From positions 1-54,387 of the IMG/VR virus record IMGVR_UViG_3300010273_000001: a stretch of DNA of 54,387 nucleotides; one strand, written 5' to 3'. Both the position numbers and the translations under genes were made by a program. Below the pieces are notes generated by a model, which worked only from the letters and a program-made list of their open reading frames with translations, was not told the origin of the DNA and ran no database searches. This document shows, in pieces, positions 1 through 54,387 of the stretch. The DNA is from a virus. Numbering within the stretch: position 1 is the stretch's first letter; the number at the start of each line of letters is the position of its first letter.

Positions 1-123
1 CTCATTCTCCTGCTGCAAGGCTTCGATAGCTTCAGCAGCCTCATCTATTAGCCTGTCTATATGCGTCCATCCAGACATGCGATTGTTTTTTCGCAATTTC
101 TCTAGCAATTCTTCATACATGCC
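1..123. repeat. Terminal direct repeat copy 1 (identical to 54265..54387); circular-closure overlap
   Basis: Bases 1..123 read identically to 54265..54387. The repeat lies inside minus-strand ORF 54007..54384. Confidence 0.95.
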
Positions 124-125
124 AT

Positions 126-326
126 TCATACACTTCCCTCCTTATTATCCTCACCCTCGCTTTCCTCCAAAACAATTCCCATTTCTGCTGCAATTGCTTT
201 TAACTGTTTTGTAATATGCTCTTTTCTCAGTTTATCGCATCGTGGGCACCAATGCGGATTGTCAACGGTGACGTAGTGACATTTCCCTTCAAATTCCCCA
301 TACCCAATACATTTTTTAAAATTCAT
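126..326 (-). CDS. small zinc-ribbon-like protein (66 aa)
   Basis: SD AAGGGAGAG upstream of the ATG. Cysteines are spaced C-x9-C-x10-CPRC. The stop overlaps the ATG at 129..127 of the junction-spanning gene (ATGA). Confidence 0.6.
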   Translation of the reverse strand: MNFKKCIGYGEFEGKCHYVTVDNPHWCPRCDKLRKEHITKQLKAIAAEMGIVLEESEGEDNKEGSV

Positions 327-447
327 TTTCCATACTCTCCCTTTACTTTAAACATAAATACAAACCACCATCAAAGTTGTTTACCCTATTATTACTCAAC
401 CTCGCTTTCTTGAGTATTTCACTTTCGTAGTGGTTTGTTCATTAATT

Positions 448-741
448 TCAATCATTTCCTTTTTGGCTATGTAATGTGGTTGTAATCCCATCGTGTTCGA
501 CCTCCTTATACTCCCGTTCTCCAAACGGGCAATCCGTTGTATATGGGCCATTGTAATATTTGCACTGCCAAGTAGCTGGAAACATTGCAACGCATTTGAA
601 ATTTTCGTACATATAACGGCATGTGTTGTACATATAACGACCTTGCAGTGTATTGTCAACATTCCAATTTCGGCACGTCAAACAGCATTTTGTTTCCTTG
701 AAGTCATTAATAGTGTATCTTTCTTCCATCTTGTTTTTCAT
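448..741 (-). CDS. Cys-rich small protein (97 aa)
   Basis: SD GAAAGGAGAA upstream of the ATG. Contains 8 or more cysteines including CCLTC. Preferred over the overlapping ORF 396..662, which lacks an SD. Confidence 0.6.
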   Translation of the reverse strand: MKNKMEERYTINDFKETKCCLTCRNWNVDNTLQGRYMYNTCRYMYENFKCVAMFPATWQCKYYNGPYTTDCPFGEREYKEVEHDGITTTLHSQKGND

Positions 742-759
742 TTTACATTCTCCTTTCTC

Positions 760-1068
760 CTAATTCTTCTTTAAAATAATTACATCGCCATAAAGCCTGA
801 AACCCGTGATTGAGTGAGCAAGCAGATTAAACCGTTTATGTTTGAACACCTCGGGTTTATCGGCATAGGCTGAATAATTCTCGTCCCGGATATATCCGAC
901 TAATTCTTTGCCAGTAAGATCCGGAATTGAATCCAAAGGCTCGATGGTAATATTTGTTTTTATAATGAAACCGACCTTCCCAACATTTCCCCCTTTCTTT
1001 AATACCGTTTCAACAAAACGCGTTATCTCTCCCCTTCTAGCAACTTTATTATACCACTTATTTGCCAA
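760..1068 (-). CDS. hypothetical protein (about 102 aa, TTG start)
   Basis: SD GGAGGTG lies 6 nt upstream of the TTG at 1068. The longer ORF-track start (1116, GTG) overlaps the SNF2 gene and has no SD. Confidence 0.5.
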   Translation of the reverse strand: MANKWYNKVARRGEITRFVETVLKKGGNVGKVGFIIKTNITIEPLDSIPDLTGKELVGYIRDENYSAYADKPEVFKHKRFNLLAHSITGFRLYGDVIILKKN

Positions 1069-1100
1069 AAAATAACACCTCCTTTTTTTTGTTTTTTTTA

Positions 1101-2528
1101 TTATGTTTCGTTGCACGTCTTCTGGTTATATTCGAGAAAGCCTTCGATTGTTGCTTTCTTCGAAACAAACACATCATAAACGTAATCGTCATAGGTGTTC
1201 TCGGCAAGCAAAAAATAAACTTCTACATCTTTTTCTTGCCCTCGGCGATAAATTCGACGATAACCCTGTATAATCGCTTCCGCGCTCCAGACCAGTCCAA
1301 ACCAAATGACTGTATTTCCGCCTTTCTGCAAGTTCAAACCAAATTTATTGGAAAAAGGCGATAAAATCAGATATTTTATCTTCCCGGCGTTCCAATCTTC
1401 TTCATCTTGTTTGCCTTCGTAGAGCCGAGCCCCTGGAAGATTAGATAAAAGATATTCTTTATCTTCTTTAAAGACATAGAATATCACGACATTCCCCGCT
1501 ATTGTTTCAAGAAGTTCTTTCAGTTTTTCAAACTTGTAATGATTTATCCGATGCGGCACATGAAATTCGTCATAAATGAACCCGTTTGCCAATTGCAACG
1601 CTTGATTCATCATATGTGCTATACTGGACGCTTCTATATTTTTAAAATCATCGGTCATGACGCTAAACATTTTGCGCAGAGCGTTGAATCTTCGCTGATC
1701 AGATTTGCAATATATCTTGTATTCGTGTTTCTCTACATCTAACTGCAATTCTTTTTTAAGACTATATTGGCTAATCGTCTCTTGCAAAGCCTCATATACC
1801 TGAGGATGCATGAAATAAGTATGTTTAAGATATGGAAGCACAAAGCAAAAATCTCTTTGAAAATCATATGCGCTCTTTTTATAAATACCGAGCAAGTAAA
1901 ATACATAATACATTTCATCTGCTTTTTTGTATTTCCCAATCAAAAAGTCAGGATATTTCTTTGGTTTGGTTTCCGGCGTTATTTCCCGAACATTCGGAAA
2001 AGGCGTTCCGCTTAAAAGGAATAAAAGCGTGTCATCGGTTAGAATACTTTTCAACGCTTTAAACCGATTGCTTTTAGGGTCTTTGAATTCCGAGCATTCG
2101 TCAACAATAATCATATCGTATTTTGGACGATATTTATTATCGATGAAAAAAACGCGGTTCCCTTTTTTAACTTTCTTTCCTACCAGCCAAGTAAACAGAC
2201 TTGAAGAAATAATGTGAATACAAATTCCGGTATTTCCGGTATTTTGGAGCATTTTAATTCGTTTATCCTCTGCCCCCTCTATCAATGTAACAATAGGCTC
2301 AAGATAATTAAAATTACTCCACTTGCGAATCTCATTTTGCCATGTAGTAAGCGTCACGACTTTCGGGGCTATGATGAGAATTTTATTTACCCCTTGAAAA
2401 ATCTTGCGGTCAATGAGCCCCAGCAGAAGCGCCGTCTTGCCTGTTCCCATATCCCAGAACACCCCGAAGCGCTTCTGCTTTTCAAGAATCTCAAGAACCC
2501 CGTCTTTGTCTACCCATTCAGTTCCCAT
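1101..2528 (-). CDS. SNF2/DEAD-like superfamily-2 helicase
   Basis: Walker A GTGKTA, DExx box IIVDECSEF, and C-terminal helicase motifs LNLQKGGNTVIWF and YRRIYRRGQ. SD GGAG lies 7 nt before the ATG. Confidence 0.9.
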   Translation of the reverse strand: MGTEWVDKDGVLEILEKQKRFGVFWDMGTGKTALLLGLIDRKIFQGVNKILIIAPKVVTLTTWQNEIRKWSNFNYLEPIVTLIEGAEDKRIKMLQNTGNTGICIHIISSSLFTWLVGKKVKKGNRVFFIDNKYRPKYDMIIVDECSEFKDPKSNRFKALKSILTDDTLLFLLSGTPFPNVREITPETKPKKYPDFLIGKYKKADEMYYVFYLLGIYKKSAYDFQRDFCFVLPYLKHTYFMHPQVYEALQETISQYSLKKELQLDVEKHEYKIYCKSDQRRFNALRKMFSVMTDDFKNIEASSIAHMMNQALQLANGFIYDEFHVPHRINHYKFEKLKELLETIAGNVVIFYVFKEDKEYLLSNLPGARLYEGKQDEEDWNAGKIKYLILSPFSNKFGLNLQKGGNTVIWFGLVWSAEAIIQGYRRIYRRGQEKDVEVYFLLAENTYDDYVYDVFVSKKATIEGFLEYNQKTCNET

Positions 2529-2561
2529 TTCTTATCTCCAACTTGATATTTTATATATATT

Positions 2562-2987
2562 TTATATTAACAACTCTTCAAAATCTTCATTTTCGTCTTT
2601 TAAGTAAAACCATTTCCCGTCTTTGAAAAGATATAAAAAATCAACTCCGGATCTTCCAAGTTCATATTTGTAATCTTGTTCGTCGAAGTTTGTTTTAATT
2701 TTAATTGGTTGACCGCGCCATCTGTGATAGTCTTTTGTGTATTTCCGCCGTTCTTCCAAAGGCATATCCGCATATGCTTTATAAGGCATATTGGAAAAAT
2801 TTTTGAATTCCGTTGTAGTCCCGAGTTCTTCGATGTCCCCAAGCGCAATGAGTTCTTCGACCTTTTCTTTGGTTTTGTAATTATCCTTGAGAATCGCACC
2901 TACCCCCGCCGGATAACCGTCATAATGACAATAAATGCTTTCAACTTTGTTTTCTTTTAAAATCCCGATTCTGCAGGTTGTAGCCAT
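2562..2987 (-). CDS. hypothetical protein (141 aa)
   Basis: SD GAGGAGGAG precedes the internal ATG at 2987 (MATTCRIG...). The upstream stop is at 2992. Confidence 0.65.
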   Translation of the reverse strand: MATTCRIGILKENKVESIYCHYDGYPAGVGAILKDNYKTKEKVEELIALGDIEELGTTTEFKNFSNMPYKAYADMPLEERRKYTKDYHRWRGQPIKIKTNFDEQDYKYELGRSGVDFLYLFKDGKWFYLKDENEDFEELLI

Positions 2988-2991
2988 TTCT

Positions 2992-3285
2992 TCACTCCTC
3001 CTCATTTTCGATATATTTTAGTTTGGCTATCAAAACTTCAATGAGCCGGGACGGATTCTTATTATCCCCCGGGATATAAGTTATCCGTCCCTCTGGAATT
3101 ATTACATTTTTTTCTGTGCCGCGATAGAATACTTCTACTTTATTATCATTACCTTCGAGAAGATGTGCGGCAAACATATCCGCAAACATTAACGCCTCTT
3201 CGTTTTTTTCTTGATTAGCCATAAAGAAGATTTCTAGTAGTTCTTTATCCATTTTTTCACCGCTATCAACTGTTTTCTTGTCCAT
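2992..3285 (-). CDS. hypothetical protein (97 aa)
   Basis: ORF in the tightly packed leftward operon with a G-rich SD-like tract before the ATG. The start is somewhat uncertain (alternative ATG at 3252). Confidence 0.55.
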   Translation of the reverse strand: MDKKTVDSGEKMDKELLEIFFMANQEKNEEALMFADMFAAHLLEGNDNKVEVFYRGTEKNVIIPEGRITYIPGDNKNPSRLIEVLIAKLKYIENEEE

Positions 3286-3607
3286 TCTCCCCCTTCTTTC
3301 TGTGAATAATTGTTTTCAACTCAACATAAATATCTTCAAGTTCTTTTGCTACTATCTCTAACTCATCAACGCTTCCCGTTATCTTTAAACTTCCTAACAT
3401 ATATGCCATATCTTGAAAACGAAGTGTTAAACGGAGAAAATCCGCTCTTTCTTCAGACAAAGCGATTTCCGGGTCGGTTTTCATTTCTTGAATGGTTTTT
3501 TCCATTGCAAACCGCCGGTCAAACAAAAACTTTTCTGCCCCTTTGAAGCCCGCTTCGGCAATAGTGATAAACGCATACTCTTCAAATAAATTCTTTTTTT
3601 TAGCCAT
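3266..3607 (-). CDS. hypothetical protein (113 aa), paralog of 48334..48618
   Basis: SD GAGGA lies 5 nt before the ATG. The C-terminal ...ELEDIYVELKTIIHRKKGE matches ...EIADIYCKIKIIIDKKKGE of the other ORF. Confidence 0.6.
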   Translation of the reverse strand: MAKKKNLFEEYAFITIAEAGFKGAEKFLFDRRFAMEKTIQEMKTDPEIALSEERADFLRLTLRFQDMAYMLGSLKITGSVDELEIVAKELEDIYVELKTIIHRKKGENGQENS

Positions 3608-3876
3608 TATTCCTCATTCCTTTCTTTCTTAATTTTTCTGAATAGGATTATTTCGTCATAATATCTCACAATCTCAAGACGCATTCCAATGTCATTGTAA
3701 AAATCTTTTTCGTCTTCGAATTGATTTTCCAAGCAGTATCCCAAATCCGGTTTTTTCTGTGCTTCTCGATGCACTTCTCTTGCTAGGTCGCGTATTTCAT
3801 ACCAAAAACTATCTTCATCAAGAAACAAATTATCTCTTATTTTTTCATCTTCTTCCCTGTTACTCAAAAATATCAA
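3607..3876 (-). CDS. hypothetical acidic protein (about 86-89 aa, TTG start)
   Basis: The ORF has no ATG near its 5' end, with TTG candidates at 3876 or 3867. Its stop overlaps the next start (TAATG). Confidence 0.5.
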   Translation of the reverse strand: MIFLSNREEDEKIRDNLFLDEDSFWYEIRDLAREVHREAQKKPDLGYCLENQFEDEKDFYNDIGMRLEIVRYYDEIILFRKIKKERNEE

Positions 3877-4474
3877 ACCCCAATTCCATTTTTGCTATGA
3901 AGATTAAAAATTCTTTGATTTTCTCAATCGGAACATTTAAAACATCCAACTCCACAAGAATTTTTTTGACTTCTGTTTGAACAGAAATCGGCATTTCTTT
4001 AATCATCATGACTATGTTCTCAATTTGCATAACATGAACCGTTGTCCAGTCCTCCGGAGTTTCGGAATTTTTAAGGACAACGAATTCAGTTCTGTCAACG
4101 CCTTTTTCTTCCAAAAAAGTGTCCAGCCATCGCGCAAAGGCAGTGTTTTTAAGTTTGTTTTGTTTTGCAAGCCATTTCTTGATTTTTTTAATGTCCTCAT
4201 CTTCGAGATCTACATTTTTGCTCCCGCGTGTTCTAACAAAAATGGCCGGCCCGACAATGTTTTGCGAATATTCACGAACATTGAAATTATGCGGAAGGTT
4301 AAGCAATTTGCCTTCCTCATTGATGATAATCGAAAGCCCTTCGTCGATAATATCGCTAAAGCAATATTCGATGTAACCGCCAACCAGATTACGATATGTT
4401 TCGTATCTGTCCTCAATCATTTCCTCCCGAAAATCTTCTCCGGGATTCTTAATCAAAACTCTAATTTTAGACAT
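3860..4474 (-). CDS. DUF3846-like protein
   Basis: SD GAAAGGAGAT precedes the ATG at 4474. The N-terminus (IRVLIKNPGE...VGGYIEY...IINEEGKLLNLPHN) resembles the DUF3846 pattern seen on Firmicutes mobile elements (from memory). Confidence 0.55.
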   Translation of the reverse strand: MSKIRVLIKNPGEDFREEMIEDRYETYRNLVGGYIEYCFSDIIDEGLSIIINEEGKLLNLPHNFNVREYSQNIVGPAIFVRTRGSKNVDLEDEDIKKIKKWLAKQNKLKNTAFARWLDTFLEEKGVDRTEFVVLKNSETPEDWTTVHVMQIENIVMMIKEMPISVQTEVKKILVELDVLNVPIEKIKEFLIFIAKMELGFDIFE

Positions 4475-4494
4475 TTTATCTCCTTTCTGGAGTA

Positions 4495-4554
4495 TTACTA
4501 ACTCCATGAAGCCTGCGAAGACAAGAAATCTTCGTAGACTTTAGCAATTAGTAA
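4495..4554 (-). promoter_or_regulatory. intercistronic structured element, copy A
   Basis: Outer arms TTACTAA/TTAGTAA and an inner 12-bp hairpin AAGTCTACGAAG/CTTCGCAGGCTT. Conserved loops are TTGCTAAAG and CATGGAG. It fills the gap between the stop at 4565 and the SD at 4479..4486. Confidence 0.65.
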
Positions 4555-4564
4555 TAACAACGAC

Positions 4565-5236
4565 TTAATCCATTAGCCTATAATCAGCCACTATATGTTC
4601 GCCATCATATAAATATATTTCTAATTCGTCCGGCTTGCAGCCGTAACAATCCGCTAAATATTTGCGTAATGTTTCGCCTTCTTGCCAGCGAATAGTATCG
4701 GGAACATAATATCCGTAACAATCGTCAATACAAAATTCCGTTCCACATCCTAACCAAAATTTGCCTATTTCGGTTATGTGTTCTTCGGAATAATGCGCCT
4801 TGCAATATACTACTTCGCAATAATCTCCTTGCGAATATCCTCTAAATGCTCTTACATTCCATTCTTCGCCGGTTGTAATGGTGAGAAATGCTGCGATATC
4901 TCTTGTATCGTAAGGATTTGCGTGTTCCGCCCATTCCTTCAATAAGTGGCACCTGCGGCTTGTATAATCAATGTTATGCGATAACATAGCTTCTTTATAT
5001 GTTGGATAATATTCGTTTTTTGGTGAAACTTCTTCAAATGTTTCGATCAAAGAATCAGCCATTTCTTCAATTTCTTCATACTCTTCCAAATTGAAACCGC
5101 TATACCTTCCTCTGTCCGCTGGTATAATATATACGGCACAATTCTCACCACCAACGCTTTTTAATCCATCATCGTCAAAATAATGCCTAAAATCTACATT
5201 TGACGGGTGAACTTCTTTGGCTATTATCTTTTTCAT
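4565..5236 (-). CDS. hypothetical acidic protein (223 aa)
   Basis: SD AAGGAGG upstream of the ATG; long ORF in the operon. Confidence 0.7.
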   Translation of the reverse strand: MKKIIAKEVHPSNVDFRHYFDDDGLKSVGGENCAVYIIPADRGRYSGFNLEEYEEIEEMADSLIETFEEVSPKNEYYPTYKEAMLSHNIDYTSRRCHLLKEWAEHANPYDTRDIAAFLTITTGEEWNVRAFRGYSQGDYCEVVYCKAHYSEEHITEIGKFWLGCGTEFCIDDCYGYYVPDTIRWQEGETLRKYLADCYGCKPDELEIYLYDGEHIVADYRLMD

Positions 5237-5256
5237 GTTTTAACCTCCTTTTTCTT

Positions 5257-5637
5257 TTAACTATATAACATTGATATTACGTCAATAACATTGTCCACAT
5301 CATAATAATCGTTATAATAATCACCCGATAAATAGATAGCATCGTTGGGGTTGCCATTTGGCGGATAGACCATAACAGTCCACCAGCAGCGGCCGTCAGG
5401 GTCAGCTTCGCCGGTTTCTTCATCTTCCAAAATTGCGTTCCGGGCTGTCCCAACACAGACAATGTTTTTGTCGTGGTACCTTGTCCACGAGTTTGCCTCA
5501 TGATCAAAAAATACATCCGCCCAGACCTCGCCAGTATCAATATCTAGCATAATGTCAAGTCTGGATTGTCCGCCATTCCCGATTAACTCAGTATCTAAAT
5601 TATTAAGCCTATCGGTTGCCAAAATCAGCTTTTTCAT
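5257..5637 (-). CDS. hypothetical acidic protein, paralog A of 6505..6885
   Basis: SD GAAAGGAGG. The 126-aa product is near-identical at both ends to 6505..6885 and divergent in the middle. Confidence 0.7.
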   Translation of the reverse strand: MKKLILATDRLNNLDTELIGNGGQSRLDIMLDIDTGEVWADVFFDHEANSWTRYHDKNIVCVGTARNAILEDEETGEADPDGRCWWTVMVYPPNGNPNDAIYLSGDYYNDYYDVDNVIDVISMLYS

Positions 5638-5652
5638 AATTTATCCTCCTTT

Positions 5653-5838
5653 CTATAACTTTTTAGCCTTTTTCTCTCTACGCTTTTCTAAACGATAGCA
5701 CCCGCCGCCATTCTCCATGTACTCTTTCAATCTTTGTTTTGCTTCTTTGTATGTGTACTCGCTGCATTCGCATTCCCAACCATAGCCGTAGTTACCCATA
5801 ATATCCCAACGGTCAATGGTTTTTCTGATGTACGCCAT
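5653..5838 (-). CDS. hypothetical small protein (61 aa)
   Basis: SD AAGGGAGG upstream of the ATG; WECEC motif. Confidence 0.6.
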   Translation of the reverse strand: MAYIRKTIDRWDIMGNYGYGWECECSEYTYKEAKQRLKEYMENGGGCYRLEKRREKKAKKL

Positions 5839-5865
5839 TTTATAAAACCTCCCTTAATTATATTC

Positions 5866-5911
5866 TTTTTATTATGCTTTTAGGCTGTCGGGCTTGTGAC
5901 CGTCTGCCTGG
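5866..5911 (-). repeat. 45-nt conserved element, copy 1 (partner 8362..8407)
   Basis: About 41/45 identity with copy 2. The core is GGCTGTCGGGCTTGTGACCGTCTGCC. The minus sense reads GTCACA-N18-CATAAT. Confidence 0.75.
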
Positions 5912-6059
5912 TTTTATACTCTTCTTCTGATATTTCCTCAACATCGACAATGTTTTTTACTCTCGCCTTGTTGATTGCTCCTTGTGCGTGATCATCCTTG
6001 ATGTACTTCGTGCCAATCCAATTGCGTGTTTTGTAATAGCTAATTTTCCAATATTTCAT
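5880..6059 (-). CDS. hypothetical small protein (59 aa; below the ORF-track cutoff)
   Basis: My translation gives MKYWKISYYKTRNW...RQTVTSPTA. SD CAGGAGG lies 8 nt before the ATG at 6059. It fills the gap between 6077 and 5838. Confidence 0.5.
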   Translation of the reverse strand: MKYWKISYYKTRNWIGTKYIKDDHAQGAINKARVKNIVDVEEISEEEYKTRQTVTSPTA

Positions 6060-6076
6060 AGTTACAACCTCCTGAA

Positions 6077-6388
6077 TTAGTCCAGATAATACCCGGCGTC
6101 AATCATGTCTGCTGTAGAAGGGAAATCCCAATCGCATTGATCGGCATAGTCTGCGTTGGAATCGACGTTCGGCAGGATGTCCCACGTCACGAACCAACGG
6201 TTACCATCACGATCCATCGCCAGAGCAGAAAACCAACCGGCGCCAACTGGCCCTTCCGGATAAGGATCTTCAGTCAATGCAAGCTCGACGTCACCCCATT
6301 CGTCATCATCCCATTCAACAGTGCCGAATCTTTCAGCAAATTCGTCGAACTTTTCCTGAACCGAATCATTAGCTTTAATTTGTTTCAT
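6077..6388 (-). CDS. strongly acidic small protein (103 aa; 26 D/E vs 6 K/R)
   Basis: SD AAAGGAGTG upstream of the ATG. Composition counted from the translation. Confidence 0.7.
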   Translation of the reverse strand: MKQIKANDSVQEKFDEFAERFGTVEWDDDEWGDVELALTEDPYPEGPVGAGWFSALAMDRDGNRWFVTWDILPNVDSNADYADQCDWDFPSTADMIDAGYYLD

Positions 6389-6416
6389 TTTTTCACTCCT
6401 TTTTTATTTTTTGTGA

Positions 6417-6471
6417 GTTATTAACTCCATGGAGCCTGCGACCAAAGTCGCAAGCTCTAGCAGTTAACAAC
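6417..6471 (-). promoter_or_regulatory. intercistronic structured element, copy B
   Basis: Outer arms (GTTG)TTAACT/AGTTAA(TAAC) and an inner 11-bp stem GAGCTTGCGAC/GTCGCAGGCTC with one G-U. Conserved CTGCTAG and CCATGGAG. Confidence 0.65.
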
Positions 6472-6504
6472 TTTTAACTGCCCAATAAAGATAGATTACC
6501 ATTC

Positions 6505-6885
6505 TTATTCCTCCATATATAACATTGATATTACGTCAATAACATTGTCTACATCATAATAATCATTATAATAATCTCCTGATAGATAGATATCATCGGC
6601 TGGGTTGTCGTTTGGCGCATAGATTGTAATGTTCCAATCGCAACCCTCGACTTCTTCCCCGGTTTCTTCATCTTCCATCTTGCTATTTCTGGCAGTGCCT
6701 ATGCAAATAATGTTTTTGTCTTCATACCTTGTCCATGAGTTGTCCTCGTGGTCAAAAAATTCATCCGCCCAGACCTCACCGGTTTCGATATCTAACATGA
6801 TATCCAGCCGGGAATTGCCGCCATTGCCGATAAGCTCAGTGTCTAAGCTGTTAAGCCTATCGGTTGCCAAAATCAGCTTTTTCAT
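6505..6885 (-). CDS. hypothetical acidic protein, paralog B of 5257..5637
   Basis: SD AAAGGAGG; see paralog A. Confidence 0.7.
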   Translation of the reverse strand: MKKLILATDRLNSLDTELIGNGGNSRLDIMLDIETGEVWADEFFDHEDNSWTRYEDKNIICIGTARNSKMEDEETGEEVEGCDWNITIYAPNDNPADDIYLSGDYYNDYYDVDNVIDVISMLYMEE

Positions 6886-6929
6886 AATTTATCCTCCTTT
6901 TGTTTTACAAATTTAAAAAATCATTTACA

Positions 6930-7373
6930 TTACATTAAACATTTTTCCTTCATGCTTAAATATCTTTGCTCACCAATAATTACGTGGTCTAGGATCCTAA
7001 TGCCCATTATTTCGCCAGCATCTACAAGCCGTTTTGTTGTCTCTATATCTTCCCGGCTCGGTTCAGGGTCACCTGAAGGGTGATTGTGCAGGCAGATAAT
7101 CCCGCTTGCATTATTAAGCATTGCAGCCTTGAATACCTCGCGCGGATGAACAATTGAAGCATTCAAACTGCCGATTGATATTGTATGTATTCCTACTATC
7201 TTGTTTTTGGTATTCAGACAAAGAATGCAGAAATGTTCCTCTGGCTTTTCGTGGAGTGCTAAAATCTGCTTTGCTGCCTGATAAACTTCTGCCGGCGACT
7301 TGATAACCGGAACTTCGTAAAGTGCGCTATCCTCTTTGACCATTTTTAAGGTGTAGAAATTAATCCTTGTCAT
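6930..7373 (-). CDS. radC: RadC-like JAB/MPN domain protein
   Basis: [14 protein letters not shown] metal-binding motif and DHVIIG, typical of the RadC family. Confidence 0.9.
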
Positions 7374-7409
7374 GCTTGATGAACTCCTTTCTTTTTTTAT
7401 TTTTTGTGA

Positions 7410-7470
7410 GCTGCTAACTCCAGCAAGCTGACGATCTCTATATCGATCGTCAACTTAAGCAATTAGCAAC
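7410..7470 (-). promoter_or_regulatory. intercistronic structured element, copy C
   Basis: Outer arms GTTGCTAA/TTAGCAGC (one G-U) and an inner stem AAGTTGACGATC/GATCGTCAGCTT. The upstream stop at 7471 abuts the 5' arm. Confidence 0.65.
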
Positions 7471-7716
7471 TTACATTTCGGCATCCACAGCGTCAAGCGC
7501 AGATGCTAACGCTGCATCATCTCCGGCATCTGCCAGAGATTTTAAAGCCGGCAACACGCGGGCGAGATACTTTTCGCGCCCTATTGCTTGCCCTTTGCCA
7601 CCCCAAACAAGTGCGCCTCTAGATACCGCATCCAGGCGGTTTGCGTTCTGGTTGCAAATGATTTCATACTTTTTCTCGAGCTCTGCTAGTCGTCTGGCAT
7701 TTGCAAAACTTATCAT
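7471..7716 (-). CDS. hypothetical protein (81 aa)
   Basis: SD AAAGGAGGG precedes the internal ATG at 7716 (MISFANARR...). Visibly more GC-rich than its neighbours. Confidence 0.55.
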   Translation of the reverse strand: MISFANARRLAELEKKYEIICNQNANRLDAVSRGALVWGGKGQAIGREKYLARVLPALKSLADAGDDAALASALDAVDAEM

Positions 7717-7735
7717 ATTTACCCTCCTTTCTGAA

Positions 7736-7784
7736 GTTATTAACTCCATCAAGCCCGCTGAACGGGCTTTGTGCAATTAACAAC
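7736..7784 (-). promoter_or_regulatory. intercistronic structured element, copy D
   Basis: Outer arms GTTGTTAA/TTAATAAC (one G-U) and an inner stem AAGCCCG/CGGGCTT. Conserved TTGCAC and GATGGAG. Confidence 0.65.
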
Positions 7785-7795
7785 TAACAGCTTAT

Positions 7796-8092
7796 TTACT
7801 TCATTTCGGGATAATCGTCAATCGGATTATAAATGGTGTCGTATCCGTTCATTTCGGGAATTTGGAGCTTCCCAATGTACTCGCAAGCATCTTTTACACT
7901 TTGCTTATCAGCTCCGTCTCTGATTGCCAATAAACCGCCATAAATAATGGTTGATATAATTTTCTTTTCCGGCTCAGTGGTTTTTCTCCTATAATCGCTA
8001 CTATTTCCATTTTTGTCATAGCTCCGGATTACTATTGATTCGGCTTTCATTTCGGCGTATGCTTTTAATTCTTGTTCTGTTGGTCTAAACAT
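7796..8092 (-). CDS. hypothetical protein (98 aa)
   Basis: SD TAGGAGG upstream of the ATG. Confidence 0.6.
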   Translation of the reverse strand: MFRPTEQELKAYAEMKAESIVIRSYDKNGNSSDYRRKTTEPEKKIISTIIYGGLLAIRDGADKQSVKDACEYIGKLQIPEMNGYDTIYNPIDDYPEMK

Positions 8093-8120
8093 TGTGTAAC
8101 CTCCTAAATTTTATTATACT

Positions 8121-8345
8121 TTACAGCTTTTTCACTAAATCCACACCATACACAACACCAAGGCTTGAACCTCTATCCCAAGTACAGAATATCGTACCCG
8201 CATCATCCACGAAGTCCACTGTACCTTTGTCTCCGGGTCTCAATTTGGAGTACGGGTCATTCATCCATACCAATTCAACACGAGTTCCAACCGGGTATTC
8301 ATTTCGGAGTCTCTCTACAGTCTCCTTTGAAGGGAACTTTTTCAT
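8121..8345 (-). CDS. DUF4314-like small protein (74 aa)
   Basis: SD AGGAGGTG precedes the internal ATG at 8345. The ...GDKGTVDFVDDAGTIFCTWDRGSSLGVVYGVD pattern recalls DUF4314 (from memory). Confidence 0.55.
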   Translation of the reverse strand: MKKFPSKETVERLRNEYPVGTRVELVWMNDPYSKLRPGDKGTVDFVDDAGTIFCTWDRGSSLGVVYGVDLVKKL

Positions 8346-8361
8346 AATATCACCTCCTAAA

Positions 8362-8407
8362 ATTTTATTATGCGTTCGGGCTGTCGGGCTTGTGACCGTC
8401 TGCCCGG
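8362..8407 (-). repeat. 45-nt conserved element, copy 2 (partner 5866..5911)
   Basis: Same core sequence, here entirely non-coding between the stop at 8419 and the SD of 8121..8345. Confidence 0.75.
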
Positions 8408-8418
8408 CTGCATTTCTG

Positions 8419-8811
8419 CTATTTTTCAATGGCTTTTAATATTGCGGCGTTTGTTTCTTCATCCGCTTGATTATTCCAGTTATCGTGGAATTCGTCTACA
8501 CCCTCCATCATTTCGTATAAAACCTCTTCGCCTATAATGTAGTAAAGCATATTGACGAGTTTTTCTGGATCGCTCAAATCGGTGTAAATTTCGCCAAAAT
8601 TCTCTTTTTCGTATGTCTGCACTTTTTCAATTGCTTCGAACACATCATATTCTTTCAGGGCTTCTTTGGCTTGATGGATGCCGATAATATAATAATCGGT
8701 ATTAAAAACTTCGTTATGCAAGTCGCAATAGTACCCAGAATAACCATTTTTTAACGCTTCGATTATAGCGTCTCTTGCTTCTTCTCTCATTTCTTGTTCT
8801 TTTTTATTCAT
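8419..8811 (-). CDS. hypothetical protein (130 aa)
   Basis: SD GAGGAGG upstream. The ATG overlaps the stop of the upstream small ORF (ATGA). Confidence 0.65.
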   Translation of the reverse strand: MNKKEQEMREEARDAIIEALKNGYSGYYCDLHNEVFNTDYYIIGIHQAKEALKEYDVFEAIEKVQTYEKENFGEIYTDLSDPEKLVNMLYYIIGEEVLYEMMEGVDEFHDNWNNQADEETNAAILKAIEK

Positions 8812-8981
8812 TTTGCTACCTCCTCATTGATTAATTTTTTAATGCCTTTTTGAGTGTCTGCCATTAGGCGTCCTTTGCTGGTATACGTGCTATACATGCC
8901 GCTGTGTCTGTCCCTTTCAATAAAATGACCTTTATACATATAATATTTGTTTAGGTTATCAGGTCTTGTTATGTTTTTCAT
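8808..8981 (-). CDS. hypothetical small protein (57 aa; below the ORF-track cutoff)
   Basis: My translation gives MKNITRPDNLNKYYMYKGHF...INEEVAK. SD AAGGGAGG lies 8 nt before the ATG at 8981. ATGA overlap with the next gene. Confidence 0.45.
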   Translation of the reverse strand: MKNITRPDNLNKYYMYKGHFIERDRHSGMYSTYTSKGRLMADTQKGIKKLINEEVAK

Positions 8982-9026
8982 TGTTTTTTACCTCCCTTTG
9001 TTTAAACATTTTTTATGCCCACTCCA

Positions 9027-9221
9027 TTAAATAATCCTTCCTCTTATTACTTGAAAATATTTAACATCCTTTTTGTAATCTATGTCTGGATGTTTTTCCT
9101 TGAACAATTTGATGGCATGTTCTTGATTGCGGGCTTGAATGCAATCAGTTTTGTTTACATTTCCAAAAGTAGACACTAAAAATCTGCGACATCTTACGAA
9201 TTTCAAAATCTCTCCCCCCAT
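9027..9221 (-). CDS. hypothetical small protein (59-64 aa)
   Basis: The ATG at 9221 lacks an SD. An alternative TTG at 9206 follows GGGGGAGAG and overlaps the upstream stop (TTGA). Confidence 0.45.
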   Translation of the reverse strand: MGGEILKFVRCRRFLVSTFGNVNKTDCIQARNQEHAIKLFKEKHPDIDYKKDVKYFQVIRGRII

Positions 9222-9781
9222 ACATGTTTGAATTCTTTCAGATTGAAAACATCTTTTAAGCTTTTTTCTAAATGGGCAAGCCCGTAAAAATCACCAAAAA
9301 TGTCAACGAATGTTTCGATTTTTTGTTTGCAACACTCACATGTTGTTATCTCAGTGAGTTTGCAGTAATAAACTTCCCCTTTTAGGTAAGCGTTGTAAAC
9401 ATCCAATTCTTCCTTAAGAATCTCCATAGCTTTTTCTTCCCAATTATTTTCTTTAGCACCCAGATTATTAATTATGGAGTTTTTAAAAGCAACTGCAACC
9501 CCAACTTTCCGGCATCCCCTTTTGTGTGCTCTGTAAGTTTTCAAAGCCGTGCCGGAATGTTGAAACAAATCAACCACAAGTGTTTCTTCTTCTTCATAGT
9601 CTTTTAATTCTTCTAAACTTCCAAATTCCCTTTCATCCCCGAGTTTTAAACGCGGCTGGCAAAACAATGTCCAATAATTATCAAAAATTTCACGCGGGTT
9701 TTCTGCGCTTTTTACCCGATAAATCGAAAGTCTCTGCGTCGGGACTCCCGACTTTTCATAAACTGAAAACAACTTTTCCAT
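9203..9781 (-). CDS. hypothetical protein (192 aa)
   Basis: SD GAAAGGAGAA upstream of the ATG; CECC cysteine cluster. Confidence 0.65.
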   Translation of the reverse strand: MEKLFSVYEKSGVPTQRLSIYRVKSAENPREIFDNYWTLFCQPRLKLGDEREFGSLEELKDYEEEETLVVDLFQHSGTALKTYRAHKRGCRKVGVAVAFKNSIINNLGAKENNWEEKAMEILKEELDVYNAYLKGEVYYCKLTEITTCECCKQKIETFVDIFGDFYGLAHLEKSLKDVFNLKEFKHVWGERF

Positions 9782-9865
9782 AAATTCTCCTTTCTCGCTC
9801 TGCCTTTTTCATCCCGGCTTGCGACGGGCAATGGCGGCATTAAGAAAGGACTGCGTCCTTTCGGC

Positions 9866-10096
9866 TTATATTATACGTTTACAGTTTCGGCGAATGTAGT
9901 CTATAAATTCGGCGGGTTCCATTTCGCATAATTTCTGCGAATATACTTGCAAGCCGTACACTTCATCTAGCGCATACTTAGCGGCAAATCGTTGTGCTGT
10001 TTCTCTGCGCTTATATTCTGATTTGTAGCGTGTTATAAGCGTTCCGTCGTTGCCGCAAGGATGAACGCCTTTTTTAATGCCTATTAGATAATACAT
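9866..10096 (-). CDS. hypothetical protein (76 aa)
   Basis: SD AAGGAGG upstream of the ATG. Confidence 0.6.
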   Translation of the reverse strand: MYYLIGIKKGVHPCGNDGTLITRYKSEYKRRETAQRFAAKYALDEVYGLQVYSQKLCEMEPAEFIDYIRRNCKRII

Positions 10097-10099
10097 AGG

Positions 10100-10327
10100 T
10101 TAAACCTCCTTGTTATCAGTTATTATTCCATGATAAACCGTTACCCAGAATTCAGGATCCAATTTCAAGTAATCTTGCAGAATTTCTTCTCTTGTTTTGT
10201 CTAAATCATATACTTGATATTTTAGATCAGTTTTCATGCATAAAGATATCATGTCCCAATCGCAGATGACTTCGCCAATTTTAATGTCGTTAAAGACTAA
10301 ATCACATTTAATAACCTTTTTATTCAT
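10100..10327 (-). CDS. hypothetical protein (75 aa)
   Basis: ATGA start/stop overlap with 10324..10518. Confidence 0.6.
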   Translation of the reverse strand: MNKKVIKCDLVFNDIKIGEVICDWDMISLCMKTDLKYQVYDLDKTREEILQDYLKLDPEFWVTVYHGIITDNKEV

Positions 10328-10518
10328 AGTTTCACCGCCTTTTTAAAATCTGGTTTTTCGCCTAACTGGAAAACACTCTCTCTTAATCTATGGTAGCCTT
10401 TTTCATCTAGTAACTTTTTTAATACTTCAATGTTGAGTTTTTCATCAGATTCAGCAACCAACTCCTCATCCCATAAAGGATGCCCTTTTTTGACAGCCCA
10501 ATATAAATAGATTACCAT
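10324..10518 (-). CDS. hypothetical protein (64 aa)
   Basis: SD GAAGGAGGAA upstream of the ATG. Confidence 0.6.
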   Translation of the reverse strand: MVIYLYWAVKKGHPLWDEELVAESDEKLNIEVLKKLLDEKGYHRLRESVFQLGEKPDFKKAVKL

Positions 10519-10539
10519 TCCTATTCCTCCTTCTGAATT

Positions 10540-10773
10540 TCATTTTGCTAGTCTAAATGTGTAGCCCCATGTTCCGCTCTGTCCAATTTCCCCGCCGAAA
10601 AACACATGCACTTCTTCCGGGAAAAATTCAGTCTGAAAATATCTTCTGATGATTTCTTCAGCCTCTTTGGGATCGCAGGTCGCTCCGAGAGAACGACCAC
10701 TTCCCGTCTTTATGACTGCTCCGTGCGCGAAATCGCAGAAGCAGTCAAGGTTTGTAATTTTTTCGATCATCAT
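10540..10773 (-). CDS. hypothetical protein (77 aa)
   Basis: SD GAAAGGAGAA immediately 3' of element copy E. Confidence 0.6.
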   Translation of the reverse strand: MMIEKITNLDCFCDFAHGAVIKTGSGRSLGATCDPKEAEEIIRRYFQTEFFPEEVHVFFGGEIGQSGTWGYTFRLAK

Positions 10774-10795
10774 TTTTTAATTCTCCTTTCTGGAG

Positions 10796-10853
10796 CATTA
10801 CTAACTCCATGAAGCCTGCGAAAATTCTTCGCAGACTTTAGCAATTAGTAATG
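10796..10853 (-). promoter_or_regulatory. intercistronic structured element, copy E
   Basis: Perfect 9-bp outer arms CATTACTAA/TTAGTAATG and an inner stem AAGTCTGCG/CGCAGGCTT (one G-U). The upstream stop codon TAA (10845..10847) is part of the 5' arm. Confidence 0.7.
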
Positions 10854-11057
10854 ATTGATTAATTCCCTTTTGCCTTCTCTTTCCCATTCCGCTTTTTCTG
10901 CCAGAAATCTGTCGATTTCCGCGTTTTGCCTTTCAGCACCCCTAATCTTCCCTATAATCTCCATGTTCCTTCTCACATTCGTAAATGGGTTGCTGTAAAG
11001 AACACCGTTCACTTCTACAGAAAAATAGCCTTGATTAAAGTATTTTGATTTTCCCAT
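10845..11057 (-). CDS. hypothetical protein (70 aa), first gene after the AT-rich hub
   Basis: SD AAGGGAGAA upstream of the ATG. Confidence 0.6.
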   Translation of the reverse strand: MGKSKYFNQGYFSVEVNGVLYSNPFTNVRRNMEIIGKIRGAERQNAEIDRFLAEKAEWEREGKRELINHY

Positions 11058-11197
11058 CAGTTATTCTCCCTTCTTTTAGCGCTTCGCTATTTTTTTTCAC
11101 CTTGATTATACTATATAGAGTTCGTTTTCGCTTGTTTTTTTTCTTTTTTTATATTCGTATGCATCGTTGCACGGCCTGTTTACCGTAATAATACCTT

Positions 11198-11214
11198 GGC
11201 GTTTTTAAGACTTT
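11198..11214. repeat. 17-nt direct repeat GGCGTTTTTAAGACTTT, copy 1
   Basis: Perfect match to 11459..11475. Confidence 0.9.
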
Positions 11215-11308
11215 AATGGCCAAAAAATTAAGATGAAAAAAGAATTTAAAAATTCAAAAAGATTTAAAATAATTTCTCAAAATTTACTTTTTTGTCTTAT
11301 AACTTCCG

Positions 11309-11324
11309 AAATGTTGTAATATTT
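11309..11324. repeat. 16-nt inverted repeat, left arm (AAATGTTGTAATATTT)
   Basis: Perfect reverse complement of 11442..11457; the arms are 117 nt apart. Confidence 0.9.
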
Positions 11325-11441
11325 AGTGTAATAACCATAGAATGAATTTTTTTTTGAAGATAAAATATATATGGTGAGGTGTGTGTGTTAGGAAAAATAA
11401 AATGTGATAAAAAAAATATTCTATATATAGGAAATTACATC

Positions 11442-11457
11442 AAATATTACAACATTT
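11442..11457. repeat. 16-nt inverted repeat, right arm
   Basis: Reverse complement of 11309..11324; abuts direct-repeat copy 2. Confidence 0.9.
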
Positions 11458-11458
11458 G

Positions 11459-11475
11459 GGCGTTTTTAAGACTTT
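11459..11475. repeat. 17-nt direct repeat GGCGTTTTTAAGACTTT, copy 2
   Basis: Perfect match to 11198..11214. Confidence 0.9.
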
Positions 11476-11524
11476 TTTTAAGATTTTTCAAAATTTTTTA
11501 AAACTTTTTAAAACTTTTTAAAAT
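11471..11524. repeat. 10-bp phased A/T tracts (AAAACTTTTT-like units, about 5 copies)
   Basis: The sequence reads acttttttta|agatttttca|aaatttttta|aaacttttta|aaacttttta in exact 10-bp register. Confidence 0.85.
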
Positions 11525-11584
11525 AATGGCTTTTGCGTGCTTTGTGGCTACTTTTAAGACGCTTTTGTATCAACATGTATACGT

Positions 11585-11610
11585 AAAAAAAAGACCCGAG
11601 ATGGGTCTTT
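11585..11610 (-). terminator. intrinsic terminator after 11613..11954
   Basis: The minus sense reads AAAGACCC-AUCUC-GGGUCUUU followed by a U7 run, 3 nt after the stop codon. Confidence 0.75.
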
Positions 11611-11612
11611 GG

Positions 11613-11954
11613 TCAGATCTGGGCAAAACCACGACATCCAATGATCCGTCCATCTTTGTCCCGAACGCTGTCGTTTACGACCAAGAGGTCAGATCGCTTC
11701 CCAGCCGCCGCCTGCGCCACCAGAGCGCTTACGACATAGAAAACCCCGGGCAGTGGGTCAGGAAGTCCAGTAATTTCACCGTAGAAGTTCTTTGAGATGG
11801 GAAAACCATCAATTTCCCCGATTACTTCAGAACGGACAGCGACCCGAGCAATACCGCTAGACTTTATCTTTTCGGCGAGCTCATCCCCGCGGTATAGATG
11901 GATTTCATGAGGTGTCAAGTTAACAATCACTTTTTCAACAATCACTTTTTCCAT
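11613..11954 (-). CDS. hypothetical protein (113 aa)
   Basis: SD GAAAGGAGA precedes the internal ATG at 11954 (MEKVIVEKVIVNLTPHEI...). Visibly higher G+C than the rest of the arm. Confidence 0.6.
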   Translation of the reverse strand: MEKVIVEKVIVNLTPHEIHLYRGDELAEKIKSSGIARVAVRSEVIGEIDGFPISKNFYGEITGLPDPLPGVFYVVSALVAQAAAGKRSDLLVVNDSVRDKDGRIIGCRGFAQI

Positions 11955-11966
11955 TCTCCTTTCCGA

Positions 11967-12029
11967 AGTCTGCTGACTCCAAAAAACCCACAACCGCATG
12001 CGGTTGTGGGCTCTAGCAATCAGCAGACT
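11967..12029 (-). promoter_or_regulatory. intercistronic structured element, copy F (inner hairpin is terminator-like)
   Basis: 10-bp outer arms AGTCTGCTGA/TCAGCAGACT. The inner hairpin CCCACAACCGC/GCGGTTGTGGG is followed by T6. The upstream stop TAG overlaps the 5' arm. Confidence 0.65.
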
Positions 12030-12450
12030 AGTCTAGGTAGAGGTCGCACAGTTTGCTGACTTCTGCAAGGATTGTTTCCTTAGTGATGGTCGGATTCATG
12101 AGTTTTTTGATTTCCGCGTTGATAAACCGGATCGCCGCCAGATCTGTTTCGTCCAGATCCGCTTTGTCAAAAAGTCGTTTCTTTTCCTTTTCTAGCTCTT
12201 CCAGCGCGTCTTTGTCCACCTGCTTGAAGTAGTCAACCAGCCGCAGGAAGTCGGCTTTCAGCCGTTCTTCTTTTGAGCGCATGGTGCGGCTGCTTTCGGT
12301 GCGTTCCACCACCTCCCATCCCGCTGCTGCCAGATCTCTTAAACAAGCGGCGGTGTTTTTGCCAGTGCCGCTGTAGCCAGTCAACACCCTAATGGCTTCA
12401 TTAGGGGAATTAAAGGTTCTGACTTGTTCGCCATTCTTAAGTTTGATCAT
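12028..12450 (-). CDS. hypothetical protein (140 aa), first leftward gene
   Basis: SD GAAAGGAGG lies 7 nt before the ATG. Confidence 0.65.
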   Translation of the reverse strand: MIKLKNGEQVRTFNSPNEAIRVLTGYSGTGKNTAACLRDLAAAGWEVVERTESSRTMRSKEERLKADFLRLVDYFKQVDKDALEELEKEKKRLFDKADLDETDLAAIRFINAEIKKLMNPTITKETILAEVSKLCDLYLD

Positions 12451-12471
12451 GTTGTGCCTCCTTTCACTAGT

Positions 12472-12477
12472 ATTATA
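12472..12477 (-). promoter_or_regulatory. candidate -10 box (TATAAT) for the leftward arm
   Basis: The minus strand reads TAGTAGTATAATACTAGTGAAAGGAGG. No convincing -35, and the leader would be very short. Confidence 0.3.
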
Positions 12478-12550
12478 CTACTATTAAACCGTTTCCTTCC
12501 GTTTTTTTGTGTATTTTATGCGCAGCACGGCTCCGCTAGTTCGCGTGGTC

Positions 12551-12586
12551 CCGGTTCCGGTTCCGGTTCCGGTTCCGGTTCCGGTT
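12551..12586. repeat. hexanucleotide microsatellite (CCGGTT)x6
   Basis: Six perfect tandem copies read directly; degenerate flanks at 12547..12590. Confidence 0.95.
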
Positions 12587-12588
12587 CT

Positions 12589-12632
12589 GGGCGTTCCTGC
12601 GCGCGCCGGGCGTTCCTGCGCGTTCCTGCGCG
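12589..12632. repeat. three copies of CGTTCCTGCGCG (two within GGGCGTTCCTGCGCG)
   Basis: Copies at 12592..12603, 12611..12622 and 12621..12632. Confidence 0.9.
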
Positions 12633-12750
12633 CACCGGGGGGGGGTCGCCACGGAAGTCGCCCGCTGCCGCGCGCCCGGGGGGGGTATAGTCCACCTCCA
12701 TCGTTAACAGAAAAGAAAGGGGGGTAAAGCGAACAAAAATTTGCAATAAT

Positions 12751-12779
12751 TTGCAATTTCAAAAAGAATAAGGTATAAT
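12751..12779 (+). promoter_or_regulatory. sigma-70/sigma-A type promoter for the structural arm
   Basis: TTGCAA (12751..12756), 17 nt, TATAAT (12774..12779), 25 nt before the terS ATG. AATTTGCAAT is duplicated at 12739..12758. Confidence 0.55.
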
Positions 12780-12804
12780 AGGATTAAGAGGCAGGTGAGA
12801 AAAA

Positions 12805-13188
12805 ATGGCAAATTTAGAAGCATATGAGAAGGTAGTTCAGAATTTAAAGATAGTGAAGGCAATGAAGAGTGCGGGGCAAACGGATCGGGAGATAGCGGAG
12901 CGTATAGGGATAACGGTAAAGGAATTGCTAGAGGTTATAGGGTCGGACAATTATTTAAAGGAGATATATGAGAGGGCGCAAGAGAAGGTAGTAGCGGGGA
13001 TAGAGAGCAAGTTTATAGAAGTAATGGAAGAGAAATTAGAGGAAGGGGATACGAGGGATGCGAAGTGGTATTTAGAGAGGGTATCGCCGAAGTATCAGAA
13101 GAAGGACAATGTGATGGTAAGTGTAAAGAGCATTGATGAGGTAATAAGGAATCGAGGGGGTTTAAGTGCCGAAGGAGAAGATGTTTGA
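12805..13188 (+). CDS. terS: terminase small subunit (candidate; HTH protein)
   Basis: Helix-turn-helix-like TDREIAERIGITVKELLEV. Lies immediately upstream of and overlapping terL. SD GAGGCAGGTGAG. Confidence 0.55.
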   Translation: MANLEAYEKVVQNLKIVKAMKSAGQTDREIAERIGITVKELLEVIGSDNYLKEIYERAQEKVVAGIESKFIEVMEEKLEEGDTRDAKWYLERVSPKYQKKDNVMVSVKSIDEVIRNRGGLSAEGEDV

Positions 13189-14965
13189 AGGGATTGATTA
13201 TGAGAGGACGATATTCAATCCGCGATGGTTCATGGAGAATTTACTTTACATAGTAGACAAGGCGGGGCGGACGATACCGTTCAAGTTCAACCGGGAACAA
13301 AGGCGTCTGATGGAGCATATAGAATTTTGTTTAGCGAACGACATACCGATAAGGATAATTTTATTAAAGGCGCGGCAAATAGGGGCGACGACATTTTTCA
13401 CGGGATTAGGTTTTTGGTGGGCGGCGATGAATCGGAACACCAATTATGGGATAGTAGCGCATCGATTGGATTCGGCGCAGAGCATATTCGACAAGACGAA
13501 GATGTTTTATAATTTTTTACCGAGGGAATTACGGCCGTCGACGATTCAATTTTCGAGCGAGGCGATCAAGTTTGACAAGAAAGACGGGACGGGAATAAAC
13601 TCGATGATACAATTCGCGACGGCGGGAGAGGGGGTATTTCGGGGGCAGACCTTGAGATATTTACACAAATCGGAGAGTGCGTTTTGGGACGGGGATATTG
13701 ATTTAATCAACAGCTCATTAGCGCCTACTGTTCCTGATGTGCCGGGGACGATAATAGTGAACGAATCGACGGCGAACGGGTATAATCATTTCAAGGAAGA
13801 ATGGGACAGGGCGGTGCGAGGGGAGAGTGGATATACGCCGTTTTTCTTTGGATGGCAAGATCATGAGGAATATCGATTGGAGGTTCCGTATGGTTTTGAA
13901 CTGACGGAAGAAGAGACGAGGCTGAAGGAGAGGTTCAATCTAACGGACGAGCAGATTGCTTGGCGGCGGAAGAAAATATCGGATGATTACCATGGGAACG
14001 AGTTATATTTTCAGCAGGAATATCCGATGACTCCGGAAGAGGCGTTTCTCGCTAGTGGGGCGGGGGTATTTGACGCTAAGACAATCAAGGCGGGATATGA
14101 GTCGAGCAAAGAGCCGAAGTTAAAGAAAGAGATCAAGAGTTATATAACGCCGGAGAAACTGTTGATATGGGAAGAGCCGCAAGAGATGGTAGAAGAAATA
14201 CGGTCGAAGAAGGCGGTATGGTCGGTCGAGAAACAAGCGTATGAGTATGAGGAAACGGATTTGGTGCTTGAGACAATCAAGAAGAAAGTGCCGTATACAA
14301 TCGGGATAGATACAGCGGGATTAGGCAAGGATTGGAATCAGATTGTGGTGATTAACAATTTGACGAAGAAATATGCGGCGCGATTTGGGCAGAAGGACAT
14401 ACCGGAGGATGCGCTTGCGGATATAGCGATAGAGATAGCGGAATATTACAATAATGCAATGATAGCGCCGGAGACTAACTTTTCGAAGGAGATATGCAAT
14501 TATATTTTAAAGCCGAAGTTTGACGAAAACGGGGAGAAGATAAGAGACGGGTATAAAAACGTATATATGACGGAGAACTTGGCGAAAACGAAAAAAATCA
14601 GCGTCGGGGGGGGCGTGGAATACGGTTGGAAAACAACGGGGAGCACGAAAGCCCCGATGATTTCGGCATTAAGGGCGCTTTTGAAGGAACATCCGGAACT
14701 TATTGAAGATAGGGAATTTTGGTATCAAGCGGAATATTTTTTGATAACGGACATTGCGAAGAACAAGATGGAGGCGGCGGGCGGACATTTTGACGATATA
14801 ATAATAGCGGCGGCGATAGCGCATTATGTATCGTGCAGTTTTCAAGCGCCGCAAACGCCGATAATATTCAAGGAGGAGAAAGCGCAAAAAAGCGGTTGGA
14901 TAAACGGGATATACATACCAAAGAAAAAAAAGTTGAGAAAGGGGATTTATAAGAATCATGCGTAA
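13166..14965 (+). CDS. terL: terminase large subunit
   Basis: Walker-A-like LKARQIGATT, followed by VNESTANGYNHF and the nuclease-region GIDTAGLGKDW. GTG start with SD GAGGGGG. Confidence 0.9.
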   Translation: MPKEKMFEGIDYERTIFNPRWFMENLLYIVDKAGRTIPFKFNREQRRLMEHIEFCLANDIPIRIILLKARQIGATTFFTGLGFWWAAMNRNTNYGIVAHRLDSAQSIFDKTKMFYNFLPRELRPSTIQFSSEAIKFDKKDGTGINSMIQFATAGEGVFRGQTLRYLHKSESAFWDGDIDLINSSLAPTVPDVPGTIIVNESTANGYNHFKEEWDRAVRGESGYTPFFFGWQDHEEYRLEVPYGFELTEEETRLKERFNLTDEQIAWRRKKISDDYHGNELYFQQEYPMTPEEAFLASGAGVFDAKTIKAGYESSKEPKLKKEIKSYITPEKLLIWEEPQEMVEEIRSKKAVWSVEKQAYEYEETDLVLETIKKKVPYTIGIDTAGLGKDWNQIVVINNLTKKYAARFGQKDIPEDALADIAIEIAEYYNNAMIAPETNFSKEICNYILKPKFDENGEKIRDGYKNVYMTENLAKTKKISVGGGVEYGWKTTGSTKAPMISALRALLKEHPELIEDREFWYQAEYFLITDIAKNKMEAAGGHFDDIIIAAAIAHYVSCSFQAPQTPIIFKEEKAQKSGWINGIYIPKKKKLRKGIYKNHA

Positions 14966-15188
14966 ATGGTTGATGAAGGTATTCGGTATTCCGGAGGACA
15001 TAGAGACGAGGATCGGAATATTGGTTGAGGAGAACAGGAAATTACGGGCGAGAGTTGAGGCTCTCGAGCAGTTTTTAGAGCCGGTAAAAGGGTATATAAA
15101 ATCGACACCGATGAGGGAAGATATTGAGAGAAAAAAGCGGATGTTACGGGGGTATCCGGATCAACCGCCGAAAAAGAGGGATGAATAA
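14958..15188 (+). CDS. hypothetical coiled-coil protein (76 aa)
   Basis: ORF between terL and portal; weak SD. Confidence 0.5.
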   Translation: MRKWLMKVFGIPEDIETRIGILVEENRKLRARVEALEQFLEPVKGYIKSTPMREDIERKKRMLRGYPDQPPKKRDE

Positions 15189-15190
15189 TA

Positions 15191-17113
15191 ATGGCAGAAT
15201 TAGAGCAAGAAAGAAAGGTATCGGAAGAAACTGAGGTTTATAGGCAGTTTACGACGGGGACGGCATTTAAGCATAGTATCAATTTGTTTCAAGAAGTCGC
15301 CCGGGCAACGCTTTTCGAGAACGGCTTTCAATGGGTAATGGATGAGGAACTTGATGATTATTCGAAGATAACTCTGAATGTTATAAAACTTATAGGGAAA
15401 ACCAACAAGAGCCATATTTTGCAGAATGAATACGGCTATTTGGTGAATTCGACGAATTATAAAGATATTCGGAAGATACAGGACTTTTTGAAATATCTTT
15501 CCCAGAGCATGAATTTACGCCGGCTAGATTTAAAGATGCTTGCAGATGATTATACTAAAGGAACGGCTATTATGATGTTCTATTGGGATTTGGATAGAAG
15601 GAATTATTTAAGCAATAAAAAGGGATGTCTTCGAGCGGCGGTTATAGATATACGGCGTTTTGTTGTAGCCGATCCGTATAATCAAGACCTACAAGATCAA
15701 GAGTGGGTAATTTACAATACCGAAGTAAAAATCGGGGCGCTTAAGAAAAAATACGGCGAAGAAAAATGTCGGCATGTTGTTCCGGACGGCAAACTTTATA
15801 CGAAAGACACGGAAAAGACGGTCGGGGCGGATTATTATGACGATGAACTTGTCAATGTTTATGTCAAGTTTTATCGGAATGAAGATGGGGAAGTGCTTTA
15901 CACGGTTGCTACGCAAACGGCCGTGCTTGTAGAAGGCGAGGCAATGAATCCGTATTATTGGCCGAAGAATGTTGAGCCTACTCCGGAAACGATGGAACTT
16001 CATGAGAAAAAGACTAAAGATAAGCGCAATAAACGGGTGTGGAATCTTTATCCGTTCGTTCGGCTATGTCTTAACGAAAGAGATAATTGTTTTTACGGAT
16101 ATCCGATAGCCCTTGAATATGTTGAGGCGCAAAAGTCGATTAATAATCATTTTGCGGTTTATGACAAGGCATTGCAGGATAATGTTCTTGGCGGATTTGT
16201 TTTCAAGAAAGGTTTATTTGGGTCGCAGGAGATTACAACGGATAATGGCCAGATACTTGAAGCAGAAGGGCTTGCGCCGGGGGAAAGAATACAAGATGTA
16301 TTTACGAGATTTCCGTCGGCTCAGGTTCCTGCAGATTCGGTTAGGTATTCGCAAGCCTTGGTTGAGGCGATTCGGTCTGTTGCCGGTGCTTCAAACGTGC
16401 AGATAGGCATGAGCGATTATGCCGGACAAAGCGGCAAGCAAACGGAACTTTTGATACAACGGGCGAAAGAGAATTCTTCGATAAACGCGATACTTTTCAA
16501 CGAATATAAACGCGATCAAGCGTATATAATGTTTCTGTTCGCGATGTTTTATTATGAGCATGAGAATTTCATTATAACCGAGCATGGTTATGAAGAGGAC
16601 AATTCGCGCCCTTATATGAACGAGAACTCGTTTAACGGGCCGGATTATATTGATGACGATGTGATTATTGATATTCGGGTTGGCCCGGCCCCGTCGTTTA
16701 GTGAATATGCGAATATTGAGGTTATCGGTCTGGCGGTTCAATCGGGGCAAGTGCCGTTTGAGGCTTACCTTAAAATGTTGCCGGACGGGATGATTTCTAA
16801 TAGGCAAGAGATTCTTCGGAAGGTTCAAGAATATGATGCTGTAAAACAGAAGATTAGAAATCTTGAATTTCAGAACGAACAATTAAAACTTGTCATCGAG
16901 CAAATGACGAAGGCTTATGAAGATGTGAAGAAGGATCGGGCTAATATTGATTTGCTTATTCGGGAGAACGATAATTTGAAACGAATGTTGGCGGATGTTT
17001 CCGCAAAAGCGGTGCAAGAAAAGCAAGAATTATCCGAGCAAATAAAACAAATGGCTGCAGAAAGTCAAAGAATTTTGCAAATTTTTAGCAAAAATAATAA
17101 TCGGAAAATATAA
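15191..17113 (+). CDS. portal protein (candidate)
   Basis: 640-aa ORF directly after terL with a long C-terminal coiled coil. Call is based on position and size; no motif was checked against a database. Confidence 0.65.
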   Translation: MAELEQERKVSEETEVYRQFTTGTAFKHSINLFQEVARATLFENGFQWVMDEELDDYSKITLNVIKLIGKTNKSHILQNEYGYLVNSTNYKDIRKIQDFLKYLSQSMNLRRLDLKMLADDYTKGTAIMMFYWDLDRRNYLSNKKGCLRAAVIDIRRFVVADPYNQDLQDQEWVIYNTEVKIGALKKKYGEEKCRHVVPDGKLYTKDTEKTVGADYYDDELVNVYVKFYRNEDGEVLYTVATQTAVLVEGEAMNPYYWPKNVEPTPETMELHEKKTKDKRNKRVWNLYPFVRLCLNERDNCFYGYPIALEYVEAQKSINNHFAVYDKALQDNVLGGFVFKKGLFGSQEITTDNGQILEAEGLAPGERIQDVFTRFPSAQVPADSVRYSQALVEAIRSVAGASNVQIGMSDYAGQSGKQTELLIQRAKENSSINAILFNEYKRDQAYIMFLFAMFYYEHENFIITEHGYEEDNSRPYMNENSFNGPDYIDDDVIIDIRVGPAPSFSEYANIEVIGLAVQSGQVPFEAYLKMLPDGMISNRQEILRKVQEYDAVKQKIRNLEFQNEQLKLVIEQMTKAYEDVKKDRANIDLLIRENDNLKRMLADVSAKAVQEKQELSEQIKQMAAESQRILQIFSKNNNRKI

Positions 17114-17131
17114 AAAAAATGTTAGAAAAAT

Positions 17132-17160
17132 TTGACAATTTTTTAAAAAAATAATATAAT
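17132..17160 (+). promoter_or_regulatory. consensus promoter TTGACA-17-TATAAT ahead of the scaffold/capsid genes
   Basis: TTGACA at 17132..17137 and TATAAT at 17155..17160 with exact 17-nt spacing. Confidence 0.6.
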
Positions 17161-17238
17161 TAATACAGAAAGTCGTGTTGCTGGCAGCGTTAAGCCAGTG
17201 TCGCGTCTCGGCGTTAAGAGAAAGGAGTGTAAAAATTA

Positions 17239-17892
17239 ATGAACGACAAAGAACTGTTTAAAGATTTGCTGGACTTGGAAGATGACTTCGACGAGGATGA
17301 CAATGAGGATGAAAGCCTCGAAGAAGAGGAAGAGAAAGCCGAGGAAAGCAAAGACGAAAAGGAATCTGCCGGCGAATCCGAAGAGGAAAAGCGGAGGAAG
17401 GAAGAAGAACAGCGTCGAAAGAATAAAAATGCCGAAGAAGCAAGGAAACGGCGCGAAAGAGAAGCCAAACAAAAGAAAGACGAAGCAAAAATCAACGAGA
17501 TTGGCAGGCAGATCGAGGAATGCAAGAAGAAATATCCTAACTTGGATATTGCGGCTTTGGATAAAGATGAAAACTTTAAAAAATTTATTGACGGAAAATT
17601 GCTCGGGAAAAAGAATTTCACGGAACTTTATGAGGATTACATCAAGCTTCGCGGCTCTTTAAGCGCGAAATCGGAGGAAGAAGTTATGCAAGATTATCTG
17701 CTGAAAAGCCGGGCAAGCGGCGGGACATACATTGCCGGCGGTAGCGGCGGTGGTGGCCGGCCGGCCGATATTTACAGCCCAGAAGAATTAGCGCGGCTTG
17801 AAGAAAAGATTCCGTTTATGTCTGCTTCCGAGTATGACCGCATAGCCGATAAGTTAGAGAAGAGTCTTGCATTCTACGAAAAGAAAAGATAA
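17239..17892 (+). CDS. scaffolding-like protein (charged, helical)
   Basis: Highly charged E/K-rich 217-aa ORF between the portal and capsid candidates. SD GAAAGGAG. Confidence 0.55.
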   Translation: MNDKELFKDLLDLEDDFDEDDNEDESLEEEEEKAEESKDEKESAGESEEEKRRKEEEQRRKNKNAEEARKRREREAKQKKDEAKINEIGRQIEECKKKYPNLDIAALDKDENFKKFIDGKLLGKKNFTELYEDYIKLRGSLSAKSEEEVMQDYLLKSRASGGTYIAGGSGGGGRPADIYSPEELARLEEKIPFMSASEYDRIADKLEKSLAFYEKKR

Positions 17893-17922
17893 GAATTAAT
17901 TTTTTACGAAAGGGTGAGTGCT

Positions 17923-18861
17923 ATGCCTAATACTGCAAATGTTAGATTACCAATGTTATCGCAGAAGATATACAAAGAATGGTTGGCTGAAACCATCCTT
18001 GTTCAGTCTTGCGATAATTCTTTTGAGGGTGAATTTGATATTGCGAACAGGGAAATTGACATCCCAGTTTACCATGACTTATCGATTCACCAGACGACAA
18101 TTAAAGAACACGAATTGAAACCGGCGCCGATTGAATTCGTTCGGACTTCCACGAAACGTGTAACGATTGATAAGGGTCGTTATTCGCACTGGGGCGAAAC
18201 GAATATCGGCAAGTTGATTAACAAGTTGACTGCAAACACGGGCGAAATTCGCACGAGATTAGCAAAGAAATGGGCTCTGGCGGCCGACATCGAACTGGCT
18301 ATATTTTGTGCTAAACTTCCGAAGAGGCAGGAGATTGATTTGATTACGCTTCTGACCGATGAGGAGACTAATCCTGATGGAGAATTGAGACCGGATAATG
18401 TTGTTAAAGCGTTTGACATTTTGAAGGCGCATGTTACCTCTAAAAATATGACGGTATCCGATTTCAAATTATTTGCTTCGGAAAGATTGGAAGGTATTTT
18501 GCGCGACGCGAAGATTGTTCTTGGTAGCAATCTTGATGCTAATGAGGCTTTTAGAAAAGGTTTTGTCGCTTATGCTAACGGAATTGATGTCCGCAAGCAT
18601 GAGATTGCTGAAATTACTACTCGTGATCCTAATACCAAACTTGTTGAGGCGGAGTGGGCGATTTGGAAAACCAGAGATGGGATTCAATATGTTGTTCCTT
18701 ATAAGAACACTGTTCAGTATGATATTTCCCCGTCCGAAGTCTTGATGGGGGGCAAAGGTTATCAGTCTCTTGAATACTATGATTTTTTCAACCTTTATCC
18801 CGGTCGTTTGTATAAAGTAAAAATCCGGTATACCAAAGGCTTTAATCCGCCGGTGTTATAG
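17923..18861 (+). CDS. major capsid protein (candidate)
   Basis: 312-aa ORF after the scaffold-like gene. SD AAAGGGTGA precedes the ATG at 17923. Call is positional. Confidence 0.6.
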   Translation: MPNTANVRLPMLSQKIYKEWLAETILVQSCDNSFEGEFDIANREIDIPVYHDLSIHQTTIKEHELKPAPIEFVRTSTKRVTIDKGRYSHWGETNIGKLINKLTANTGEIRTRLAKKWALAADIELAIFCAKLPKRQEIDLITLLTDEETNPDGELRPDNVVKAFDILKAHVTSKNMTVSDFKLFASERLEGILRDAKIVLGSNLDANEAFRKGFVAYANGIDVRKHEIAEITTRDPNTKLVEAEWAIWKTRDGIQYVVPYKNTVQYDISPSEVLMGGKGYQSLEYYDFFNLYPGRLYKVKIRYTKGFNPPVL

Positions 18862-18878
18862 AGAGAGGAGAGAGATAA

Positions 18879-19415
18879 ATGTCTTTTATCAATATTAAAT
18901 TGAATATTCATCAGCCCGGCATTGACGGAGTTACTGATGAGATTGTTTTCACCAAGATTCAAGAATCGGGAGATGTATTGAGAATCCCGAGACGTTATCC
19001 GTTTGTTGACATTGCGAATTATCAGCAGTTGCGTGAAAGAGGGTATTTCCGTCATGCTACTACGGAAGTTTCCCGTGAATTAGGCGGATCTGATGTGTCG
19101 AATACAGAAGGCAAATTGGGTTTCCAGCTCCCGCCTACGGAAAAATTGATTTTGCTTGTCAAGAGAACTGGGGTTGCCGGGACTGGAACACCTGCGCAAG
19201 AATTTCGGATCTCTAATTCTCATTTGCATCAAGCTGATCCGGTCGTTGTTAGTTGGCCGGCCGATTCGCAATTTACACAAGGCGTAAAACTCTATGAGAT
19301 TGATTTGTATAACTTCGGCTTGTATATCGATAATACTGTTTACCCTGAAGAACAGGGGATACAAATTATAGCGGATAAAGGTCTGGAGTTTGCCTTGATT
19401 GCAAGAATGGGGTAA
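18879..19415 (+). CDS. hypothetical virion protein (178 aa)
   Basis: SD GAGAGGAGAG; followed by a strong hairpin. Confidence 0.6.
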   Translation: MSFINIKLNIHQPGIDGVTDEIVFTKIQESGDVLRIPRRYPFVDIANYQQLRERGYFRHATTEVSRELGGSDVSNTEGKLGFQLPPTEKLILLVKRTGVAGTGTPAQEFRISNSHLHQADPVVVSWPADSQFTQGVKLYEIDLYNFGLYIDNTVYPEEQGIQIIADKGLEFALIARMG

Positions 19416-19423
19416 AAGAAAAA

Positions 19424-19453
19424 AAGGCGTCGCTCTGCGGCGCCTTATGTTTT
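19424..19453 (+). terminator. hairpin terminator/attenuator after the capsid block
   Basis: AAGGCGTCGC-TCT-GCGGCGCCTT (10 bp including one G-U) followed by ATGTTTT. Confidence 0.5.
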
Positions 19454-19467
19454 AAAGGAGAGGTAGA

Positions 19468-19803
19468 ATGAGTAAATTGTATGAGGTTGAAATAAAATCG
19501 TTGGCTTTGTTGCGCGAGGGAAAAAAAAGTTTGATTACTTATTTTCGAGGTGGCCCGACAGAACTTATCGCTTCCAACGTGCGCTATCTTTATCCGCAAT
19601 ATACTAAAGAAGAAGATCAGCCGGTTGTCGATATAACACCTATTTCTAAAAAAGAATTCCGCCGGCGCAAAAGAGGGAAACAGATTAAACAAAAGAGACA
19701 ATTGGTTTCTACAAGCGGATTTATTTTAAATGAGGTGGATGATTTAGATGAAATTATGGGAGATCAAGGCACAGAGTCTGAAACTGATGTTTGCGGACAG
19801 TGA
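19468..19803 (+). CDS. hypothetical protein (111 aa)
   Basis: SD AAAGGAGAGG upstream of the ATG. Confidence 0.6.
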   Translation: MSKLYEVEIKSLALLREGKKSLITYFRGGPTELIASNVRYLYPQYTKEEDQPVVDITPISKKEFRRRKRGKQIKQKRQLVSTSGFILNEVDDLDEIMGDQGTESETDVCGQ

Positions 19804-20446
19804 ACTCGAATTTTCGGAGGACGAATTTGCCGAAGGCAGTGTTTATGACAATTCCAATACCCGAGAAAAACTTGTCCGAATGGAAGATAGCATAAGACGG
19901 GGTATTGATTTATATTATGTTTATGTCGGTGTTCCGATTTTGACAGCTGAATTTCAGCTTATGACCGAAAATGTAGACAGGGGCATTAAGTATATCAATA
20001 AAATTTCGGTGGCAAATAAAATTGATTTCGGAGAACCGCTTAAAATAGAAGTTTTTAATTATATCGAAAGAAACGGCGAACTTGTTTTATATCCGATTAT
20101 TGATACTGTTAGTTTTGTTTATAATCCGCTTGCGAAAGAAATATGGTTTTATGACAACGATTTTACTAGGTTTGAAGATAGAGTAGTTTTCCGCATCTGG
20201 TATAAGATGAAAAAACTCAATATACCTCCTGATGCAAACGAGATGGAATTCGATCTTGATTCAATTTACATTCCGGAAGGAGTGCAAAGAATGTTGCCCT
20301 ATTTTGTGAAAGGCGAGGTTTATGAAGAAGATGAGCCGGTATTTGCCAGACAAGCTCGTGATGAGTATATTCGTTACTTGATTTCGTTGCCGAAACATTA
20401 TAGCCGTGTTCAGACCAAAGTAAAAAGGTCAAAAGTTTTTAGGTGA
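19748..20446 (+). CDS. hypothetical structural-module protein (232 aa)
   Basis: SD GAGGTGG upstream; overlaps the preceding ORF by 56 nt. Confidence 0.6.
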   Translation: MKLWEIKAQSLKLMFADSELEFSEDEFAEGSVYDNSNTREKLVRMEDSIRRGIDLYYVYVGVPILTAEFQLMTENVDRGIKYINKISVANKIDFGEPLKIEVFNYIERNGELVLYPIIDTVSFVYNPLAKEIWFYDNDFTRFEDRVVFRIWYKMKKLNIPPDANEMEFDLDSIYIPEGVQRMLPYFVKGEVYEEDEPVFARQARDEYIRYLISLPKHYSRVQTKVKRSKVFR

Positions 20447-20450
20447 TGCT

Positions 20451-23400
20451 ATGAAAGAAAGACGCGTGTTTTCTTTTTCTAATTTCCGTGGACTAGATCG
20501 AGAACATAAACCGCTTATGGTTCACCCTTCGAGAGCAACGAATGGAATAAATTTTCAGATAGATGGTGGCACCCTTAAAACTCGCCCCGCTGTTAAATTT
20601 AAGCGTGCGCCAATCTTTAGCCTTGATGAAGATGATTTCATCATTGATTGGTATGATTTCCGCGGCATTTATGTTTATGTAACAAAAAAACATATTTATA
20701 TTGAAAATGCGGAAAAACAAGAGTATTTCAATGAAACAATGGAAAACTCAAAGTTAATTCATCCGAAATTTCCTACATTTAATTTTTCTGGATTTACTCC
20801 GGTTTTTCAAGAAGAAAAAGAAGTGTTATTTATTTTCGGATTGGATGGAAACATATTTATATTTTCGGTATTATCTGACGGCAAATATGTTCTTTATGAA
20901 CTTCGTAATAAACCTTCCAATCCATATTCTGCTGAACAGGAACCTTTTTATACCGAGTATGAGAATCTGCCTATTCCCTACGAACCGACAATTTTTATAG
21001 GGGAAAATCGTTTCGAAGATGTCAATCTGCTTTCAAAAGTTACGAAATATCGGTTGTTTGCTTCGACAAAAGATTTCGACGATGGCGGAAGGATTTTATA
21101 TAGGTTACCTACGCATTATGATCCGGAAAAACACGGTGAATATGACGAAGAGGTAACGATATACAAGAATAAATTTTCGGATTTTACGGTTGTTCCGGTA
21201 TTTTTAGGGCGGCAAGGAGAGGATTTTGAAGAGGATTTTGAGGAATTTGATCCGCCTGCTACCCTTTATAACAATACTCCTTTTGAGATTCAGAATGTTT
21301 TTACTCCGGCAAATGATTTTGAATATCGCAAGGATGGGACGGATATAACGCCGATTTCTGAAATTCTGGGGTTGGATAAAAACACATTCTTTAATTTTAA
21401 AGAAAAAAATCTTAATATGAATGTGTTTGAACTTCTGATAAATATTATCCGAAGCGAGGGACAGAAATTTGATAGTAATAAGATAGTTGTTTTCAAATTG
21501 CCGGTAAGATATAAAGCTGTTTACCGGGATGCAAATAATAATTATATCATCGAATCTTCGATGAAACAAAGCGATTTTTTGATTTATGTTTTATTGCAAA
21601 AATATTCCGGTTTTTTAGAAGACCCGGATGTATATACCAGCTCGATGAAAGTAACGGATCTTTCAAAGGAAGATTATCCGGAGTATCCGGCAGTTTTAGG
21701 AACTTATGATGATATAGTAGTTTTGCCCGGTTCGCCTTTCAAAGTGTCGTTTTTCTCGCAGCTTGATTTTCAATCAAGTGCTATGCAATATCTTTGGCAG
21801 AATAAAGAAGATTTTACTCCGGGGCAACGGATTCGGGTAAATGCTAGATTTTATGAAGAATATGAGATCCCTCATCCGAATAAGATTGAGATAGATTGGA
21901 TGTCTATCAACGATCATTTAGGCGATTACGTTTCGGAAGAAGTAGTAGTTGAGCCGTTCGATACAGACACTTACCCGGATTATCCGCCTGATCCAGACGT
22001 TTATACTACGGTTATTGAGTTGTCTTCGCCTATTGAGACAAGTGATATTGATTTCCATGGGGATGGGCATAAGGGTACCACGCGAGATATTGAAGAAGCA
22101 ATTGAATGGTATTTCTTGTCTAACAAAGATGAATTCCAGGATTCCGGAGAGGCTTTATTTAAAATCAGAGTTTTTGAGCGCAATCTGGACGATCAAGGCG
22201 GAACTTTCCCTCGTGGAGTGAGTGCCGTAATACCGGTCTCTTATGAAAAGGCTTGGGTAGAAAAATATCAAAACCGGTATTCCGCTTCTTGTTTGATTTC
22301 TTTTCAAGTAGAAGCAATCGAACCGGGAATGTATGAATTTCGTTTTAATGAGGTAGATCATGTTTTCGAACTCCGGATAAAAGATTATTATTTCGATTAT
22401 AACAATGAGCCGAGTATTGAGGTAAAGGTCACTTTCGATAAAAATCCGGAATATGAACTTGTTTCTAAATGCCGATTTGGAATAACGTTTGGGAGTGAAA
22501 ATCGTTTGTTTTTAGCCGGCCATCCAGAATATCCAAATATTGACCGGTATAATGTATCAAATGATTTGCTTTCGGATAGGGTTGGTAATCAAAGTTATGA
22601 ATTATCATATTTCCCCTCGAGGAATCGCAGGGTTGTTGGTGGCCCGGGGGCAATAAACGGCTATGTTGTTGCTACCGATACGCATTTATATATAACTAAA
22701 GAAGATTACCCGAATGATCAGAAGTTATTTGTCCGGGAGAGAATTCTCGATGAAAATGGCGTTGTCGGTTATAAAGAATATAAGACAAGTGTTGGCAAAA
22801 CGCCCTTAAATCATCGTTGCATTGTCCGGTTTTTTAACGATATTCTTATGCTCGCCAAAGACGGATTATACGGAATAGAGATTTCTGGTAATATCCTTGT
22901 AAACGAGCGGCTTATTAAACCGCGAAGTTTGCTGATAGATAAAGATTTATCCGAAAAAATCAAGAAGTATGACAAACACAAAATTTATATAGCAGAGAAT
23001 AATCAGCAGTTGTATATTTTTATTGGCAAGACTGTATTTGTTGCAGATGTTAAATATGTTTTTGTAGATGAACACGATCCGTATGAATTCAAGACTTATG
23101 AAATGGTAGAATGGGAGTTGCCGTTTGAGACGCGTTATGCAAAGTTTTTATCCGATGATTTCTTTATGCTTGACGATAACGGGAAAATTTTCTATCATTT
23201 CGAGGAAGATAGCAATGATGATTTGGCGTTGAAACTCTTTCAGTCTGTTTCCTTGTTTGGCGATTTTGCTTTCCTTGCTACGCAAGAAACAGATGAATTT
23301 ATTGAAAAAAATAAAATTATCCGGTTTATATTTTCGGAGATTTACGGAAGTTTTGCTAAAGAAGGCACCGATTTTGTAATCGAGGACGGAGTCGTTTATA

Positions 23401-24182
23401 TCAATAATCCGATTGCTTTCGCCGATCTTAACGACGGAGATACAATATATTTTCAGTCTAAAAACGGCGAACCCGTTCCGTTTGTTGTAGCTGGTTTTGA
23501 AGCAAGCGATCGTTGGAGTTTTTCCCTTATAGGCAAAGCGGATGCGGCGGAATACAAAACCGATTATATATACAAGGATTTTTCTAATAAACCTTTGTAT
23601 TTATCGGCTGCTTGCGATTATAAAATAGACGAAGATTATTTCCGGGTTTGCATTCTTGAGCCTCATTATATAAGCGAATTTATAACAGTTAAAAAAGAAA
23701 AAGGCGAAACAGATGAAAAATATGCGGAACGCCTGTCGCCGATTACTGATGAGGCAACACATTATTTCTTCGGTAATTCTGGAATGCAAGATTTTATGAT
23801 TATTGCGGAAAAGCCTATTCAATTTGTTTGGGTAAGTTGCATTACTGATTTCAATAATAACTTGTGGGAAAAAACAATGTTCATGGCAAATATTTATGCC
23901 ACTAAACAGACAAAAGAAAATAACTTGTATTTGGGTTGTAGAACTATGAGAAGACTTAAAGCGCTAGACGAAGTCATCCCTTTACCGAATAATTTTGATT
24001 TTGGAGAACTTGACTTTAATATGTTTACTTTCAGCACTTTTTCGGAATTCGGCATGTCTATTCGGATGAAAGAAAATAATTTCCTGTATATTCAGTTTAT
24101 GGTAAAAGGAGAGGGAAGAATTCATCTTAATGCTCTTGAGATTATCTATAAACTGAATCGCCGGCTTAAGACAATAGGATAG
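20451..24182 (+). CDS. large structural-module protein (1243 aa), function unassigned
   Basis: Uninterrupted 3.7-kb ORF with SD AGGTGA. No motif recognised. Confidence 0.85.
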   Translation: MKERRVFSFSNFRGLDREHKPLMVHPSRATNGINFQIDGGTLKTRPAVKFKRAPIFSLDEDDFIIDWYDFRGIYVYVTKKHIYIENAEKQEYFNETMENSKLIHPKFPTFNFSGFTPVFQEEKEVLFIFGLDGNIFIFSVLSDGKYVLYELRNKPSNPYSAEQEPFYTEYENLPIPYEPTIFIGENRFEDVNLLSKVTKYRLFASTKDFDDGGRILYRLPTHYDPEKHGEYDEEVTIYKNKFSDFTVVPVFLGRQGEDFEEDFEEFDPPATLYNNTPFEIQNVFTPANDFEYRKDGTDITPISEILGLDKNTFFNFKEKNLNMNVFELLINIIRSEGQKFDSNKIVVFKLPVRYKAVYRDANNNYIIESSMKQSDFLIYVLLQKYSGFLEDPDVYTSSMKVTDLSKEDYPEYPAVLGTYDDIVVLPGSPFKVSFFSQLDFQSSAMQYLWQNKEDFTPGQRIRVNARFYEEYEIPHPNKIEIDWMSINDHLGDYVSEEVVVEPFDTDTYPDYPPDPDVYTTVIELSSPIETSDIDFHGDGHKGTTRDIEEAIEWYFLSNKDEFQDSGEALFKIRVFERNLDDQGGTFPRGVSAVIPVSYEKAWVEKYQNRYSASCLISFQVEAIEPGMYEFRFNEVDHVFELRIKDYYFDYNNEPSIEVKVTFDKNPEYELVSKCRFGITFGSENRLFLAGHPEYPNIDRYNVSNDLLSDRVGNQSYELSYFPSRNRRVVGGPGAINGYVVATDTHLYITKEDYPNDQKLFVRERILDENGVVGYKEYKTSVGKTPLNHRCIVRFFNDILMLAKDGLYGIEISGNILVNERLIKPRSLLIDKDLSEKIKKYDKHKIYIAENNQQLYIFIGKTVFVADVKYVFVDEHDPYEFKTYEMVEWELPFETRYAKFLSDDFFMLDDNGKIFYHFEEDSNDDLALKLFQSVSLFGDFAFLATQETDEFIEKNKIIRFIFSEIYGSFAKEGTDFVIEDGVVYINNPIAFADLNDGDTIYFQSKNGEPVPFVVAGFEASDRWSFSLIGKADAAEYKTDYIYKDFSNKPLYLSAACDYKIDEDYFRVCILEPHYISEFITVKKEKGETDEKYAERLSPITDEATHYFFGNSGMQDFMIIAEKPIQFVWVSCITDFNNNLWEKTMFMANIYATKQTKENNLYLGCRTMRRLKALDEVIPLPNNFDFGELDFNMFTFSTFSEFGMSIRMKENNFLYIQFMVKGEGRIHLNALEIIYKLNRRLKTIG

Positions 24183-24195
24183 GGGGTTTAAGAAG

Positions 24196-24594
24196 ATGAG
24201 ACCAGATTTAGAAACGCTTTTGATTTCGCCCGAACAAGAGCAAAAAATCAAGCGTAAACTCCCGAATCAAATGCCGACAAATCCGACAGCTCAAGGATGG
24301 TCTGGGAAACAGATTCAGAAGTTTTTAACAAGAGCATTATTTGATTTAGATGGGAGTTTATACAGTGAATTAAAATCGAAAATGATTGCGACGAAAGATG
24401 CTTTTGCCGCGGTATTTACGGAAATTGATGCCATACGGACGCAAGTCTCGAATATTTCTGAACTACTTGACGAAGAGCAGATAGCAGAAATATTAACGAA
24501 AATCGCGGCTTTGGAAGAATTTAAGGAGATTGAAATCTCCCGAACCGAGCCGGAGGATAAAACCAAAGATAAACTATGGCTAAAAATCTTATAG
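24196..24594 (+). CDS. hypothetical protein (132 aa)
   Basis: SD TAGGGGG upstream of the ATG. Confidence 0.6.
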   Translation: MRPDLETLLISPEQEQKIKRKLPNQMPTNPTAQGWSGKQIQKFLTRALFDLDGSLYSELKSKMIATKDAFAAVFTEIDAIRTQVSNISELLDEEQIAEILTKIAALEEFKEIEISRTEPEDKTKDKLWLKIL

Positions 24595-24608
24595 AAAGGA
24601 GTTATAAA

Positions 24609-25001
24609 ATGGGAATGACAAAAGCGGAACTTGAAGAAGCGTACAAAAGGACATTAGAAGAGAATAGGTTTTTGGGTGAAGCTGTTGAAGCAAAAGACAA
24701 GGAGATCGCACAGCTTCGGGAAACACAAGAGAAACGAATTGAACAAATCCGGGCTATGAAAGAAAGAGAGATTGCTGAATTAAAGGAGCAACTCCAAAAA
24801 GAACGTGAAAAACAAGTTCAAATGCTCAATGCCGAGAACCTGAAGAAAGAAAATGAGTTTCTGAAAAATACATTAACCCGTAGAGAAAAAGAACTCAATA
24901 AGTTAATCATTTTGCACGGAAACTTGCTTAAAGCATTACAAGGCAATCTTGATAATGCTATTGAACTTAACGAATATTTTGTGAATGAGGTGAGCAAGTA
25001 A
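24609..25001 (+). CDS. coiled-coil protein (130 aa)
   Basis: SD GAAAGGAG lies 7 nt before the internal ATG at 24609. The stop overlaps the next start (TAATG). Confidence 0.6.
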   Translation: MGMTKAELEEAYKRTLEENRFLGEAVEAKDKEIAQLRETQEKRIEQIRAMKEREIAELKEQLQKEREKQVQMLNAENLKKENEFLKNTLTRREKELNKLIILHGNLLKALQGNLDNAIELNEYFVNEVSK

Positions 25002-26212
25002 TGGCAGTCTACAATGTTGAATTAAGGCGAAGCAACGGATCAAACTATGAAGATAGGATTTTTATAAAAACTTCCGTCGGTCTTGTTGAAGGCCTATTAG
25101 ATGTGAACAACAAGATTAAAGCTTCTTTGTTGCCTAGTTTTGTGTTCGGGAGTATGAGGTTTGTTAGTACTTGGGATGGTTCTGCTAAATGTAGTGATTG
25201 TAACGGAACTGGTCAAATTTCTTCTAGTAGTACAACTTGCCCTACTTGTAATGGAACAGGGCAAGTTGGTGGCTTTACTTGTCCCGAATGTTCAGGTCAC
25301 GGAACAATTGAGACACTTGAAAATTGTGAAACTTGTGGCGGCGATGGTGTTATAGAGTCGGATAACAATAAATTATCAGCAGCAAAAGCTATGATTGAAA
25401 GGTATGTTATAACTTATGGGGGGTCATTAATAGGTTGTTATTTTATTGCATCTAAGAAAATTACTCTAGATGTTTCATCACCATATGTTTTACATAAAGA
25501 AGAACAAGACACAGACTCAACTACAATCGAGTCGGGTGATTGGTTAATTTGTATGTCGGGCGATGGATATACTTGGGGAGTAATTAACAATACTTATCAA
25601 GATGCGTCAACAACATCTAAAGGTGTTGTCAAATTAGCAACCGAACAAGATGGTGTTAATGGAACAGCTACTACATTAGCAATGACTCCTAAAGCAACCG
25701 TTGCTGCAATCAACGCAAGGGCGTATCAGCACCCGACATATACAGGTAATGACTTGGGTGCCCCTTTAACAGGGCCAAAAGTGATTTCTGATGTTAATGT
25801 CAACAGTCTCGGTCATGTAACCGGGTTTGCAACCAGAAATTTGACACTTGCCGATTTAGGTTTTACAGGAGATAGTAACGCCAACTATTATGTCCACCCA
25901 GACATAACAGGCATGCCTTTGACTTTGTCTCTAGGCCCCCTTGAACACATCAGCAATATCCAAATTGATAAACAGGGGCATATTACGACTGCCAGTAAAG
26001 TGGGAATTCCAACAGCTAGCGAATCTACCACCGGGGTGGTCACTCTGGCTTCTTCTTCCGAGGCTAAGGGTGGCACAAATAATAGCAAGGTTCTAACCCC
26101 GGCTAGAGCAAAAGAAATGATTGACAAATTCGCATCCATTCCTATCGTCCAAAGCTTACCGACTAATATGTCAGAACATCCTGCTGGTAAATTGATATTG
26201 CTGCAAATCTAG
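25001..26212 (+). CDS. tail-fibre-like protein with DnaJ-type zinc-finger module
   Basis: Two copies of the fibre-type motif S..G(V)V.LA(T/S)...(G)...LTP/MTP. Also carries 4x CxxCxGxG at aa 64-116. Confidence 0.6.
   Translation: MAVYNVELRRSNGSNYEDRIFIKTSVGLVEGLLDVNNKIKASLLPSFVFGSMRFVSTWDGSAKCSDCNGTGQISSSSTTCPTCNGTGQVGGFTCPECSGHGTIETLENCETCGGDGVIESDNNKLSAAKAMIERYVITYGGSLIGCYFIASKKITLDVSSPYVLHKEEQDTDSTTIESGDWLICMSGDGYTWGVINNTYQDASTTSKGVVKLATEQDGVNGTATTLAMTPKATVAAINARAYQHPTYTGNDLGAPLTGPKVISDVNVNSLGHVTGFATRNLTLADLGFTGDSNANYYVHPDITGMPLTLSLGPLEHISNIQIDKQGHITTASKVGIPTASESTTGVVTLASSSEAKGGTNNSKVLTPARAKEMIDKFASIPIVQSLPTNMSEHPAGKLILLQI
25190..25348 (+). other. 4x CxxCxGxG cysteine-rich module (DnaJ CR-type)
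   Basis: CSDCNGTG, CPTCNGTG, CPECSGHG and CETCGGDG read from the translation. Confidence 0.8.
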
Positions 26213-27163
26213 GTGGTGATATATGTGGCTTATAACACTAAGTTATACCGATCCACCGGGAGCACGTGGGAGGAAGTGAGGGTGGGAAGCGAATGGGGGA
26301 TGATCGCCAACAAGCCTACTAACTTTCCTCCCACATCCCACACCCATCCGGATTATCTCTCAGTAACCGGCGGAACATTAAATGGAAGTCTCTCTATAAA
26401 TACAACAAATTTCCCTGTATTGGATATTACTAGGAACACGGGTTCAAGTGGTTCTGGTGTCTATGGCGGTGCTCGTTTAAGGCGGGTTACTTCGAATCCT
26501 CAAGCAGGGGTTGGAATAGGTTTCTACTTCTCAGCACCAAATGCGAGCGGAGCGGAAAAATTCGTAGGTCTGTTCGGGGCGTGTCTTACAAATATAGCCT
26601 CTGGTGCAGAGGTTGGTCAACTCAAATTCACTCCTGCATGGCACGGTGATGACCCGTATGATAATACTGTGATGACGCTTACTGCAACAGGGTTAAATCA
26701 GGGGCGCCTTGAACTTAATGGCGATATATTTGTTAGCAGTGGAGCAGAGATAGGCGGAGATGTGACAGTAGATGGTAAAATATACAGTTCTCCAACATCA
26801 GATTCCGACCCGGACAATACCGTTGCAACCAAAGGTTATGTTGACAGCAAAAGTTCGCTTCATAGGGTCGTTACAATCACTTCTAGTATTACAATCGACG
26901 ACAATTACAAACACAACGACTTGATTATTTGCAATAACTCTTCAGATATCCAAATAAACACTTATAGTTACACAAATCATCCTATCGGAACAAGAATTGA
27001 TTTTTATCGGCGTGGTTTTGGCAGAGTCAAATTCTATCCTTATTCTGGTAGCATTGTAGCGAAATCAGCACCTTATTACATCAAAGAACGTTATATGGCG
27101 GCTTCCCTTATTAAAATCTCACAGACAGAATGGCTGTTGATAGGAGCGTTGTCGACATCATGA
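26213..27163 (+). CDS. tail-fibre-like protein (316 aa)
   Basis: PTSHTHPDYLSVTGGTLNGSLSI motif common in phage fibres. Start uncertain (GTG at 26213 or 26225; SD AGGTGGTGA). Confidence 0.55.
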   Translation: MVIYVAYNTKLYRSTGSTWEEVRVGSEWGMIANKPTNFPPTSHTHPDYLSVTGGTLNGSLSINTTNFPVLDITRNTGSSGSGVYGGARLRRVTSNPQAGVGIGFYFSAPNASGAEKFVGLFGACLTNIASGAEVGQLKFTPAWHGDDPYDNTVMTLTATGLNQGRLELNGDIFVSSGAEIGGDVTVDGKIYSSPTSDSDPDNTVATKGYVDSKSSLHRVVTITSSITIDDNYKHNDLIICNNSSDIQINTYSYTNHPIGTRIDFYRRGFGRVKFYPYSGSIVAKSAPYYIKERYMAASLIKISQTEWLLIGALSTS

Positions 27164-27495
27164 TTCTTGGGATAATGTCAATACAAGATACTGGTTTAGA
27201 ACAGCCAGAAATATGGGTTACTTTTGAAGAAACAGGGTCGGGACTTAACGCACAGCGAATATATACTGCACATTTTGATAATCCCAACTCTGACAGTGGA
27301 ACTTTGTATTATAGTGTCAATGGCGGTTCAAGTTATTCAAGCACAAGTATTTCTGCAAACGGTAGATACTCCTTATCAGTATTAACATTAAGGCGCGGCG
27401 AAAGCGGTAGTGTTAATTTGAGAGCCTATTTGGTTATAAATGGAGAAACAAGTCCAACCGCATCATATATATCAAATTATTCCTTCCCATTATAG
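27160..27495 (+). CDS. hypothetical protein (111 aa)
   Basis: The ATG at 27160 overlaps the upstream stop (ATGA). The longer start at 27130 has no SD. Confidence 0.5.
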   Translation: MILGIMSIQDTGLEQPEIWVTFEETGSGLNAQRIYTAHFDNPNSDSGTLYYSVNGGSSYSSTSISANGRYSLSVLTLRRGESGSVNLRAYLVINGETSPTASYISNYSFPL

Positions 27496-27649
27496 AGGTG
27501 ATTTATGAAATTTTATATTTATACAAAAGAAAACGAATGGAGAATAGCTGCTGCATGTAAGCAAGATAGGGATGATTTAGAAGAACATATTATAGAAGCT
27601 GAAACTTTGCAAGAAGCAATAGAGAAATTTGAAAAAGGAGGGAAACTTG

Positions 27650-28276
27650 ATGAATATCAATCAAGAACTTATTAAAGATCTGATTTTACAATTTCTATCG
27701 GCAATCCCTCAGCTGGTTTTTGTGGTTTCACTTGTGCTTTCGTCTTTGAAATCGATCAAAAAGACTACCGCCCTGTTCCCAAACGAAATAGCGTTGACTA
27801 AAGACACTTTGAAAAAAACTTTTGAGGAAAACGCCGAAAAAGTCTACGATCATGTTGCCGGAGCAACGAACGAGTTTTTGTCTACACTTAAAAATACGGC
27901 GATTAATTTTGAAACCGAGGTAAAAGGGCTTATTGGAATAGTGCAAGAAAAAATGACCGGTTTTGAAACAGAAATCAAAGCCTATAAAGATCAGATTAAT
28001 CTTCTTGTTATGGAAAATAAGATTTTGTTTGACACTTTAATCGAACAGATCGCGCAGAATCCTAAGAAGATTAAGGAAGGAATTGCAAAAGTCGTCTCAA
28101 GCAAATTTAACATGGCAAAGGAAGAGCTCGAGAAATATCCGGAGTTGCTTACAAACGGTGATTCTAAATTGCTCGAAAAAGCCTTGAGGAATTTTGCCAT
28201 CGTTGCCGGGGGGAAGAATTTAGACGAATTATTGGGGAAATTCGGTTATGAAAAGAAGAAAAAAGAAGAATTATAA
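27650..28276 (+). CDS. membrane-anchored coiled-coil protein
   Basis: SD AAAGGAGGG precedes the ATG at 27650. N-terminal hydrophobic helix AIPQLVFVVSLVLSSL. Confidence 0.6.
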   Translation: MNINQELIKDLILQFLSAIPQLVFVVSLVLSSLKSIKKTTALFPNEIALTKDTLKKTFEENAEKVYDHVAGATNEFLSTLKNTAINFETEVKGLIGIVQEKMTGFETEIKAYKDQINLLVMENKILFDTLIEQIAQNPKKIKEGIAKVVSSKFNMAKEELEKYPELLTNGDSKLLEKALRNFAIVAGGKNLDELLGKFGYEKKKKEEL

Positions 28277-28769
28277 ACTTCGTAGCAAAGTTTATAAAGG
28301 GCTAGGCACTACGAGCATTTTCATTAATTCTTTTGGAGGCTTCTTTGTCTATGAATATTTCAAAGATTGGGACGATTTTAAAAAAATGTTGCAAAATTTT
28401 ATTATAGTTGAAGAAAAGAGCCTTAAACTTAATTTTGCCGTTGCTTTTCCGATGTTGGTCGGATTAATAATCTGTGTGATTTTGGTTTTGAAAAAAAACC
28501 GCTCTTATTTCAAAGACAAAATTAGTTTAGGTTTACTTTTGACTATTCTAATATGCTACTTTATTTATAGCATTATTGAAATTGCTTTGTCGTTTTTGGT
28601 CGGGGCTTTTACAGGGGCAATAGCGGATGATTTTGTTTTTTCGCCGTTATCAAATTCGGCTAAAGTAAAAGCAAGTGAACAACGAGAAATCGAACTCGAA
28701 AAAGAAAAAGAGCGATACCGTTTGATCGCTCGAAAGGAAGCGAGGGAAGAGTTAGATGGAAGCGTTTGA
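28248..28769 (+). CDS. multi-pass membrane protein (173 aa)
   Basis: Hydrophobic segments FAVAFPMLVGLIICVILVL and LGLLLTILICYFIYSIIEIALSFLVGAF. Confidence 0.6.
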   Translation: MKRRKKKNYKLRSKVYKGLGTTSIFINSFGGFFVYEYFKDWDDFKKMLQNFIIVEEKSLKLNFAVAFPMLVGLIICVILVLKKNRSYFKDKISLGLLLTILICYFIYSIIEIALSFLVGAFTGAIADDFVFSPLSNSAKVKASEQREIELEKEKERYRLIARKEAREELDGSV

Positions 28770-29937
28770 GAAAGAGCAAACCGAGAAAGAACGGTTTATT
28801 GACAGCGCCTATGATGCTGCCCATACTTTAGTTGGCAGAGGCAAGGAATGGTTGATAAGTTATATCGGGTTTTTTGCGCTTATAATCGGTCTTGTTATCA
28901 TTATATTTATTGCCGGTATTGAGGAAACAACGATGGTTAAAGCCTCAAACAGCACAAGCGGTAAACTTCTCAATATTTGGCGCGAGCAAGTCGGCGATGA
29001 AGAAGGGGTTTTATATCCCCAGGAAAAAACCGATATTATTAAATACAAAGATCGGGAATATTATTTCGTTATTGAAAAAACGGACGAAGAAGGCAACATC
29101 TTAAAGTGGTATTGGGCTTATGATAGCGGAATTGATTATGTTTTTCGAGAGACGCGGTATTATGTATTGATGGCAGTTACTTTTGTATTAACAATTATGG
29201 TTGCGGTTATTAGTTATCTGTCTACGAAAAGCAAAGAAAAAAAACGCAAAGATTTTGTGTTAAGTTTAGGATACTATAAAAAAAATAAAGAAAAAATTGC
29301 GCCTTATACGCAATATCTTCCTGATTTTTGCGAATATAAAAAAAAGCAGGCATATGAATTAAAAAAACGAGATATTATTTTAAGCGCCGATATAGATTAT
29401 AACTATTATAATTCCGAAGAATTCAATCCTGAAAAACTTGAAAAATGGCAAAAAAGAAGGTTGAAGAAAATTCGAAAAATCCGGGTTGAGGAAATGTCTC
29501 CTTCCGATCTCCTGCAGGAGTATAAAAAAACTGGGCTTAAAGTTGAAATGCTTCCAATGTCTGAAGAAAAACATTTTAAGAGATTTGTTATAAAAAATAT
29601 TTTTTCGCGTCTTTTTTCAATTGGAACTACCGGGGTTGTGATCGGATTTGGTTTTAAATTTGGCAATATCCAGCTTGCTTTGTTGTTAGGAAGCATGGTA
29701 GCTAGTGGTTGGGCTGGTGCCGTTGTTTCGGCAATAGTTTATGTTAATGAAACTTTGAGATATCGTTTTATTTCTAAAGGCGATTATCTTAATGAATTTT
29801 ATAATATAAAAGAACAATTTATTATATCGCCTTCTAAAACAGACGAATCGGATTATTATACGCAAAAAAAAGATAATCTTCTCACACAGGCGATTGAGGA
29901 GGACAAAAATGGCGGATTTGTTTTCCAAAGCGATTAA
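28756..29937 (+). CDS. multi-pass membrane protein (393 aa)
   Basis: SD GAGGGAAGAG. At least three long hydrophobic segments. Confidence 0.65.
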   Translation: MEAFEKEQTEKERFIDSAYDAAHTLVGRGKEWLISYIGFFALIIGLVIIIFIAGIEETTMVKASNSTSGKLLNIWREQVGDEEGVLYPQEKTDIIKYKDREYYFVIEKTDEEGNILKWYWAYDSGIDYVFRETRYYVLMAVTFVLTIMVAVISYLSTKSKEKKRKDFVLSLGYYKKNKEKIAPYTQYLPDFCEYKKKQAYELKKRDIILSADIDYNYYNSEEFNPEKLEKWQKRRLKKIRKIRVEEMSPSDLLQEYKKTGLKVEMLPMSEEKHFKRFVIKNIFSRLFSIGTTGVVIGFGFKFGNIQLALLLGSMVASGWAGAVVSAIVYVNETLRYRFISKGDYLNEFYNIKEQFIISPSKTDESDYYTQKKDNLLTQAIEEDKNGGFVFQSD

Positions 29938-31255
29938 AAAAATGAATAATGAACTTGAGCCGAATCTACATGAATTAGCGAAAACTCCTTATGGCGAACT
30001 CGAGATAACAAAATACCTTTACGAAAGCGGTTTGCAAAATATTTTCGAAGATTATCAAAAAAGTATGTCGGCTCTTTCGCAGCAAGAACAGCAGAGTTTA
30101 CAGGATGCTTATTTTATCCGGGAAATGAGCAAAAAATATCTCGGGGAATATGCGTCTAATGTTGGGCTTGGAGATGTTTCGGACAGTTTGCTTGATATTT
30201 ATGGGCAGTATCAGCAAAACCTCGGAAATATTCGCCAAAGTTATGATGCATTACGGCTCAATCTTACGCAAGAGTATAACAAGGCTCGGGAAGAAACGAT
30301 GCGCAATTTGCTTTTGACGAATTACGGAATTGAGGTCGCAAAATTGAGCGAGAAAACTCAGCAAGTAATGCATAATATAATTGTTGGTGAAACAGAAGGA
30401 TATGATCCGGTTGAATATTTGCAAAAACATAGGAATTTGATTGGGGAACATAATTATCGGGCGATTTACGAAACACTGTATAGTCAAGGTTTGCTTGGTC
30501 AATCCGATTTGGAATTCCATGATATTATGAATCCGGGTAGTGAACATTATGTCGGGGATGATTACGATTTCAAACTTATGACCGGAGAAAATGTCGATAA
30601 AAATTCTATCGGATTTATTGATCCGGCTGGGAATAAAAAATTTTCGGTTGTTGAAGATGCGGATAACGACCCGAAATTTGATATAACCGGCGAAGAATTG
30701 TATGAGATTTTTGACAAAAATTATCAAAAGGGTTTAGTCAATCATGCCGTTCCGGTGCAGGGGGACATTGTCCTTGCCCGTGGCTACAATAACGAGACCA
30801 ATTCCACGGAATTAGTGGAATATATCTTTAATAACGGTAGATGGCATAGGCTTGTTACCGAAAAGCCCATAGCTTCTAGTCCAGACGAGATGAAATTATG
30901 GCGAATTCCAGAAGAAAGGAAAAACATTGAACTTACCGATTTTAAAGCAAGCAAGAATAGTGTAACGTTTAACGGTATTACTTGGGTTGCTGAAAAAAGT
31001 TCGTATTTTTCTGTAAATAAGAATTTCGAGCGCGTCCGCTCACCATTTGGTGCTGCTGAGTTCCAAGATTCTCAGGAAGTTATTGAAGAAGTTGTAATTG
31101 ATTGGGCTACACCGGATCAAGCAGAGATAGCGAAGTTATTCAAGGAAACACATGGATATTCTAAAGATACTACTTTCGTGATGTATAACGGTGATATGTA
31201 TATGTTGCGCGGTAAAGAGGGCAAAATTTATAAAATGAAACGCAAAGAGGAGTAG
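29909..31255 (+). CDS. hypothetical virion/ejection-module protein (448 aa)
   Basis: SD GAGGAGG lies 6 nt before the ATG at 29909. Confidence 0.65.
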   Translation: MADLFSKAIKKMNNELEPNLHELAKTPYGELEITKYLYESGLQNIFEDYQKSMSALSQQEQQSLQDAYFIREMSKKYLGEYASNVGLGDVSDSLLDIYGQYQQNLGNIRQSYDALRLNLTQEYNKAREETMRNLLLTNYGIEVAKLSEKTQQVMHNIIVGETEGYDPVEYLQKHRNLIGEHNYRAIYETLYSQGLLGQSDLEFHDIMNPGSEHYVGDDYDFKLMTGENVDKNSIGFIDPAGNKKFSVVEDADNDPKFDITGEELYEIFDKNYQKGLVNHAVPVQGDIVLARGYNNETNSTELVEYIFNNGRWHRLVTEKPIASSPDEMKLWRIPEERKNIELTDFKASKNSVTFNGITWVAEKSSYFSVNKNFERVRSPFGAAEFQDSQEVIEEVVIDWATPDQAEIAKLFKETHGYSKDTTFVMYNGDMYMLRGKEGKIYKMKRKEE

Positions 31256-31258
31256 GGT

Positions 31259-34200
31259 ATGAATATTAAGTATGTCGGCTTAAAACCAGAAGAAGCACTT
31301 CTTAAAATTCAGAGCGATGCCGTTCAAGCAATAAGGGAAAAAGTCGAGGCTTATAGGAACAATGTCGACAAACTTCTTGCCGCCTACGAACCGCCTGAGG
31401 TTGATAGTTTTTGGGGAGCGATGGCTATTGCGCCTGCTACTCTTTATAGTCTAATTAAAAGTGGTTTGGATAGTTTAGTCGATTTCGGAGCTTCTTTTGC
31501 TTATGTCATCGAAAATGCGATTAACGATGCAATGCATATCTTCGATTCATCGGACGGAACGGATTGGCGGACGGATACCAAATATTTTTTTGGTAATTTA
31601 GGGCTTTCACTCCATGAAGCAATTAGCACTTCGCTTGTTTCTACAGGGGCTAATCTTGGACGGGTTATCGGCATTGATCCTAAATGGGCTTACGGGGAAC
31701 AGGGATTAATTCCGAAGATGGCTCGGCAGTATAACCTTTCTCGTTCCCAATTGCTTGCTTCTCCGGATAAAATCAGCATATTTAAGCCATATCAACCTGT
31801 TGAAGATTTAATGTCGAGCCAATGGGAAGAGTATAGGAAATATCTTGATTTTGCTGAGGGGAGAACTCCGGAACAAATTATCGAAGATCGCTATTACGAA
31901 GACATAAGAAATGCTATTGTTCAAACCGGCGAATTTCAGAATTGGGTCTCGCGTAATTTCGTGGAACCGATTGCAAATACTCTTACTTTGGGCACTAAAA
32001 AGTATGCCGATAGATATTACAAAGATAGCGAATTTTATAACTTCCTTATGGGGGCTGCTGAAAGTGCGGGGCGCATTCTTGCTTCTTGGGCGGTTGCTAA
32101 GATCGGTGCAAAAGCCGGAGTTAATCCTCAAACGTTGAGTTCGGCTTACTTTGCCGCGTCCATTTTTGCGGACAGTTTTGAGGAAGCTTTGAAAAACGGT
32201 GCTACTATGCAAGATGCCTATACTTACGCGGTAGGAACAGCTTTTCTTGAAACGGCGATCGAGAATTTTGGCGGTCGGACAACGAGCGGCGTAAAAAAAG
32301 CGGCAAAAAGAAGTCTGTTCGAAAAAGTCCTAGGAGAGAAATGGGGAAATATTGTCCAGCAGGCTGTCGAAGAAGGTCTTGAGGAAATTGGCTCGGAGGT
32401 TGCCGGAACAGGTCTTTCTTATTACGGGAGCGGTGAAAGACAAGTTGATTCCGCCGAAAGCTTCCGGGAATTCGCAAACAGAATAATGTTTTCGTTTTTA
32501 AGCGGCTCTATTACTTCGATGGGTCTTGGAATTGGGCATGATATGTATATTGACACAACCGCTATCGGTAAATCCCGACGCGTTCTTACCGATATAAGTA
32601 AACAAGTGACTTCTGAAAATTCCAATAAAGTTTATAGCCGTTTTCAAAAAGACCTTGAAAACTTTGTTGCGTATATAAATCGTCCGGATGCTAAAGGTCT
32701 GAAAACAACCACAAAAATCGTGGCGCCTTCCGGGGATGTTATCGGGCCAGCCGATGTAGGAGACGTCAAAAAAAAGGAAGTCTCGCAGTATGTAGGCGTC
32801 TTAACTCCGGAAGAAAAGAGCCGGTATATCCGTCAGATTGGGTTAGCAAATGTTATTGAAGAAGTTGACGGTAAATTCCAAATAAGAGAAAAAGCGCGGG
32901 AAATGGGCGATAAAATTTTTGCCGTTCGGGTTGGAGATAATGTCGTAAACAGAGCCGATTATGCAATCAATGACGCCGTTTGGGGTGTTGATATTAGCGA
33001 TGATGGCACAACCGAGGTTGTCAAAATGGCTAATCTTAATGAACGGGGCAAAAAGATACTTGATATCGCTCAAAAACGCAACATACCAATCGCTATTATT
33101 GACGAAGCGCCGAGAGGGAAGAACGATCTGGGGATTTCCGGATTTTATTCGGCAGATAACGGAATTATTTATATAAATCAAAATCCGAATGTTGATATGA
33201 CAGATGAAGAAATCGAATCGGTAATTATAAAGCACGAATTAGTCCATCATATCGCTAGCAAAAATCCGGAATTGTTTGAAAAATTAAAGAAAATGGTTAA
33301 TAAATTCGTTGATTTTGAAGTCGATGGGGAAGGCAAAAAGATTGATGTTACCTATAAGAATAAAAAAGTAGGTGAAATTCTCGAGAAAAAAGGTTTTTCG
33401 GATCATGTTTTGAAATCGTTCCTGGATTATTTTGAGGGATTAAAGGATATGAATTTTGCCGTAAAACAAGCGCAAGAAGAAGTTGTTGCTTATTTTGTCG
33501 AGGATATGCTCGAAGGCGGCGATTTTTTAGAGATTATCTCCAAAAAAGATGAGAAGCTGTTCGAAGAATTAAAAAACGAGACTACTGATGCTATTGATAT
33601 GGCTGTAGGCGAAGATAAAAAACTTGCCCGGAAGCTGAAGAAAATCCGAAAGAAGTTTGAGACTATTGCCGAAAAGACTTTGGCTCAAAAGAGGACGCTT
33701 CAGTCCTATATTGATCATTTCCTTGGCTCGGGATATGTTCTCGAAGATATGTTCAATAAAGAATTGCTTGAGAAATACGACGCTGAATATCTTTGGGATA
33801 TGTTATGGGAGACGTACGAAAAAGATCCTCAAGCAAGAGAAATCAAGATTGACGGCAAAGTTTATCCGCTTTCGCAAGTCTTGGCGCGGACTGCTAATGT
33901 CAAGCCAAAACGGCTTGCCCGTCCGGATTGGGATAGAATATATTCCGAGTTTAAGTATGACGCGCAAGAAAAGACTTTATATCTGAAACTTCTGCGAAAA
34001 TTTATTAATGAGAACAAATATGTGCAGGATGAAGAAATTCGGGAAATAGTTGGAGATGCTGAATGGGCGGTTGATAAAATTAGAGACGGGGGCGAATTGC
34101 GCGAATCCGAATATGAGATTCTCCGGCAATTAGTTACAGATTATAAATTTAGCGAAGCGGAAAAGAAATGGAGAGAAGAAAACGAAAAGGTTCTTGAAAC

Positions 34201-37200
34201 TACTAAATTCCGCGTACTGAAGAATTTAATCGCCCGAGTTGTCCGTTTCATGAACGATCCACAGAAATCTGGAATTACCGGTTGGCGTAATAGAAGTCAC
34301 ATTATGAGATATAATGCGGCTTATTTAGCGCTGGATAAATCGGCAAGGAAAGAAGGCGAAAGCGTCGAAGCTTTCGCAAAAAGAATTCAGATGATTACTT
34401 CGTTGAGTTTAGAGCCGTATTTCCCCGAGCAATTCAATGTCACTTATTATATCCCGGATAAAGCCGATTATATCGAATTCTTGATTAAACCGACGAGAGA
34501 ATTCTTGGAAGAAGAAACAAGAAAAGCGGAAGAAGCTGAAATCAAAAAACAAGAGACCACGGAAGTTGAGGGGCTAATGCCGGCAAAACCGCCTGTCAAA
34601 ACAACGAAGGAAGATTCTATAAATGCTCTTGAAGAAATCGGGGTTACTCTTGAAGGGAAAAAAGTTATCACTCTTGATGACAATATAACCTTGGAAAAAC
34701 TAGAAGAGATAAAATATGACGACAATAATATCGTTGTCGGGAATCCTCCGTTTGCCGAGAATAAGAACGCTGAATATTTAAAGAAAGCTCTTGAAATCGC
34801 GCCGGTTGTTGCGATTGTTTTGCCGCGTCCGTGGGCTAAATCCTATATGTTACAGAAAGAGATCCCGGGAGATAAGAAACTAATTTATAACGAGCTTATT
34901 CCGCTGAAATCTCTTAAAACTAGCTCGGGCAATCGGCAGATGAAAACGGTCGTTCAAATTTGGGTTGATTCCAAAAACAAAGAATTTGAAGATTTCGAAA
35001 ATATCCGGGCATTCTTTCAACCAAAAATGGCGCATCCTGATTTTTCCACATTTACTTTGACCGGCGAAAGACGCAAGTATGAGGATGCGAAATATTTCAA
35101 TTTTGATTTGGCAGTTGTTAGGGAAAGCAATACGGCTAAATTCAGTGAGATAATTACGAAGTATGAGGATTTGAAACCTAAAGGCCATTATCTTTTGATT
35201 AAAGCTAACAATCCGGAAGCGTTACAGATTTTTTCTATGATTGACTTCGAAGCGCTTGCCGACAAAGGCTCGACAATACAGAGGGGATTTACTACCTATG
35301 ATTTGATTGAAGAATATGAACGTATCAAGAAGGAGGTAAAATCCATTAAGACGCCTATGAAACGGCTTGCCGACGACACGAAACTCACGGACAAGGAACG
35401 GAAGTATTTAGGTGAGATTGCCGAGTATTTTACGAAAGATAAGTCTGGAAAATTCGTTATTAAATCCGAATATATCGTGAGGCAAAAACCGGCAAAACAA
35501 GCGGTTAAGATCAACGGCGTTGTTTATTCCTCGGACGAATATGCGGTTCATACCACCGTAGATTTGTCGAGCGTAAACGCGGAACTTAAATTGAAGCGGA
35601 GCGAATTTGAAAGACCTCTAAAACTTTCGGAACTTTCCGAAAAAGAACAGGTTTGGTTTGATTTTTTCCGAGCTTCGAATATGAACTTCGTTTTATATCG
35701 AGCCCCCCAAAATGCTTCTATTTTAGGATTTGAATATCCTTCGGAAGAATCTTATGTCGTTTATATCAATACGGAATATCTGTATCATAATTTTGATAAT
35801 TTTCATAAATTTCTTACCGGGACTTTCGTTCATGAACACGTGCATGAATTAAATAAAAGAAACAAGGCGAGAGCATTTAAGTTTGCCGCTGAACTTGCTA
35901 ATATTTTATTCGAAGTCAAAGACGGCGAAATTGTCCAGAGCGATATATTTAAAAAGATTGAAGAAACACGCTATAAAGACTTTGGTTCTTTTCTCCGTTA
36001 TATGAAAAACTCTTATTGGTATTTAAATAGCGGAAATAGTTTCTCATCTTATAAAGATCTTTATAATGCTTTAATTAAAGGAGATAATGGTGACCGTTTG
36101 CATTATCGGGTTGTAGATGAAGTTGTCGCTCAGATATGCGGCGTTCTATTCTCGGATTATGAGGTTTACAAGACTGTATTCCAAGGCAAAGCGGAAAACA
36201 TCTTACCTTTCCATCAACTCTATACGAAAATTCTTGATGATCCGAATATTCCGATAATGGTAAAAGAACAGATACGCAAAGCCGTTTTTGCTCTTGAAGA
36301 TGCTTATAAGGAATTTCTGGCTGATCTTAAAAAGAAATTTCCGCCTGAGGCCATCTATAAACTGCGCGATCTCAATAAATTTATTCGGTCGTTTACGAAT
36401 AACCGTTTCCGTTCAAGAAATGATCTTATCCAGCGATATTTGGAAGAAAGAGCGAATCATAAGCACGGTTTGGCGCATATGGCGGTCGATAACATAATTT
36501 ATATCGCTTCGTTGTTTGCGGAGCAGACGCAAAAGGGCTATGAATTCTATCAAAATATGAAAGAAGAATTCGAAGGTTTCCGAAAAAATATCGAGTTTCT
36601 TCTCAATAGCGAAGATGATTTGACGGTTCTTCAAAAAGGCGAGATTCGCCAACTGGTGAATCTTTTGATTAAGCAAAATATCTCCGAAGAAGGATTCATA
36701 TTGAGTGAGGGCGGGCTGGATCTCGTTGATAGAATTTTGGAATTTGCGGAAGAATACGAAATGATTCCGGAAGAATTGCTAAAAATTTTTGGCTTGCCTA
36801 CCCATAAGGAAATTATAAGCGTTGCCGCAGAACTCCAGAGAAATCAAGCCGAGGGAAATGCAACAGCTTTTCAAGTCAATTTCAGGGAATTCAAATCGCT
36901 TTTGAAGAAGATAAAACAGGTTTTGACGAGCGAGACCGATGATATTTTTAGGAAGATAGCCGATTTAAAAATCGCTTATCGCGAAAAAGAAATGGATTTG
37001 TTTATAACAAAACTTAAAAATCATTATGCCGCTTCCAAAAAGAAAATAACTTCCGTGAAACTTCAGTCCGAATCTCCGTTCAAAGAAACTCTTGCGGAAG
37101 TTATGACCTTAATTGCCGGCGGTAGGATTAACGGGGTAGATATTCCCGGAATCATTCAAGTGGTTCAAAATAACAAATATAATCTCAAGCAATTAAGAGC

Positions 37201-40200
37201 GGAAATCGTTCCTTTGCTTGAGAAAATTCGGGAACTTGCTCGAAAAAGCCCAGATATCCCGGAAGATGTTTTTGAAGAATACATCGAGCCGAGATTCAAA
37301 ACCATATACCGTCATCTTGCTTTGCTTTTGAAAGACCCCTCCGTTCTTTATGAAGTTTACCCGCCGGTCAAAAAAGAAGGAGGCCCTCAAAGCATCGACG
37401 AAGTTTTCGGAACAGTTATCACACTTGAACGGCTCGGGGGAAAATTTAATGCGAATGCTTTTGCAAGGGCTTTGATGGAAATATTGGAAAGATTCCAGAC
37501 TAGGTATACCACGTCTTTGAGCGGCGATACGCTAACTCATGATGAATATGCGGCGAAAACCAGCAAACAGGTTATTCAATTTAAAGACAAACTTGCAAAT
37601 GTCAATGCTAGGGCGGTCTCTTGGCTTATGCCTTATCAATTCTTCTTTGGAATGTATAAGGATTTAGTGGGTAATGAGATTGAATTCTTTTCCGATTTCT
37701 ACCGTGAATACATCGCGTCGGTTATGCGGCGCAGTGATATTCTTGCGGAATATAAAGAATCGTATAAAGAATGGGTAAAATCTCATAAAAAACATCAGAA
37801 GTTCACGCTCGAAAAAACGGAAGTCGCGAAGAATATGTTGCTTCAGATCCGGAAGGACGTGCTTCTTAATCTTGCCGGAGAAGCGCGGAGAGAGTATGAA
37901 GAAGATCGGCAGAAATACGAAGAAGCAAAAGAGGCTTATAATGAAATAAAAGATCAACTCGCGGCTAAAAACGCGCAAATCAAAAATACAAAAGAGGCTT
38001 TGAAAGGGCATGAAGAAAAATCGTTTACTTGGACAGCTCTTAAAAAACTTCTCGAACAATACGAAGAAGAGAAAAAGGCGTTGGTAGAAGAGAAAAATGA
38101 AAGAAAAATTATAAGGGATAATCTAAAAATCCTGCTTGAAAATGAAACGATTGAAAAGAGAACGAAATCCAAGATTTTTGAATGGGCTGCGGAAAACAAA
38201 GCAAAGAACTCGGAAGTCAGCTGGGGGCAGATAATAACAACTTATCTTGCGGTAGAGCGCGAGATTGAGATGGAAACAGCGGAATACGAAGATGTCCCGG
38301 GGATCAATCCAACGAAACACTTCGAATTCGGAAATGTCCTGCATTTCTTTGATAATGAATTGCTTTGGAAAAAAGGTTATGCCGTCGCGAAAGACAACGC
38401 CATTCCGTTCGTTATTTTTGCGGATAACAAAGAGAAATTGCGCGATTATCTTTGGGGGTTGATAAAGGATAACGAAATCGCACAAGAAATAATTAATTTT
38501 GCTAAAGAGCGGTTCGATAAAAACTATGAATATATTGACGAAATCTTTTTTGCGAAATATGGCGTTCATTTACCTCGGCAAGAAACATATGTTCCATTTG
38601 CGTCTCTCGAGAGCGATTATGCTCGGGATGTTGAATTAAAGATTATCAACCGAAGAAACATGGCTACCCCAGACGGCTTTGTTATGGAAACAACGCTGGG
38701 AGCAAGGACGGATTTAAGAATTGAAAACATCTTTGCGGTAATCGAAAACCATACGAGATCGATAGCCAATTATTGCGGTTTTAATCGGTTGCTTTACGAT
38801 TGGCAGAATCTCTATGTTAACAAGGCCGGCGGAGCGCCTTTGCAAGAAGCCTTTACCGGAAAGGACAATAAATTCGGGCAAAATAACGATATTGCGCATA
38901 TGATTGAACAGGCTTTTGCCGACAATCTCGGTTATGGGGATGTCATGGCAACCCCGGTTGAAAAATGGGCAAATAAAGTTTTGCTTAACAGTATGGCGGC
39001 GACAATGTCGGTAAATATCCCGTCAATGGTAAAGCAGTTCGCCTCGGTTTTGACGGTAATGATTAAACATAAATTGTCTCCGAGTGCTTTCATTAAGAAT
39101 GTTGTGTTGAGTTTGGGTCGATCTAAATATCGGAATTGGCTCCTGAAAAACAATAGCAATTTTTATCATAGAGCCGACGCCGGCAATGTTCCGCATTTAG
39201 CGGACGCGGCAAATCTCGGTATTTACTATATTGCGCAAGATGTGACAAGAAAAATCGCAAATACCTTAACGAAACATATTGGTTGGGCAGATAACACTGT
39301 TCTTGTCGCGGCTTTCAAAACGATAGCGGACGAGGTCAGAAAGCAAAATCCAGGGATGCCGGAAGAAGAAGTTTTGAAAAAAGCGAACGAGCAATTTATG
39401 GAGGTCTTGTTGTTTGGAGTGGCGAATACCGATCCGGGATTCCGGGCGCATTTCTCTAACTCAAACAAATTCCCAACAAGATTTGCAAGCCGTTTCCAAA
39501 GCGAGAACATCATCCATGCGGCAGCACTTTACCGGGATTATGTCTATGTCAGAAACGGCTATTCGGGCGGGTGGAAAAGATTTGCCCGAGACTTTATCGC
39601 CTTCTTGTTATCGGCTTTGTTCACGGCTTATGTATCGAATACTTTCAACCGAATGAGAGGTTATTACGAGGATAAAGAAGAAGCTGATTTTGACTTTTGG
39701 GTGAATGAGCTTCTACTTAATAATATTATTGGAGGCCTTCCGGTTGTAAATCAATTTACTTCCCTTATTCAATTTGAAAAACCAAAAGACGGAGGAGGCA
39801 AGTTAATTAGCGCCGGATTTTCGCCTAGGTTGCCGGGAATAACCGAGGTATACGAAATAATAAAGGCGGTAGATTCAATGCAAACAGGCAAGAATATACC
39901 CCGTAAAATCTTGAGAATTTTTGAGAATATCGGGAGCATGGTCGGATTCCCGGTTAAGAATATCAATCGGCTTATCTCGACGACCTCCCGGTTGCTTGGG
40001 GCGCAAGGGATCGAGCAAGCGGAAAGCATTGCAAGATTCTACAGCTCGCAAACAAAAGCGCAAGCATTCACGGCGGCTATCAAAGAAAACAATCGGACAA
40101 AAATCAACATGTATGTAGAAGAAGTTTATGGCGATCTCGAGGTTCGTAATGAAATAGTTAACTTGCTCGCGGCAAACCCGGATTTAAGATTGAATCTGTA

Positions 40201-40468
40201 TAATGTGAAATATTTCTCTAAAGACAAGGTGAAATATGCTATACCAGAAGATGTGAGAGAGAAATATAATGATTTGGCTCAAAGAGCCTTGCGGATTTTG
40301 ATTCGGAAAGGCGCTTATAAACGGATGAAAGCCGAAGATAAAGTCAAAGCAATGCAACGGATAATAAATTACCACTACAATTACATGAAATCCGTTGTAT
40401 TGAAAGAAAAACGCGAATTGCTAAGTCCCGCCGAGGTTGTCGAACGAGCATTAAAAATAGAGGGCTAA
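31259..40468 (+). CDS. giant polyvalent protein (3069 aa): two zincin-like HExxH modules plus an NPPF methyltransferase-like module
   Basis: Uninterrupted 9.2-kb ORF with SD AGAGGAG. Motifs are HELVHH (aa 659), NPPF (aa 1162) and HEHVH (aa 1525). Each HExxH is preceded by a similar ...(I/V)YIN... segment. Confidence 0.8.
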   Translation: MNIKYVGLKPEEALLKIQSDAVQAIREKVEAYRNNVDKLLAAYEPPEVDSFWGAMAIAPATLYSLIKSGLDSLVDFGASFAYVIENAINDAMHIFDSSDGTDWRTDTKYFFGNLGLSLHEAISTSLVSTGANLGRVIGIDPKWAYGEQGLIPKMARQYNLSRSQLLASPDKISIFKPYQPVEDLMSSQWEEYRKYLDFAEGRTPEQIIEDRYYEDIRNAIVQTGEFQNWVSRNFVEPIANTLTLGTKKYADRYYKDSEFYNFLMGAAESAGRILASWAVAKIGAKAGVNPQTLSSAYFAASIFADSFEEALKNGATMQDAYTYAVGTAFLETAIENFGGRTTSGVKKAAKRSLFEKVLGEKWGNIVQQAVEEGLEEIGSEVAGTGLSYYGSGERQVDSAESFREFANRIMFSFLSGSITSMGLGIGHDMYIDTTAIGKSRRVLTDISKQVTSENSNKVYSRFQKDLENFVAYINRPDAKGLKTTTKIVAPSGDVIGPADVGDVKKKEVSQYVGVLTPEEKSRYIRQIGLANVIEEVDGKFQIREKAREMGDKIFAVRVGDNVVNRADYAINDAVWGVDISDDGTTEVVKMANLNERGKKILDIAQKRNIPIAIIDEAPRGKNDLGISGFYSADNGIIYINQNPNVDMTDEEIESVIIKHELVHHIASKNPELFEKLKKMVNKFVDFEVDGEGKKIDVTYKNKKVGEILEKKGFSDHVLKSFLDYFEGLKDMNFAVKQAQEEVVAYFVEDMLEGGDFLEIISKKDEKLFEELKNETTDAIDMAVGEDKKLARKLKKIRKKFETIAEKTLAQKRTLQSYIDHFLGSGYVLEDMFNKELLEKYDAEYLWDMLWETYEKDPQAREIKIDGKVYPLSQVLARTANVKPKRLARPDWDRIYSEFKYDAQEKTLYLKLLRKFINENKYVQDEEIREIVGDAEWAVDKIRDGGELRESEYEILRQLVTDYKFSEAEKKWREENEKVLETTKFRVLKNLIARVVRFMNDPQKSGITGWRNRSHIMRYNAAYLALDKSARKEGESVEAFAKRIQMITSLSLEPYFPEQFNVTYYIPDKADYIEFLIKPTREFLEEETRKAEEAEIKKQETTEVEGLMPAKPPVKTTKEDSINALEEIGVTLEGKKVITLDDNITLEKLEEIKYDDNNIVVGNPPFAENKNAEYLKKALEIAPVVAIVLPRPWAKSYMLQKEIPGDKKLIYNELIPLKSLKTSSGNRQMKTVVQIWVDSKNKEFEDFENIRAFFQPKMAHPDFSTFTLTGERRKYEDAKYFNFDLAVVRESNTAKFSEIITKYEDLKPKGHYLLIKANNPEALQIFSMIDFEALADKGSTIQRGFTTYDLIEEYERIKKEVKSIKTPMKRLADDTKLTDKERKYLGEIAEYFTKDKSGKFVIKSEYIVRQKPAKQAVKINGVVYSSDEYAVHTTVDLSSVNAELKLKRSEFERPLKLSELSEKEQVWFDFFRASNMNFVLYRAPQNASILGFEYPSEESYVVYINTEYLYHNFDNFHKFLTGTFVHEHVHELNKRNKARAFKFAAELANILFEVKDGEIVQSDIFKKIEETRYKDFGSFLRYMKNSYWYLNSGNSFSSYKDLYNALIKGDNGDRLHYRVVDEVVAQICGVLFSDYEVYKTVFQGKAENILPFHQLYTKILDDPNIPIMVKEQIRKAVFALEDAYKEFLADLKKKFPPEAIYKLRDLNKFIRSFTNNRFRSRNDLIQRYLEERANHKHGLAHMAVDNIIYIASLFAEQTQKGYEFYQNMKEEFEGFRKNIEFLLNSEDDLTVLQKGEIRQLVNLLIKQNISEEGFILSEGGLDLVDRILEFAEEYEMIPEELLKIFGLPTHKEIISVAAELQRNQAEGNATAFQVNFREFKSLLKKIKQVLTSETDDIFRKIADLKIAYREKEMDLFITKLKNHYAASKKKITSVKLQSESPFKETLAEVMTLIAGGRINGVDIPGIIQVVQNNKYNLKQLRAEIVPLLEKIRELARKSPDIPEDVFEEYIEPRFKTIYRHLALLLKDPSVLYEVYPPVKKEGGPQSIDEVFGTVITLERLGGKFNANAFARALMEILERFQTRYTTSLSGDTLTHDEYAAKTSKQVIQFKDKLANVNARAVSWLMPYQFFFGMYKDLVGNEIEFFSDFYREYIASVMRRSDILAEYKESYKEWVKSHKKHQKFTLEKTEVAKNMLLQIRKDVLLNLAGEARREYEEDRQKYEEAKEAYNEIKDQLAAKNAQIKNTKEALKGHEEKSFTWTALKKLLEQYEEEKKALVEEKNERKIIRDNLKILLENETIEKRTKSKIFEWAAENKAKNSEVSWGQIITTYLAVEREIEMETAEYEDVPGINPTKHFEFGNVLHFFDNELLWKKGYAVAKDNAIPFVIFADNKEKLRDYLWGLIKDNEIAQEIINFAKERFDKNYEYIDEIFFAKYGVHLPRQETYVPFASLESDYARDVELKIINRRNMATPDGFVMETTLGARTDLRIENIFAVIENHTRSIANYCGFNRLLYDWQNLYVNKAGGAPLQEAFTGKDNKFGQNNDIAHMIEQAFADNLGYGDVMATPVEKWANKVLLNSMAATMSVNIPSMVKQFASVLTVMIKHKLSPSAFIKNVVLSLGRSKYRNWLLKNNSNFYHRADAGNVPHLADAANLGIYYIAQDVTRKIANTLTKHIGWADNTVLVAAFKTIADEVRKQNPGMPEEEVLKKANEQFMEVLLFGVANTDPGFRAHFSNSNKFPTRFASRFQSENIIHAAALYRDYVYVRNGYSGGWKRFARDFIAFLLSALFTAYVSNTFNRMRGYYEDKEEADFDFWVNELLLNNIIGGLPVVNQFTSLIQFEKPKDGGGKLISAGFSPRLPGITEVYEIIKAVDSMQTGKNIPRKILRIFENIGSMVGFPVKNINRLISTTSRLLGAQGIEQAESIARFYSSQTKAQAFTAAIKENNRTKINMYVEEVYGDLEVRNEIVNLLAANPDLRLNLYNVKYFSKDKVKYAIPEDVREKYNDLAQRALRILIRKGAYKRMKAEDKVKAMQRIINYHYNYMKSVVLKEKRELLSPAEVVERALKIEG
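33233..33250 (+). other. HExxH motif 1 (HELVHH)
   Basis: Read from the translation, aa 659-664. Confidence 0.9.
34742..34753 (+). other. NPPF motif (N6-adenine MTase motif IV-like)
   Basis: DDNNIVVGNPPFAE, aa 1162-1165. Confidence 0.85.
35831..35845 (+). other. HExxH motif 2 (HEHVH)
   Basis: FVHEHVHEL, aa 1525-1529. Confidence 0.9.
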
Positions 40469-40483
40469 TTGCCCTCTTTTTTT
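40459..40483. terminator. hairpin terminator shared by the two convergent arms
   Basis: AGAGGGC-TAATT-GCCCTCT followed by T6. The stop codons of both convergent genes lie in or next to the loop. Confidence 0.7.
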
Positions 40484-41508
40484 GTTTCTGAAAATAATTG
40501 ATCTAAAAATGTCGGCTCGGCCTCGCCTTTGTTGTTCCAATAGATGTTTTCAACCACCTTTTTCTTCGGCTTGTTGTCGCCTAAATCGCCGTTATCGAAT
40601 AATTGAATCTTGTAATCAAAATTTATTGGCTTAATATCTTCCGGGGCTTCATAGGACGAAACATAAACCGGATACGGGCAAGTCCTAAACCATTGCCAAA
40701 ATTTCTCGTAATCAAATTCACCTCCGAATTGGTATTGAGCCTTATTTTCATACGGCGGATCACAATAGATGAACGCTTCTTTGAGAATAACATCCGGCAA
40801 GGAATTATAGAAATCGAGCCAATCCATAGCCGAGAGATTAAGCCGATTCTGGTGCGGAATTGCGCGTTTTATTGCATCGAGATGTTCCATTTGCTGTAAA
40901 TGCTGCATTTGAACGAGTAATTTTAATACAGGATATTCTTTTTCGTGTTCTTCGGCATACTTTTTAAATTTTTGCATAAATGCAGTTCTTTTGGTATAAT
41001 GTCGCTTGTAATCAACATTTCTGATTATTTCCGGGACGGTAAAATCTTCGAGTTCTTTCAGTTTTTTTATTTCGCTGAAATCATCAAATACTAAAGCATT
41101 ATGTAAGGCTTTTTTGTAGAAATCCCGGTCGGGGCCGTAAAGATAATGTCTTTGGTTGATTCCGAAAGACCAAACATTGAGGACGAAACCGACATACCAA
41201 TCTGGGTATTTTTCGGGATTATCGCGTACCTCTTCGAAATGTTCGCGGGAGACCCAATTAAATTTTACCGTTTTTAAGTCGGAATTTTCGTTTATAATCG
41301 CTTTTATAAGGGCGATAAGGTATTTATTAATATCGTTCGCAAAAACGATATAGTTCGAATTTACAAGCGCAAAATTCGAAACGGAGAAGCCGCCGCAGAA
41401 TAAATCAATAAAATATCTTTTTTTGTATTCGCGCTCGAAGATATAACGAATTAAGTGCAAGATTTGCTCTTTACTCCCCATGTAAACCATTCCGTATCTT
41501 CTGTTCAT
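40465..41508 (-). CDS. dam: Dam-like (D12 class) N6-adenine DNA methyltransferase
   Basis: YMGSK N-terminus, motif I DLFCGGFSV and motif IV YCDPPY. Confidence 0.85.
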   Translation of the reverse strand: MNRRYGMVYMGSKEQILHLIRYIFEREYKKRYFIDLFCGGFSVSNFALVNSNYIVFANDINKYLIALIKAIINENSDLKTVKFNWVSREHFEEVRDNPEKYPDWYVGFVLNVWSFGINQRHYLYGPDRDFYKKALHNALVFDDFSEIKKLKELEDFTVPEIIRNVDYKRHYTKRTAFMQKFKKYAEEHEKEYPVLKLLVQMQHLQQMEHLDAIKRAIPHQNRLNLSAMDWLDFYNSLPDVILKEAFIYCDPPYENKAQYQFGGEFDYEKFWQWFRTCPYPVYVSSYEAPEDIKPINFDYKIQLFDNGDLGDNKPKKKVVENIYWNNKGEAEPTFLDQLFSETKKEGN

Positions 41509-41656
41509 CTTTCTCTCTTTCGTTATAAATATTTTGGAGTTTTTTCTTAACTTTTGTTAAAGCAGCGACGGTTTCACAATTCCCCGATTTATGAGCGCGC
41601 ATGAAAGCAGTAGCGGTTATGAGCAAAAGAATTTCGTTATTCGTAAATTCGTTCAT
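41471..41656 (-). CDS. hypothetical protein (61 aa)
   Basis: SD GGGGAGGAA upstream of the ATG. Confidence 0.55.
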   Translation of the reverse strand: MNEFTNNEILLLITATAFMRAHKSGNCETVAALTKVKKKLQNIYNEREKDEQKIRNGLHGE

Positions 41657-41672
41657 TCAGTTTCCTCCCCTA

Positions 41673-41960
41673 TTAAAGAATATAATTCTGAATAAATTTC
41701 CTCGTTTCTTCTTCTCCGTTGAGTAAGAAATATTTCCCCCCGGCAACTTTAATTCGTGTTCCCCAACTTTCTTGCAGATTGGAGCGTTTGTAATTGGTTT
41801 CATTTTTGAATTCGACATAATAAATTTCTCCTCTCTCTGTGTTGAATACCATCCTGTCCGGGAATCCCCGGGCAATCATTTCGGTTTTCGGACATTTAAA
41901 GCCTTTTTTATTACACGCCCGAACAAGCATTGCCTCTACATTTTTCTCAAGAAGTTTCAT
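41673..41960 (-). CDS. VRR-NUC family nuclease
   Basis: PD-(D/E)xK pattern GFPDRMVF...YYVEFK in a 95-aa protein. ATGA overlap with the upstream gene. Confidence 0.7.
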   Translation of the reverse strand: MKLLEKNVEAMLVRACNKKGFKCPKTEMIARGFPDRMVFNTERGEIYYVEFKNETNYKRSNLQESWGTRIKVAGGKYFLLNGEEETRKFIQNYIL

Positions 41961-42517
41961 TTGCCCCTTTTCTTCCTCCTTCTATAATAATATCTCTGTC
42001 GGCGGAAAAGCCCATTGATTTCTTTTCGGACTTTTGCCGCCAACGATAAATTGATGTAATCAGTTTTGTTGTCTGCAAAACTCTCTATAATTTCCAAATC
42101 ATAACTGCAAACAAAACGATGCACTTGGTTGTCGATCACAACGAATAACTCGAAATTATCAGTTTTGAAATCGAAATAAACTCCGGCGCGTGGAAATTTT
42201 TTTTCGATTTTCTCCTTGAAATTCTTCAATGCAACGATGCTAGCCCCCCGCTGTCTTATCCGGTCATATTTGTTGATATTAGCATTGACTTTATAAACCG
42301 AAAACATACCGGTATCCTCGATCAAAAAGAAATCCTCGTGGAAGAATGAAAGAATTTCTTGTAATTCTTCTTCAGTATCGGCCCCGGTCATGTAAATATC
42401 CCCGGTGGCTAAATCATCTTTAGTCAAATTATAGAAATATTCTATTGCTTCCGAAGGACGTAATTTTTTGTAATGTTCTTTTGTCGTTTTTTTCATCTTT
42501 TTAATTATGTAAATCAT
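41957..42517 (-). CDS. hypothetical protein (186 aa)
   Basis: SD AAAGGTGG precedes the ATG at 42517. Basic C-terminal tail. Confidence 0.6.
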   Translation of the reverse strand: MIYIIKKMKKTTKEHYKKLRPSEAIEYFYNLTKDDLATGDIYMTGADTEEELQEILSFFHEDFFLIEDTGMFSVYKVNANINKYDRIRQRGASIVALKNFKEKIEKKFPRAGVYFDFKTDNFELFVVIDNQVHRFVCSYDLEIIESFADNKTDYINLSLAAKVRKEINGLFRRQRYYYRRRKKRGK

Positions 42518-42528
42518 ACCTACCACCT

Positions 42529-45087
42529 TTAAAACGGCAAATCGTCCGAATTTTCTTTTTTCTTTCTTATAAGCAATTGATGCCCGAAAACTCCAAAGCG
42601 TCTTTGTTCTTTTGTGATTTCCCAACCGAGATTTTTCAAAGCCTGCTCAATCAATTCTCGATGATAACGGTTAATAGTCAAATCTTTTTGCCCGAGGGCT
42701 ACTTGCCAGAGTTCTTTCATGCAAACCTTATCTACCGGCTCAAGGCTTGCCCCCTTCCAAGTCATGTCGGTGCATTTGTTTATATCAAAATTATAATTTT
42801 TAAGATAGAATAGCATATCCTCAACTTGCATGGAATACCAACTTTTCGGGCGTTCCATATTGAGGTAATTACTTAAAGCACCATAGAAATCGTTCTCGGC
42901 AAGATTTTCTTCATTCGCTCTTTCCCAATAGAATAATTCTAGATCAGACCATTGGAAAATGTCAAATCCGTTTTTATAAAGATGAATCGCTTCAGCAATC
43001 AATTGGTCTTTATAATATTGTGTAAACTCACTGCCCGGCTTAATATAACATTCTTGTTTTTTTAATGGGCTTTCGATTACCATAAACCGGCGATTCCCGG
43101 TGCGGTCTCGAAGCGGTCTTGACTCGTTCGTTGTTCCGCCAAAGACAACCCGCCGACGAATTTCAACATTTCTTCTTCCATAAGAACGGCGGAATTTATC
43201 CTCGGTCTTATCAACGAAAGCTTTAATACTTTCTTGTTCGGACATATTCATCCCGGCAAGTTCTTTCCACTCGTAAATCCAAATCCCTTCCAACTGTTCA
43301 TAACTATCCTTTGCGCGGTTGAAATCAATTTTAGTGTCGGAATAAAGATGTTCTTCCGGTTTATTGAAATCAATTGTCGCTAGGCGTTTGAAAAATAAGG
43401 ATTTACCGATTCCTTGTTCCCCTTTAAGAACAAGCACCAAATCCATTGGCGAACCGGCTTTATAAATTCGGGAAACCGCCCCCACAAGCCAATGTTTTAA
43501 AGCAGCTCGGGTAAAAGGATTCAAAGGGACTTTAAAAAAGTCATGGAAAAAGAATTCCAACCGTTCTTTCCCGTCCCATTGCAAACTTTCAAAGTATTCC
43601 AAAACTTTGTTTTTCTGAATTTTATCCGCTTCAACGACAACCGCATCTTCGATTACTCGATCCCCCTTTATACCATAGACTTTATCAAGATAGGCGCGGA
43701 TATGGGACATATCCCGGTCAGTTATGGCATCTCCTACATTAAATTCCTTGCGCCAGAACGGTTTTCGTAGAAAACAAATATTATCCCGAAAAGTATCATA
43801 ATAGAGCAAATTTTTAAGATTTGAATCATATTCAAAGATGACGGCTAATTTTGCATACGCGCTTTTTACTCCTTCAAGTTTTACTATCCATTTTGTATCC
43901 TCTTCCAAAGGAGTTTCTGCTTGAGATTTCTGATCCCCGAAAAATTCCTCTATATATTTTTGTTCTTGTTCCAGCCTTTGAACAAGTTCTATACTGTTAT
44001 CGGTATTAGCGACAACTTCAGGGAGTGTTCGGCAGAATTCTACCATTTTAAGAAAACTCTCCGTTTTTTCATATACTCCTTGTTCTATATATCTTTCCGG
44101 AGTAAATTTGTTATCAAATTTCCCGAATTTATGAATCCTTACCAAATCGAAAGCACTGCGATAGAAAAGGTTGGCTGGGTCTGTTCCATGATGAGAATAA
44201 AAAAGCGTATCGTTGTTTAAAATAATACCGCCGCCTTTGCTGGTTCCATCCAGATAAGTGTATCTGCCATTCCTCTCCTTTTTATACACATCTGATAAGA
44301 ATTTTTCTATCGCTTGTGAAACGCTGTATGTTCGATTGAATGCGCCAACCATCCCTTTCGCTTTTAGGGGATTTTTATTTGCTAGCACGTTTTTTCCGAT
44401 GCGTTCTTGATCGATTTTTTCTGGCGTGAACCATTCGAAAATATCATTTTTATCGAGATATTCGTTTAAAATTTCGTCAACATCAATAATTTTTTGTTGT
44501 TCGGCAAAAATATCGACATTTAAGAGTTCGCAAATATATTCGCCATCAGCCGACACTGATGGAAAGAACATTAACCTATTTGCTTGAAAGGTTGTTTCGT
44601 CGAATAGCCCCCGAAACGGCTCCCCGGTAGGCGGGTTTTCGATTTTATAGGCTAACCGCCTACCGAGTGCTTCGTATTCATCCGCATTAACTGGTCTTGA
44701 CAGGGGGGCAATAATTCTAAATCGATTTTCCTGTGGCGAATGGCTGTGCGTTGAATGAACCAAGCAGAAGAAATCAATATTTTTTTGCAAATAGGGGAAA
44801 ACGTTAGGGAATTTCGTGTCAATATCAAGGGTAAGCAAATGGCGCATTATCTTAACTCCGGCAATTCGCCTATTCCCTTCGGTTTCTCCGCCGATAAATC
44901 CTCCAACATCTTTGATAGTAGCTTTTGTCTGTTTGTCGGCGTTCATATACTCGGCATATTTTTCTTTAGTTCTTTTTACCTTGTGTTTGAATCCGAAATA
45001 AATATCCTCAAAAGTTCTTTCCATTAAAGTTCCGGTTGTCTGATAGCGATTTTTAAATACGGTAATTTTATATTTCGGACTTCCCAT
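42529..45087 (-). CDS. primase-helicase (AEP prim-pol-like N-terminus plus VirE/D5-like P-loop NTPase)
   Basis: LTLDIDTKF and VHSTHSHSP (AEP-like), plus P-loop LKGEQGIGKS. SD GGGGGAGAA precedes the ATG at 45087. Confidence 0.8.
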   Translation of the reverse strand: MGSPKYKITVFKNRYQTTGTLMERTFEDIYFGFKHKVKRTKEKYAEYMNADKQTKATIKDVGGFIGGETEGNRRIAGVKIMRHLLTLDIDTKFPNVFPYLQKNIDFFCLVHSTHSHSPQENRFRIIAPLSRPVNADEYEALGRRLAYKIENPPTGEPFRGLFDETTFQANRLMFFPSVSADGEYICELLNVDIFAEQQKIIDVDEILNEYLDKNDIFEWFTPEKIDQERIGKNVLANKNPLKAKGMVGAFNRTYSVSQAIEKFLSDVYKKERNGRYTYLDGTSKGGGIILNNDTLFYSHHGTDPANLFYRSAFDLVRIHKFGKFDNKFTPERYIEQGVYEKTESFLKMVEFCRTLPEVVANTDNSIELVQRLEQEQKYIEEFFGDQKSQAETPLEEDTKWIVKLEGVKSAYAKLAVIFEYDSNLKNLLYYDTFRDNICFLRKPFWRKEFNVGDAITDRDMSHIRAYLDKVYGIKGDRVIEDAVVVEADKIQKNKVLEYFESLQWDGKERLEFFFHDFFKVPLNPFTRAALKHWLVGAVSRIYKAGSPMDLVLVLKGEQGIGKSLFFKRLATIDFNKPEEHLYSDTKIDFNRAKDSYEQLEGIWIYEWKELAGMNMSEQESIKAFVDKTEDKFRRSYGRRNVEIRRRVVFGGTTNESRPLRDRTGNRRFMVIESPLKKQECYIKPGSEFTQYYKDQLIAEAIHLYKNGFDIFQWSDLELFYWERANEENLAENDFYGALSNYLNMERPKSWYSMQVEDMLFYLKNYNFDINKCTDMTWKGASLEPVDKVCMKELWQVALGQKDLTINRYHRELIEQALKNLGWEITKEQRRFGVFGHQLLIRKKKENSDDLPF

Positions 45088-45748
45088 ATTTCTCCCCCAA
45101 TATCCATTTCGCCCTAGCAATGCAAGTGTCTTTTATTGCACAATATGCACAGGCTTTTTCGCTCGGATTATAGGTGAGTCTGTTTTGCCGAATATCGTCG
45201 AATACTTTTTCTTTTTCGATGAAGAAATCCAGAATGTTTTCGGGGGTTGTATTAATTGTGCGCATTTTGCCTTTTTGATGTATTGACAATCTAATATTTT
45301 GTATATCGGGATATTCCAATACTACATAAGCCCCGTAAAATAAAAGCTGTTCGTTATCTTCTTCATCGACTTCCTTTCTACCCGTTTTGAGATCAATAAT
45401 GCTTGCGGTGTCGCGACCAATAAGTAAAGCATCTATTACCAAATGAATATCGAAATCGTAAATAGTCATTTTTTGCTTTTGCTCTGTAAATATTTTGGTG
45501 GCAAGTATTTCGTTATATTCGCGCCAAACAGAATTTACATAACTTTCTACAATAAATATTTCGTAATCATTTATTTTATTATTGATTTCAAATTCGCGGG
45601 TATCTTCATTCCGCAACCTTTTTTCCGCAAACTCGTGCAGTAATTTTCCTCGTATGGTCGCGGCGTTTTCGACAAAAGGCACATCGTGCATTAAAGAAGC
45701 AGTGCAATTTAGAAATCTATGTGCCTTGCTGGGCGACAAATTATACAT
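45068..45748 (-). CDS. Cas4/RecB-like PD-(D/E)xK exonuclease (DUF2800-like)
   Basis: N-terminal SPSKAHRFLNC, IIDLKTGRK, and C-terminal CAYCAIKDTC cysteine cluster. SD AAGGAGGAGAG precedes the ATG at 45748. Confidence 0.75.
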   Translation of the reverse strand: MYNLSPSKAHRFLNCTASLMHDVPFVENAATIRGKLLHEFAEKRLRNEDTREFEINNKINDYEIFIVESYVNSVWREYNEILATKIFTEQKQKMTIYDFDIHLVIDALLIGRDTASIIDLKTGRKEVDEEDNEQLLFYGAYVVLEYPDIQNIRLSIHQKGKMRTINTTPENILDFFIEKEKVFDDIRQNRLTYNPSEKACAYCAIKDTCIARAKWILGEKYGKSEI

Positions 45749-45777
45749 ACTCTCCTCCTTTTCCTGCAAAAACGGCA

Positions 45778-46734
45778 TTATTGAATTGCTAAATAAATCT
45801 TTTCAATCTGCTGTGGGTTGAGTTTATGCAACTCGAATGTTCCGAATTCGGCGCATATGCTTTTAATTTTTTCTCTTTTTTCATTATTGCCCCCGATCCA
45901 AGCAATTTTAATAGCCTCGACCATCATTTTCAGCCGAGCCGGATCGGTCGGTTCGTCCTTTTCGTTAGTTTCAAGCGTTTCTTTAACATTCTCCGATGCA
46001 GACGGAGTTACAGGAGTTTCAATCGGATTTTCCGACGGCTTTTCAACAGGAATTACCGGTGTTACCTTGATTTCAACAGGAGCAACTGTTTCTTCGGTAG
46101 TTTCTTCGTCCGGCTTTTCCGATGTTTTAGACACAACCGTTTCGACAACGATATCTTCAACTTTTTGGGGGGCAACCGGTTTCTGAACAGGCTTTGTCTG
46201 TTCGACTAATTTTTTCGCTTTATCGAGACCTTTCGGTGTCTTGTCGTCTTCTTCGAATTGTGTGTCATAGTTTTCAAACCATTTATAACCGATGCCGCTC
46301 ACGATAGCAATGGCTTTAACTTTCGCGCGTTGGAAAGCACGGTTGAGATCGTTTTGAGTCCAAGAAGCCAATGGTCTCCCGTTCGAATCTTGAAGCGGAT
46401 ACCGTTCAACATGACGCCGCCCCTTCCATTCCGCGGCAACATTGATGAAAAAAGAATAACTGTATCTGATAGAAACTTCTCCGGTAACAGGGTCGACTTC
46501 ATGGCGAGCATAACATTTGTCGACCTCGACAACCGTTTCGTCCGTTGCTCTCAGCAATTCAATCTTACCGTCTTGCAATTGGAAAATTCTTTCCACAACT
46601 GCCCAAGGCAAATAAAACGCATCTTTTTTTGCCCCGAAATCCAAAGTTCGAGTGAATTTTTCTAGGCCTTCGCATTCTCCTTGATTGTTGTAATTCTTCA
46701 GCCAAAGGTCTTTCCAATTTTGAGTATTTTCCAT
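45778..46734 (-). CDS. Rad52/Sak-like single-strand annealing protein (DUF1071-like) with a P/E/V-rich linker
   Basis: YLPWAVVERIF and NRAFQRAKVKAIAIVSGIGYKWFE resemble the Sak/DUF1071 pattern (from memory). Lies between the exonuclease and SSB genes. Confidence 0.55.
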   Translation of the reverse strand: MENTQNWKDLWLKNYNNQGECEGLEKFTRTLDFGAKKDAFYLPWAVVERIFQLQDGKIELLRATDETVVEVDKCYARHEVDPVTGEVSIRYSYSFFINVAAEWKGRRHVERYPLQDSNGRPLASWTQNDLNRAFQRAKVKAIAIVSGIGYKWFENYDTQFEEDDKTPKGLDKAKKLVEQTKPVQKPVAPQKVEDIVVETVVSKTSEKPDEETTEETVAPVEIKVTPVIPVEKPSENPIETPVTPSASENVKETLETNEKDEPTDPARLKMMVEAIKIAWIGGNNEKREKIKSICAEFGTFELHKLNPQQIEKIYLAIQ

Positions 46735-46749
46735 TATATAACCTCCTTT

Positions 46750-47067
46750 TTACTCTACTACCCTTATGCTTTCCTTCGCCACTTTTATTTCGACATTGTC
46801 CGGATTGGACAGAATAAGTTTTTGTGTTTCAGCATCGAATTCTTGCAGCTTTTTAAAGCGTTCTTCGACAACTGTAACCGAATATCCTAATTGCTGGAGA
46901 AGTTTATAAGTTTCTTCTTTAATGGTTATGGTCTTGCGTCCAGCATAAATTTTAATGCGCTTGTCGTCTCTATGGTTTTGCAAAATCAGAGTTTCAAGCG
47001 CAGCCAACTGTTCTTCTATTTCTGATTTTTGTTTACGCAATTCAAGATAGCGACCTACAACATCCAT
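46750..47067 (-). CDS. hypothetical coiled-coil protein (105 aa)
   Basis: SD ATGGAGG upstream of the ATG. Confidence 0.6.
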   Translation of the reverse strand: MDVVGRYLELRKQKSEIEEQLAALETLILQNHRDDKRIKIYAGRKTITIKEETYKLLQQLGYSVTVVEERFKKLQEFDAETQKLILSNPDNVEIKVAKESIRVVE

Positions 47068-47228
47068 TTAAATAAAACCTCCATAATAAAATTTTTTTGA
47101 ATAACCGAACCCTCCGACAGTTATTCCTGGAACCCCCATTGTTTGCAAGCAGAGCGCACAGAAAGGAGAATGTGCAGAGAAACCGCCCGTGTTCCATTCC
47201 CGGCATACAAAAGACTGCGTTTAAAAGT

Positions 47229-47726
47229 TTAAAACGGAAAATCTTCATTTGAGAGGTCAACGAAGTCATCAAAGAGTTCATTATGATATTTGGTGACTGG
47301 GCGTTTGCGCGATGCTACTGCTCGAGGTATGAGCAAGAAAATCCCTTCATCTTTTGTTTTGGACAAATGAACCTCAAGACTGTAAATATAATCAGCAATT
47401 TCTTCGGGGGGAATGGTTTCTGTCGTCAGACCTTTGTAAAACTTGACAAAATTGGAAACACGGAGAGAGACGCCATACTGTTCATCTTCCTCCCACTTGG
47501 GATAATTTCCGTAGAAAATCGAATTTTCACGGGGGCGAAGTAATTGAGACGCCTGCCAGAGCAAAGATTTTGCCTCTTCGGGCTTTTCAAACTTGAACGA
47601 TCCAAAATAACGCTTACTTTTTCCATCATAATACGGCTCAACAAGATGTTTGCTATTTACGCAATAAGCGTCATCCAAACGAAGAACTACTTTGCCTTCT
47701 TGTTCGTAATGTAAAATTTTTGCCAT
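47229..47726 (-). CDS. ssb: single-stranded DNA-binding protein (candidate)
   Basis: C-terminal acidic tip ...DLSNEDFPF resembles the SSB DDDIPF tail. Sits in the recombination module. SD AAGGAGG. Confidence 0.55.
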   Translation of the reverse strand: MAKILHYEQEGKVVLRLDDAYCVNSKHLVEPYYDGKSKRYFGSFKFEKPEEAKSLLWQASQLLRPRENSIFYGNYPKWEEDEQYGVSLRVSNFVKFYKGLTTETIPPEEIADYIYSLEVHLSKTKDEGIFLLIPRAVASRKRPVTKYHNELFDDFVDLSNEDFPF

Positions 47727-47764
47727 TTAATAAACCTCCTTTTTTTAATTTTCTCGGCAATTAT

Positions 47765-47793
47765 ATTTTACTATAATTTTTAAGACAAGTCAA
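47765..47793 (-). promoter_or_regulatory. promoter TTGACT-17-TAAAAT for the replication/recombination block
   Basis: On the minus strand, TTGACT is at 47793..47788 and TAAAAT at 47770..47765. The spacer contains GTCTTAAAAA. Confidence 0.5.
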
Positions 47794-47838
47794 GCACAAT
47801 TTTAAAGTTTTTTTAAAAAAGTATTTTGAGCCTAAAAT

Positions 47839-47901
47839 TTGCGTTATATTGCGGGCAAGGGAAGGGAATACAAAGATATCCACTCCCCCCTCTAAACGCA
47901 A
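47839..47901 (-). terminator. long imperfect hairpin after the lipoprotein gene (terminator candidate)
   Basis: UUGCGUU/AACGCAA closing stem around a purine-rich/pyrimidine-rich pairing, followed by AUUUU. Confidence 0.35.
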
Positions 47902-48004
47902 TAGACAAGAAAAGAGACGGGGAATTATTTATTTTCTTTCCAATTCGCCTATTATTTGGTTGTCATTTATTTTCACTCTCCTTTTCTTTAAACAGAAACA
48001 TCCA

Positions 48005-48337
48005 CTATTTAATCACCCCCTCCGGGATTGGTAATTTATCTTTTTCTTTAATCTCAACAACTGTGCCAATAGGAAATTGTTCCTCAAAACTTTTCGTAAA
48101 CAAACCGGTTTTTGGATAAACTCTAACCATAAAACCATCTCCATTCTCTACATCAAAAATTAAATAATATTCGGTTTGAAGTTCCCCATCAACCAAAACT
48201 TTTTTGGTATAATGCCCATCAATTTCTGCATAGATTGTTTTTTCTTCTTGTGCTTTACAACCAAACAATAAAAATGTCGAAATCAAAATCAAAAACATAA
48301 AACACAATAAAAGATTTACTGTTTTTTTCAACTTCAT
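48005..48337 (-). CDS. putative lipoprotein (110 aa)
   Basis: Signal peptide MKLKKTVNLLLCFMFLILISTFLLFGC with a lipobox-like LFGC. ATGA overlap with the upstream gene. Confidence 0.55.
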   Translation of the reverse strand: MKLKKTVNLLLCFMFLILISTFLLFGCKAQEEKTIYAEIDGHYTKKVLVDGELQTEYYLIFDVENGDGFMVRVYPKTGLFTKSFEEQFPIGTVVEIKEKDKLPIPEGVIK

Positions 48338-48618
48338 TCTCCTTTCTTTTTATCAATAATTATTTTTATTTTGCAATAAATGTCAGCGATTTCTTCCGCT
48401 ATAAGTTCAAGGTCTTCAAGTTCTGTGGGCTTTTCGTCGAGTATTATTAACATCAAAGAGGCAATACGCAACCTGCATGCTTGCGCTTGAGATGTATTCC
48501 CTTCTTTTGTTGCTACTTCATTACTTACTTCAATAATTTCCTTTATGCCTACTTTTTCAGCCCTTTCTATAATAGCCAAATCAGCCTGAGTCATATTAAC
48601 CAAATTCAAAATTCTCAC
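48334..48618 (-). CDS. hypothetical protein (94 aa), paralog of 3266..3607
   Basis: GTG start after SD AAAGGAGAA. The C-terminus is similar to 3266..3607. Confidence 0.55.
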   Translation of the reverse strand: MRILNLVNMTQADLAIIERAEKVGIKEIIEVSNEVATKEGNTSQAQACRLRIASLMLIILDEKPTELEDLELIAEEIADIYCKIKIIIDKKKGE

Positions 48619-48683
48619 TCTTTTTTTCTCCTTTTAAAAGTTTATTTTTAATGCCGGCTCTGGTGCGGTTTAGCCACAACTCA

Positions 48684-49217
48684 TTACTGCAACGCATCTA
48701 GTCTTGCATTGATTTCATTTAAAGCTTTTTCTAGGGCATCTTCCAGATCGTCAAAAGCATTAGCTATATCTTCAAGATCTTCGATGCGCTCAACCAAACT
48801 CGGAATATAATCGTAAACATCGCTGTCATAAAGTTTTTTTATTTCTTCCCACCGGTTCGCTAAACGGTTCATTCTTTCGTTATATTCCACAAGAGTGATT
48901 GCACCTGTCGCTAGATCATGCTGTGCTTCTAAAACAGGTTCATAGATAGTAAGTATTTGTTTTGAATATCTTTGCATTTCTGCAATATCAGCATCTTCTA
49001 GGTCAGTAATTCGGTCTTTTAAATCGGAAATAGCAGTCTCAATGGAGTAGAACTTATCGTTTAAATCCGTCTCAAGTTCTTCCATATCTGCTTGATATTG
49101 TTTTTCAAACTTGTTAATTTTGTTATATGCAATCGCACTAAAAACCCAACCACTAACGATTATAACAATAACCATTAGTCCGAAAATATAATTTAATATT
49201 TTGACATTTTTTTTCAT
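48684..49217 (-). CDS. membrane-anchored coiled-coil protein (177 aa)
   Basis: N-terminal TM ILNYIFGLMVIVIIVSGWVFSAIAY. SD GAAGGGAGAG. Confidence 0.6.
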   Translation of the reverse strand: MKKNVKILNYIFGLMVIVIIVSGWVFSAIAYNKINKFEKQYQADMEELETDLNDKFYSIETAISDLKDRITDLEDADIAEMQRYSKQILTIYEPVLEAQHDLATGAITLVEYNERMNRLANRWEEIKKLYDSDVYDYIPSLVERIEDLEDIANAFDDLEDALEKALNEINARLDALQ

Positions 49218-49232
49218 TTACTCACTCTCCCT

Positions 49233-49328
49233 TCATAAGAATTTATCAGCGAAAAATATCACAACAAACAACACTATTGCTAATACTAATCCTAACCACC
49301 AGCCGAGATCGTCTTTGTTGTCTTTCAT
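49233..49328 (-). CDS. tiny single-pass membrane peptide (31 aa; not in ORF track)
   Basis: My translation gives MKDNKDDLGWWLGLVLAIVLFVVIFFADKFL. ATGA overlap with the stop of 49325..49519. Confidence 0.45.
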   Translation of the reverse strand: MKDNKDDLGWWLGLVLAIVLFVVIFFADKFL

Positions 49329-49519
49329 GATGTTTTCTCCCTCAACACAACGACCTCAACTTGCGGTTCCTTTATCTGCTTGCTGATTTTGCAAGCAACA
49401 TCATAGCAATAACCTCTAGCAAATTCTCTGACGCCTGTCCATATCGGACGACCATTAATAAACCCCTTGACATAGATCCTGCTATCCTTTCTGCGGATTG
49501 CAAATTCTAAATTGTTCAT
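49325..49519 (-). CDS. hypothetical protein (64 aa)
   Basis: SD GGGAGAGGAG upstream of the ATG. Confidence 0.55.
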   Translation of the reverse strand: MNNLEFAIRRKDSRIYVKGFINGRPIWTGVREFARGYCYDVACKISKQIKEPQVEVVVLREKTS

Positions 49520-49554
49520 GGCATCACTCCTCTCCCTATTTTTTATTCCGAGTT

Positions 49555-50511
49555 TTAACTAAAATCTAAATAAAACTGATAGTGTGTATTTTTAATCCTT
49601 TTTTGGGCCATTGAAACATATTCAGGGTTTATTTCAATCCCTATCCAATTACGTCCTAATTTTTTTGCTACTACTCCGGTAGTTCCGCTTCCCATAAACG
49701 GATCCAAAACAATTCCGTCTTTCGGGCAACCAGCTTTTATTGGAGTTTCGATAAGCTCCTCAGGGTATACTGCGAAATGTAGCTCACTAAAATTTCTTGT
49801 CGATATAGACCAAACAGAACGTTTATTTCGCATAAGGTCTACGGGTGGTTTATACCTATCATTAAAACCTATATAATCATTTCTCCCAACTAAATCTTGT
49901 TTTCTTCTTCCACTATTTATTTGACCTATAACCCCTTTACTTCCTCTAGGTGGATTAATATCTTCTGTAACCATAGGTTCTTTTTGTTGTTCAAAGTAAT
50001 ATTTTTTATTTTTAGTAAAGAAAAATAGTTTTTCAAAATCAACCGTAAACCGATCTTTAACGCTTTCCGGCATAGCATTCGGCTTATGCCATATAATTTC
50101 GTTTCGAAGAATATAGCCTAGTTCATCGGTCATCATAAGGGCAAACCGAGATGGTATTTGCAACAGACATTTACCAGTATATTTTTTGCTCAATGAAATG
50201 CTTTGACCGTTTCTACCGTTTTTATATTTAGGATCTTTATAGTTTTGCTTATCGCCAGTTCCACCATAGGCATCCCCTAAATTTACCCAACAAGAACCTT
50301 CTGCTTTTAAAACTCTTTTTACTTCCGCAAATATTTCGCATAACTTTTCTAAATATTCTTCTAAAGTATCTTCTCTACCTAATTGATCTTTTACTCCATA
50401 ATCTCTTAATCCCCAATAAGGCGGAGATGTGATTACCATATCAACACTTTCACCAGGGAATGTTTTCAGAATCTCTAAACAATCCCCTTGATAAATATGA
50501 TTAATTTTCAT
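49555..50511 (-). CDS. beta-class DNA methyltransferase (N4-C/N6-A family; SPPY type)
   Basis: Motif IV ITSPPYWGLRDYG near the N-terminus and motif I DPFMGSGTTG near the C-terminus. Confidence 0.85.
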   Translation of the reverse strand: MKINHIYQGDCLEILKTFPGESVDMVITSPPYWGLRDYGVKDQLGREDTLEEYLEKLCEIFAEVKRVLKAEGSCWVNLGDAYGGTGDKQNYKDPKYKNGRNGQSISLSKKYTGKCLLQIPSRFALMMTDELGYILRNEIIWHKPNAMPESVKDRFTVDFEKLFFFTKNKKYYFEQQKEPMVTEDINPPRGSKGVIGQINSGRRKQDLVGRNDYIGFNDRYKPPVDLMRNKRSVWSISTRNFSELHFAVYPEELIETPIKAGCPKDGIVLDPFMGSGTTGVVAKKLGRNWIGIEINPEYVSMAQKRIKNTHYQFYLDFS

Positions 50512-50541
50512 TACATCATCTCCTTCACATTCTCGCTTCTT

Positions 50542-52488
50542 TCAAAATAAACTCAATTGACCTTTTTCTTTCGCTTTTTCTAATTCTTGTTGATAATCAT
50601 ATTTATACTTGTTTAAAGCATAATCAATTCTATCCCTTGCAATATTGCAATATTCTTCCTCTAAATCAATTCCAATGAATTTGTAATCGGCTTGTCTTTC
50701 TCTATTTTCAAACATACACGCTTTGCCGGTTGAACCACTTCCCATAAATGGATCAAGTATTATTCCGCCCTTTGGTGTTACTAATCGGACTAAATACTGC
50801 ATTAACTCACAAGGTTTTACTGTTGGATGAATATTTTTACGAAGAGTTTCGCCGCGTTGATATGGATTGTCGATTGATTTTTTACGCCCATCATTTATAG
50901 TGGATGCCGCTATCTCCAACCCTTCATCTCTATCTTTTTTATTTGCTTTTGCACAATAGAAAAATCGGGAAGCAGAACCACTATCACCGTATGTTTCACT
51001 TAATGGATGTTCTTTATTAAACTTACCATAAATACCATTAGGACTACCATCAGTGTGTCTTTGATGTTCGCTTGTCATTTTCCCACTTTTCGTATGAGGA
51101 AATAAACTTTCTACTTCATCACTTCCATCGTGGATTACGTTTGCTGGAAAACGACCTTGGGATGTTTTCTCAGTTATACACTTCTTGGTTCCCCAACCAT
51201 CACTCTGTAAGTTATCTAAAAATCCAACATTTGTTGCAATAGTTTCACCATTTTCTAACGGAATCCTACAACCATCAATGTTAATACCACCCACACCATA
51301 TTTGATTACATTATCGGCAACCGTTCCTTTAAATGGTTTTCTTGCAACAATTATAGGTTCATAGGCAGGTTTTAATGCAGTTCCCCAACCTTGCCATTGA
51401 TTTTGTGCTTGTTTGATTTCATATTCGCCACCGAAAGGATTTTTAACCATATTTAGACTTCTAGTATGTGTATTTGCGTTTCCACTTTTGCCTTTCCCAA
51501 TTATTTTACTTTTTAGCCCTAATTTTTTATCTATCGCTAAACCTATATTTAATGATTTTGGGAACCCTGAATTACCCGTTATAAATATTTGACCGTTTCG
51601 CCTAGCCACAAACGCACCCGTTGGAACTTGAACGCACCACATGTTTCCGACATATTCTACTTCTTCGACAGTCGCCAGAGTGGTTCGGGTTTTCCCGTAG
51701 CCCCACATACAGGGCAGGTTATCAACACCTTCCCCTCGCATTGCTCCGGAGGGATTACTTTCCCCTTCTTGTTTTTGCTGATACTCTTGGAGGCGCACTC
51801 TTTGGAGCAAGTCTTGTTTCGTGATGCTTGTTCCTTCGTGTGGGTAGGGAATGGTTTCCGGCAGATCGTGCAAACTTTCCAAAAAGGGTACACTCTCTTG
51901 ACGTTCCAATGTTTCGGCGTAGGCAAATACTTTTCTTCCGCCTCGTTCAACAATGCAACGATGATTTCGGGAAACGATTTGGTCTGTAAAATCCGATTTA
52001 ATTCGGTAGGCGGGATGTTTGTTTTCATAGATAAAACTCCTTTCGGGTTGGTGGATCTCGAAAGAATCTTTATCCATGTTATAACATATTACGGGGCTTT
52101 CTTCAATGGCTTTATGGTATCGTTCCCATCCGTTAAGTGTCAATATCTCTGTATCTTCCGACAAGCATCCATATAACCACATAATGGTATCTCTTATTTC
52201 AAACCCAGCATCCTCAATAGCACAAGCAATTCTGTGAAATGTTTTACTGCCGCCAAATGCTAATAAATAACCGCCTGGTTTTAATACTTCATAGCACTTT
52301 CGCCAAGTTTCAGGTTGAAAAGCAATTCCTGTTCTATCCCACCCTTTATTCATAAAGTTAAGTTCATATGGTGGGTCAGTTATTATTGAGTCTATTGTAT
52401 TTGGTTCTATAATTTCTAACATATCTAACATAGAACCGTTATAAATAGAATAACTCTCTGTGTTTGCTATTAGTTTTATTTTCGCCAT
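50542..52488 (-). CDS. beta-class DNA methyltransferase (DPPY type) interrupted by a mini-intein
   Basis: TDPPYELNF and DPFMGSGSTG. The extein junction IMWLYG|SGFPKS is restored after removing aa C..N (199 aa). ATG at 52488; the ORF-track start at 52506 is TTG. Confidence 0.85.
   Translation of the reverse strand: MAKIKLIANTESYSIYNGSMLDMLEIIEPNTIDSIITDPPYELNFMNKGWDRTGIAFQPETWRKCYEVLKPGGYLLAFGGSKTFHRIACAIEDAGFEIRDTIMWLYGCLSEDTEILTLNGWERYHKAIEESPVICYNMDKDSFEIHQPERSFIYENKHPAYRIKSDFTDQIVSRNHRCIVERGGRKVFAYAETLERQESVPFLESLHDLPETIPYPHEGTSITKQDLLQRVRLQEYQQKQEGESNPSGAMRGEGVDNLPCMWGYGKTRTTLATVEEVEYVGNMWCVQVPTGAFVARRNGQIFITGNSGFPKSLNIGLAIDKKLGLKSKIIGKGKSGNANTHTRSLNMVKNPFGGEYEIKQAQNQWQGWGTALKPAYEPIIVARKPFKGTVADNVIKYGVGGINIDGCRIPLENGETIATNVGFLDNLQSDGWGTKKCITEKTSQGRFPANVIHDGSDEVESLFPHTKSGKMTSEHQRHTDGSPNGIYGKFNKEHPLSETYGDSGSASRFFYCAKANKKDRDEGLEIAASTINDGRKKSIDNPYQRGETLRKNIHPTVKPCELMQYLVRLVTPKGGIILDPFMGSGSTGKACMFENRERQADYKFIGIDLEEEYCNIARDRIDYALNKYKYDYQQELEKAKEKGQLSLF
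51571..52167 (-). mobile_element. 199-aa mini-intein (Hint domain)
   Basis: Block A CLSEDTEILTLNG, block B IVSRNHRCIV, blocks F/G MWCVQVPTGAFVARRNGQIFITGN followed by +1 Ser. No endonuclease domain is present in frame. Confidence 0.8.
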
Positions 52489-52583
52489 TTGTTTCAGCCC
52501 TTTCAAAACAAACTCATTTGTTCCTGCTTTAAAATAGTGCTAGTTGACCTTTAACGCAGAGAATTAAGATAATACCCCGAGTT

Positions 52584-52796
52584 TTATCTCTGTTTCGCTT
52601 TCTGCAAAATAAGAATCTTTTCTCCGTCCGTTTCTCCAAGCAAAATTTCAAATGACTTTGTCTGCATTATATCCCGATATTCTTTCGGAATAACAATACG
52701 ACCTAATTTGTCAATATCACGGCGAATGCCAATCGGCTTAACTTTTTTGCTTTTAATAAGACTTAATATCTCTTCCTTCGTATATTTAATTCTCAA
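52584..52796 (-). CDS. AbrB/MazE/SpoVT-type DNA-binding regulator (70 aa, TTG start)
   Basis: IRRDIDKLGRIVIPKEYRD...EKILILQK matches the AbrB swapped-hairpin motif. SD AAGGAGGAG lies 5 nt before the TTG at 52796. The ORF-track ATG at 52883 overlaps the upstream gene. Confidence 0.7.
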   Translation of the reverse strand: MRIKYTKEEILSLIKSKKVKPIGIRRDIDKLGRIVIPKEYRDIMQTKSFEILLGETDGEKILILQKAKQR

Positions 52797-52857
52797 GTTT
52801 GCTCCTCCTTCTCTTCGATTCTCACATACATCCAATTCCCCAGGGGGAGTAATTGAT

Positions 52858-53961
52858 TTAAGAATTGCTTTTCTGTATTTCATAGTTCTCCTTTTTCTTT
52901 ACCCTTGCTATAATCTTTCCACATAACCCCCACTCTTCAAGCGGCACTTCTCGCAACACTTTTGCTTTGCTTGTTCTAACTTTACCATCGGAATCCAACG
53001 GTAATACAATATCTTTGATATCAGTCTCTAATTCTAGGATTGCTAAATCAGACCAACTTCCCCCATAATTCAAAGCCCAATCCAAATGAGAAATATGTAT
53101 GCCCGTTGAACAATCTTTTTCATTATTAGGATCGCATTCTCCTTTTACTGTTTCACCGATTTTATAAATAAAATTGCTGTTATAATCGCTACGATATATA
53201 TCGCCATCTTTATGCACTGCTTTATAAAAAACAGCTTTTTTATTATCGTGCTCTATTTCATAAAAATCCATAAATTCCCGAATTGTCTGGGGGGGATAAA
53301 CAATACGAGCATTGCCAAACGCTCGGACTTTCCCCTTCGTTTGATTAATGATTTGACTATTGCCATAGCCTTCAACAGATGAACTATCCCGAGCAACAAC
53401 AAAAGAATTTCCCTTAGCCTCAACCCAAGAGTTACCCCTAGCCTCAACCGAAGAATTTTCGATTGCTATAACCATATAATTCCCCAAAGCCACAACATGA
53501 GAATTCCCCGAAGCCGCAACATAAGACTTATCCCAAGCCTCAATCGAAGAATTGTCCCGAGCCGAAACCCAAGACTTATCCCAAGCCTCAATCGAAGAAT
53601 TGCCCGTGGCTACAACCGAAGAAAGATCTCGGGCTACAACCGAGGAATTATCTCGGGCTACAACCCCGGATTTATCCAAAGCCACAACAAAAGAATTTTC
53701 CAAAGCTTCAATCGCAGACCTATCTCTAGCCTCAACCACAGACTTCCCCTTAGCCACAACAGAGGAATTCCCACAAGCCACAACATGAGAATTATTCAAA
53801 ACCACAACAGGTAAATAATATCTGTTTCTTACTTGTATTTTATGGCTACCACAATCAACATAAATCATACCTTTAAAACTCAAAGGAATCGCATCTAACT
53901 CAGCTTGGGTTCTAACCGTTATTTCGGTTAGTTTTGAATAATCAATATTTTTCATATTCAC
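52858..53961 (-). CDS. octapeptide-repeat (beta-solenoid-like) protein with globular C-terminal domain
   Basis: About 19-21 tandem 8-aa units x(G/D)(N/K)Sx(V/I)xA. SD AAGAGGTG. Confidence 0.75.
   Translation of the reverse strand: MNMKNIDYSKLTEITVRTQAELDAIPLSFKGMIYVDCGSHKIQVRNRYYLPVVVLNNSHVVACGNSSVVAKGKSVVEARDRSAIEALENSFVVALDKSGVVARDNSSVVARDLSSVVATGNSSIEAWDKSWVSARDNSSIEAWDKSYVAASGNSHVVALGNYMVIAIENSSVEARGNSWVEAKGNSFVVARDSSSVEGYGNSQIINQTKGKVRAFGNARIVYPPQTIREFMDFYEIEHDNKKAVFYKAVHKDGDIYRSDYNSNFIYKIGETVKGECDPNNEKDCSTGIHISHLDWALNYGGSWSDLAILELETDIKDIVLPLDSDGKVRTSKAKVLREVPLEEWGLCGKIIARVKKKENYEIQKSNS
53296..53799 (-). repeat. tandem 24-nt coding repeats (octapeptide units)
   Basis: Units include LNNSHVVA, CGNSSVVA, KGKSVVEA, RDRSAIEA ... 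YGNSQIIN. Confidence 0.85.
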
Positions 53962-54006
53962 ACCTCTTTTTCAATCTCTTTCTTTTGTCCATAAACACAA
54001 CCAAAA

Positions 54007-54384
54007 TCAGACGTAGTCGATTTCGGCAAGAGTTTGTTCAATTTCATCCTGTAATGCTGTAGGTTTTGGGCAATCGCATCCGCTTGGCTTGCGGCCTTTC
54101 CAAAGACATTTATATTTTTCAATTTCATCATAAGCTTTCGTCAACAATTCCCTCATCCTCGCCACTCGCACCCTTGATTGCTCTATTTGCTTTTCCCTTG
54201 CGATTACCTCATCCATAAGGCATTTAACTTCGTACTTCCAATCTTCAAGTTTTGCCCGGAGCTGCTCATTCTCCTGCTGCAAGGCTTCGATAGCTTCAGC
54301 AGCCTCATCTATTAGCCTGTCTATATGCGTCCATCCAGACATGCGATTGTTTTTTCGCAATTTCTCTAGCAATTCTTCATACAT
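54007..54384 (-). CDS. coiled-coil protein spanning the circular junction
   Basis: The ORF runs into the terminal repeat. The likely true start is the ATG at window 129..127 (MNGMYEELL...) behind SD GGAGGGAAG. C-terminal Cys cluster CLWKGRKPSGCDC. Confidence 0.65.
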   Translation of the reverse strand: MYEELLEKLRKNNRMSGWTHIDRLIDEAAEAIEALQQENEQLRAKLEDWKYEVKCLMDEVIAREKQIEQSRVRVARMRELLTKAYDEIEKYKCLWKGRKPSGCDCPKPTALQDEIEQTLAEIDYV

Positions 54385-54387
54385 GCC
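54265..54387. repeat. Terminal direct repeat copy 2 (identical to 1..123)
   Basis: Direct comparison of both window ends. Confidence 0.95.

Follow-up and report, generated by a model that had tools for sequence, protein, structure and literature searches.

What function could be served by a hairpin that recurs six times between the early genes of a single phage, each time with different arms? The question is raised by the window, the whole 54,387-nt stretch of DNA that was analysed, in which six hairpin copies lie on the minus (mRNA-sense) strand in the early operon of a 54 kb uncultivated phage. A preliminary description had recorded these copies and their common layout, had pointed to compensatory changes in their arms and had likened them to the early RNase III sites of T7, while stating that the sequence family was not one recognised.

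Layout and covariation of the six hairpins

All six minus-strand copies were found at the places given in the preliminary description, and the common layout that it proposed, with a UUGC-type 5' loop and an NNUGGAG 3' loop, was borne out in every one of them. The shared order is P1 / [U/C]UGC[U/A]N(N) / P2 hairpin / NNUGGAG / P1' (6/6 window copies), in which P1 is an AT-rich helix of 9-10 bp, P2 is variable with AAG/CUU closing pairs, and UGGAG is present in each copy. Three copies (A, B and F) have UUGCUA as the 5' loop, and the others have UUGCUU (C), CUGCUA (E) and UUGCACA (D). The elements are listed below with coordinates given for 9-bp outer stems, and with scores from two covariance models: R1, derived from the window family, and R2, built from 17 Okubovirus (SPO1-like) sites only.

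4493..4556, minus strand: element A, P1 UAUUACUAA/UUAGUAAUA, loops UUGCUA and CAUGGAG, R1 75.9 bits, R2 16.9 bits; a 223-aa gene (stop at 4565) lies on one side and a DUF3846 gene on the other
6416..6472, minus strand: element E, P1 AGUUGUUAA/UUAAUAACU, loops CUGCUA and CAUGGAG, R1 69.5 bits, R2 25.4 bits (E 3e-4); it comes after the start of a truncated duplicate ORF
7409..7471, minus strand: element C, P1 AGUUGCUAA/UUAGCAGCU, loops UUGCUU and GCUGGAG, R1 72.4 bits; the RadC gene is downstream
7735..7785, minus strand: element D, P1 AGUUGUUAA/UUAAUAACU, 7-nt 5' loop UUGCACA, 3' loop GAUGGAG, short P2, R1 50 bits
10796..10853, minus strand: element B, P1 CAUUACUAA/UUAGUAAUG, loops UUGCUA and CAUGGAG, R1 76.5 bits, R2 22.3 bits; the final three nucleotides of its 5' arm are the UAA stop of the upstream ORF
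11967..12029, minus strand: element F, P1 AGUCUGCUGA/UCAGCAGACU, loops UUGCUA and UUUGGAG, R1 71.6 bits, R2 27.5 bits (E 9e-5)

Some details of the structure differ from those first described. The constant box is present where a conserved internal loop had been drawn, but its first two positions also pair (U-G or C-G, then U-A), so that the 'internal loop' is better regarded as a near-helix around a constant G-G mismatch. A U-G reported at one position in four copies is indeed constant in place among A, B and C, but that of E is shifted inwards by one pair. The inner hairpins had been considered unrelated in sequence; those of A and B are related, and that of E partly so. No further copies came up when the window was searched with a loose regular expression and with two structure descriptors, and the same searches returned none from 3.45 Mb of mononucleotide-shuffled phage loci.

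Covariation was measured on a model-fitted alignment of 12 copies, in which 96.3% of cells are paired, against 28-47% when the partners are slid, and both sides have changed in 14 of 21 pairs. This covariation of both helices is strong and upholds the earlier claim that the outer arms differ yet stay complementary. The alignment contains 17 G-U cells, which would become A-C mismatches if the opposite strand were read, and R1 scores are 50-76 bits in the sense direction against 25-32 bits in antisense, indicating that the structure is that of the transcript. All copies of the family are intercistronic and in mRNA sense.

Correspondence with the SPO1 and SP82 RNase III sites

The SPO1 host-takeover module in GenBank (AF031901) annotates RS-A, RS-B and RS-C as 'RNAse III site', and their sequences follow the order P1 / UUGCUA / P2 / (C)AUGGAG / P1', with two covarying helices. 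RS-A and RS-B of SP82G are identical to those of SPO1, and the CUGCUA and ACUGGAG loop variants also occur in Adastra, Goe16 and SP82G. When run on the whole window (both strands, filters off, E<=1), R2 reported only F, E, B and A, at 27.5 to 16.9 bits, with no report for C or D at that threshold; copies in three other phage loci (L003, L309 and L323) were also reported. In the reverse search with R1 the RS sites were the top matches, at 15-22 bits, and the sites of SPO1, SP82G, SP8 and Goe16 were recovered. Scores across the two families are modest (17-27 bits). In the 17 SPO1-like sites 89.6% of cells are paired, against 35-51% when slid, and 13 of 17 pairs have changed on both sides; the covariation first noted within one genome is therefore present independently in a second set of sites.

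Like the SPO1/SP82 sites, the window elements occur in several copies per genome, on the sense strand of early operons, in positions that are intercistronic or, in the wider family, within a 5' UTR or after a promoter. Both have two covarying helices around an asymmetric 6/7-nt loop with the sequences UUGCUA and (C)AUGGAG, detection by the models is reciprocal, and four of the six window elements are recognised by a model trained on accepted sites alone. They differ in that P1 is longer in the window (9-10 bp and AT-rich, against 5-8 bp, often mismatched, in SPO1) and that P2 is closed by AAG/CUU rather than by GU(A/G). The window operon also has a twister-like ribozyme, which SPO1 and SP82G do not, and the window phage is unrelated to SPO1-type phages, with no nucleotide match among 50,697 phage records.

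The SPO1 annotation and the reciprocal detection together mean that the window family is a known one and not new. The likeness to phage RNase III sites that the preliminary description saw is supported by the AF031901 sites and the reciprocal models, but the family it did not recognise had its origin in work on SP82, not on T7. Elements of this type have been on record since 1983, but from SPO1-like Bacillus phages alone; PMC4838370 credits its first characterisation, in SP82, to Panganiban and Whiteley. As summarised in PMC1935012, citing Mitra and Bechhofer 1994, the SP82 targets have internal loops and receive a single Bs-RNase III cut on the downstream side of the stem. The mapped SP82 sites probably share the motif, judging by the SPO1 GenBank annotation and sequence identity with SP82G. 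In addition, B. subtilis RNase III is described as a narrow-specificity enzyme (PMC4838370), which fits a conserved sequence box. The six elements are thus likely to be SP82/SPO1-type processing sites, at which a single cut by host RNase III would split the polycistronic early mRNA.

The early sites of T7 (R0.3, R0.5, R1.1 and others) resemble those of the window in being multiple intercistronic hairpins whose upper and lower stems are separated by an internal loop, although their enzyme is that of a different host, E. coli. At the T7 sites a single cut is made on the 3' side, and the upstream mRNA keeps a 3' hairpin. Their loop sequences differ from those of the window, and the substrate requirements of B. 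subtilis RNase III differ as well. The 'bubble' rule for T7 sites is summarised in PMC1935012.

Distribution and other readings of the conserved box

The presence of the motif in phages unrelated to SPO1, namely the ~54 kb window phage and a 108 kb AT-rich contig, is new, as is the finding that the UUGC/UGGAR box is near-invariant across the window, 108 kb-phage and SPO1-like lineages. UGGA(G/A) is kept, at a fixed distance from the Shine-Dalgarno sequence, in all related copies but one, a diverged copy without UGGAR in the 108 kb phage (L323 9921-9972). Two exact-pattern scans of IMG/VR gave, among the matches listed, only L003 and one 108 kb contig amid many chance matches. BLAST of the region against phages and plasmids returned no match, R1 found no copies in ~2.1 Mb of terminase-relative loci, a 63%-identity relative or RadC-homologue loci, and a descriptor scan of 1.3 Mb of genome-bin loci gave one marginal candidate only (L409 8326-8381). 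Among genome bins, the closest terminase relatives of the window phage come from bins of Lachnospiraceae and Tenericutes. The SP82/SPO1-type site family has no model in Rfam, whose models matched none of the six elements at gathering score or E<=10, and none of the SPO1 and SP82G sites.

The conservation of the box exceeds what recognition of double-stranded RNA alone would need, and the invariance of UGGAG in the window, together with the near-constant UGGA(G/A) and its spacing in the relatives, might suggest that something other than RNase III binds or cuts the box. The candidates would be a GGAG-specific endoribonuclease (like T4 RegB), a phage-encoded regulator, or a CsrA-like GGA-binding translational repressor that would bridge the loop GGA and the Shine-Dalgarno GGA ~22 nt downstream; the motif shared by unrelated phages could then reflect convergence on such a factor. 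This reading is unlikely, given that the window phage, L323 and SPO1-like phages have no RNA-binding or nuclease gene in common that accompanies the element, that searches of the window with Pfam and PHROG gave no gene of this kind (nor any phage-encoded RNase), that GGAG lies inside a long helix rather than in an apical loop, and that the SPO1 annotation names RNase III.

The hairpins might alternatively be passive, acting without specific cleavage as 3'-exonuclease barriers, weak terminators or cassettes for recombination during early-gene shuffling. Element F is also terminator-like, having a U run after its GC-rich P2, and a U run follows P2 in two L323 copies; the gene that comes after a B-type copy is not the same in the window, L003 and L309, these copies have a duplicated 5' arm, and E adjoins a truncated gene duplicate. 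As a family of intrinsic (Rho-independent) terminators the elements were rejected, with only F qualifying and the other five having no U tract. The T4-type promoter-early stem-loop (PeSL) cassettes are likewise repeated regulatory stem-loops between small early genes at gene-shuffling junctions. In PeSLs, the stem-loop is paired with an early promoter and acts at the DNA level in recombination; in the window elements, by contrast, what is conserved is a structure of the RNA, G-U pairs included, and there is no promoter. Passive hairpins are distinctly improbable as the whole account, leaving unexplained a near-invariant 13-nt box across unrelated phages, and any role in recombination would be compatible with, and secondary to, RNase III function.

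Other structural readings were also rejected. An integron attC site does not fit, the arms reading either GTTGTTAA...TTAATAAC, the reverse of the order RYYYAAC...GTTRRRY, or TTACTAA...TTAGTAA, and Pfam scans found no integrase. An alternative hairpin, GGAGU...ACUYC, that would compete with P1 and free or hide the Shine-Dalgarno sequence is missing in C, E, the L323 copies and the SPO1 sites, so such a switch is not a feature of the family; a GGAGU/ACUYC pseudoknot is sterically impossible, as no linker spans the 9-bp P1. The loop was also considered as a K-turn or a loop E, and both were rejected, since the GA/AG pattern that they require is not constant.

Operon slots shared with ribozymes and the proposed processing of early mRNA

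Each gap of at least 70 nt in the early operon contains one of the six elements, a twister-like element or a twister-like remnant, the latter two being as follows.

9792..9846, minus strand: candidate twister-P1-like self-cleaving ribozyme, not a family member (RF03160, 48.2 bits, E 1e-7, under the gathering score of 67.2; the core aligns, and one hairpin of the Rfam model is absent)
8348-8419, gap in the same early operon: twister-like remnant

Homologous early operons with ribozymes carry RadC, DUF3846 and DUF4314 genes, and pistol, twister-P5, twister-sister and hammerhead II ribozymes are found in them, some in the same slot. In two such loci (L182 and L184) a pistol ribozyme begins directly after the stop of the homologue of the 223-aa protein, where the window has element A. 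That the family elements share slots with self-cleaving ribozymes is a new observation, and it suggests that the slot serves for RNA cutting.

The same neighbourhood raises the idea that the elements are themselves a new class of small self-cleaving ribozyme, cutting between cistrons without protein as twister and pistol would in equivalent slots. The twister-like element in the operon, the ribozymes of homologous operons, the conserved loop nucleotides and covarying helices, and the discovery of new ribozyme classes by searching near such genes (PMC6765202, PMC5737381) are all in keeping with this idea. It is nevertheless very improbable, as what is conserved is an almost unbroken helix around a G-G mismatch, with no multi-helix junction, pseudoknot or conserved terminal loop, and the same motif is annotated in SPO1 as the cleavage site of a protein, RNase III. 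No Rfam match to a known self-cleaving ribozyme (twister, twister-sister, pistol, hatchet, hammerhead, HDV or hairpin) overlaps any element, even at E<=10, and a pistol variant was rejected because there is no 5' hairpin and no pseudoknot partner. The elements and the phage-neighbourhood ribozymes are therefore alike in slot, in size and presumably in cutting between cistrons, but in the former a protein enzyme would be expected to make the cut.

On the RNase III reading, each segment would fold into an irregular helix of 25-35 bp, consisting of P1, the near-helical box 5'-UUGCUA / 5'-NNUGGAG with its G-G mismatch, and P2, to which the double-strand-specific host RNase III would bind. The conserved box may act as the determinant of specificity and reactivity, limiting cutting to one downstream (3') site, as reported for SP82. 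The upstream cistron would then end in the P2 hairpin, a barrier to 3' exonucleases, and the downstream cistron would begin a few nucleotides before a strong Shine-Dalgarno sequence. Ribosome binding there could protect the new 5' end, in the manner of the RBS-dependent 5' stabiliser of SP82, for which PMC7509114 and PMC11805744 cite earlier work. Cleavage in the window phage, its exact position and its effects on stability and translation are those expected from homology.

A more tentative proposal, to which we give a little less than an even chance, is that SP82/SPO1-type RNase III sites and self-cleaving ribozymes are interchangeable 'cut here' modules between the early cistrons of Bacillota phages. 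Were this true, the ribozymes associated with phages, long without an explanation, would serve to process polycistronic early mRNA, and the narrow specificity of Bacillota RNase III would be set by the sequence of the UUGC/UGGAR box, with the G-G mismatch that it contains. With a family of RNase III sites in twister and pistol slots, the question of what bacterial self-cleaving ribozymes are for (PMC6765202) becomes testable by swapping one for the other. The SP82/SPO1-type family can now be modelled and annotated, and its 13-nt box, now seen in two uncultivated phages that are unrelated, probably serves Bacillota RNase III in general as a recognition signature, which would offer a way to predict processing sites in both phage and host transcripts.

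Six hairpins in the early operon

The six minus-strand intercistronic elements of the preliminary description were found at their places when the minus strand of 4300-12200 was read directly, and are given here with 9-bp outer stems.

4493-4556, minus strand, element A, 5' loop UUGCUA
6416-6472, minus strand, element E, 5' loop CUGCUA
7409-7471, minus strand, element C, 5' loop UUGCUU
7735-7785, minus strand, element D, 5' loop UUGCACA
10796-10853, minus strand, element B, 5' loop UUGCUA
11967-12029, minus strand, element F, 5' loop UUGCUA

In all six, P1, an outer stem with 9-10 bp, encloses the 5' loop, a variable inner hairpin (P2) of 7-14 bp and a 3' loop NNUGGAG, the last being followed by the P1 3' arm. 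Both strands of the window were scanned with a loose regular expression, which gave no seventh copy. A structure descriptor applied to 3.45 Mb of phage loci returned only family members and two marginal matches, and had zero matches in shuffled sequence.

The phage genome, of about 54 kb, encodes a large terminase (13166-14965), a head-protein-like gene, a VapE-type primase and several methylases; Pfam and PHROG scans of the window found no RNase gene. Among genome bins, those of Lachnospiraceae and Tenericutes hold the closest terminase relatives, and the rest are mostly from other Bacillota. Small genes, RadC, DUF3846 and DUF4314 among them, make up the leftward early operon, and every gap of at least 70 nt in it is occupied by an element, a twister-like element or a twister-like remnant (gap 8348-8419). 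Elements start 0-13 nt past a stop codon, with a stop codon overlapping or within the P1 5' arm in B, C, E and F, and end 6-27 nt ahead of a strong Shine-Dalgarno sequence; F alone is terminator-like. Elsewhere, a 3069-aa ORF at 31259-40468 (+), which has no Pfam or PHROG match, closes the structural block. Upstream of the main early operon lies an AT-rich non-coding stretch of 0.5 kb (11060-11600) that has phased repeats of the TTTTAAAAAG type in its 11470-11560 part, and a very similar tract with 11-nt periodicity is present in SPO1 (L310 11333-11496).

The arms had been described as paired and covarying, and this holds: in an alignment of 12 copies, standard pairs fill 96.3% of cells, against 28-47% when the 3' partners were slid by one to three columns, and both sides have changed in 14 of 21 pairs, although these pairing figures are somewhat inflated by fitting of the alignment to the structure, with a margin over the controls that is still large. 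A covariance model, as had been suggested, was trained on A-F plus one copy from a near-identical phage, and gives all six copies in the window 50-76 bits on the sense strand versus 25-32 bits on the antisense strand. Read on the opposite strand, the G-U pairs in 17 cells of the 12-copy alignment would become A-C mismatches; together with the score gap, this indicates that the structure is a property of the mRNA-sense transcript. The supposed internal loop is really a near-helix: positions 1 and 2 pair, the first as U-G (C-G in E) and the second as U-A, and are followed by a constant G-G mismatch and a C-G pair.

Relationship to the RNase III sites of SPO1 and SP82

RNase III sites have been characterised in SP82, a phage related to SPO1, and for this reason the SPO1 host-takeover module was examined. 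Repeated intercistronic elements emerged from a repeat scan; on the gene strand they read P1 / UUGCUA / P2 / (C)AUGGAG / P1', and record AF031901 labels exactly those stretches 'RNAse III site RS-A', 'RS-B' and 'RS-C'. The sequence family, unrecognised in the preliminary description, is thus already known, and elements A-F are a new member of it rather than a new class. In SP82G, RS-A and RS-B are identical to those of SPO1, RS-C is a variant and further copies are present, while five other Okubovirus phages have three or four copies apiece; Okubovirus copies include CUGCUA and ACUGGAG variants like those of the window. The 17 distinct SPO1-like sites covary in their own right, with 89.6% of cells paired versus 35-51% when slid and both sides changed in 13 of 17 pairs. 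Motif copies in SPO1 and SP82G exceed the three annotated:

L341 906-960, extra SPO1 copy, partly overlapping annotated terminator TL2.7 (L341 902-925), just downstream of gene 58
L342 19982-20036 and 18674-18728, minus strand, extra SP82G copies, in oppositely transcribed early genes

A covariance model built from SPO1-like sites only, run with filters off against both strands of the entire window (cut-off E<=1), matched exclusively F (27.5 bits, E 9e-5), E (25.4), B (22.3) and A (16.9), with no match to C or D; it also matched copies in L003 and L309, two near-identical phages, and in L323, from an unrelated contig. In reverse, the window-type model had the RS sites as its top matches in SPO1, SP82G, SP8 and Goe16 (15-22 bits). 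These reciprocal matches and the common motif support the RNase III reading put forward earlier. The suggested Rfam search matched no family to A-F at the gathering score or at E<=10, nor to the SPO1 or SP82G sites. Another factor, one that binds or cuts the element in the manner of RegB or CsrA, is improbable; no candidate co-occurs with the element across the window phage, L323 and the SPO1-like phages.

The motif is rare. It is found in the near-identical phages L002, L003 and L309, and in a single IMG/VR contig that is unrelated, AT-rich and 108 kb long (L187/L323), where four of five copies lie in consecutive intercistronic gaps, three have the 3' loop NNUGGAA and one has lost the box of conserved loop nucleotides. 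No copy was found in loci around related terminases (about 2.1 Mb), in a 63%-identity relative or in RadC-homologue loci, and IMG/VR pattern scans gave no additional carrier among the matches listed. A lone marginal candidate (UUGCAU / P2 / CUGGAA) lies in an Oscillospiraceae genome bin at L409 8326-8381 (+).

Ribozymes and signs of recombination in the same gaps

Ribozymes are dense in related early operons, every one intercistronic and in sense orientation. Within the window, the gap between ORFs 9866-10096 and 9203-9781 holds a twister-P1-like ribozyme (9792-9846, minus strand), which scored 48.2 bits (E 1e-7) in a permissive search, below the Rfam gathering score of 67.2; its core nucleotides align, and the alignment lacks a single hairpin of the Rfam model. 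Two weak twister-P5-like matches (22-24 bits) in the early operon, at 8384-8420 (-) and 5888-5943 (-), the latter inside the 3' end of ORF 5880-6059, belong to a repeat of roughly 45 nt (GGCAGACGGUCACAAGCCCGACAGCC) resembling the twister-P5 3' half, and may be ribozyme remnants. The search also took in loci that encode a homologue of the 223-aa protein whose gene precedes A. The stop of that homologue is directly followed by a pistol ribozyme in both L182 and L184, which is the slot of A in the window; the other classes listed, and further pistols, occur in such loci and in the RadC loci, and in the 108 kb phage a pistol lies about 330 nt past one motif copy.

Pistol: L182 10675-10745, L184 10684-10754, L182 9729-9799, L323 14125-14196
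Twister-P5: L182 9267-9327, L184 9899-9961, L312 4148-4202, L320 7376-7435, L320 7727-7780
Twister-sister: L180 2532-2603, L320 5815-5886
Hammerhead II: L317 4603-4668

Related loci also contain two group I introns (L185 8667-8944, L314 249-970) and one skipping-rope RNA (L182 2563-2642, minus strand). New ribozyme classes have been discovered in this gene neighbourhood, and polycistronic-transcript processing has been proposed as their role (PMC5737381, PMC6765202). That the elements are themselves a new self-cleaving ribozyme is unlikely, given that the identical motif is annotated as a protein cleavage site and that they are without a junction, pseudoknot or conserved terminal loop.

Several features are signs of recombination at the elements. 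Ahead of E lies a truncated 12-codon duplicate, MVIYLYWAVKSC* (6462-6500, minus strand), which copies the start of ORF 10324-10518 (-) and whose stop codon is the end of E's P1 5' arm, and two paralogous 126-aa genes lie nearby (5257-5637 and 6505-6885). B-type copies in L003 (331-410, minus strand) and L309 (830-908, plus strand) have a tandem 5'-arm duplicate (CATTACTAAT..CATTACTAATTGC), and the gene downstream differs between these phages and the window. The truncated duplicate, duplicated arms and differing downstream genes would suit a purely passive hairpin, terminator or recombination cassette, but this improbable reading leaves unexplained the near-invariant 13-nt box common to unrelated phages.

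Proposed processing by RNase III

Structure, placement and common motif are shown for the elements; cleavage in the window phage, the exact bond cut and its consequences are inferred from homology to the SPO1-like sites. Host RNase III would bind the irregular helix of 25-35 bp, and the box, conserved around the G-G mismatch, would limit it to a single cut on the downstream side. Such a cut has been described for SP82 targets with internal loops (PMC1935012, citing Mitra and Bechhofer 1994), and B. subtilis RNase III is described as a narrow-specificity enzyme (PMC4838370). The upstream mRNA would retain P2 as a 3' hairpin, whereas the downstream mRNA would start just before its own Shine-Dalgarno sequence, with ribosome binding stabilising the 5' end, as cited for the SP82 stabiliser in PMC7509114 and PMC11805744. 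The value of the elements lies in the spread of the motif beyond SPO1-like phages, in the conserved recognition box and in the link to unexplained phage ribozymes.

Follow-up and report, generated by a model that had tools for sequence, protein, structure and literature searches.

The stretch at 10774-10853 of the window (the whole 54,387-nt stretch of viral DNA analysed in this study) carries on its minus strand a hairpin, copy E, which lies between two early genes and 5' of the next Shine-Dalgarno (SD) sequence. Our analysis suggests that this stretch is most likely an mRNA-processing signal, and not a new ribosome-driven switch as proposed in the initial annotation. Copy E belongs to a family of conserved elements, and this family probably represents cis-acting processing signals for host RNase III, of the SP82/SPO1 class, with putative cleavage in the leftward early polycistronic mRNA of the phage.

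The element family and its place in the early gene block

The window belongs to a tailed phage and codes for a large terminase, a major head protein, a helicase-primase and several methyltransferases. A minus-strand block of small genes runs from about 12,450 down to 1 and includes SNF2, DUF3846 and RadC-like genes; the majority of the early proteins have no recognisable family. Strong GGAGG-type SDs are found all across the window. TerL homologues, which belong to MAGs labelled 'Bacilli bacterium' or 'Tenericutes bacterium', are the sole pointer to the host. A search of the phage collection gave no DNA match for this phage, whose genome is about 54 kb or more.

Exactly six copies of the element (A-F) were identified in the window by a repeat search and by R1, a covariance model built from the window copies only. 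All six are on the minus strand, and each lies directly upstream of the SD of the next gene. Coordinates of the copies and of the parts of copy E are shown in Table 1, together with scores for R1 and for R2, a model built from SPO1 sites only. On the minus strand copy E reads CAUUACUAAUU-GC-UA-(AAGUCUGCGAA GAAUU UUCGCAGGCUU)-CAU-GG-AGUUAGUAAUG-CUCC-AGAAA-GGAG-N9-AUG, with the inner hairpin in parentheses. It folds at -32.8 kcal/mol (RNAfold, z -6.2) and scores 78.1 bits with R1 and 23.5 bits with the SPO1-only R2 (E 1e-4). In its core the G of the 5' half faces G10807, the C pairs with G10808 and UA lies in a 2x3 internal loop.

Table 1. Positions of the six element copies, the parts of copy E and the two genes that flank it.
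Feature	Position	Strand	Details
Copy A (A/E type)	4490-4559	-	Upstream of DUF3846 gene (Pfam); R1 73.9 bits, R2 18 bits
Copy B	6413-6475	-	R1 72.7 bits; R2 32 bits, E 4e-7, best match of the SPO1 model in the window
Copy C	7406-7474	-	Upstream of RadC-like gene (Pfam); R1 73.6 bits, R2 12.1 bits
Copy D	7732-7788	-	R1 50.1 bits, R2 8.8 bits
Copy F	11965-12031	-	R1 71.2 bits, R2 26.8 bits
Copy E element: 11-bp outer stem, conserved core and inner hairpin	10796-10853	-	RNAfold, R1, R2; extent 10793-10856 in the repeat and R1 searches
Copy E 5' arm CAUUACUAAUU	10843-10853	-	Upstream stop codon UAA inside, at 10847-10845
Copy E core, 5' half G-C-U-A (UUGCUA with preceding UU)	10839-10842	-	Invariant columns
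Copy E inner hairpin, 11 bp, loop GAAUU	10812-10838	-	Fold
Copy E core, 3' half CAUGGAG (the earlier 'pseudo-SD')	10805-10811	-	UGGAG invariant in 17 of 17 distinct rows
Copy E 3' arm AGUUAGUAAUG	10796-10806	-	Fold, alignment
Copy E alternative 3' hairpin, UGGAGU (10809-10804) : GCUCCA (10796-10791), loop UAGUAAU	10791-10809	-	
Copy E SD-masking mini-hairpin, CUCC (10795-10792) - AGAAA - GGAG (10786-10783)	10783-10795	-	Minimum-energy fold
Copy E SD GAAAGGAG	10790-10783	-	
Downstream early gene, 77 aa	10540-10773	-	No family match; AUG 10773-10771, 9 nt past SD
Upstream early gene, 70 aa	10845-11057	-	No family match

The six copies fold as two-stem hairpins with energies of -30 to -44 kcal/mol and z values of -4.4 to -7.1. 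The architecture consists of 11 bp, a G.G mismatch, a C:G pair, a 2x3 loop and a further 7-14 bp, giving about 23-26 stacked base pairs in all, or two helical turns. The core is near-invariant, with 5' A-Y-U-G-C and 3' U-G-G-A-G-U forming the pairs A-U, Y-G and U-A, the G.G mismatch and the C-G pair beside the 2x3 loop. A terminator scan found the inner hairpin of copy F to be GC-rich and followed by U6, which is terminator-like; no other copy is terminator-like.

Including close relatives of the phage, 16 distinct variants of six types (A/E, B, C, D, F and G) were collected, and 17 distinct rows entered the covariation alignment. In this alignment 97.6% of the cells are paired and 14 of 21 pairs are altered on both sides. 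None of 500 shuffles reached as high a value, and slid registers were 23-47% paired. The inner hairpin is free to vary in sequence among copies while its pairing is kept, 8 of the 9 modelled pairs being altered on both sides. The G.U pairs of the stems are possible only on the gene-sense strand, and every copy, in the window and in the relatives, lies on that strand between minus-strand early ORFs. Hence stems that have diverged and yet stay paired, together with an invariant core, point to selection on RNA structure rather than to recent copying.

When viral contigs, metagenomes and genomes were scanned for the pattern and the results filtered with R1, the family turned up solely in close relatives of the phage. 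The viral-contig scan gave 39 loci, of which L026 alone was real, and none of the six loci from the genome-contig scan was real. Apart from the window and L026, no R1 match above 20 bits occurred in the window and 435 kb of mostly unrelated viral contigs. A TerL-based search of IMG/VR returned near-identical contigs only. Relatives with about 60% TerL identity (L042, L044 and L046) have syntenic early blocks, yet they possess no copies and no ribozymes, and the element is therefore dispensable for this phage group. The element had no match in Rfam at gathering or at permissive thresholds, and no promoter-like site was found in any copy. In three relatives (L026 at about 380-410, L067 at about 270-295 and L073 at about 1185-1210) the 5' arm of the A/E type is tandemly duplicated, UCAUUACUAAU occurring twice, which provides two possible partners for the 3' arm.

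Three candidate interpretations of the element were rejected. A MITE or transposon is out, as the arms covary and are not conserved. An integron attC-like site was dropped; there is no integrase, the core is unlike R'/R'' and the link to SPO1 explains the element better. The AUG of the conserved CAUGGAG is not a start codon, being CUG in copy C, UUG in copy F and out of frame in copy E.

Several other features of the window were recorded. A Twister-P1-like ribozyme is present at 9792-9846 (-), with 48.2 bits (gathering score 67.2) and an E-value of 1.5e-8; it lacks only an optional hairpin, the conserved core strands being intact. Like the elements, it sits between a stop codon and an SD, and its 3' P1 strand overlaps GAGAAAGGAG. 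A twister-like ribozyme in this position fits an operon RNA that is cut between cistrons, and such cutting has been proposed as a role for phage-associated ribozymes (PMC6765202). Weak Twister-P5-like matches of 22-24 bits at 8384-8420 (-) and 5888-5943 (-) share a common loop, CGGUCACAAGCCCG, and may be degenerate or permuted twisters. A direct repeat of 91% identity (5867-5911 and 8363-8407) is located at these two matches, and the match at 5888-5943 overlaps a predicted ORF of 59 aa.

In the early block, a 126-aa gene is duplicated (5257-5652 and 6505-6900, 81-85% DNA identity), and further diverged copies of it are held by relatives L054, L059 and L063. A 555-nt AT-rich non-coding stretch (11058-11612) contains phased T/A-tract repeats with a period of about 10 nt, especially at 11464-11526, and an inverted repeat of 62 nt (11294-11355 and 11411-11472); bent DNA, an origin or a promoter region are possible readings of this stretch. 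In its host-takeover module SPO1 has an array of phased tracts, with period 11, that is strikingly similar (L085 11333-11496). A strong terminator (11610-11590, -) lies ahead of the AT-rich stretch. In the divergent region that separates the early block from the terminase genes, GC-rich short tandem repeats occur at 12547-12640, with GGTTCC units at a period of 12 nt and CGTTCCTGCG at a period of 10 nt. Three DNA methyltransferase genes (40465-41508, 49555-50511 and 50542-52506 (-)) and the SNF2, DUF3846 and RadC-like genes of the early block form a rich anti-restriction repertoire. The structural region includes a single ORF of 3069 aa (31259-40468, +), for which Pfam gave no more than a weak match to a CDI-toxin restriction-endonuclease-like domain.

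Correspondence with the RNase III sites of SPO1 and SP82

Analysis of the SPO1 host-takeover module with R1 revealed matches in four intergenic gaps within 14 kb, all on the sense strand, with 17-24.5 bits and E-values of 5e-4 to 0.025. Three of the R1 matches coincide with the labels 'RNAse III site RS-A', 'RS-C' and 'RS-D' given by the depositors of AF031901.1, labels which are annotation and may themselves have been assigned by similarity; RS-B was matched more weakly. In the opposite direction, R2 applied to the 54-kb window returned copies B, F, E, A and C as its top five matches (32 to 12 bits) and copy D as the seventh; scores across the two families are modest (9-32 bits) and their E-values rough. 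The R1 search also found matching RS-type sites in SP82G.

The agreement extends to sequence and fold. UGGAG is present in all five SPO1 sites, and UUGCUA also occurs in the SPO1 RS sites. The five SPO1 sites fit the pattern UUGYUAG-N-AUGGAGCC, in which N stands for the hairpin, against 0.01 expected. SPO1 RS-A to RS-D share the fold topology of the window copies, namely a stem, an unpaired G, a C:G pair, a 2x3 loop and a stem. The motif is absent from SPO1 RS-E and RS-F.

The best SPO1 match to R1 lies between genes 58 and 57 (AF031901.1 10536-10598 (-), equal to FJ230960 12221-12283) and has no RS annotation. This may be a further, sixth RS-type site that has gone unrecognised, or else a site with more than one fold. 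AF031901.1 places terminator TL2.7 here on a competing hairpin, in which the 5' flank (CUAGCAA) pairs with UUGCUAG; TL2.7 is thus not the inner hairpin of this look-alike, a reading that was tried and found to be wrong.

The Bacillus RNase III (Bs-RNase III) sites of SP82 and SPO1 were reportedly characterised by Panganiban and Whiteley in 1983, Mitra and Bechhofer in 1994 and Stewart et al. in 1998. Yao et al. (2007, PMC1935012) describe the SP82 target RNAs as having internal loops and as being cut by Bs-RNase III at one site, on the downstream strand, and DiChiara et al. (2016, PMC4838370) cite SP82 RNAs as known targets of this enzyme. According to the review by Nicholson (PMC3867540), RNase III substrates span about 22 bp or two helical turns, internal loops direct cuts to a single strand, and hairpins at the 3' end stabilise the RNA.

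By the precedents of SP82 and T7, RNase III would make one cut in each window element, near CAU/GGAG on the 3' (downstream) strand; the cut position and the mapped sites of SP82 are taken here from secondary citations and from the annotation of the SPO1 record. In copy E, CAUGGAG is likely the region of this single cut. The upstream cistron, whose stop codon often lies within the 5' arm, would stay intact, and the upstream RNA would end in the stable inner hairpin as a 3' stabiliser. The terminator-like inner hairpin of copy F would yield much the same 3' end. Once the strand is cut, the 11-bp outer duplex would fall apart and the downstream RNA would start at about UGGAG, its first 19 nt or so being expected to fold into a UGGAGU...ACUCCA hairpin. 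The new 5' end would then consist of a hairpin followed at once by a strong purine-rich SD, GAAAGGAG in copy E, as in the SP82 5' stabiliser. For the A/E type, this hairpin would also sequester the CUCC that masks the SD, and cleavage would turn on translation of the next gene.

The SPO1 sites also form an alternative 3' hairpin from UGGAG (-4.7 to -7.5 kcal/mol), and their SDs, at a distance of 13-36 nt, are open in both states. Since the hairpin occurs in SPO1 with SDs that are always open, it seems to belong to the class as such, and SD masking seems to be a local elaboration. We tentatively put forward, as a possibility that falls well short of the processing assignment, that the element acts as a processing-triggered, riboswitch-like device. 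In such a device an RNase III cut, or a ribosome where the stop codon is in the arm, would free the 3' arm; a 5' hairpin of UGGAG with CUYC would protect the new end, and the SD of the A/E type would be unmasked. If this is true, the invariant GGAG has a double role, being read by the nuclease and used in refolding, and the 3' hairpin of SPO1 and SP82 is an unrecognised functional part of a 40-year-old model substrate.

Ribosome-driven refolding and other explanations

The initial annotation held that a 'pseudo-SD', GGAG, just 5' of the 3' arm can pair with a CUCC-like segment just 3' of that arm, that the 3' arm then becomes a loop, and that a ribosome terminating on the upstream gene melts the outer stem and so exposes the real SD. 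The alternative pairing of UGGAGU with ACUCCA is real and specific to the 3' side. Pairing of UGGAG(U) with CUYC 3' of the arm was found in all 16 variants. The hairpin, taken from the U of UGGAG to 7 nt past the arm, has -3.6 to -10 kcal/mol, with p<=0.05 against shuffles in 15 of 16 variants; the mirror segment on the 5' side, used as control, forms no such hairpin (mean -1.3 kcal/mol, p<=0.05 in 1 of 16). For copy E the values are -7.6 kcal/mol and p 0.002-0.007, and the hairpin excludes the outer stem. The description of GGAG as a segment 5' of the arm needs correction. The outer stem has 11 bp, not 9, and takes in the last two bases of GGAG; of its leading GG, the first base is paired to a conserved C and the next stands opposite a conserved G. 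GGAG therefore belongs to the 3' strand of the helical core, and the 'pseudo-SD' is not a free segment. Likewise, the 3' arm turns into a loop in the A/E type only; in types B, C, D, F and G the alternative stem takes up half of the arm.

Masking of the SD varied between the types. As claimed, CUCC of copies A and E also pairs with the real SD in the minimum-energy fold, and the probability that the SD is unpaired is 0.01. For the A/E type as a whole this probability is 0.01-0.19 with the element closed and 0.47-0.98 with the 5' arm blocked or the RNA cut at UGGAG; copy E gave 0.01 closed, 0.47 with the 5' arm blocked and 0.54 when cut at U10809. Computationally, once the outer stem of the A/E type opens, UGGAGU captures ACUCCA and the SD becomes free (unpaired with a probability of 0.47-0.97). 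The F type changes from 0.02-0.55 to 0.74-0.99; its mask, present in two of three F-type variants, is a CCUCU of the upstream coding region and not the 3' flank. In types B, C, D and G the SD is accessible already in the closed state (0.36-0.78), which is hardly altered by blocking or cutting, and the CU of CUYC is locked within the closed outer stem. Hence masking of the SD in the closed state is not a family trait, the SD being open anyway in four of the six types.

The positions of the upstream stop codons were found to be roughly as first described. Relative to the first base of the 11-nt arm they lie at +6 (E), -2 (F), -2 (C), -11 (A), -13 (D) and -35 (B); across all contexts they range from +6 to -55, with 8 of 17 between -5 and +6. 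A ribosome that terminates covers roughly 9-12 nt beyond the stop codon. In the seven A/E-type variants the stops are at +6, -7, -11, -11, -18, -19 and -19, so a ribosome at the stop would open the outer stem in only one or two of them, contrary to what had been supposed. A masked SD and a reachable stop seldom occur in one copy; copy E has both.

These results bear directly on the proposal of a ribosome-actuated coupling switch, in which the ribosome at the upstream stop melts the outer stem, UGGAG takes CUCC and the SD is exposed. The refolding logic computes for the A/E type, copy E included, and the proposal is right only as local refolding logic in this one type; as an explanation of the family it fails. 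In its favour, copy E has every part, with the stop in the arm and an SD that opens when the 5' arm is blocked, the alternative hairpin is specific to the 3' side, stops close to the arm are found in nearly half of the contexts, and the CCUCU that masks F-type SDs would surely be opened by translation. Against these points, the SDs of B, C, D and G need no unmasking and their anti-SD is shut in the closed stem; the A/E type, the sole type in which CUCC masks the SD, has stops at -7 to -19 in six of seven variants, beyond the reach of the ribosome. The model leaves the most conserved parts unexplained, namely the inner hairpin, the G.G mismatch and the 2x3 loop; the homologous SPO1 sites have distant and open SDs, and a hairpin of -30 to -44 kcal/mol would re-close once the ribosome departs. 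The model rested on two near-identical copies and did not survive comparison with the other types and with the relatives; we consider it unlikely. Given this failure and the core shared with SPO1 and SP82, the stem is more likely opened by RNase III cutting its 3' strand than by a ribosome.

Another factor could target the hairpin, such as a phage or host RNA-binding protein using it as a translational operator or another endonuclease, or the hairpin could be a new self-cleaving RNA. The conserved internal loop and the G.G mismatch do have the look of a site for specific recognition, twister-like motifs are found at equivalent places of the operon, and most early proteins belong to no recognisable family. 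Yet protein family searches of the window proteins found no RNA-binding or RNase domain encoded by the phage, Rfam gave no match even at permissive thresholds, and a plain hairpin with a single small internal loop is, to our knowledge, unlike any known self-cleaving fold. The link to SPO1 and SP82 moreover supplies a specific and documented enzyme, which leaves recognition by another factor quite improbable. The remaining explanation denies the copies any RNA function of their own and takes the copies for DNA-level recombination cassettes similar to PeSL, or for plain 3' hairpin stabilisers or insulators, with a core that reflects recent common descent. The copies do coincide with breakpoints of gene-cassette exchange between related phages, as a secondary effect. 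Homology among relatives breaks at the element edges, and one upstream gene (...VDAEM) is followed across relatives by three element variants and three different downstream genes. The family is limited to a narrow lineage, the phage codes for a Sak-like annealing protein and a Cas4-like nuclease, and a gene remnant adjoins copy B. Just upstream of B lies an 88% match, 43 nt long, to the SD and the first 12 codons of the gene at 10324-10518 (6472-6514 against 10488-10530); it ends in a stop within the 5' arm of B and looks like a recombination scar. However, the stems are fully diverged yet paired, including G.U pairs possible on the sense strand alone, around an invariant core; this core recurs in unrelated Herelleviridae phages with entirely different stems, and the element has no promoter. 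This explanation is likewise quite improbable, and processing by RNase III remains the preferred one.

Comparison with known systems

The results extend the SP82/SPO1 RNase III signal, for which there is no Rfam family, beyond SPO1-like myoviruses to an unrelated uncultivated phage in which the stems are wholly different. The two sets of sites give a compact consensus of stem, UUGCUA, hairpin, CAUGGAG and stem, with the G.G mismatch. This consensus could help in annotating processing sites of Firmicute phages and in studying target choice by the 'narrow-specificity' Bacillus RNase III. The alternative 3' hairpin, common to both sets, adds a testable feature to the classic model.

Like the RS sites of SPO1 and SP82, the window elements lie between small early genes on the sense strand, shortly ahead of a strong purine-rich SD. 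Both sets share the outer stem, the unpaired G, the C:G pair, the 2x3 loop and the inner hairpin, with strands UUGCUA(R) and (C)AUGGAG; both form the alternative 3' hairpin from UGGAG, and each model detects the members of the other set. The differences are in the phages and in detail. SPO1 is a 132-kb member of the Herelleviridae, to which the window phage (about 54 kb or more) is unrelated. Beside the core, the SPO1 outer stem has GGUU/AGCC whereas the window copies have AU-rich AAUU/AGUU, and the SD follows at 3-21 nt in the window family against 13-36 nt in SPO1. Placement of CUCC to mask the SD, as in the A/E type, is a further difference from SPO1 and SP82. Cleavage, studied in SP82, is a prediction for the window copies.

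The early mRNA of T7 has five RNase III signals (PMC3867540); there, one cut at the 3' side provides the upstream RNA with a 3' hairpin that stabilises it (PMC3867540, PMC1935012). As in T7 (R0.3, R0.5, R1, R1.1 and R1.3), several hairpins with internal loops are found between early genes of the window phage; the host enzyme and the sequence determinants are different. We know of no report that the T7 sites share the UUGCUA/AUGGAG core.

The 5' end predicted after cleavage, a hairpin followed by GAAAGGAG, would resemble the 5' stabilisers of Bacillus, which comprise the polypurine, RBS-like sequence of SP82 and 5' stem-loops. In SP82 the effect is credited to the purine-rich sequence and not to a hairpin, which differs from the window element; PMC7509114 and PMC11805744 cite Hue et al. 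1995 for this RBS-like 5' stabiliser.

PeSL mobile regulatory cassettes of T4-type phages (Arbiol et al. 2010, PMC2839356) are, like the window elements, repeated intergenic regulatory motifs among small non-essential early genes, and they coincide with breakpoints of insertion, deletion and replacement between close relatives. A PeSL, however, comprises a sigma-70 promoter and a terminator stem-loop, whereas the window elements have no promoter and only copy F is terminator-like.

Translational coupling offers a parallel to the refolding of the A/E and F types. In MS2 coat-replicase and E. coli rpmI-rplT, a structure that masks the SD is unfolded by ribosomes, and similarly the SD of the A/E and F types is paired in the closed state and freed when the upstream part is held open. 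Unlike those systems, most types of the window family have no masking, and placement of the stop codon does not track masking. The parts of the element that are conserved are, furthermore, not needed for coupling.

Follow-up and report, generated by a model that had tools for sequence, protein, structure and literature searches.

Why does a phage genome of 39% GC carry, directly upstream of its terminase genes, some 200 bp of non-coding DNA packed with hexamer repeats and runs of G, and which part of this DNA, if any, serves the phage? We examined the locus in the whole 54,387-nt stretch of IMG/VR virus record IMGVR_UViG_3300010273_000001 (the window) and compared it with metagenomic relatives. 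An earlier note had offered three roles for the island: a recognition site for the terminase small subunit, a slipped-strand contingency locus, or a G-rich structure acting as an insulator or replication element. From the comparisons below, the island appears to be a composite of a conserved G-tract element and a fast-changing repeat array.

A GC-rich island between divergent genes

The window represents a circular phage assembly of 54,264 bp, in which bases 1-123 are repeated at 54265-54387. This 123-bp overlap sits within coding DNA, indicating that it is an assembly overlap, and it was rejected as a true terminal repeat. The phage encodes helicases, a VapE-type primase-helicase, a Sak-like annealing protein and three methyltransferases, the latter belonging to the N6/N4 and D12 adenine types. 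At the nucleotide level no phage in GenBank matched the window, and no prophage copy was found in representative genomes of 185,579 species. A second genome-collection scan returned only MAG-binned phage contigs with unreliable taxonomic labels; the bins that contain relatives carry the similarly unreliable labels Tenericutes or Bacilli.

The 206-bp island (12519-12724) has a GC content of 70.9% against a genome mean of 39.1% (z = 6.0) and is the strongest GC outlier of the genome, the next-best 206-bp window outside 11400-12900 reaching 55%. Sixteen G or C runs of at least 6 nt occur genome-wide, three of them inside 88 bp of the island. The genome, previously called AT-rich, proved only moderately so, while the GC-rich island itself was confirmed, and every repeat and G run listed by the earlier note was recovered where it had been placed. 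GC of 45-60% also extends leftward from the island across two minus-strand ORFs (11600-12450). The genes and promoter that flank the island are as follows.

12028-12450, minus strand: ORF140, the divergent neighbour gene (from the ORF list), its position conserved in most of the family
12751-12779, plus strand: promoter of sigma-70 type, TTGCAA-17-TATAAT, for the terS/terL operon of packaging and late genes, 10 of 12 matches in a promoter scan
12805-13188, plus strand: terS candidate with weak PHROG terS matches (E = 4e-5), overlapping the start of terL
13166-14965, plus strand: terL (phrog_2, E = 3e-25)

Gene orientation switches at the island, with ORF140 on the minus strand and terS and terL on the plus strand, and the island lies between the starts of ORF140 (12450) and terS (12805), at the divergence point, as first described. 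ORF140 homologues occupy the same position in L003, L008, L010, L011, L092, L093 and L095; ORF128, another gene of this region, is restricted to the window clade, whose members were delimited by nucleotide identity (78% or more in ORF140, 96-98% in terS). Searches of ORF140 against Pfam, PDB sequences and Foldseek yielded nothing; its predicted model is confident (pLDDT 85). The promoter TTGCAA-17-TATAAT is invariant in five window-clade sequences, and other family members have equivalent -10 elements, several of the extended TGn type. The solved structure nearest to TerL is the T4 gp17 ATPase (E = 5e-14) and matches to TerL of cultured phages fall below 30% identity; the type of TerL is uninformative on the packaging mode.

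Two concerns about the island itself could be settled. It had been described as non-coding, which was borne out: all six frames translate into low-complexity peptides, and among relatives there are an 83-nt indel and changes of 1 nt within G runs, which would break any reading frame and exclude a hidden gene. The possibility of an assembly chimera was removed by the identical sequence in IMG/VR, JGI, ENA and Logan assemblies of different samples, the island recurring in at least 10 independent metagenome assemblies. An integration core of attP type or derived from a tRNA gene was set aside, as ARAGORN detected no tRNA gene, no integrase was seen among the large ORFs scanned, and no prophage copy was found in the genomes searched. 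The idea of a restriction site or decoy was dropped because CCGG and GCGC are not depleted genome-wide. Rfam returned nothing at the gathering threshold for the whole window, and only chance-level matches for 11000-13000 at E values up to 10.

A module of fixed spacing conserved upstream of terS

TerL has many uncultivated relatives on contigs of 50-54 kb. Twelve lineages with TerL 43-100% identical to that of the window were compared: besides the window's own, these are L008 (73%), L010 (63%), L011, L091, L092, L093/L094, L095/L108 and L109 (56-60%), L012 and L114 (50%), and L107 (43%). G or C runs of at least 7 nt occur just upstream of terS in 12 of 12 lineages and are nearly the sole such runs at each locus. 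The parts of this core module in the window are listed below.

12637-12645, plus strand: G run 1 (G9), which makes up the upstream half of the bipartite module; G7-G10 in 11 of 12 lineages
12646-12677: GC-rich inter-run spacer of 32 nt, constrained in length, not in sequence
12678-12685, plus strand: G run 2 (G8); G6-G9 in the window clade, a C run in most other lineages
12686-12708, plus strand: C-rich box TATAGTCCACCTCCATCGTTAAC, with the core CCACCTCCATCG at 12692-12703; variants in 12 of 12 lineages
12719-12724, plus strand: G run 3 (G6 here, G7 in L104), a feature of the window clade alone apart from a counterpart in L008

Eleven lineages possess the first run, a tract of G7-G10, and in these its end is followed after 43-52 bp (mostly 46-48) by a C-box of the form CCACCyCCAyCG, examples of which are CCACCTCCATCG in the window, CCACCTCTATCG in L010, CCACCCTCACCG in L109 and CCCCACCACCG in L107. 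The exception is L011, which has no G run 1 and only a C7aC6 block adjoining the box. Conservation of the box was judged by manual comparison together with the fixed spacing, a loose C-box regular expression being too permissive; the C-box of the window has a single good match across its genome. A second homopolymer block adjoins the box as C8, C6aC7 or C5gC8 in L010, L091, L092, L093, L095 and L109; in the window clade, as in L107, it consists of G, and L008, L012 and L114 do not have it.

In the window clade, 40-41.5 bp separate the centre of each of the three G runs from the next, and the spacer plus run 2 add up to 40-41 bp in every member. Identity in the clade steps up at the island, from 76-85% for the leftward genes to 96-98% for the promoter and terS, and the core (G runs 1 to 3) is intermediate (89-93%). 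L091 and L092 have both retained the runs and the box, and the spacer between their runs has diverged in sequence but not in length. The GTCGCC direct repeat reported earlier does occur at 12645-12650 and 12657-12662, yet relatives do not conserve it. From the box to the -10 element of the terS promoter the distance is 24-71 bp across the 12 lineages. Spacing that is fixed inside the module but free with respect to the promoter is more readily reconciled with a binding module that acts on its own than with a site phased to the promoter, and as the conserved feature lies at the level of the duplex (G:C blocks and a box at fixed spacing), it points to recognition by a protein. ORF140 was considered as that protein and set aside, since it matches no family, PDB entry or fold and is not beside the element in L012 and L107; both lineages retain the module beside terS without an adjacent ORF140 homologue.

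More distant loci served as controls. At 38 IMG/VR loci with TerL 33-36% identical, no G or C runs of at least 7 nt were found, and 77 loci from the genome collection with TerL at most 37% identical contained only 7 such runs in 465 kb. Scanning IMG/VR with the pattern TAA-G7-N20-32-C7 returned only two unrelated contigs. In the literature searched, no description was found of G-tract elements upstream of terS or of terminase sites made of G:C homopolymers. Literature matches to poly-G concerned poly-gamma-glutamate, and one match to GGGGGGG was a primer list. Anatomy, conservation, fixed spacing, single-copy status and linkage to terS are thus observed features of the module, as is the polymorphism of the repeats beside it.

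Unstable repeat arrays beside the module

Left of the module lie simple repeats of a different character.

12489-12508: short repeat of the CCGTT type and then T7, immediately ahead of the ORF140 promoter, variable between haplotypes
12524-12545: left-flank block AGCACGGCTCCGCTAGTTCGCG, kept in the window clade and partly in L008
12547-12587: (CCGGTT/GGTTCC)n hexamer microsatellite (Tandem Repeats Finder: period 6, 6.8 copies, 97% matches)
12587-12632: array of three CGTTCCTGCGCG copies, lineage-specific (Tandem Repeats Finder period 10; effective period 10-19)

The hexamer array contains an exact (CCGGTT)x6 at 12551-12586. The CGTTCCTGCGCG copies lie at 12592-12603, 12611-12622 and 12621-12632, and the last two share 2 nt, an overlap that accounts for the period of 10 reported by Tandem Repeats Finder over 12587-12632. 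The segment 12489-12508 reads CCGTTTCCTTCCG plus T7 in the window, CCCGTTCCGTTCCG plus T8 in L003, and the palindrome ACCGGTCCCGGACCGGT plus T7 in the L002/L096 type.

Both arrays are confined to part of the window's own clade, within which they vary. The window has 6 hexamers and L002, L006 and L096-L101 have 5, as does L102 on the same left-flank haplotype as the window. Degenerate hexamer arrays of differing composition and an altered CGTTCCTGCGCG array occur in L104 and L106, and L003 and L105 contain neither array, the rest of the region being kept. Such copy-number change, decay and loss suggest that the arrays are young, unstable and dispensable; on this comparison they look dispensable to the phage. 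CCGG cores make the hexamer units quasi-palindromic, which favours slippage (slipped-strand mutagenesis). We propose that the arrays may be young simple-sequence expansions produced by replication slippage on CCGG-containing quasi-palindromic units beside G tracts, which would gain, lose and degrade units fast, without a conserved role, and would chiefly alter the spacing of the divergent promoters.

The contigs of several relatives break at this place. L103 (52.5 kb) ends just left of the arrays at about 12532, L001 begins within the hexamer array at about 12557, and L102 (51.5 kb) ends within the 12-mer array at about 12604; contig ends are a weak proxy for DNA ends. As the positions differ and lie inside or beside the arrays, the breaks are better explained by repeat heterogeneity or GC-related loss of coverage than by physical termini. 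Many ORF140 homologues are found on contigs of 1.0-1.3 kb, the length of the segment that separates the island from a very AT-rich stretch 1 kb further left. Both places thus seem to be recurrent assembly breaks, on account of which many relatives were recovered as fragments.

A candidate terminase-recognition region

What, then, might the core module do? The reading we favour, tentatively and at rather less than even probability, is that the core is a terminase-recognition region of pac or cos type beside the promoter of the packaging operon, with the slippage-made repeats alongside. The core would be the site where TerS, and then TerL, recognises the concatemer to start packaging. A pac-type site is preferred and a cos-type site would be less likely, a leaning adopted because nothing indicates fixed ends. 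The terminase would read the duplex, through phased and rigid blocks of G:C, rather than a single strand in folded form. The terminase role suggested in the earlier note is thereby kept as the leading candidate for the G-run/C-box module, and not for the repeat arrays that the note had stressed, which are absent in L003 and L105.

Several observations bear on this reading. As expected for pac, a site near the terS promoter is present in all 12 lineages, upstream of the -10 element, and its box occurs once in the window genome. The fixed unique ends expected for cos were not seen, the contig ends near the island, a weak proxy, falling at three different positions. Two-fold symmetry is partial: the blocks are inverted (G7-8...C8) in six lineages, arranged as G...G in the window clade and L107, and reduced to a single run in three. 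The circular assembly is compatible with pac and does not discriminate between packaging modes. Being single-copy, directional, bipartite, internally fixed in its spacing, tied to terS and not phased with the promoter, the module looks like a terminase recognition region, and terminase binding or cleavage at the core, like any regulatory effect of it, would be predicted from this arrangement. That the second block flips strand, and is missing in three lineages, makes the part played by this block doubtful and speaks to that extent against the packaging reading.

Known packaging sites offer partial parallels. In SPP1 the promoters PL1/PL2, the RBS and the 5' end of terS coincide in part with pac, and the terminase of this phage represses its own synthesis (PMC6316719). 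In position and modular layout the candidate element resembles SPP1 pacL-pacC-pacR, which is likewise multipartite, promoter-associated and at the head of the late operon; the TerL proteins, by contrast, are not close relatives. As the module lies beside, and in some lineages overlaps, the promoter of the packaging operon, feedback on terS transcription as in SPP1 would be possible. SPP1 pac is built of short boxes and an A-tract bend and is not known to use G:C homopolymers.

In PaP3, a GC-rich cos site is bound by the TerS of that phage, and the genome is split into two oppositely transcribed regions (PMC3488191). The element shares with lambda-like and PaP3 cos sites that it is GC-rich, single-copy and immediately upstream of terS, and with PaP3 the two opposed gene blocks; it differs in that the contig ends here do not coincide and that the window clade is without the partial two-fold symmetry (G run...C run). 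Arrays of repeated hexamers beside packaging functions also recall phage P1. In P1 pac the flanking hexanucleotide repeats are essential, Dam-methylated and conserved, whereas the hexamer array here is missing in close relatives. The corresponding idea of a methylated hexamer was rejected, since all three phage methyltransferases are of the N6/N4 and D12 adenine types and none is C5.

A late-promoter operator as the main rival

For a site located some 25-70 bp ahead of a promoter, a role as transcriptional operator would be equally plausible, and this is the main rival to the packaging reading. Here the G-run/C-box module would be an operator or activator site of the late-operon promoter, bound by a phage or host factor and without any role in packaging, which we consider unlikely though well worth weighing. 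Downstream of the module there is always a sigma-70-type promoter, one that heads a rightward operon of about 28 kb, and in L091 and L092 the box extends to the -35 position. A near-consensus promoter of late genes would need some control, and the small divergent gene ORF140 usually adjoins, in the classic layout of a regulator and its target. However, the variable distance from the box to the -10 element (24-71 bp) leaves no consistent helical phasing, the module is kept where ORF140 is absent, ORF140 is without a recognisable DNA-binding fold or family, and the box is not repeated in other intergenic regions of the late arm. The operator and the pac/cos readings are not mutually exclusive.

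Readings in which the island is neutral, structural or switchable

We also considered that the whole island has no function and is a recombination scar or the edge of an acquired GC-rich cassette (ORF140 and ORF128) with runaway repeats. The raised GC over 11600-12725, the bracketing of the two leftward ORFs by the promoter region and two terminator-like hairpins, the neutral behaviour of the arrays, and the coincidence of the conservation step with the island all agree with such an origin. It is nevertheless improbable for the island as a whole, because ORF140 is a conserved family gene at this position and not a recent import (gene order across the family likewise makes a recent moron origin of the island improbable), and because AT-rich genomes with TerL as little as 43% identical still carry the module at its fixed spacing. 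Long homopolymers would be expected to decay without selection, and their retention in the module suggests purifying selection on the core.

In a more elaborate version of the terminase-recognition reading, the module would represent a new class of terminase site read by duplex shape, and the hexamer array would act as a helical-phase rheostat coupling it to the ORF140 promoter. We give this combination little credence.

Non-B DNA, whether a G-quadruplex or i-motif, a hairpin or cruciform, or Z-DNA in (CG)n, might act as an insulator or as a replication or recombination element, as the third role suggested for the island would have it. A long-loop quadruplex motif, G9-N32-G8, is indeed present, and six lineages have inverted G7-8...C8 blocks with a loop variable in sequence and constant in length; in the window clade, pairing of the G8-TATAGT-CCACCTCC segment is possible and appears in the minimum-free-energy fold. 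The island also forms the boundary between the conserved right arm and the more divergent left arm. Against this, the G4Hunter maximum in the island is only 1.36, below several coding sites, and the folding z-scores of the two strands (-1.6 and -1.9) are no better than those of shuffled sequence. Lineages in which the second block is a C run do not have four same-strand G tracts, and the G/C inverted repeat is missing in the window clade, L008, L012, L107 and L114. Loops of 22-29 nt, as would be formed here, disfavour cruciform extrusion. A terminator scan found none in the island, which has no T tract, and Rfam gave no match. We accordingly discarded a G-quadruplex (weak score, and a C run as the second block in six lineages), a G-run/C-run hairpin (an arrangement not conserved in the window clade), and a structured RNA or intrinsic terminator (Rfam, terminator scan and folding all negative). 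The several same-strand G runs upstream of a promoter in the window clade do recall G-quadruplex promoter elements, from which the island differs by its low G4Hunter score, its 32-nt central loop and the C second run of most relatives. With a weak score, folding like that of shuffled sequence and an arrangement that is not conserved family-wide, the proposed G-rich structure finds no support and is very unlikely.

A phase-variation locus, in which the number of hexamers or the length of a G tract tunes the expression of terS, ORF140 or both, was judged to have a similarly slight chance. Mutable homopolymers and short tandem repeats that are length-polymorphic in a promoter-bearing intergenic region do resemble contingency loci, and in the Mollicutes such loci include homopolymers or short repeats in or upstream of promoters. 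Near-identical genomes differ in length (6 versus 5 hexamers, G8 versus G9), the contig breaks in the arrays are compatible with heterogeneity within samples, and one hexamer step would correspond to about 0.57 helical turn between the two promoters. The bins of relatives are labelled Tenericutes or Bacilli, groups in which repeats are known to control promoters. However, -35/-10 spacers and ORFs contain none of the tracts: the terS spacer (12757-12773) and the -10 region of ORF140 are free of repeats, and the arrays lie upstream of both promoters, at 115 bp from the terS -35 element and about 74 bp from the ORF140 -10 element. L003 and L105 are entirely without arrays, yet keep the region otherwise. 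In diverged clade members run 2 was shortened by substitution and not by slippage, with the total of 40-41 bp retained, the single-base G8/G9 differences could be assembly errors, and switching off packaging genes has no obvious benefit. The G runs, moreover, are conserved over deep divergence, unlike those of a purely stochastic switch. Of the contingency role proposed before, the length polymorphism is therefore real, whereas the switch is unsupported, the tracts lying outside promoter spacers and ORFs and the arrays being dispensable.

Implications for the phage family

The locus is best classed as a phage control region, for packaging or for the late operon, to which a microsatellite is attached. 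The fixed spacing of its module, together with a block that can change strand, is a neat regularity open to testing, from which a function may be proposed. If the module is only an operator, or where the arrays are neutral, this would be an ordinary phage control region with a decorative microsatellite. If the rheostat idea were true, the hexamer array would let the balance of early-left against packaging expression vary heritably and yet reversibly in phage populations. A terminase site of strand-interchangeable G:C blocks, if true, would mean recognition of the shape of the DNA and not of its base sequence. Finally, if the module is a packaging signal, it would give a sequence-defined handle on an uncultivated family of phages of about 54 kb from digester and gut metagenomes, and could serve to predict genome ends, to orient assemblies, and to search for satellites or transducing elements that copy the signal.

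Leftward genes and the ORF140 promoter

To the left of the island, the GC-rich repeat and G-run stretch that lies between the divergent genes ORF140 and terS, two leftward ORFs (11588-12450) have an elevated GC content of about 45-60%, with a terminator-like hairpin after each one:

12028-12450, minus strand: ORF140, with the hairpin at 12003-11988
11613-11999, minus strand: second leftward ORF (113-128 aa), with the hairpin at 11610-11590

The second ORF matched solely unknown-function families in PHROG (phrog_30542 and phrog_21731), and it seems restricted to the window clade. Beside the ORF140 promoter, the relatives L002 (1070-1095) and L096-L101 carry the perfect palindrome ACCGGTCCCGGACCGGT with a T7 run after it. 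This arrangement is terminator-like when read on the terS-sense strand and belongs to the common haplotype with five hexamers. The equivalent site of the window (12484-12508) reads CCGTTTCCTTCCG+T7 and is not palindromic. This difference in sequence is a further sign that CCGG/CCGTT-type motifs at this position turn over rapidly.

The AT-rich stretch and contig ends

The non-coding positions 11100-11600, which lie some 1 kb to the left of the island, are very AT-rich (18-25% GC). This stretch contains GGCGTTTTTAAGACTTT-type repeats, three of the five genome-wide copies of TTTAAGAC, several promoter-like sites and one tandem array:

11474-11524: (TTTTTTAAAA)x5

We regard it as a candidate early-promoter or origin region. 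Three 39.6-kb contigs of relatives (L002, L100 and L101) terminate inside it, near window position 11417. The assembly of the more distant family member L091 (NCBI MAG contig JBMSXN010000002.1, 15.8 kb; region 1-364) also stops near the region upstream of terS, with its end ~240 nt upstream of L091's own G8 run.

Repeats in the left arm and large ORFs

An intergenic element of ~70 nt, consisting of TCTCCTTTCTGGAG..ACTCCATGAAGCCTGCGAA plus ..CTTCG.AGACTTTAGCAATTAGTAAT, occurs in 2-3 copies in the left arm with 93-98% identity, and is found in the relative L003 too, at about 320-420:

4479-4555, 6402-6442 and 10782-10852: ~70-nt element (TCTCCTTTCTGGAG..ACTCCATGAAGCCTGCGAA)

These copies could represent a recurrent terminator/promoter cassette, or else a sequence that marks the boundaries of exchanged modules. 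Two adjacent segments (about 120 and 250 nt) are also duplicated 1.25 kb apart at 81-85% identity (5262-5652 versus 6516-6900), indicating paralogous small genes in the left arm.

The rightward structural arm ends with a 3069-aa ORF (31259-40468), which returned no match in Pfam or PHROG; a 1243-aa ORF (20451-24182) returned none either. A 367-aa minus-strand ORF (52858-53961), with weak RIIB-like PHROG matches, contains a long coding repeat:

53381-53676: tandem repeat with a period of 24 nt (8 codons)

Homopolymer runs elsewhere

Only four G/C runs of at least 7 nt occur in the whole genome, including:

14606-14613: G8 run inside the terL coding sequence, encoding Gly-Gly-Gly
53289-53295: G7 run inside a minus-strand gene, the fourth such run

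The terL run is a potential frameshift-prone site. The G7...C7 pattern in IMG/VR also picked up two unrelated contigs: L188 (2470-2700), an intergenic region with repeated GGGGGGGTTAACC...GGTTAACCCCCCC palindromes, and L189 (1920-1990), with densely clustered G9-G11 runs. Other phage groups may carry homopolymer-based elements.

Follow-up and report, generated by a model that had tools for sequence, protein, structure and literature searches.

In the window, that is the whole 54,387-nucleotide stretch of viral DNA that was analysed (IMG/VR record IMGVR_UViG_3300010273_000001), a DNA methyltransferase gene is interrupted in its conserved core by 199 in-frame residues, which raises the question of what this insert is, whether it can splice and where its middle part comes from. 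The mechanical ORF covers 50542..52506 on the minus strand, on which every feature of the gene described below also lies (654 aa, start TTG at 52506); with the ATG at 52488 as the likely start, the precursor gene (50542..52488) encodes 648 aa. The precursor matches the beta-class N6A/N4C DNA methyltransferases of PF01555 (E 2e-35) and PHROG 67, DNA methyltransferase (E 1e-62). P0066 is the window protein, called from MAKIKL, and the identical protein was found on 4 contigs. The N-extein (52168..52488; 107 aa) contains the DPPY motif and terminates in IMWLYG, the C-extein (50542..51570; 342 aa plus stop) contains the AdoMet-binding motif DPFMGSGSTG, and the catalytic motifs are intact in both. 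The computed masses are 73.2 kDa for the precursor, 50.2 kDa for the 449-aa spliced product and 23.0 kDa for the intein. An intein-free paralogue adjoins at 49555..50511. Comparison of 24 kb of the window with 50,697 phage records by megablast gave no match; the phage is uncultured.

Across the insert, the ORF reads IMWLYG/CLSEDTEILTLNG...IVSRNHRCIV...MWCVQVPTGAFVARRNGQIFITGN/SGFPKS, in full agreement with the splice junctions and the blocks A, B and F/G proposed in an earlier note made from the letters alone. Removal of the 199 residues restores IMWLYG/SGFPKS, as had also been claimed there, and this stretch is uninterrupted in intein-free homologues, which read IMWLYGSGFPKS (WLYGSGFPKS in P0067, P0068, P0074, P0078 and others). 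The proposed alignment of the excised junction with the neighbouring paralogue (IIWHKPNAMPES) could be recovered only weakly (BLASTP segment, E 0.023) and is supported by the alignment with DpnA (5hek; IQWVKNNPMPRN). The intein, one member of an allelic family at this site, splits the conserved W-x-Y-G/S-G-F-P motif of the phage N6A/N4C DNA methyltransferase between its Gly and its Ser. The site is polymorphic: L097, from a closely related phage, lacks the insert, is 93% identical to the window at the nucleotide level up to position 52169, where homology breaks at the N-junction, and its empty site reads ATTATGTGGCTATATGGGAGTGGTTTCCCTAAAGG. The close relative L004 is 97% identical to the window over the intein versus 72% in the distal C-extein, and the ~165 nt directly following the junction could not be aligned by BLAST. 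The GC content is 45% in the insert versus 34-35% in both exteins. The break in L097 points to a precise insertion, and the identity contrast with L004 and the GC contrast point to mobility.

Searched alone as a single sequence against Pfam, NCBIfam and PDB, the insert produced only sub-threshold matches (best E 0.05-0.07), so that a family profile was needed; the PHROGs matched its C-terminal blocks only, to an RNR family. Homologues of the insert alone numbered 65, in PF01555 proteins and at the same site, and 613 proteins were retrieved at E<=1e-30 when 1.84 billion representatives were searched with a profile; with these numbers and the GC contrast, the observation is far beyond chance. 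Against PDB, the family profile matched solved inteins, the best being the AceL NrdHF intein (6zgq, E 1.3e-11), followed by Aes123 PolB1 (PDB 9hth, 2e-4) and Spl DnaX (5e-3). AlphaFold2 reached a pLDDT of only 40 from the single sequence, and an alignment of 20 sequences was therefore required; with it, a Hint fold was modelled with pLDDT 87 and pTM 0.82. The top Foldseek match of this model was again 6zgq (E 6e-8, TM 0.76 on the target), followed by dozens of inteins. Inteins lead the 37 PDB matches at E<=1e-3, and the top 50 are exclusively inteins, BIL or hedgehog Hint domains, the last two lower down. The segment from Cys1 to Asn199 (51571..52167) is a bona fide Hint-fold mini-intein, at exactly the coordinates first proposed.

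The N-terminal splicing domain (residues 1-97, 51877..52167, pLDDT 89-98 across the stretch) begins with block A (CLSEDTEILTLNG) and its Cys1 (52165..52167), and its block B (TDQIVSRNHRCIV) provides Ser66 (B:7, 51970..51972), His69 (B:10, 51961..51963), which is invariant in alignments A1 and A2, and Cys71 (B:12, 51955..51957), replaced by Val or others in relatives. The C-terminal splicing domain (residues 161-199, 51571..51687, pLDDT 96-98) contains blocks F/G (MWCVQVPTGAFVARRNGQIFITGN) with the invariant Cys178 (F:4, 51634..51636), the near-invariant Thr197 (G:5) and Gly198 (G:6) and the invariant Asn199 (G:7, 51571..51573). It ends in FITGN/SGFPKS, and Asn followed by SGFPKS is found in all family members; the Ser+1 (51568..51570), first residue of the C-extein, is the proposed nucleophile of the branched intermediate. 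Cys1 is near-invariant in A1 and A2 and was counted as present in all 80 viral loci and all aligned proteins; the decayed relative L003 has lost it. The window copy keeps every invariant family position. The penultimate residue is Gly198, as originally reported, in place of the G:6 His, and the His usual in block F is replaced by the invariant Gly184, which was assigned to F:13 by visual comparison with the H-N-F-V-A pattern customary there; both replacements are family-wide. When the last 48 residues were searched by sequence against PDB, only chance matches were returned, so that blocks F/G are not aligned residue by residue to AceL NrdHF. Between the two domains, a linker of 63 aa (residues 98-160, 51688..51876) is predicted to be disordered at residues 138-157 (AF2 pLDDT <50). 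No nuclease match was found in the intein frame with Pfam or NCBIfam, in agreement with the initial claim that an in-frame homing endonuclease is missing.

The origin of this linker can be read from the relatives. The intein measures ~270-430 aa in 75 of 80 related viral contigs, and 75 of the 80 IMG/VR loci combine an open intein frame with a complete, profile-matched +1-frame gene for an HNH endonuclease; in L001-L004 the overlapping gene is directly visible when all three frames are read. Full-length relatives match PF13392 HNH_3 at 36-44 bits (cut-off 24.8). A GGAG followed by an ATG at intein codon 47 was found in L008-L011, L016, L031, L034, L038, L055 and L066. Most members from uncultured phages carry a homing-endonuclease gene of the free-standing HNH type across the middle of the intein, in the +1 frame and with its own Shine-Dalgarno sequence and ATG inside the N-terminal splicing domain, and the intein frame is kept stop-free across it. 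Selection acts in both frames: in the linker of full-length relatives the wobble falls on position 3 of the HNH frame and not of the intein frame (variability at codon positions 1/2/3 of 0.395/0.347/0.600), and in the non-overlapped splicing domains it falls on position 3 of the intein frame (0.39/0.37/0.56 and, for the C-terminal domain, 0.21/0.10/0.64). Synonymous resampling of 57 endonuclease genes predicted 13.6 intein-frame stops against 0 observed, and 0 of 17,100 resamples were stop-free; the absence of stops is partly by construction, as these loci were selected as open, and the independent figure is 75-77 open frames in 80. L004, a contig of 2x coverage, has one TAA in the intein frame, which means that this frame is not always intact or that the base was read wrong. 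Decay is also seen in L003, with frameshifts and loss of Cys1, and in L082, with a stop at codon 7. Several gene calls ending inside the intein, together with the TAA of L004, could have indicated a fractured gene or split intein as the general state, which is ruled out by the 75-77 open loci among 80. A novel in-frame domain in the long linkers of P0023, P0043 and P0001 was likewise rejected, three-frame translation revealing the shadow of the HNH gene. An intein lineage with an out-of-frame HNH gene is apparently undescribed in the searchable literature. At 50% identity, its members from uncultured phages fall into hundreds of clusters.

In comparison with L004 and L032, the window copy lacks 438 nt (146 codons) that include the HNH nuclease domain. 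The scar TGTGGG/GCTACGG lies at 51701..51702, with 97% identity to L004 on either side of the gap in blastn, and its left edge, TGTGGG, is supplied by L032. What remains of the endonuclease gene is a +1-frame ORF of 123 aa (14 kDa) at 51657..52028, reading MKTNIP...CTICRKPF...CSKEC...ITCPVCG/ATGKPEPLWRLSKK, which keeps the zinc-ribbon part and the original stop and has lost the HNH domain. By tblastn it matches the L008 endonuclease only at residues 1-117 (75%) and 255-265 (91%), and a Pfam search with the 123 residues gave no match. A Shine-Dalgarno-like AAGGAG (52037..52042), within the intein codons Glu-Arg-Ser, precedes its ATG (52026..52028) by 8 nt. An intact out-of-frame endonuclease is thus found in the relatives and only its remnant in the window, whose copy is a recent in-frame deletion derivative. 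Since the 438 nt and the nuclease domain with them are lost, the linker is what a dead endonuclease gene yields as a shadow when it is read through in the intein frame, and the element would no longer be able to home by itself. The linker of about 60 aa described earlier as low-complexity is therefore correct in length and partly disordered, and its character is that of a read-through of a truncated +1-frame HNH gene; the effect of the altered linker on folding is only predicted from the model. The 654-aa ORF should accordingly be annotated as a 449-aa methylase plus intein, and the ORF 51657..52028 as a relic and no new gene. As for the lineage as a whole, the balance tips slightly towards the window copy being the decayed end-stage of a large undescribed lineage in which the overprinted HNH gene would be translated internally and drive homing, and the intein would splice out a meaningless shadow peptide.

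For splicing itself, the following pathway is proposed. The gene would be translated as a 73-kDa precursor, in which Cys1, assisted by Ser66 and His69, would form a thioester at the N-junction; the N-extein would then be transferred to Ser+1, Asn199 would cyclise and free the 23-kDa intein, and an O-N shift would seal the 50-kDa methylase. On sequence grounds this class 1 mechanism is the most likely, since all relatives except the decayed L003 retain Cys1. The F-block His and the G:6 His usually assist Asn cyclisation, and both are Gly in this intein, so that its presumed activity rests on analogy with AceL NrdHF and with phage RDF inteins. These histidines are common, not obligatory, and inteins without them splice (PMC5050341, PMC7891396): among phage inteins, splicing with a penultimate Gly is on record (PMC5050341), and AceL NrdHF, the closest solved relative, also lacks the penultimate His (PMC7891396). 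Near-invariant in the family as well, the penultimate Gly is not the exceptional feature that it had been taken for.

AceL NrdHF (6zgq; PMC7891396), the best match of both profile and fold, is experimentally a class 3 intein, and it raises the alternative of a class 3 or hybrid route, in which Cys178 (F:4) would attack the N-junction to give a block-F branched thioester, Cys1 being dispensable or a relay. It shares with the window intein Ser B:7, His B:10, Cys F:4, Thr G:5, the terminal Asn, Ser+1 and the lack of His at F:13 and G:6; the resemblance of Cys178, which is invariant, and of the ending Thr197-Gly198-Asn199 to it makes a class-3-type role of Cys178 possible. Its contig is also phage-like, and its endonuclease is encoded separately, as in the window family. 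However, AceL starts with Ala, is naturally split with a GIY-YIG gene between its halves and is hosted by an RNR beta subunit, whereas in the window a contiguous intein begins with Cys and was overlapped out of frame by its endonuclease gene. From the WCT triplet of class 3 (Trp B:12, Cys F:4, Thr G:5), the window intein has the Cys (Cys178) and the Thr (Thr197), while B:12 is occupied by Cys71, in relatives by Val or others, and not by Trp; AceL NrdHF itself deviates with an MCT triplet (PMC7891396). In addition, position 1 is a nucleophile kept in the relatives, whereas class 3 inteins usually begin with Ala or some other residue that is no nucleophile and characteristically lack Cys1 (PMC5222942), Cys is the second commonest F:4 residue across inteins (PMC4031507), and Thr is absent from G:5 in wider relatives such as P0186. 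The class 3 route is thus considered unlikely, and class 1 is retained.

A second alternative, that of a degenerate remnant which no longer splices, the insert being a tolerated loop or the methylase being inactivated, is less probable still, at about one chance in ten if the missing F-block and penultimate His, the endonuclease already lost and the decayed L003 and L082 are weighed with the points opposed to it. On this reading an inactivated methylase would be dispensable because of the intein-free paralogue next door (49555..50511), and the ShiLan domain provides a precedent for a non-spliced insert in the same gene family (PMC11855218). Yet the replacement of His by Gly is family-wide and under strong purifying selection, the window copy shows all invariant family positions intact and no decay of its own, both exteins retain their catalytic motifs, the identical protein occurs on 4 contigs, and a conserved catalytic core would hardly tolerate 199 additional residues. 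Finally, an ordinary insertion domain, a BIL-type Hint domain or a self-splicing intron open in frame by chance, to which one might be led by the empty Pfam result for the insert alone and by the BIL and hedgehog domains lower in the Foldseek list, is highly improbable in view of the intein-specific ends (Cys1, Asn-Ser) at a conserved site contiguous in insert-free homologues and of a continuous reading frame selected in the splicing domains; for the intron, Rfam at a permissive threshold gave a sole match, to sok, at 17 bits versus a 59-bit cut-off. We therefore favour, with a probability of roughly 0.85, a splicing mini-intein in a methylase, derived by deletion and carrying a dead out-of-frame HNH gene: a genuine element, immobile and probably splicing-competent.

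Neither the host gene nor the penultimate Gly is new; the new part is the origin of the linker. A methyltransferase host had been called uncommon, but Kelley et al. 2016 list N6_N4_Mtase inteins (DNMT-1/2) in mycobacteriophages (PMC5050341), and the homologous intein of mycobacteriophage ShiLan gp65 occupies the identical site in the same PF01555 host family (IAWLYG/C...TGN/SGFPKS). The latter reads IAWLYG/CLTADTEVLT...VWCVKVPTGAFVARRNGKVFITGN/SGFPKS and shares Cys1, the penultimate Gly and Ser+1 with the window intein; BLASTP gave E 3e-14 for the C-part and 9e-9 for the N-part, and its C-terminus (VWCVxVPTGAFVARRNGxxFITGN) is 79% identical to that of the window, against only 26% in the N-domain. 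Its 327 residues include a central in-frame LAGLIDADG-like module, recognized by eye and from the literature and not detected by Pfam, in place of which members of the window branch have, or once had, a +1-frame HNH gene. The hosts also differ, being actinophages for the ShiLan gp65 type and uncultured low-GC phages for the window branch.

The ShiLan domain (PMC11855218) is a distinct insertion: as here, an out-of-frame HNH with flanking zinc ribbons is carried by a PF01555 methylase whose frame remains open, and its HNH is homologous to the endonuclease of the window family (28% identity, E 7e-11). It has no splicing domain, however, is thought to be retained in the protein and lies at another site, ~90 aa downstream, whereas in the window family a true intein, able to remove the shadow peptide, harbours the HNH gene, and in the window itself the HNH is deleted. 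With conserved splicing domains present, the window element is not a hidden HNH insertion of the ShiLan type and shares only the HNH lineage with it. Out-of-frame homing endonucleases on the same strand have been described in a cyanobacterial dnaX intein (bioRxiv 10.64898/2026.09.14.751524) and, as endonuclease-VII-like genes in frame 3, in actinophage inteins (bioRxiv 10.1101/2025.01.02.630785). As in the window family, the endonuclease frame is under purifying selection and mini-intein alleles co-exist. The differences reside in the nuclease, LAGLIDADG or EndoVII-like there versus HNH_3 here, in the host gene, and in the endonuclease start, located here ~50 codons inside the N-terminal splicing domain behind a clear Shine-Dalgarno sequence; both surveys give HNH as in-frame only (bioRxiv 10.64898/2026.09.14.751524, 10.1101/2025.01.02.630785).

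The gain, exchange and loss of intein endonucleases are still argued mostly from scattered cases. Here, one site is found in three states: with an in-frame LAGLIDADG-type module in mycobacteriophages, with an out-of-frame HNH gene in most metagenomic phages, and as endonuclease-free mini-inteins. Among these, the window copy represents the stage shortly after the loss, for a full-length relative that is 97% identical is still known. The family also illustrates cleanly how selection can act in nature on two proteins encoded in overlapping frames, and at what measurable cost: in L004, the host frame acquires a stop through a change that leaves the nuclease sequence unaltered. A compact Cys1/Ser+1 intein without both assisting histidines may also serve as a protein-engineering tool, an interest that comes from its relation to the fast-splicing AceL NrdHF intein. 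If the reading is true, the naked HNH of the ShiLan domain and the LAGLIDADG module at the same intein site would together demonstrate directly that pre-existing mini-inteins are colonised by endonuclease genes, which replace one another in them.

On the minus strand of the window, the ORF at 50542..52506 codes for an N6/N4 DNA methyltransferase (PF01555, E 2e-35), and the family model matches it in two parts with a segment of 199 residues in between. This in-frame segment (51571..52167, minus strand) begins with Cys and ends with Asn, and its G+C content is 45% versus 34-35% in both flanks. With ATG 52488 taken as the start, the precursor is a protein of 648 aa (73.2 kDa), for which an intein of 23.0 kDa and a spliced product of 449 aa (50.2 kDa) were predicted. 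The blocks quoted in an earlier note, which had read the segment as a mini-intein, were all found as written.

The insert was not recognised by curated single-sequence models, and the best match in a single-sequence PDB search, the AceL NrdHF intein, was only suggestive (E 0.066). A search with the insert alone returned 65 homologues, nearly all PF01555 proteins with the insert at the same position and the pattern W-x-Y-G/CLSEDTEILT ... FVARRNG-x-x-F-[IV]-T-G-N/SGFPKS (slashes mark the junctions). When 20 trimmed copies are aligned, His69, Cys178, Gly184 and Asn199 are invariant and Cys1, Thr197 and Gly198 nearly so. Solved inteins were matched by the profile built from this alignment (6zgq, E 1.3e-11; 9hth, 2e-4; 7cfv, 5e-3). 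AlphaFold gave a pLDDT of 87 and a pTM of 0.82 with the alignment (pLDDT 40 only on the single sequence), disorder being confined to residues 138-157. The top 50 Foldseek matches in the PDB were exclusively inteins, BIL and hedgehog Hint domains, the best being 6zgq (E 6e-8, TM 0.76 on target), and no Rfam intron family matched the insert.

Thousands of insert-free homologues of the spliced extein carry an unbroken ...IMWLYGSGFPKS..., among them P0067 (73% identical), P0068, P0074 and P0078. P0067 is encoded on L097, a contig of a closely related phage whose flanks share 93-100% DNA identity with the window, and the homology ends at 52169, one base off the N-terminal junction. In DpnA, the equivalent of the site is the conserved motif W-x-K-x-N-x-M-P. 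Profile, fold, conserved residues and precise insertion all confirm a mini-intein inside a DNA methyltransferase; the proposed alignment with the neighbouring paralogue could be reproduced, but weakly. This second PF01555 gene, without intein, lies directly downstream (49555..50511, minus strand, 318 aa, E 3e-54) and shares 35% identity with the first over the AdoMet-binding region, so that the phage carries two different, distantly related N6/N4 methylases in tandem. In L097 (1249-1986), an extra 245-aa PF01555 gene separates the AbrB-like gene from the main methylase; the window has only about 60 nt (52516..52578) there.

The window is a phage genome coding for a terminase large subunit, tail-fibre proteins, helicases and a primase, and no close match was found among deposited phages. 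Its structural module includes a single 3069-aa ORF (31259..40468, plus strand). Just upstream of the methylase, a 99-aa ORF (52584..52883, minus strand) has a C-terminal match to phrog_4681 (E 2e-7), an antitoxin family that looks AbrB/SpoVT-like. A 367-aa ORF (52858..53961, minus strand) contains about 15 tandem degenerate repeats of 8-10 residues (…NSSVVA(R/K)D/G…), and its C-terminal region matches RIIB-lysis-inhibitor PHROGs (E 2e-7 to 5e-7).

The methyltransferase host, presented as uncommon in the earlier note, is not novel: N6_N4_Mtase inteins are listed in mycobacteriophages by Kelley et al. (PMC5050341), and PF01555 methylases are among the known hosts in a 2025 survey (bioRxiv 10.1101/2025.01.02.630785). 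By tblastn against phage records, the window intein matches ShiLan gp65, whose translation reads IAWLYG/CLTADTEVLT...VWCVKVPTGAFVARRNGKVFITGN/SGFPKS. The site of this 327-aa intein is identical, which makes the window intein an allele of a known one (identity 79% in blocks F/G and 26% in the N-domain). The penultimate Gly, also taken for an oddity, is present but ordinary, since Gly, Lys or Ser often replaces the penultimate His in phage class 1 inteins and full splicing has been shown for a penultimate-Gly intein (PMC5050341). The family is large, 613 representatives being retrieved by a profile search at E<=1e-30; among the best 150, the match is split into two stretches by an insertion in 105, runs as a single stretch in 24 (minis) and falls into three or more in 21. 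One representative, P0186 (2602 aa), has intein matches in nine stretches and, by eye, four or more inteins of this clade (C...EVLT ... VWC...GN/S), all with penultimate Gly, so the Cys1/Cys-F:4/Gly-G:6 type is not confined to methylases. Over its full length, the window intein is weakly similar (26-27%, E 1e-7 to 4e-7) to inserts in the terminase large subunits of Vibrio phages 277E43-1, 249E41-1 and 193E37-1. Its N-domain also resembles inserts in RNR beta subunits, with Pectobacterium phage phiTE and relatives among the matching phages; these inserts probably represent related inteins hosted by other genes.

Among solved inteins, the closest relative is AceL NrdHF, which experiments have shown to belong to class 3. 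It has Ser at B:7, His at B:10, Met at B:12, Cys at F:4 and Thr at G:5, ends in Asn followed by Ser+1, and lacks His at F:13 and G:6 (PMC7891396). The window intein has Ser66, His69, Cys71, Cys178, Thr197, Gly198, Asn199 and Ser+1. A class-3-like or relay role of Cys178 would fit the shared Cys F:4 and Thr G:5 but is unlikely: unlike AceL NrdHF, the window intein has Cys1, which is kept in every relative examined, and Cys is the second commonest F:4 residue across inteins generally (PMC4031507). For these two reasons class 1 splicing is favoured, with a probability of about 0.7.

Several homologues have much longer, mutually similar linkers, and P0011, one of the gene calls, has a match to HNH_3. 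Three-frame translation of these contigs revealed, in the +1 frame, an ORF of about 240-290 aa for a complete HNH endonuclease, which starts (MKTNIP...) at intein codon 47, within the N-terminal splicing domain, and ends just ahead of block F. The full-length ORFs score 36-44 bits against PF13392 (curated cut-off 24.8); the long linkers are the out-of-frame shadow of this gene. Among 80 related viral-contig loci, 75 combine an intein frame free of stops between Cys1 and Asn with a profile-matched endonuclease in frame +1, and two are minis without endonuclease. The scan script found no complete intein in the other three, one of which (L073) had scored open with a +1 ORF in an earlier scan. In L005, L006 and L007 (4001-6300), the methylase gene call stops within the intein N-domain (…SRNHRCIVERGGRKDCD*), and some 700 nt further downstream the opposite strand carries a Cas12f1-like_TNB gene (PF07282); the truncation may be linked to a transposon.

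Both frames are under selection. Mean pairwise variability at codon positions 1/2/3, computed from 42 non-identical full-length inteins, shows wobble for the endonuclease frame in the linker (0.395/0.347/0.600) and for the intein frame in the N-domain ahead of the HNH start (0.39/0.37/0.56) and the C-domain past the HNH stop (0.21/0.10/0.64). In the doubly coding part of the N-domain, variability is lowered at all three positions (0.34/0.22/0.37, intein frame). Synonymous-codon resampling of 57 endonuclease genes predicted 13.6 intein-frame stops where none was observed, and 0 of 17,100 resamples were stop-free; these loci had been chosen as open, the independent figure being 75-77 open loci out of 80.

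The window retains a remnant of this ORF in the same +1 frame (51657..52028, minus strand), with its ATG (52028..52026) and an AAGGAG (52042..52037) separated from it by 8 nt. What survives of the protein is its zinc-ribbon part and the original C-terminal tail, stop codon included: the remnant matches only residues 1-117 and 255-265 of a full-length relative, and the HNH domain (residues 208-250 of that relative) is gone. The intein of a related contig, L004, is 97% identical on either side of 438 nt (146 codons) absent from the window, where the scar reads TGTGGG/GCTACGG (51702/51701, minus strand). No L004-window alignment is found over the first ~165 nt past the intein junction, and identity further into the C-extein is only 72%, a pattern that would be expected for a recently transferred element. 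The window intein is thus a recent deletion derivative, and its linker is what results when a dead endonuclease gene is translated in the intein frame. In L004 (1-60), the Gly-Lys of CPVCGK is encoded by GGT AAG, against GGG AAA in its close relative L032; both differences are synonymous for the HNH gene, and GGT AAG places a TAA in the frame of the intein and methylase, precisely where the segment missing from the window has its left edge. With 2x coverage of this contig, the stop may be a read error; if real, it is an example of the two frames being in conflict. The reverse outcome appears in L003 (3700-5100 of a 97.7-kb contig), where the endonuclease outlives its intein: a 265-aa +1-frame HNH ORF is intact in a decayed methylase and intein with frameshifts, a replaced Cys1 and no C-terminal splicing domain or C-extein.

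An out-of-frame LAGLIDADG endonuclease has been described in a cyanobacterial dnaX intein as "a rarity for annotated inteins" (bioRxiv 10.64898/2026.09.14.751524). Actinophage inteins with an endonuclease-VII-like gene in frame 3 have been reported in a survey that lists HNH only as an in-frame domain (bioRxiv 10.1101/2025.01.02.630785). In the ShiLan domain, an HNH is encoded out of frame within a phage methylase; the domain lacks splicing blocks of its own and is believed not to be excised (PMC11855218). Its HNH is homologous to the endonuclease studied here (28% identity, E 7e-11). No report of a true intein with an out-of-frame HNH gene was found in the searchable, incomplete literature, and the rest of the window contains no other HNH relative or intein. 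What first seemed unusual is commonplace among phage inteins. The linker, dismissed as low complexity and correctly described as devoid of an endonuclease in the intein frame, overlaps the HNH gene remnant and is the informative part. We infer splicing, translation of the +1 ORF and homing from these sequences; the window carries a decayed member of an intein lineage with an out-of-frame HNH gene.

Follow-up and report, generated by a model that had tools for sequence, protein, structure and literature searches.

Results

In the present study, a stretch of viral DNA of 54,387 nucleotides (the window) was analysed around a gene for an N6/N4 DNA methyltransferase that contains an intein. The host gene (50542..52506, minus strand) was recognised by PF01555 (E = 2.4e-35) and by PHROG phrog_67 (E = 1e-62), and the Pfam match falls into two separate stretches. 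The open reading frame is listed from a TTG at 52506; the ATG at 52488, which has GAAAGGG before it, is the more likely start. The intein has 199 amino acids (51571..52167, minus strand), runs from CLSEDTEILT to RNGQIFITGN and is followed by Ser. Mycobacterium phage Mantra gp64 provides the intein-less allele, in which ...AWLYG|SGFPKS... is uninterrupted, and 64 homologous methylase inteins were found as insertions at the same site. The splicing residues are present, namely Cys1, S66-R-N-H69 of block B (51961..51972, minus strand; H69 is nearly invariant among homologs) and N199 followed by the +1 Ser, with Gly in place of the usual His as the penultimate residue. The AlphaFold2 model of the intein has a pLDDT of 91.3 and a pTM of 0.85, and Foldseek returned 34 solved structures of inteins or HINT domains that match it at E <= 1e-3 (best 6zgq, E = 6.7e-8). 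Sequence profiles alone gave weak matches only, and the sequence search against the PDB returned no match or marginal ones. With an in-frame insertion that has an intein-less allele, a set of splicing residues and a modelled HINT fold, 51571..52167 is a bona fide intein for which splicing is predicted. Its GC content (47-55%) exceeds that of the flanks (about 35%).

An open reading frame of 123 amino acids plus stop (ORF123; 51657..52028, minus strand) is nested in the intein, in the +1 frame relative to the host gene. Its ATG (52028..52026) straddles intein codons 47/48, and 29 codons separate its stop from the C-terminal Asn of the intein. The Shine-Dalgarno-like GAAAGGAG (52037..52044, minus strand; read from 52044 to 52037), which supplies the main-frame codons P-E-R-S, is placed 8 nt upstream of the ATG with the spacer TTTTATCT (52036..52029), and the same Shine-Dalgarno sequence and ATG are found in loci L002-L005 and L016-L021. 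An earlier sequence-only reading of this DNA had reported the ORF, its start after intein residue 47 and its SD-preceded ATG with 8-nt spacing, and both coordinates and sequence were verified here.

ORF123 is made of four parts. Residues 1-50 (51879..52028, minus strand) correspond to an N-terminal helical domain, dual-coded with the N-terminal splicing domain of the intein; in the model of a full-length homolog this domain has a pLDDT of 94-97, with helices at 7-14 and 20-33, and the bases of block B, read in +1, form part of it (...SFPEIIVALLNEAEE...). Zinc ribbon 1 (51795..51872, minus strand; C53 TIC56 RKPFPTHTKEQASRNKT C74 SKE C78) is complete, and all four of its Cys are invariant or nearly so in the family alignments. 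Of zinc ribbon 2 only the first half is left (51705..51716, minus strand; C105 PV C108), the second CxxC pair being deleted, which gives the overall pattern C53-x2-C56-x17-C74-x3-C78 with C105-x2-C108. The C-terminal tail ATGKPEPLWRLSKK with its stop (51657..51701, minus strand) is identical to the 14 residues that end the full-length L016, L009 and P0069 proteins. Residues 51-111 match the PHROG HNH-endonuclease family phrog_1271 (E = 2.4e-4), and searches of ORF123 against Pfam and NCBIfam gave nothing significant. A protein search with ORF123 returned a sole match, P0001, a fragment that hops between frames and comes from a 1.6-kb contig full of indels.

The zinc-ribbon motif, which the sequence-only reading had connected with small phage DNA-binding and homing-endonuclease-associated proteins, was thus recovered by profile searches, through the PHROG HNH families and through Pfam HNH_3 in the relatives. 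Its further statement that the Cys-rich part overlies a low-complexity linker applies to part of the region: only residues ~137-160 of the intein model are of low confidence, whereas the main-frame residues facing zinc ribbon 1 (96-136; LESLHDLPETIP...QDLLQRV) are common to many homologs and are modelled by AlphaFold at a pLDDT of 93-95. Since main-frame residues 100-136 are confidently modelled, the intein frame may not be a passive tether throughout. An antisense ORF of 195 codons (51589..52176, plus strand) was also considered as a third gene and was rejected, the antisense frame not being open across the intein in full-length homologs.

Over its whole length, ORF123 aligns with hundreds of longer ORFs that homologous inteins carry in the +1 frame, and the family comprises 811 protein clusters matching at E <= 1e-3. 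The ORFs of the relatives encode 250-300 aa, in which two CxxC...CxxC zinc ribbons and a Pfam HNH_3 core follow the N-terminal helical domain; in the viral contigs L002-L007 they have 253-268 aa, start at intein codon 47-50 and end 29-32 codons before the end of the intein. L002, L006 and L007 scored 33.7-39.3 bits against HNH_3 (PF13392; threshold 24.8), full-length relatives matched PHROG HNH families at E = 1e-13 to 1e-17, and the residues of the HNH_3 catalytic region are invariant in alignments of 30 and 60 sequences. The full-length homologs of ORF123 therefore carry the PF13392 core. The segment ...SSPETIxALLNEAE... is present in the best 120 of the 811 clusters, except in four short entries beginning past it, and because this segment is the +1 reading of intein block B the family is intein-nested. 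The full-length HNH protein was modelled at a pLDDT of 90.7. Foldseek gave no significant match for this model in the PDB (YacG zinc ribbon, prob 0.5; I-HmuI, E = 1.5), so that membership of the HNH class rests on sequence profiles; a sequence search against the PDB likewise found no match or marginal ones only. Members of the family come from a wide range of environments and from MAGs that span many phyla.

Both reading frames are maintained in this family. Among 84 surveyed metagenome and genome loci, the intein frame across the HNH ORF has zero stops in 82, and the third frame has 6-34. Synonymous recoding of the HNH ORF led us to expect 12-18 stops in the intein frame; none was observed, and 0 of 3000 randomisations was stop-free. 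The intein frame is therefore kept open by selection. Divergence at HNH codon positions 1/2/3 was 0.31/0.27/0.50, and amino-acid identity was 0.54-0.67 in the HNH frame against 0.24-0.38 in the intein frame, the latter equal to the non-coding third frame, a substitution pattern that indicates purifying selection on the HNH frame. Third-position divergence in the intein frame was 0.156 over ORF123 residues 1-50, compared with 0.617 in the equally conserved C-terminal blocks. Synonymous sites were also compared across homologous inteins, as the sequence-only reading had proposed, and in 47 loci synonymous change in the intein frame was suppressed where the ORF overlaps block B (0.35 vs 0.65, p = 3e-8). 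For about 50 codons, the same bases encode a splicing block that is essential and a nuclease domain that is modelled with confidence. Because both frames are stop-free, substitutions follow the HNH frame and synonymous change is suppressed at block B, the gene is genuinely overprinted at the level of the family. The features of an overprinted endonuclease are thus found together, with an out-of-frame ORF between the splicing halves, an open intein frame and purifying selection in the nuclease frame, and the ORF of the window is a truncated version of it.

These data leave hardly any room for the view that ORF123 arose by chance in a stretch of higher GC and that its Cys pattern is fortuitous. 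The local rise in GC does lower the frequency of stop codons, and the lack of a significant Pfam match in ORF123 would agree with such a view. However, synonymous permutation of the host gene gave a mean +1 stop-free run of 60 against the observed 143 codons (P(>=143) = 0.003), and residue-by-residue homology, all Cys included, connects ORF123 with hundreds of HNH proteins. The chance reading is refuted by the homologous full-length ORFs, the 811 clusters and the 82 open-frame loci.

The sequence-only reading had also suggested the relic of a once in-frame endonuclease domain, moved to +1 by compensating frameshifts. The idea of a relic was borne out; the compensating frameshifts we regard as very unlikely, since the endonuclease is out of frame, with an open intein frame, in 82 of the 84 loci. 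Phages do possess in-frame HNH inteins, according to work cited in bioRxiv 10.1101/2025.01.02.630785, and in P0008 and P0012 the N-domain of the intein is seemingly fused in frame to zinc ribbon and HNH. Inspection of the contigs led us to reject these two as in-frame endonucleases: the contigs are short, and in the corresponding loci (L012 and L011) one or two inferred 1-nt indels shift the HNH together with the C-terminal half of the intein, by which the intein frame is broken too. Moreover, an ATG at the homologous start position is found in 43 of 79 loci, with an SD core in 33 of those 43, and in most of the others the open frame extends further upstream. The first 50 residues, which overlap block B, never could have been in frame. 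Given the ATG at the homologous start in these 43 loci, programmed frameshifting to an intein-HNH fusion is not needed either.

At the junction 51701..51702 (minus strand), the window gene is shorter than its counterparts in L016, L017 and L009 by exactly 438 nt (146 codons). By blastn, nt 289-805 of the window gene match L016 202-718 and nt 806-951 match L016 1157-1303; ORF123 correspondingly matches residues 1-109 and 256-268 of the L016 protein (268 aa). The junction joins ...ITCPVCG to ATGKPEPLWRLSKK*, and no microhomology was found at it. Lost in this way were the remaining half of zinc ribbon 2, a linker and the HNH_3 core in its entirety, and in the alignment the core (GYVMEHRL...VVHHIDHxPxNNxxxNLxLF...H) lies wholly inside the 146 codons. 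Since the deletion took the nuclease core, ORF123 is neither a functional member of HNH_3 nor an intact homing factor; the catalytic His...Asn...His is absent from it, and of the accessory ribbons it keeps ribbon 1 entire and half of ribbon 2. The proposal that the intein carries a genuinely overprinted gene accordingly stands for the family, with its full-length +1 HNH, which usually has a start codon of its own and in many cases an SD, and its open intein frame, and fails for the copy in the window. The window intein is now a mini-intein whose splicing halves are separated by a remnant of 68 aa. No second copy of the 123-aa allele was found by protein search or by a degenerate search of IMG/VR for the deletion junction, and 24 kb of the window, compared with GenBank phages by megablast, matched none of them.

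The window intein differs from that of L016 at 8 of 597 nt (98.7% identity; ~98% in amino acids), whereas the exteins are only 60% and 53% identical. Together with the GC contrast, this argues that the intein spread horizontally and recently. Three of the differences lie in the overlap, and all are non-synonymous in the ORF123 frame (S19F, A43V and Y63H), two of them being synonymous in the intein frame. The window residues of S19F and A43V look derived because the L016 residue is the family consensus (S and A); position 63 has no family consensus. Constraint on the ORF123 frame therefore looks relaxed in the lineage of the window, by a signal of three substitutions only.

Discussion

Our results make it very probable that a homing-endonuclease gene once occupied the +1 frame of this intein and that ORF123 is its decaying remnant. 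Most likely, the ORF is a nuclease-dead and non-functional relic, left over while a full intein turns into a mini-intein. In the mechanism that we propose, frame 0 of the methylase mRNA would be translated into a precursor from which the intein would splice itself out, and the approximately 230 intein residues opposite the nuclease gene would serve as a stop-free tether only. In this subfamily, ribosomes would initiate internally at GAAAGGAG-N8-ATG within the N-terminal splicing domain, and reading in +1 would produce a free-standing protein of ~265 aa with the helical N-terminal domain, two CxxC...CxxC zinc ribbons for DNA binding and the HNH_3 nuclease core. Such initiation and +1 translation, of the full-length gene or of the stump, are suggested by the Shine-Dalgarno sequence and the ATG. 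The nuclease presumably nicks or cuts intein-less methylase alleles near WxYG|SGFPKS in co-infecting phages, and repair of the cut allele would copy in the intein with the nuclease gene; target and homing are both deduced from sequence. In the lineage of the window, a recent and exactly in-frame 438-nt deletion has removed the nuclease core and left the catalytic residues of the intein and the methylase frame intact. The Shine-Dalgarno sequence, the ATG and the open frame persist because deletions tolerated by the host gene are multiples of three, so that the +1 frame is preserved too. ORF123 may still be translated, but it is unable to cut DNA.

It could be argued that ORF123 has been retained or co-opted as a functional, nuclease-dead zinc-ribbon DNA-binding protein, which would, for instance, occupy the homing site, block related endonucleases of co-infecting phages or regulate expression. 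A strong Shine-Dalgarno sequence, the ATG and the open frame are all intact, and the complete zinc ribbon and the N-terminal domain have been kept, residues 1-109 being modules that are confidently modelled in the full-length protein (pLDDT ~80-97). In L122, an independent and larger in-frame deletion has again left an open stump. Furthermore, in zinc-ribbon HNH nicking enzymes the zinc ribbons flank the catalytic HNH domain, as described in PMC3592412, and a role in DNA binding may be supposed from this. However, an open frame is the automatic result of any in-frame deletion, zinc ribbon 2 is halved, and the non-synonymous differences from L016 include two that replace a family-consensus residue. 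Neither our protein search nor the IMG/VR junction search yielded a second copy of the allele, and other relatives go on decaying to stops, one premature stop in L123 and several in L124. For these reasons we consider a retained function unlikely. The more specific proposal that ORF123 is translated from the strong internal SD as a nuclease-dead protein, composed of the N-terminal domain and a single zinc ribbon, and still recognises the methylase homing site, by which it would for instance shield the site from related HNH enzymes of co-infecting phages or tune methylase expression, seems quite unlikely; if true, it would represent a first step in domesticating an overprinted homing endonuclease. 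A decaying remnant remains the reading that we prefer.

Mini-inteins arise by endonuclease loss, and the homing-cycle model consists of gain, fixation and degeneration. The window fits this pattern, in that an in-frame internal deletion has removed the nuclease with the splicing residues intact and the relatives display stages of decay. Because the nuclease lay in another frame, its loss has left not just a shortened in-frame linker but also an open stump ORF with an SD in front of it.

Out-of-frame endonucleases in inteins and the out-of-frame HNH of the ShiLan domain have been known since 2025-26. In actinobacteriophage inteins, an endonuclease VII-like HEN is encoded in frame 3 (Gosselin, Arsenault, Gogarten, bioRxiv 10.1101/2025.01.02.630785), and in the cyanobacterial dnaX intein a LAGLIDADG HE occupies a +2 ORF (Phillips, DeSimone, Gogarten, bioRxiv 10.64898/2026.09.14.751524). 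Both systems share with ours a same-strand nuclease ORF between the splicing halves, an out-of-frame position of that ORF, an intein frame free of stops, a nuclease frame that is under purifying selection and has SD-like motifs ahead of its start, and discordant intein and extein histories. They differ in that the nuclease here is HNH_3 with two zinc ribbons, its core being lost from the window copy, and in that our host, a phage DNA methyltransferase, is absent from the four non-canonical-HEN hosts of bioRxiv 10.1101/2025.01.02.630785.

In DNA methylases of mycobacteriophages, Arsenault, Gosselin and Gogarten (2025, Genes 16:178, PMC11855218) described the ShiLan domain, a hidden HNH that is inserted out of frame. 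As in the present family, it has the same host protein family, an HNH out of frame and a stop-free methylase frame, and the two nucleases are homologous, since tblastn of the L002 HNH against the ShiLan gp65 region gave 28% identity (E = 7e-11). ShiLan gp65 also has a homologous intein at the same site as in the window (…WCVKVPTGAFVARRNGKVFITGN|SGFPKS). The ShiLan domain lies ~70 residues downstream of that site, whereas our HNH gene is inside the intein; the ShiLan domain has no splicing blocks and starts with GTG with no detectable RBS, according to its authors (PMC11855218), in contrast to the canonical SD and ATG of this subfamily. ORF123 is therefore not a ShiLan domain: it has intein blocks A/B and F/G on its two sides and occupies another position in the methylase. 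An evolutionary link to the unexplained ShiLan domain is plausible, as suggested by homologous HNH sequences in the same methylase family.

In addition, the zinc-ribbon HNH nicking endonucleases of phages (Xu et al. 2013, NAR 41:378, PMC3592412) and I-HmuI (PDB 1u3e) resemble our full-length relatives in having an HNH core with extra CxxC zinc-ribbon modules. These enzymes are free-standing or intron-encoded and not overprinted on another coding sequence, and our family is one of predicted nucleases whose structural match to I-HmuI was not significant.

With an intein 98.7% identical to that of a relative with the intact gene, the window captures a dated step in the decay pathway. What would be described as a 'mini-intein with a low-complexity linker' can conceal the remains, and in relatives the whole, of a second gene, and standard gene callers and Pfam miss both the ORF123 stump and the intein. 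The papers of 2025-26 that describe out-of-frame intein endonucleases call them rare; the methylase intein family supplies hundreds of examples, in 811 clusters and with both frames open in 82 of 84 loci. The family thus represents a large natural data set for the study of overprinting and of the origin of intein-endonuclease associations.

Results

The window is that of a phage, with a large terminase subunit (13166..14965), a primase-helicase (42529..45120), helicases and three methyltransferases; no close relative was found among GenBank phages. The phage has three methylases because two further DNA methyltransferase genes accompany the intein-containing one, at 49555..50511 (- strand; PF01555), directly downstream of it, and at 40465..41508 (- strand). 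An unusually large protein of 3069 aa (31259..40468, + strand) had no PHROG match at E <= 1e-5. In a 367-aa ORF (52858..53961, - strand), the first half is built from many imperfect, short repeats of the NSSVVA.GNSS(V/I)EA type, and the C-terminal part has weak matches to PHROG families with the RIIB lysis inhibitor label.

The gene under study encodes an N6/N4 DNA methyltransferase (50542..52506, - strand; Pfam PF01555, E = 2.4e-35, in two separate stretches), which is split between IMWLYG and SGFPKS by 199 residues (CLSEDTEILT...RNGQIFITGN; 51571..52167, - strand). This insertion is an intein, on which several lines of evidence agree despite weak sequence-profile support. Cys1, the S-R-N-H of block B, the terminal Asn and the +1 Ser were all found. 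An AlphaFold2 model built from 39 homologs reached a pLDDT of 91.3 and a pTM of 0.85, and with it Foldseek matched 34 solved structures of inteins or HINT domains (E <= 1e-3), led by the AceL NrdHF intein 6zgq (E = 6.7e-8). In addition, an intein-less allele is carried by Mycobacterium phage Mantra gp64, where AWLYG/SGFPKS is uninterrupted. The GC content is 47-55% in the intein segment, against about 35% in the flanks. The intein keeps Cys1, lacks the usual penultimate His (TGN end) and has a Cys in block F (MWCVQ); 6zgq, its closest structure, is a class 3 intein.

The sequence-only reading had reported an out-of-frame ORF with a Shine-Dalgarno (SD) sequence inside this intein, and the ORF listing and the sequence confirm it. 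ORF123 (51657..52028, - strand) starts with ATG, encodes 123 aa in the +1 frame of the host gene and has an SD-like GAAAGGAG (52044..52037, - strand) 8 nt upstream. It runs from intein codons 47/48 to 29 codons short of the terminal Asn. A stop-free run of 143 codons lies in the +1 frame of the host gene; after synonymous permutation the run averaged 60 codons, and 143 was reached in 0.3% of trials. An antisense ORF of 195 codons also crosses the whole intein (51589..52176, + strand), but it is probably incidental, since in full-length homologs the equivalent frame is open over just 54-151 codons out of about 340. By itself, ORF123 gave only a PHROG match, to the HNH-endonuclease family phrog_1271 (E = 2.4e-4, residues 51-111), so the decisive evidence on its identity comes from its relatives.

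With the main-frame intein as query, 64 methylase inteins were found, many of which have an odd 200-aa insert rich in R/S/Q/G/E. The DNA of seven IMG/VR relatives was read in all frames, and six of them (L002-L007) hold a +1-frame ORF of 253-268 aa that starts at the position of MKTNIP... in ORF123 and ends just ahead of block F, with the intein frame open along its whole length. Each of these ORFs combines an HNH core with zinc ribbons 1 (YPFWKxCxxC...CSxxC) and 2 (CxxCGK...CSRxC). Against Pfam HNH_3 (threshold 24.8) their scores are 34-39 bits, and their matches to PHROG HNH families have E values from 1e-13 to 1e-17. As a protein query, the L002 ORF gave 811 clusters. The best 120 of these, bar four short entries, carry ...QTxSSPETIxALLNEAE..., the sequence that intein block B (TDQIVSRNHRCxVERGG) gives in the +1 frame, and are therefore nested in this methylase-intein family. 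The model of P0066, a full-length member, has a pLDDT of 90.7, and of 94-97 in the dual-coded N-terminal helices. In the window's intein, low model confidence is limited to residues about 137-160, and main-frame residues 100-136, opposite zinc ribbon 1, are confidently modelled; as far as the model goes, this part may be a structured one and not a passive tether.

A 484-kb uncultured phage genome in GenBank (LR756508.1) has the intein (CITPDTEILT...MFVTGN/SGFPKS) with a +1-frame HNH of the same architecture, 44% identical to that of L002 and unannotated in the deposited huge-phage genome. HNH relatives also occur in genome contigs of the cultured isolates Plastorhodobacter daqingensis, Cupriavidus sp. 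UYPR2.512 and Curtobacterium pusillum (plasmid pCPAA3), and MAGs of many phyla have them too, presumably within prophages.

Overprinting was surveyed in 84 metagenome and genome loci having the zinc-ribbon motif. The intein frame is stop-free across the HNH ORF in 82 of them, and the third frame has 6-34 stops. Synonymous recoding of the HNH ORFs introduced on average 12-18 intein-frame stops, with no zero-stop outcome among 3000 randomisations per locus. Where the ORF encodes the zinc ribbons and the HNH core, positions 1/2/3 of the HNH codons have diverged by about 0.3/0.3/0.5; identity at the amino-acid level is 0.54 in the HNH frame, and in the intein frame it equals that of the non-coding third frame (e.g. 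0.28 vs 0.29). The comparison of synonymous sites across homologous inteins, which the sequence-only reading had proposed, revealed suppression near block B: different codons for the same amino acid were used in 35% of pairs there vs 65% near blocks F/G (47 unique loci, Mann-Whitney p = 3e-8). Likewise, intein-frame third-position divergence is 0.156 in the first 50 ORF codons vs 0.617 in the C-terminal blocks, which are equally conserved and outside the ORF. An ATG stands at the homologous start position in 43 of 79 loci, 33 of these 43 with an SD core. Taken together, the survey, the avoidance of stops, the selection in each frame and the overlap with the splicing domain show that the HNH gene is genuinely overprinted on the intein, with selection in both frames.

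Intein-HNH fusion proteins in databases (P0008, P0012) would suggest instead that the HNH is an in-frame intein domain. This was rejected, because both come from short contigs in which 1-2 frame shifts move both overlapping frames together and so create apparent fusions. The shifts, inferred to be 1-nt indels, lie between the zinc ribbons in a Lys-rich stretch and may be sequencing errors, real decay or slippage. In L009 (ENA contig NODE_183605, coverage 2), one of the full-length relatives nearest to the window's HNH, the intein frame has a stop between LPCMW and GRLEG and the HNH frame is intact, which reflects either a low-coverage error or a broken host gene rather than a broken nuclease.

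In the full-length proteins, the parts that align with ORF123 are residues 1-109 and the final 14 residues. Of the full-length relatives, L016 (Ga0208461_1014564) is the closest: nt 289-805 of the window gene are 96.5% identical to its nt 202-718, and nt 806-951 are 96.6% identical to its nt 1157-1303. Exactly 438 nt (146 codons) are missing at the junction 51702/51701 (- strand), where no microhomology was seen; the breakpoints against L017 and L009 are identical. Zinc ribbon 2 lost its second Cys pair with them, and the whole HNH core is gone; ORF123, a truncated member of the intein-nested family, did not pass the test for membership of the HNH endonucleases. The intein proper differs from that of L016 at 8 of 597 nt (about 98% amino-acid identity), against extein identities of 60% (N) and 53% (C), the pattern that would be expected if the intein had spread horizontally in recent times and the deletion had come after that, very recently. 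The three substitutions in the overlap all alter ORF123 (S19F, A43V, Y63H), the first two replacing a family-consensus residue, and two of the three are silent in the intein frame; this very small sample suggests relaxed constraint on the ORF123 frame. Because deletions compatible with the methylase must be multiples of three, the +1 frame is preserved automatically, so its survival is no evidence of function.

Decay was also seen in mini-intein relatives. L122 has an independent, larger in-frame deletion, by which half of zinc ribbon 1 is joined to the C-terminal HKLYEARG...; in the HNH frame, a stop follows CQNCKMD in L123, and L124 has several stops. Stops in the +1 frame of homologs, which would speak against a real gene, are thus present in decayed members and absent from intact ones.

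Discussion

In the present study, ORF123 was found to be, very probably, the nuclease-dead remnant of an HNH homing-endonuclease gene that had been overprinted on the intein. The sequence-only reading had offered two options, and each stands in part: a genuinely overprinted gene describes the family but not the window's copy, and a relic describes ORF123, but not one of a displaced in-frame domain. In intact members, the HNH ORF would be translated by internal initiation on the methylase mRNA, its zinc ribbons would bind DNA, and the nuclease would nick or cut intein-less alleles near WxYG/SGFPKS, with homing through repair; the read-through linker would be tolerated in splicing. ORF123 itself is probably without function.

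Endonucleases in other frames of inteins are already described, and the intein-nested out-of-frame HNH is a variant of these. In actinobacteriophage inteins, an endonuclease VII-like enzyme occurs in another frame, and LAGLIDADG and VSR-like enzymes occur in antisense (bioRxiv 10.1101/2025.01.02.630785, 2025). A LAGLIDADG enzyme in the +2 frame of a cyanobacterial dnaX intein was called a rarity (bioRxiv 10.64898/2026.09.14.751524, 2026). Our full-text literature search turned up neither a description of an out-of-frame HNH located in an intein nor one of this methylase-intein family. The ShiLan domain is an out-of-frame HNH in mycobacteriophage methylases without splicing blocks (Arsenault et al., PMC11855218), and it is homologous to the intein-nested family (tblastn 28% identity, E = 7e-11). 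Mycobacterium phage ShiLan gp65 contains a homolog of the window's intein at the identical site (…WCVKVPTGAFVARRNGKVFITGN/SGFPKS), and its ShiLan domain lies about 70 residues further downstream. This layout raises the question of where ShiLan domains come from, inteins of this kind or a shared HNH that was free-standing. The methylase C-extein of L004 and L005 has a second insertion reminiscent of the ShiLan domain, of about 165 codons, which splits ...SAARFF/Y.AKAS... and leaves the methylase frame open throughout. A 139-aa ORF in another frame of this insertion has an abundance of zinc-ribbon motifs (MQKYICQQCGKEF...KYCSVEC...CESCHHKLH), and Pfam gave sub-threshold zinc-ribbon matches only; judging by its sequence, this ORF seems to be a second nuclease-like gene hidden in the same methylase. 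The ORF of the window is itself a decaying remnant, and it leads to a large, previously undescribed set of intein-nested out-of-frame HNH genes.
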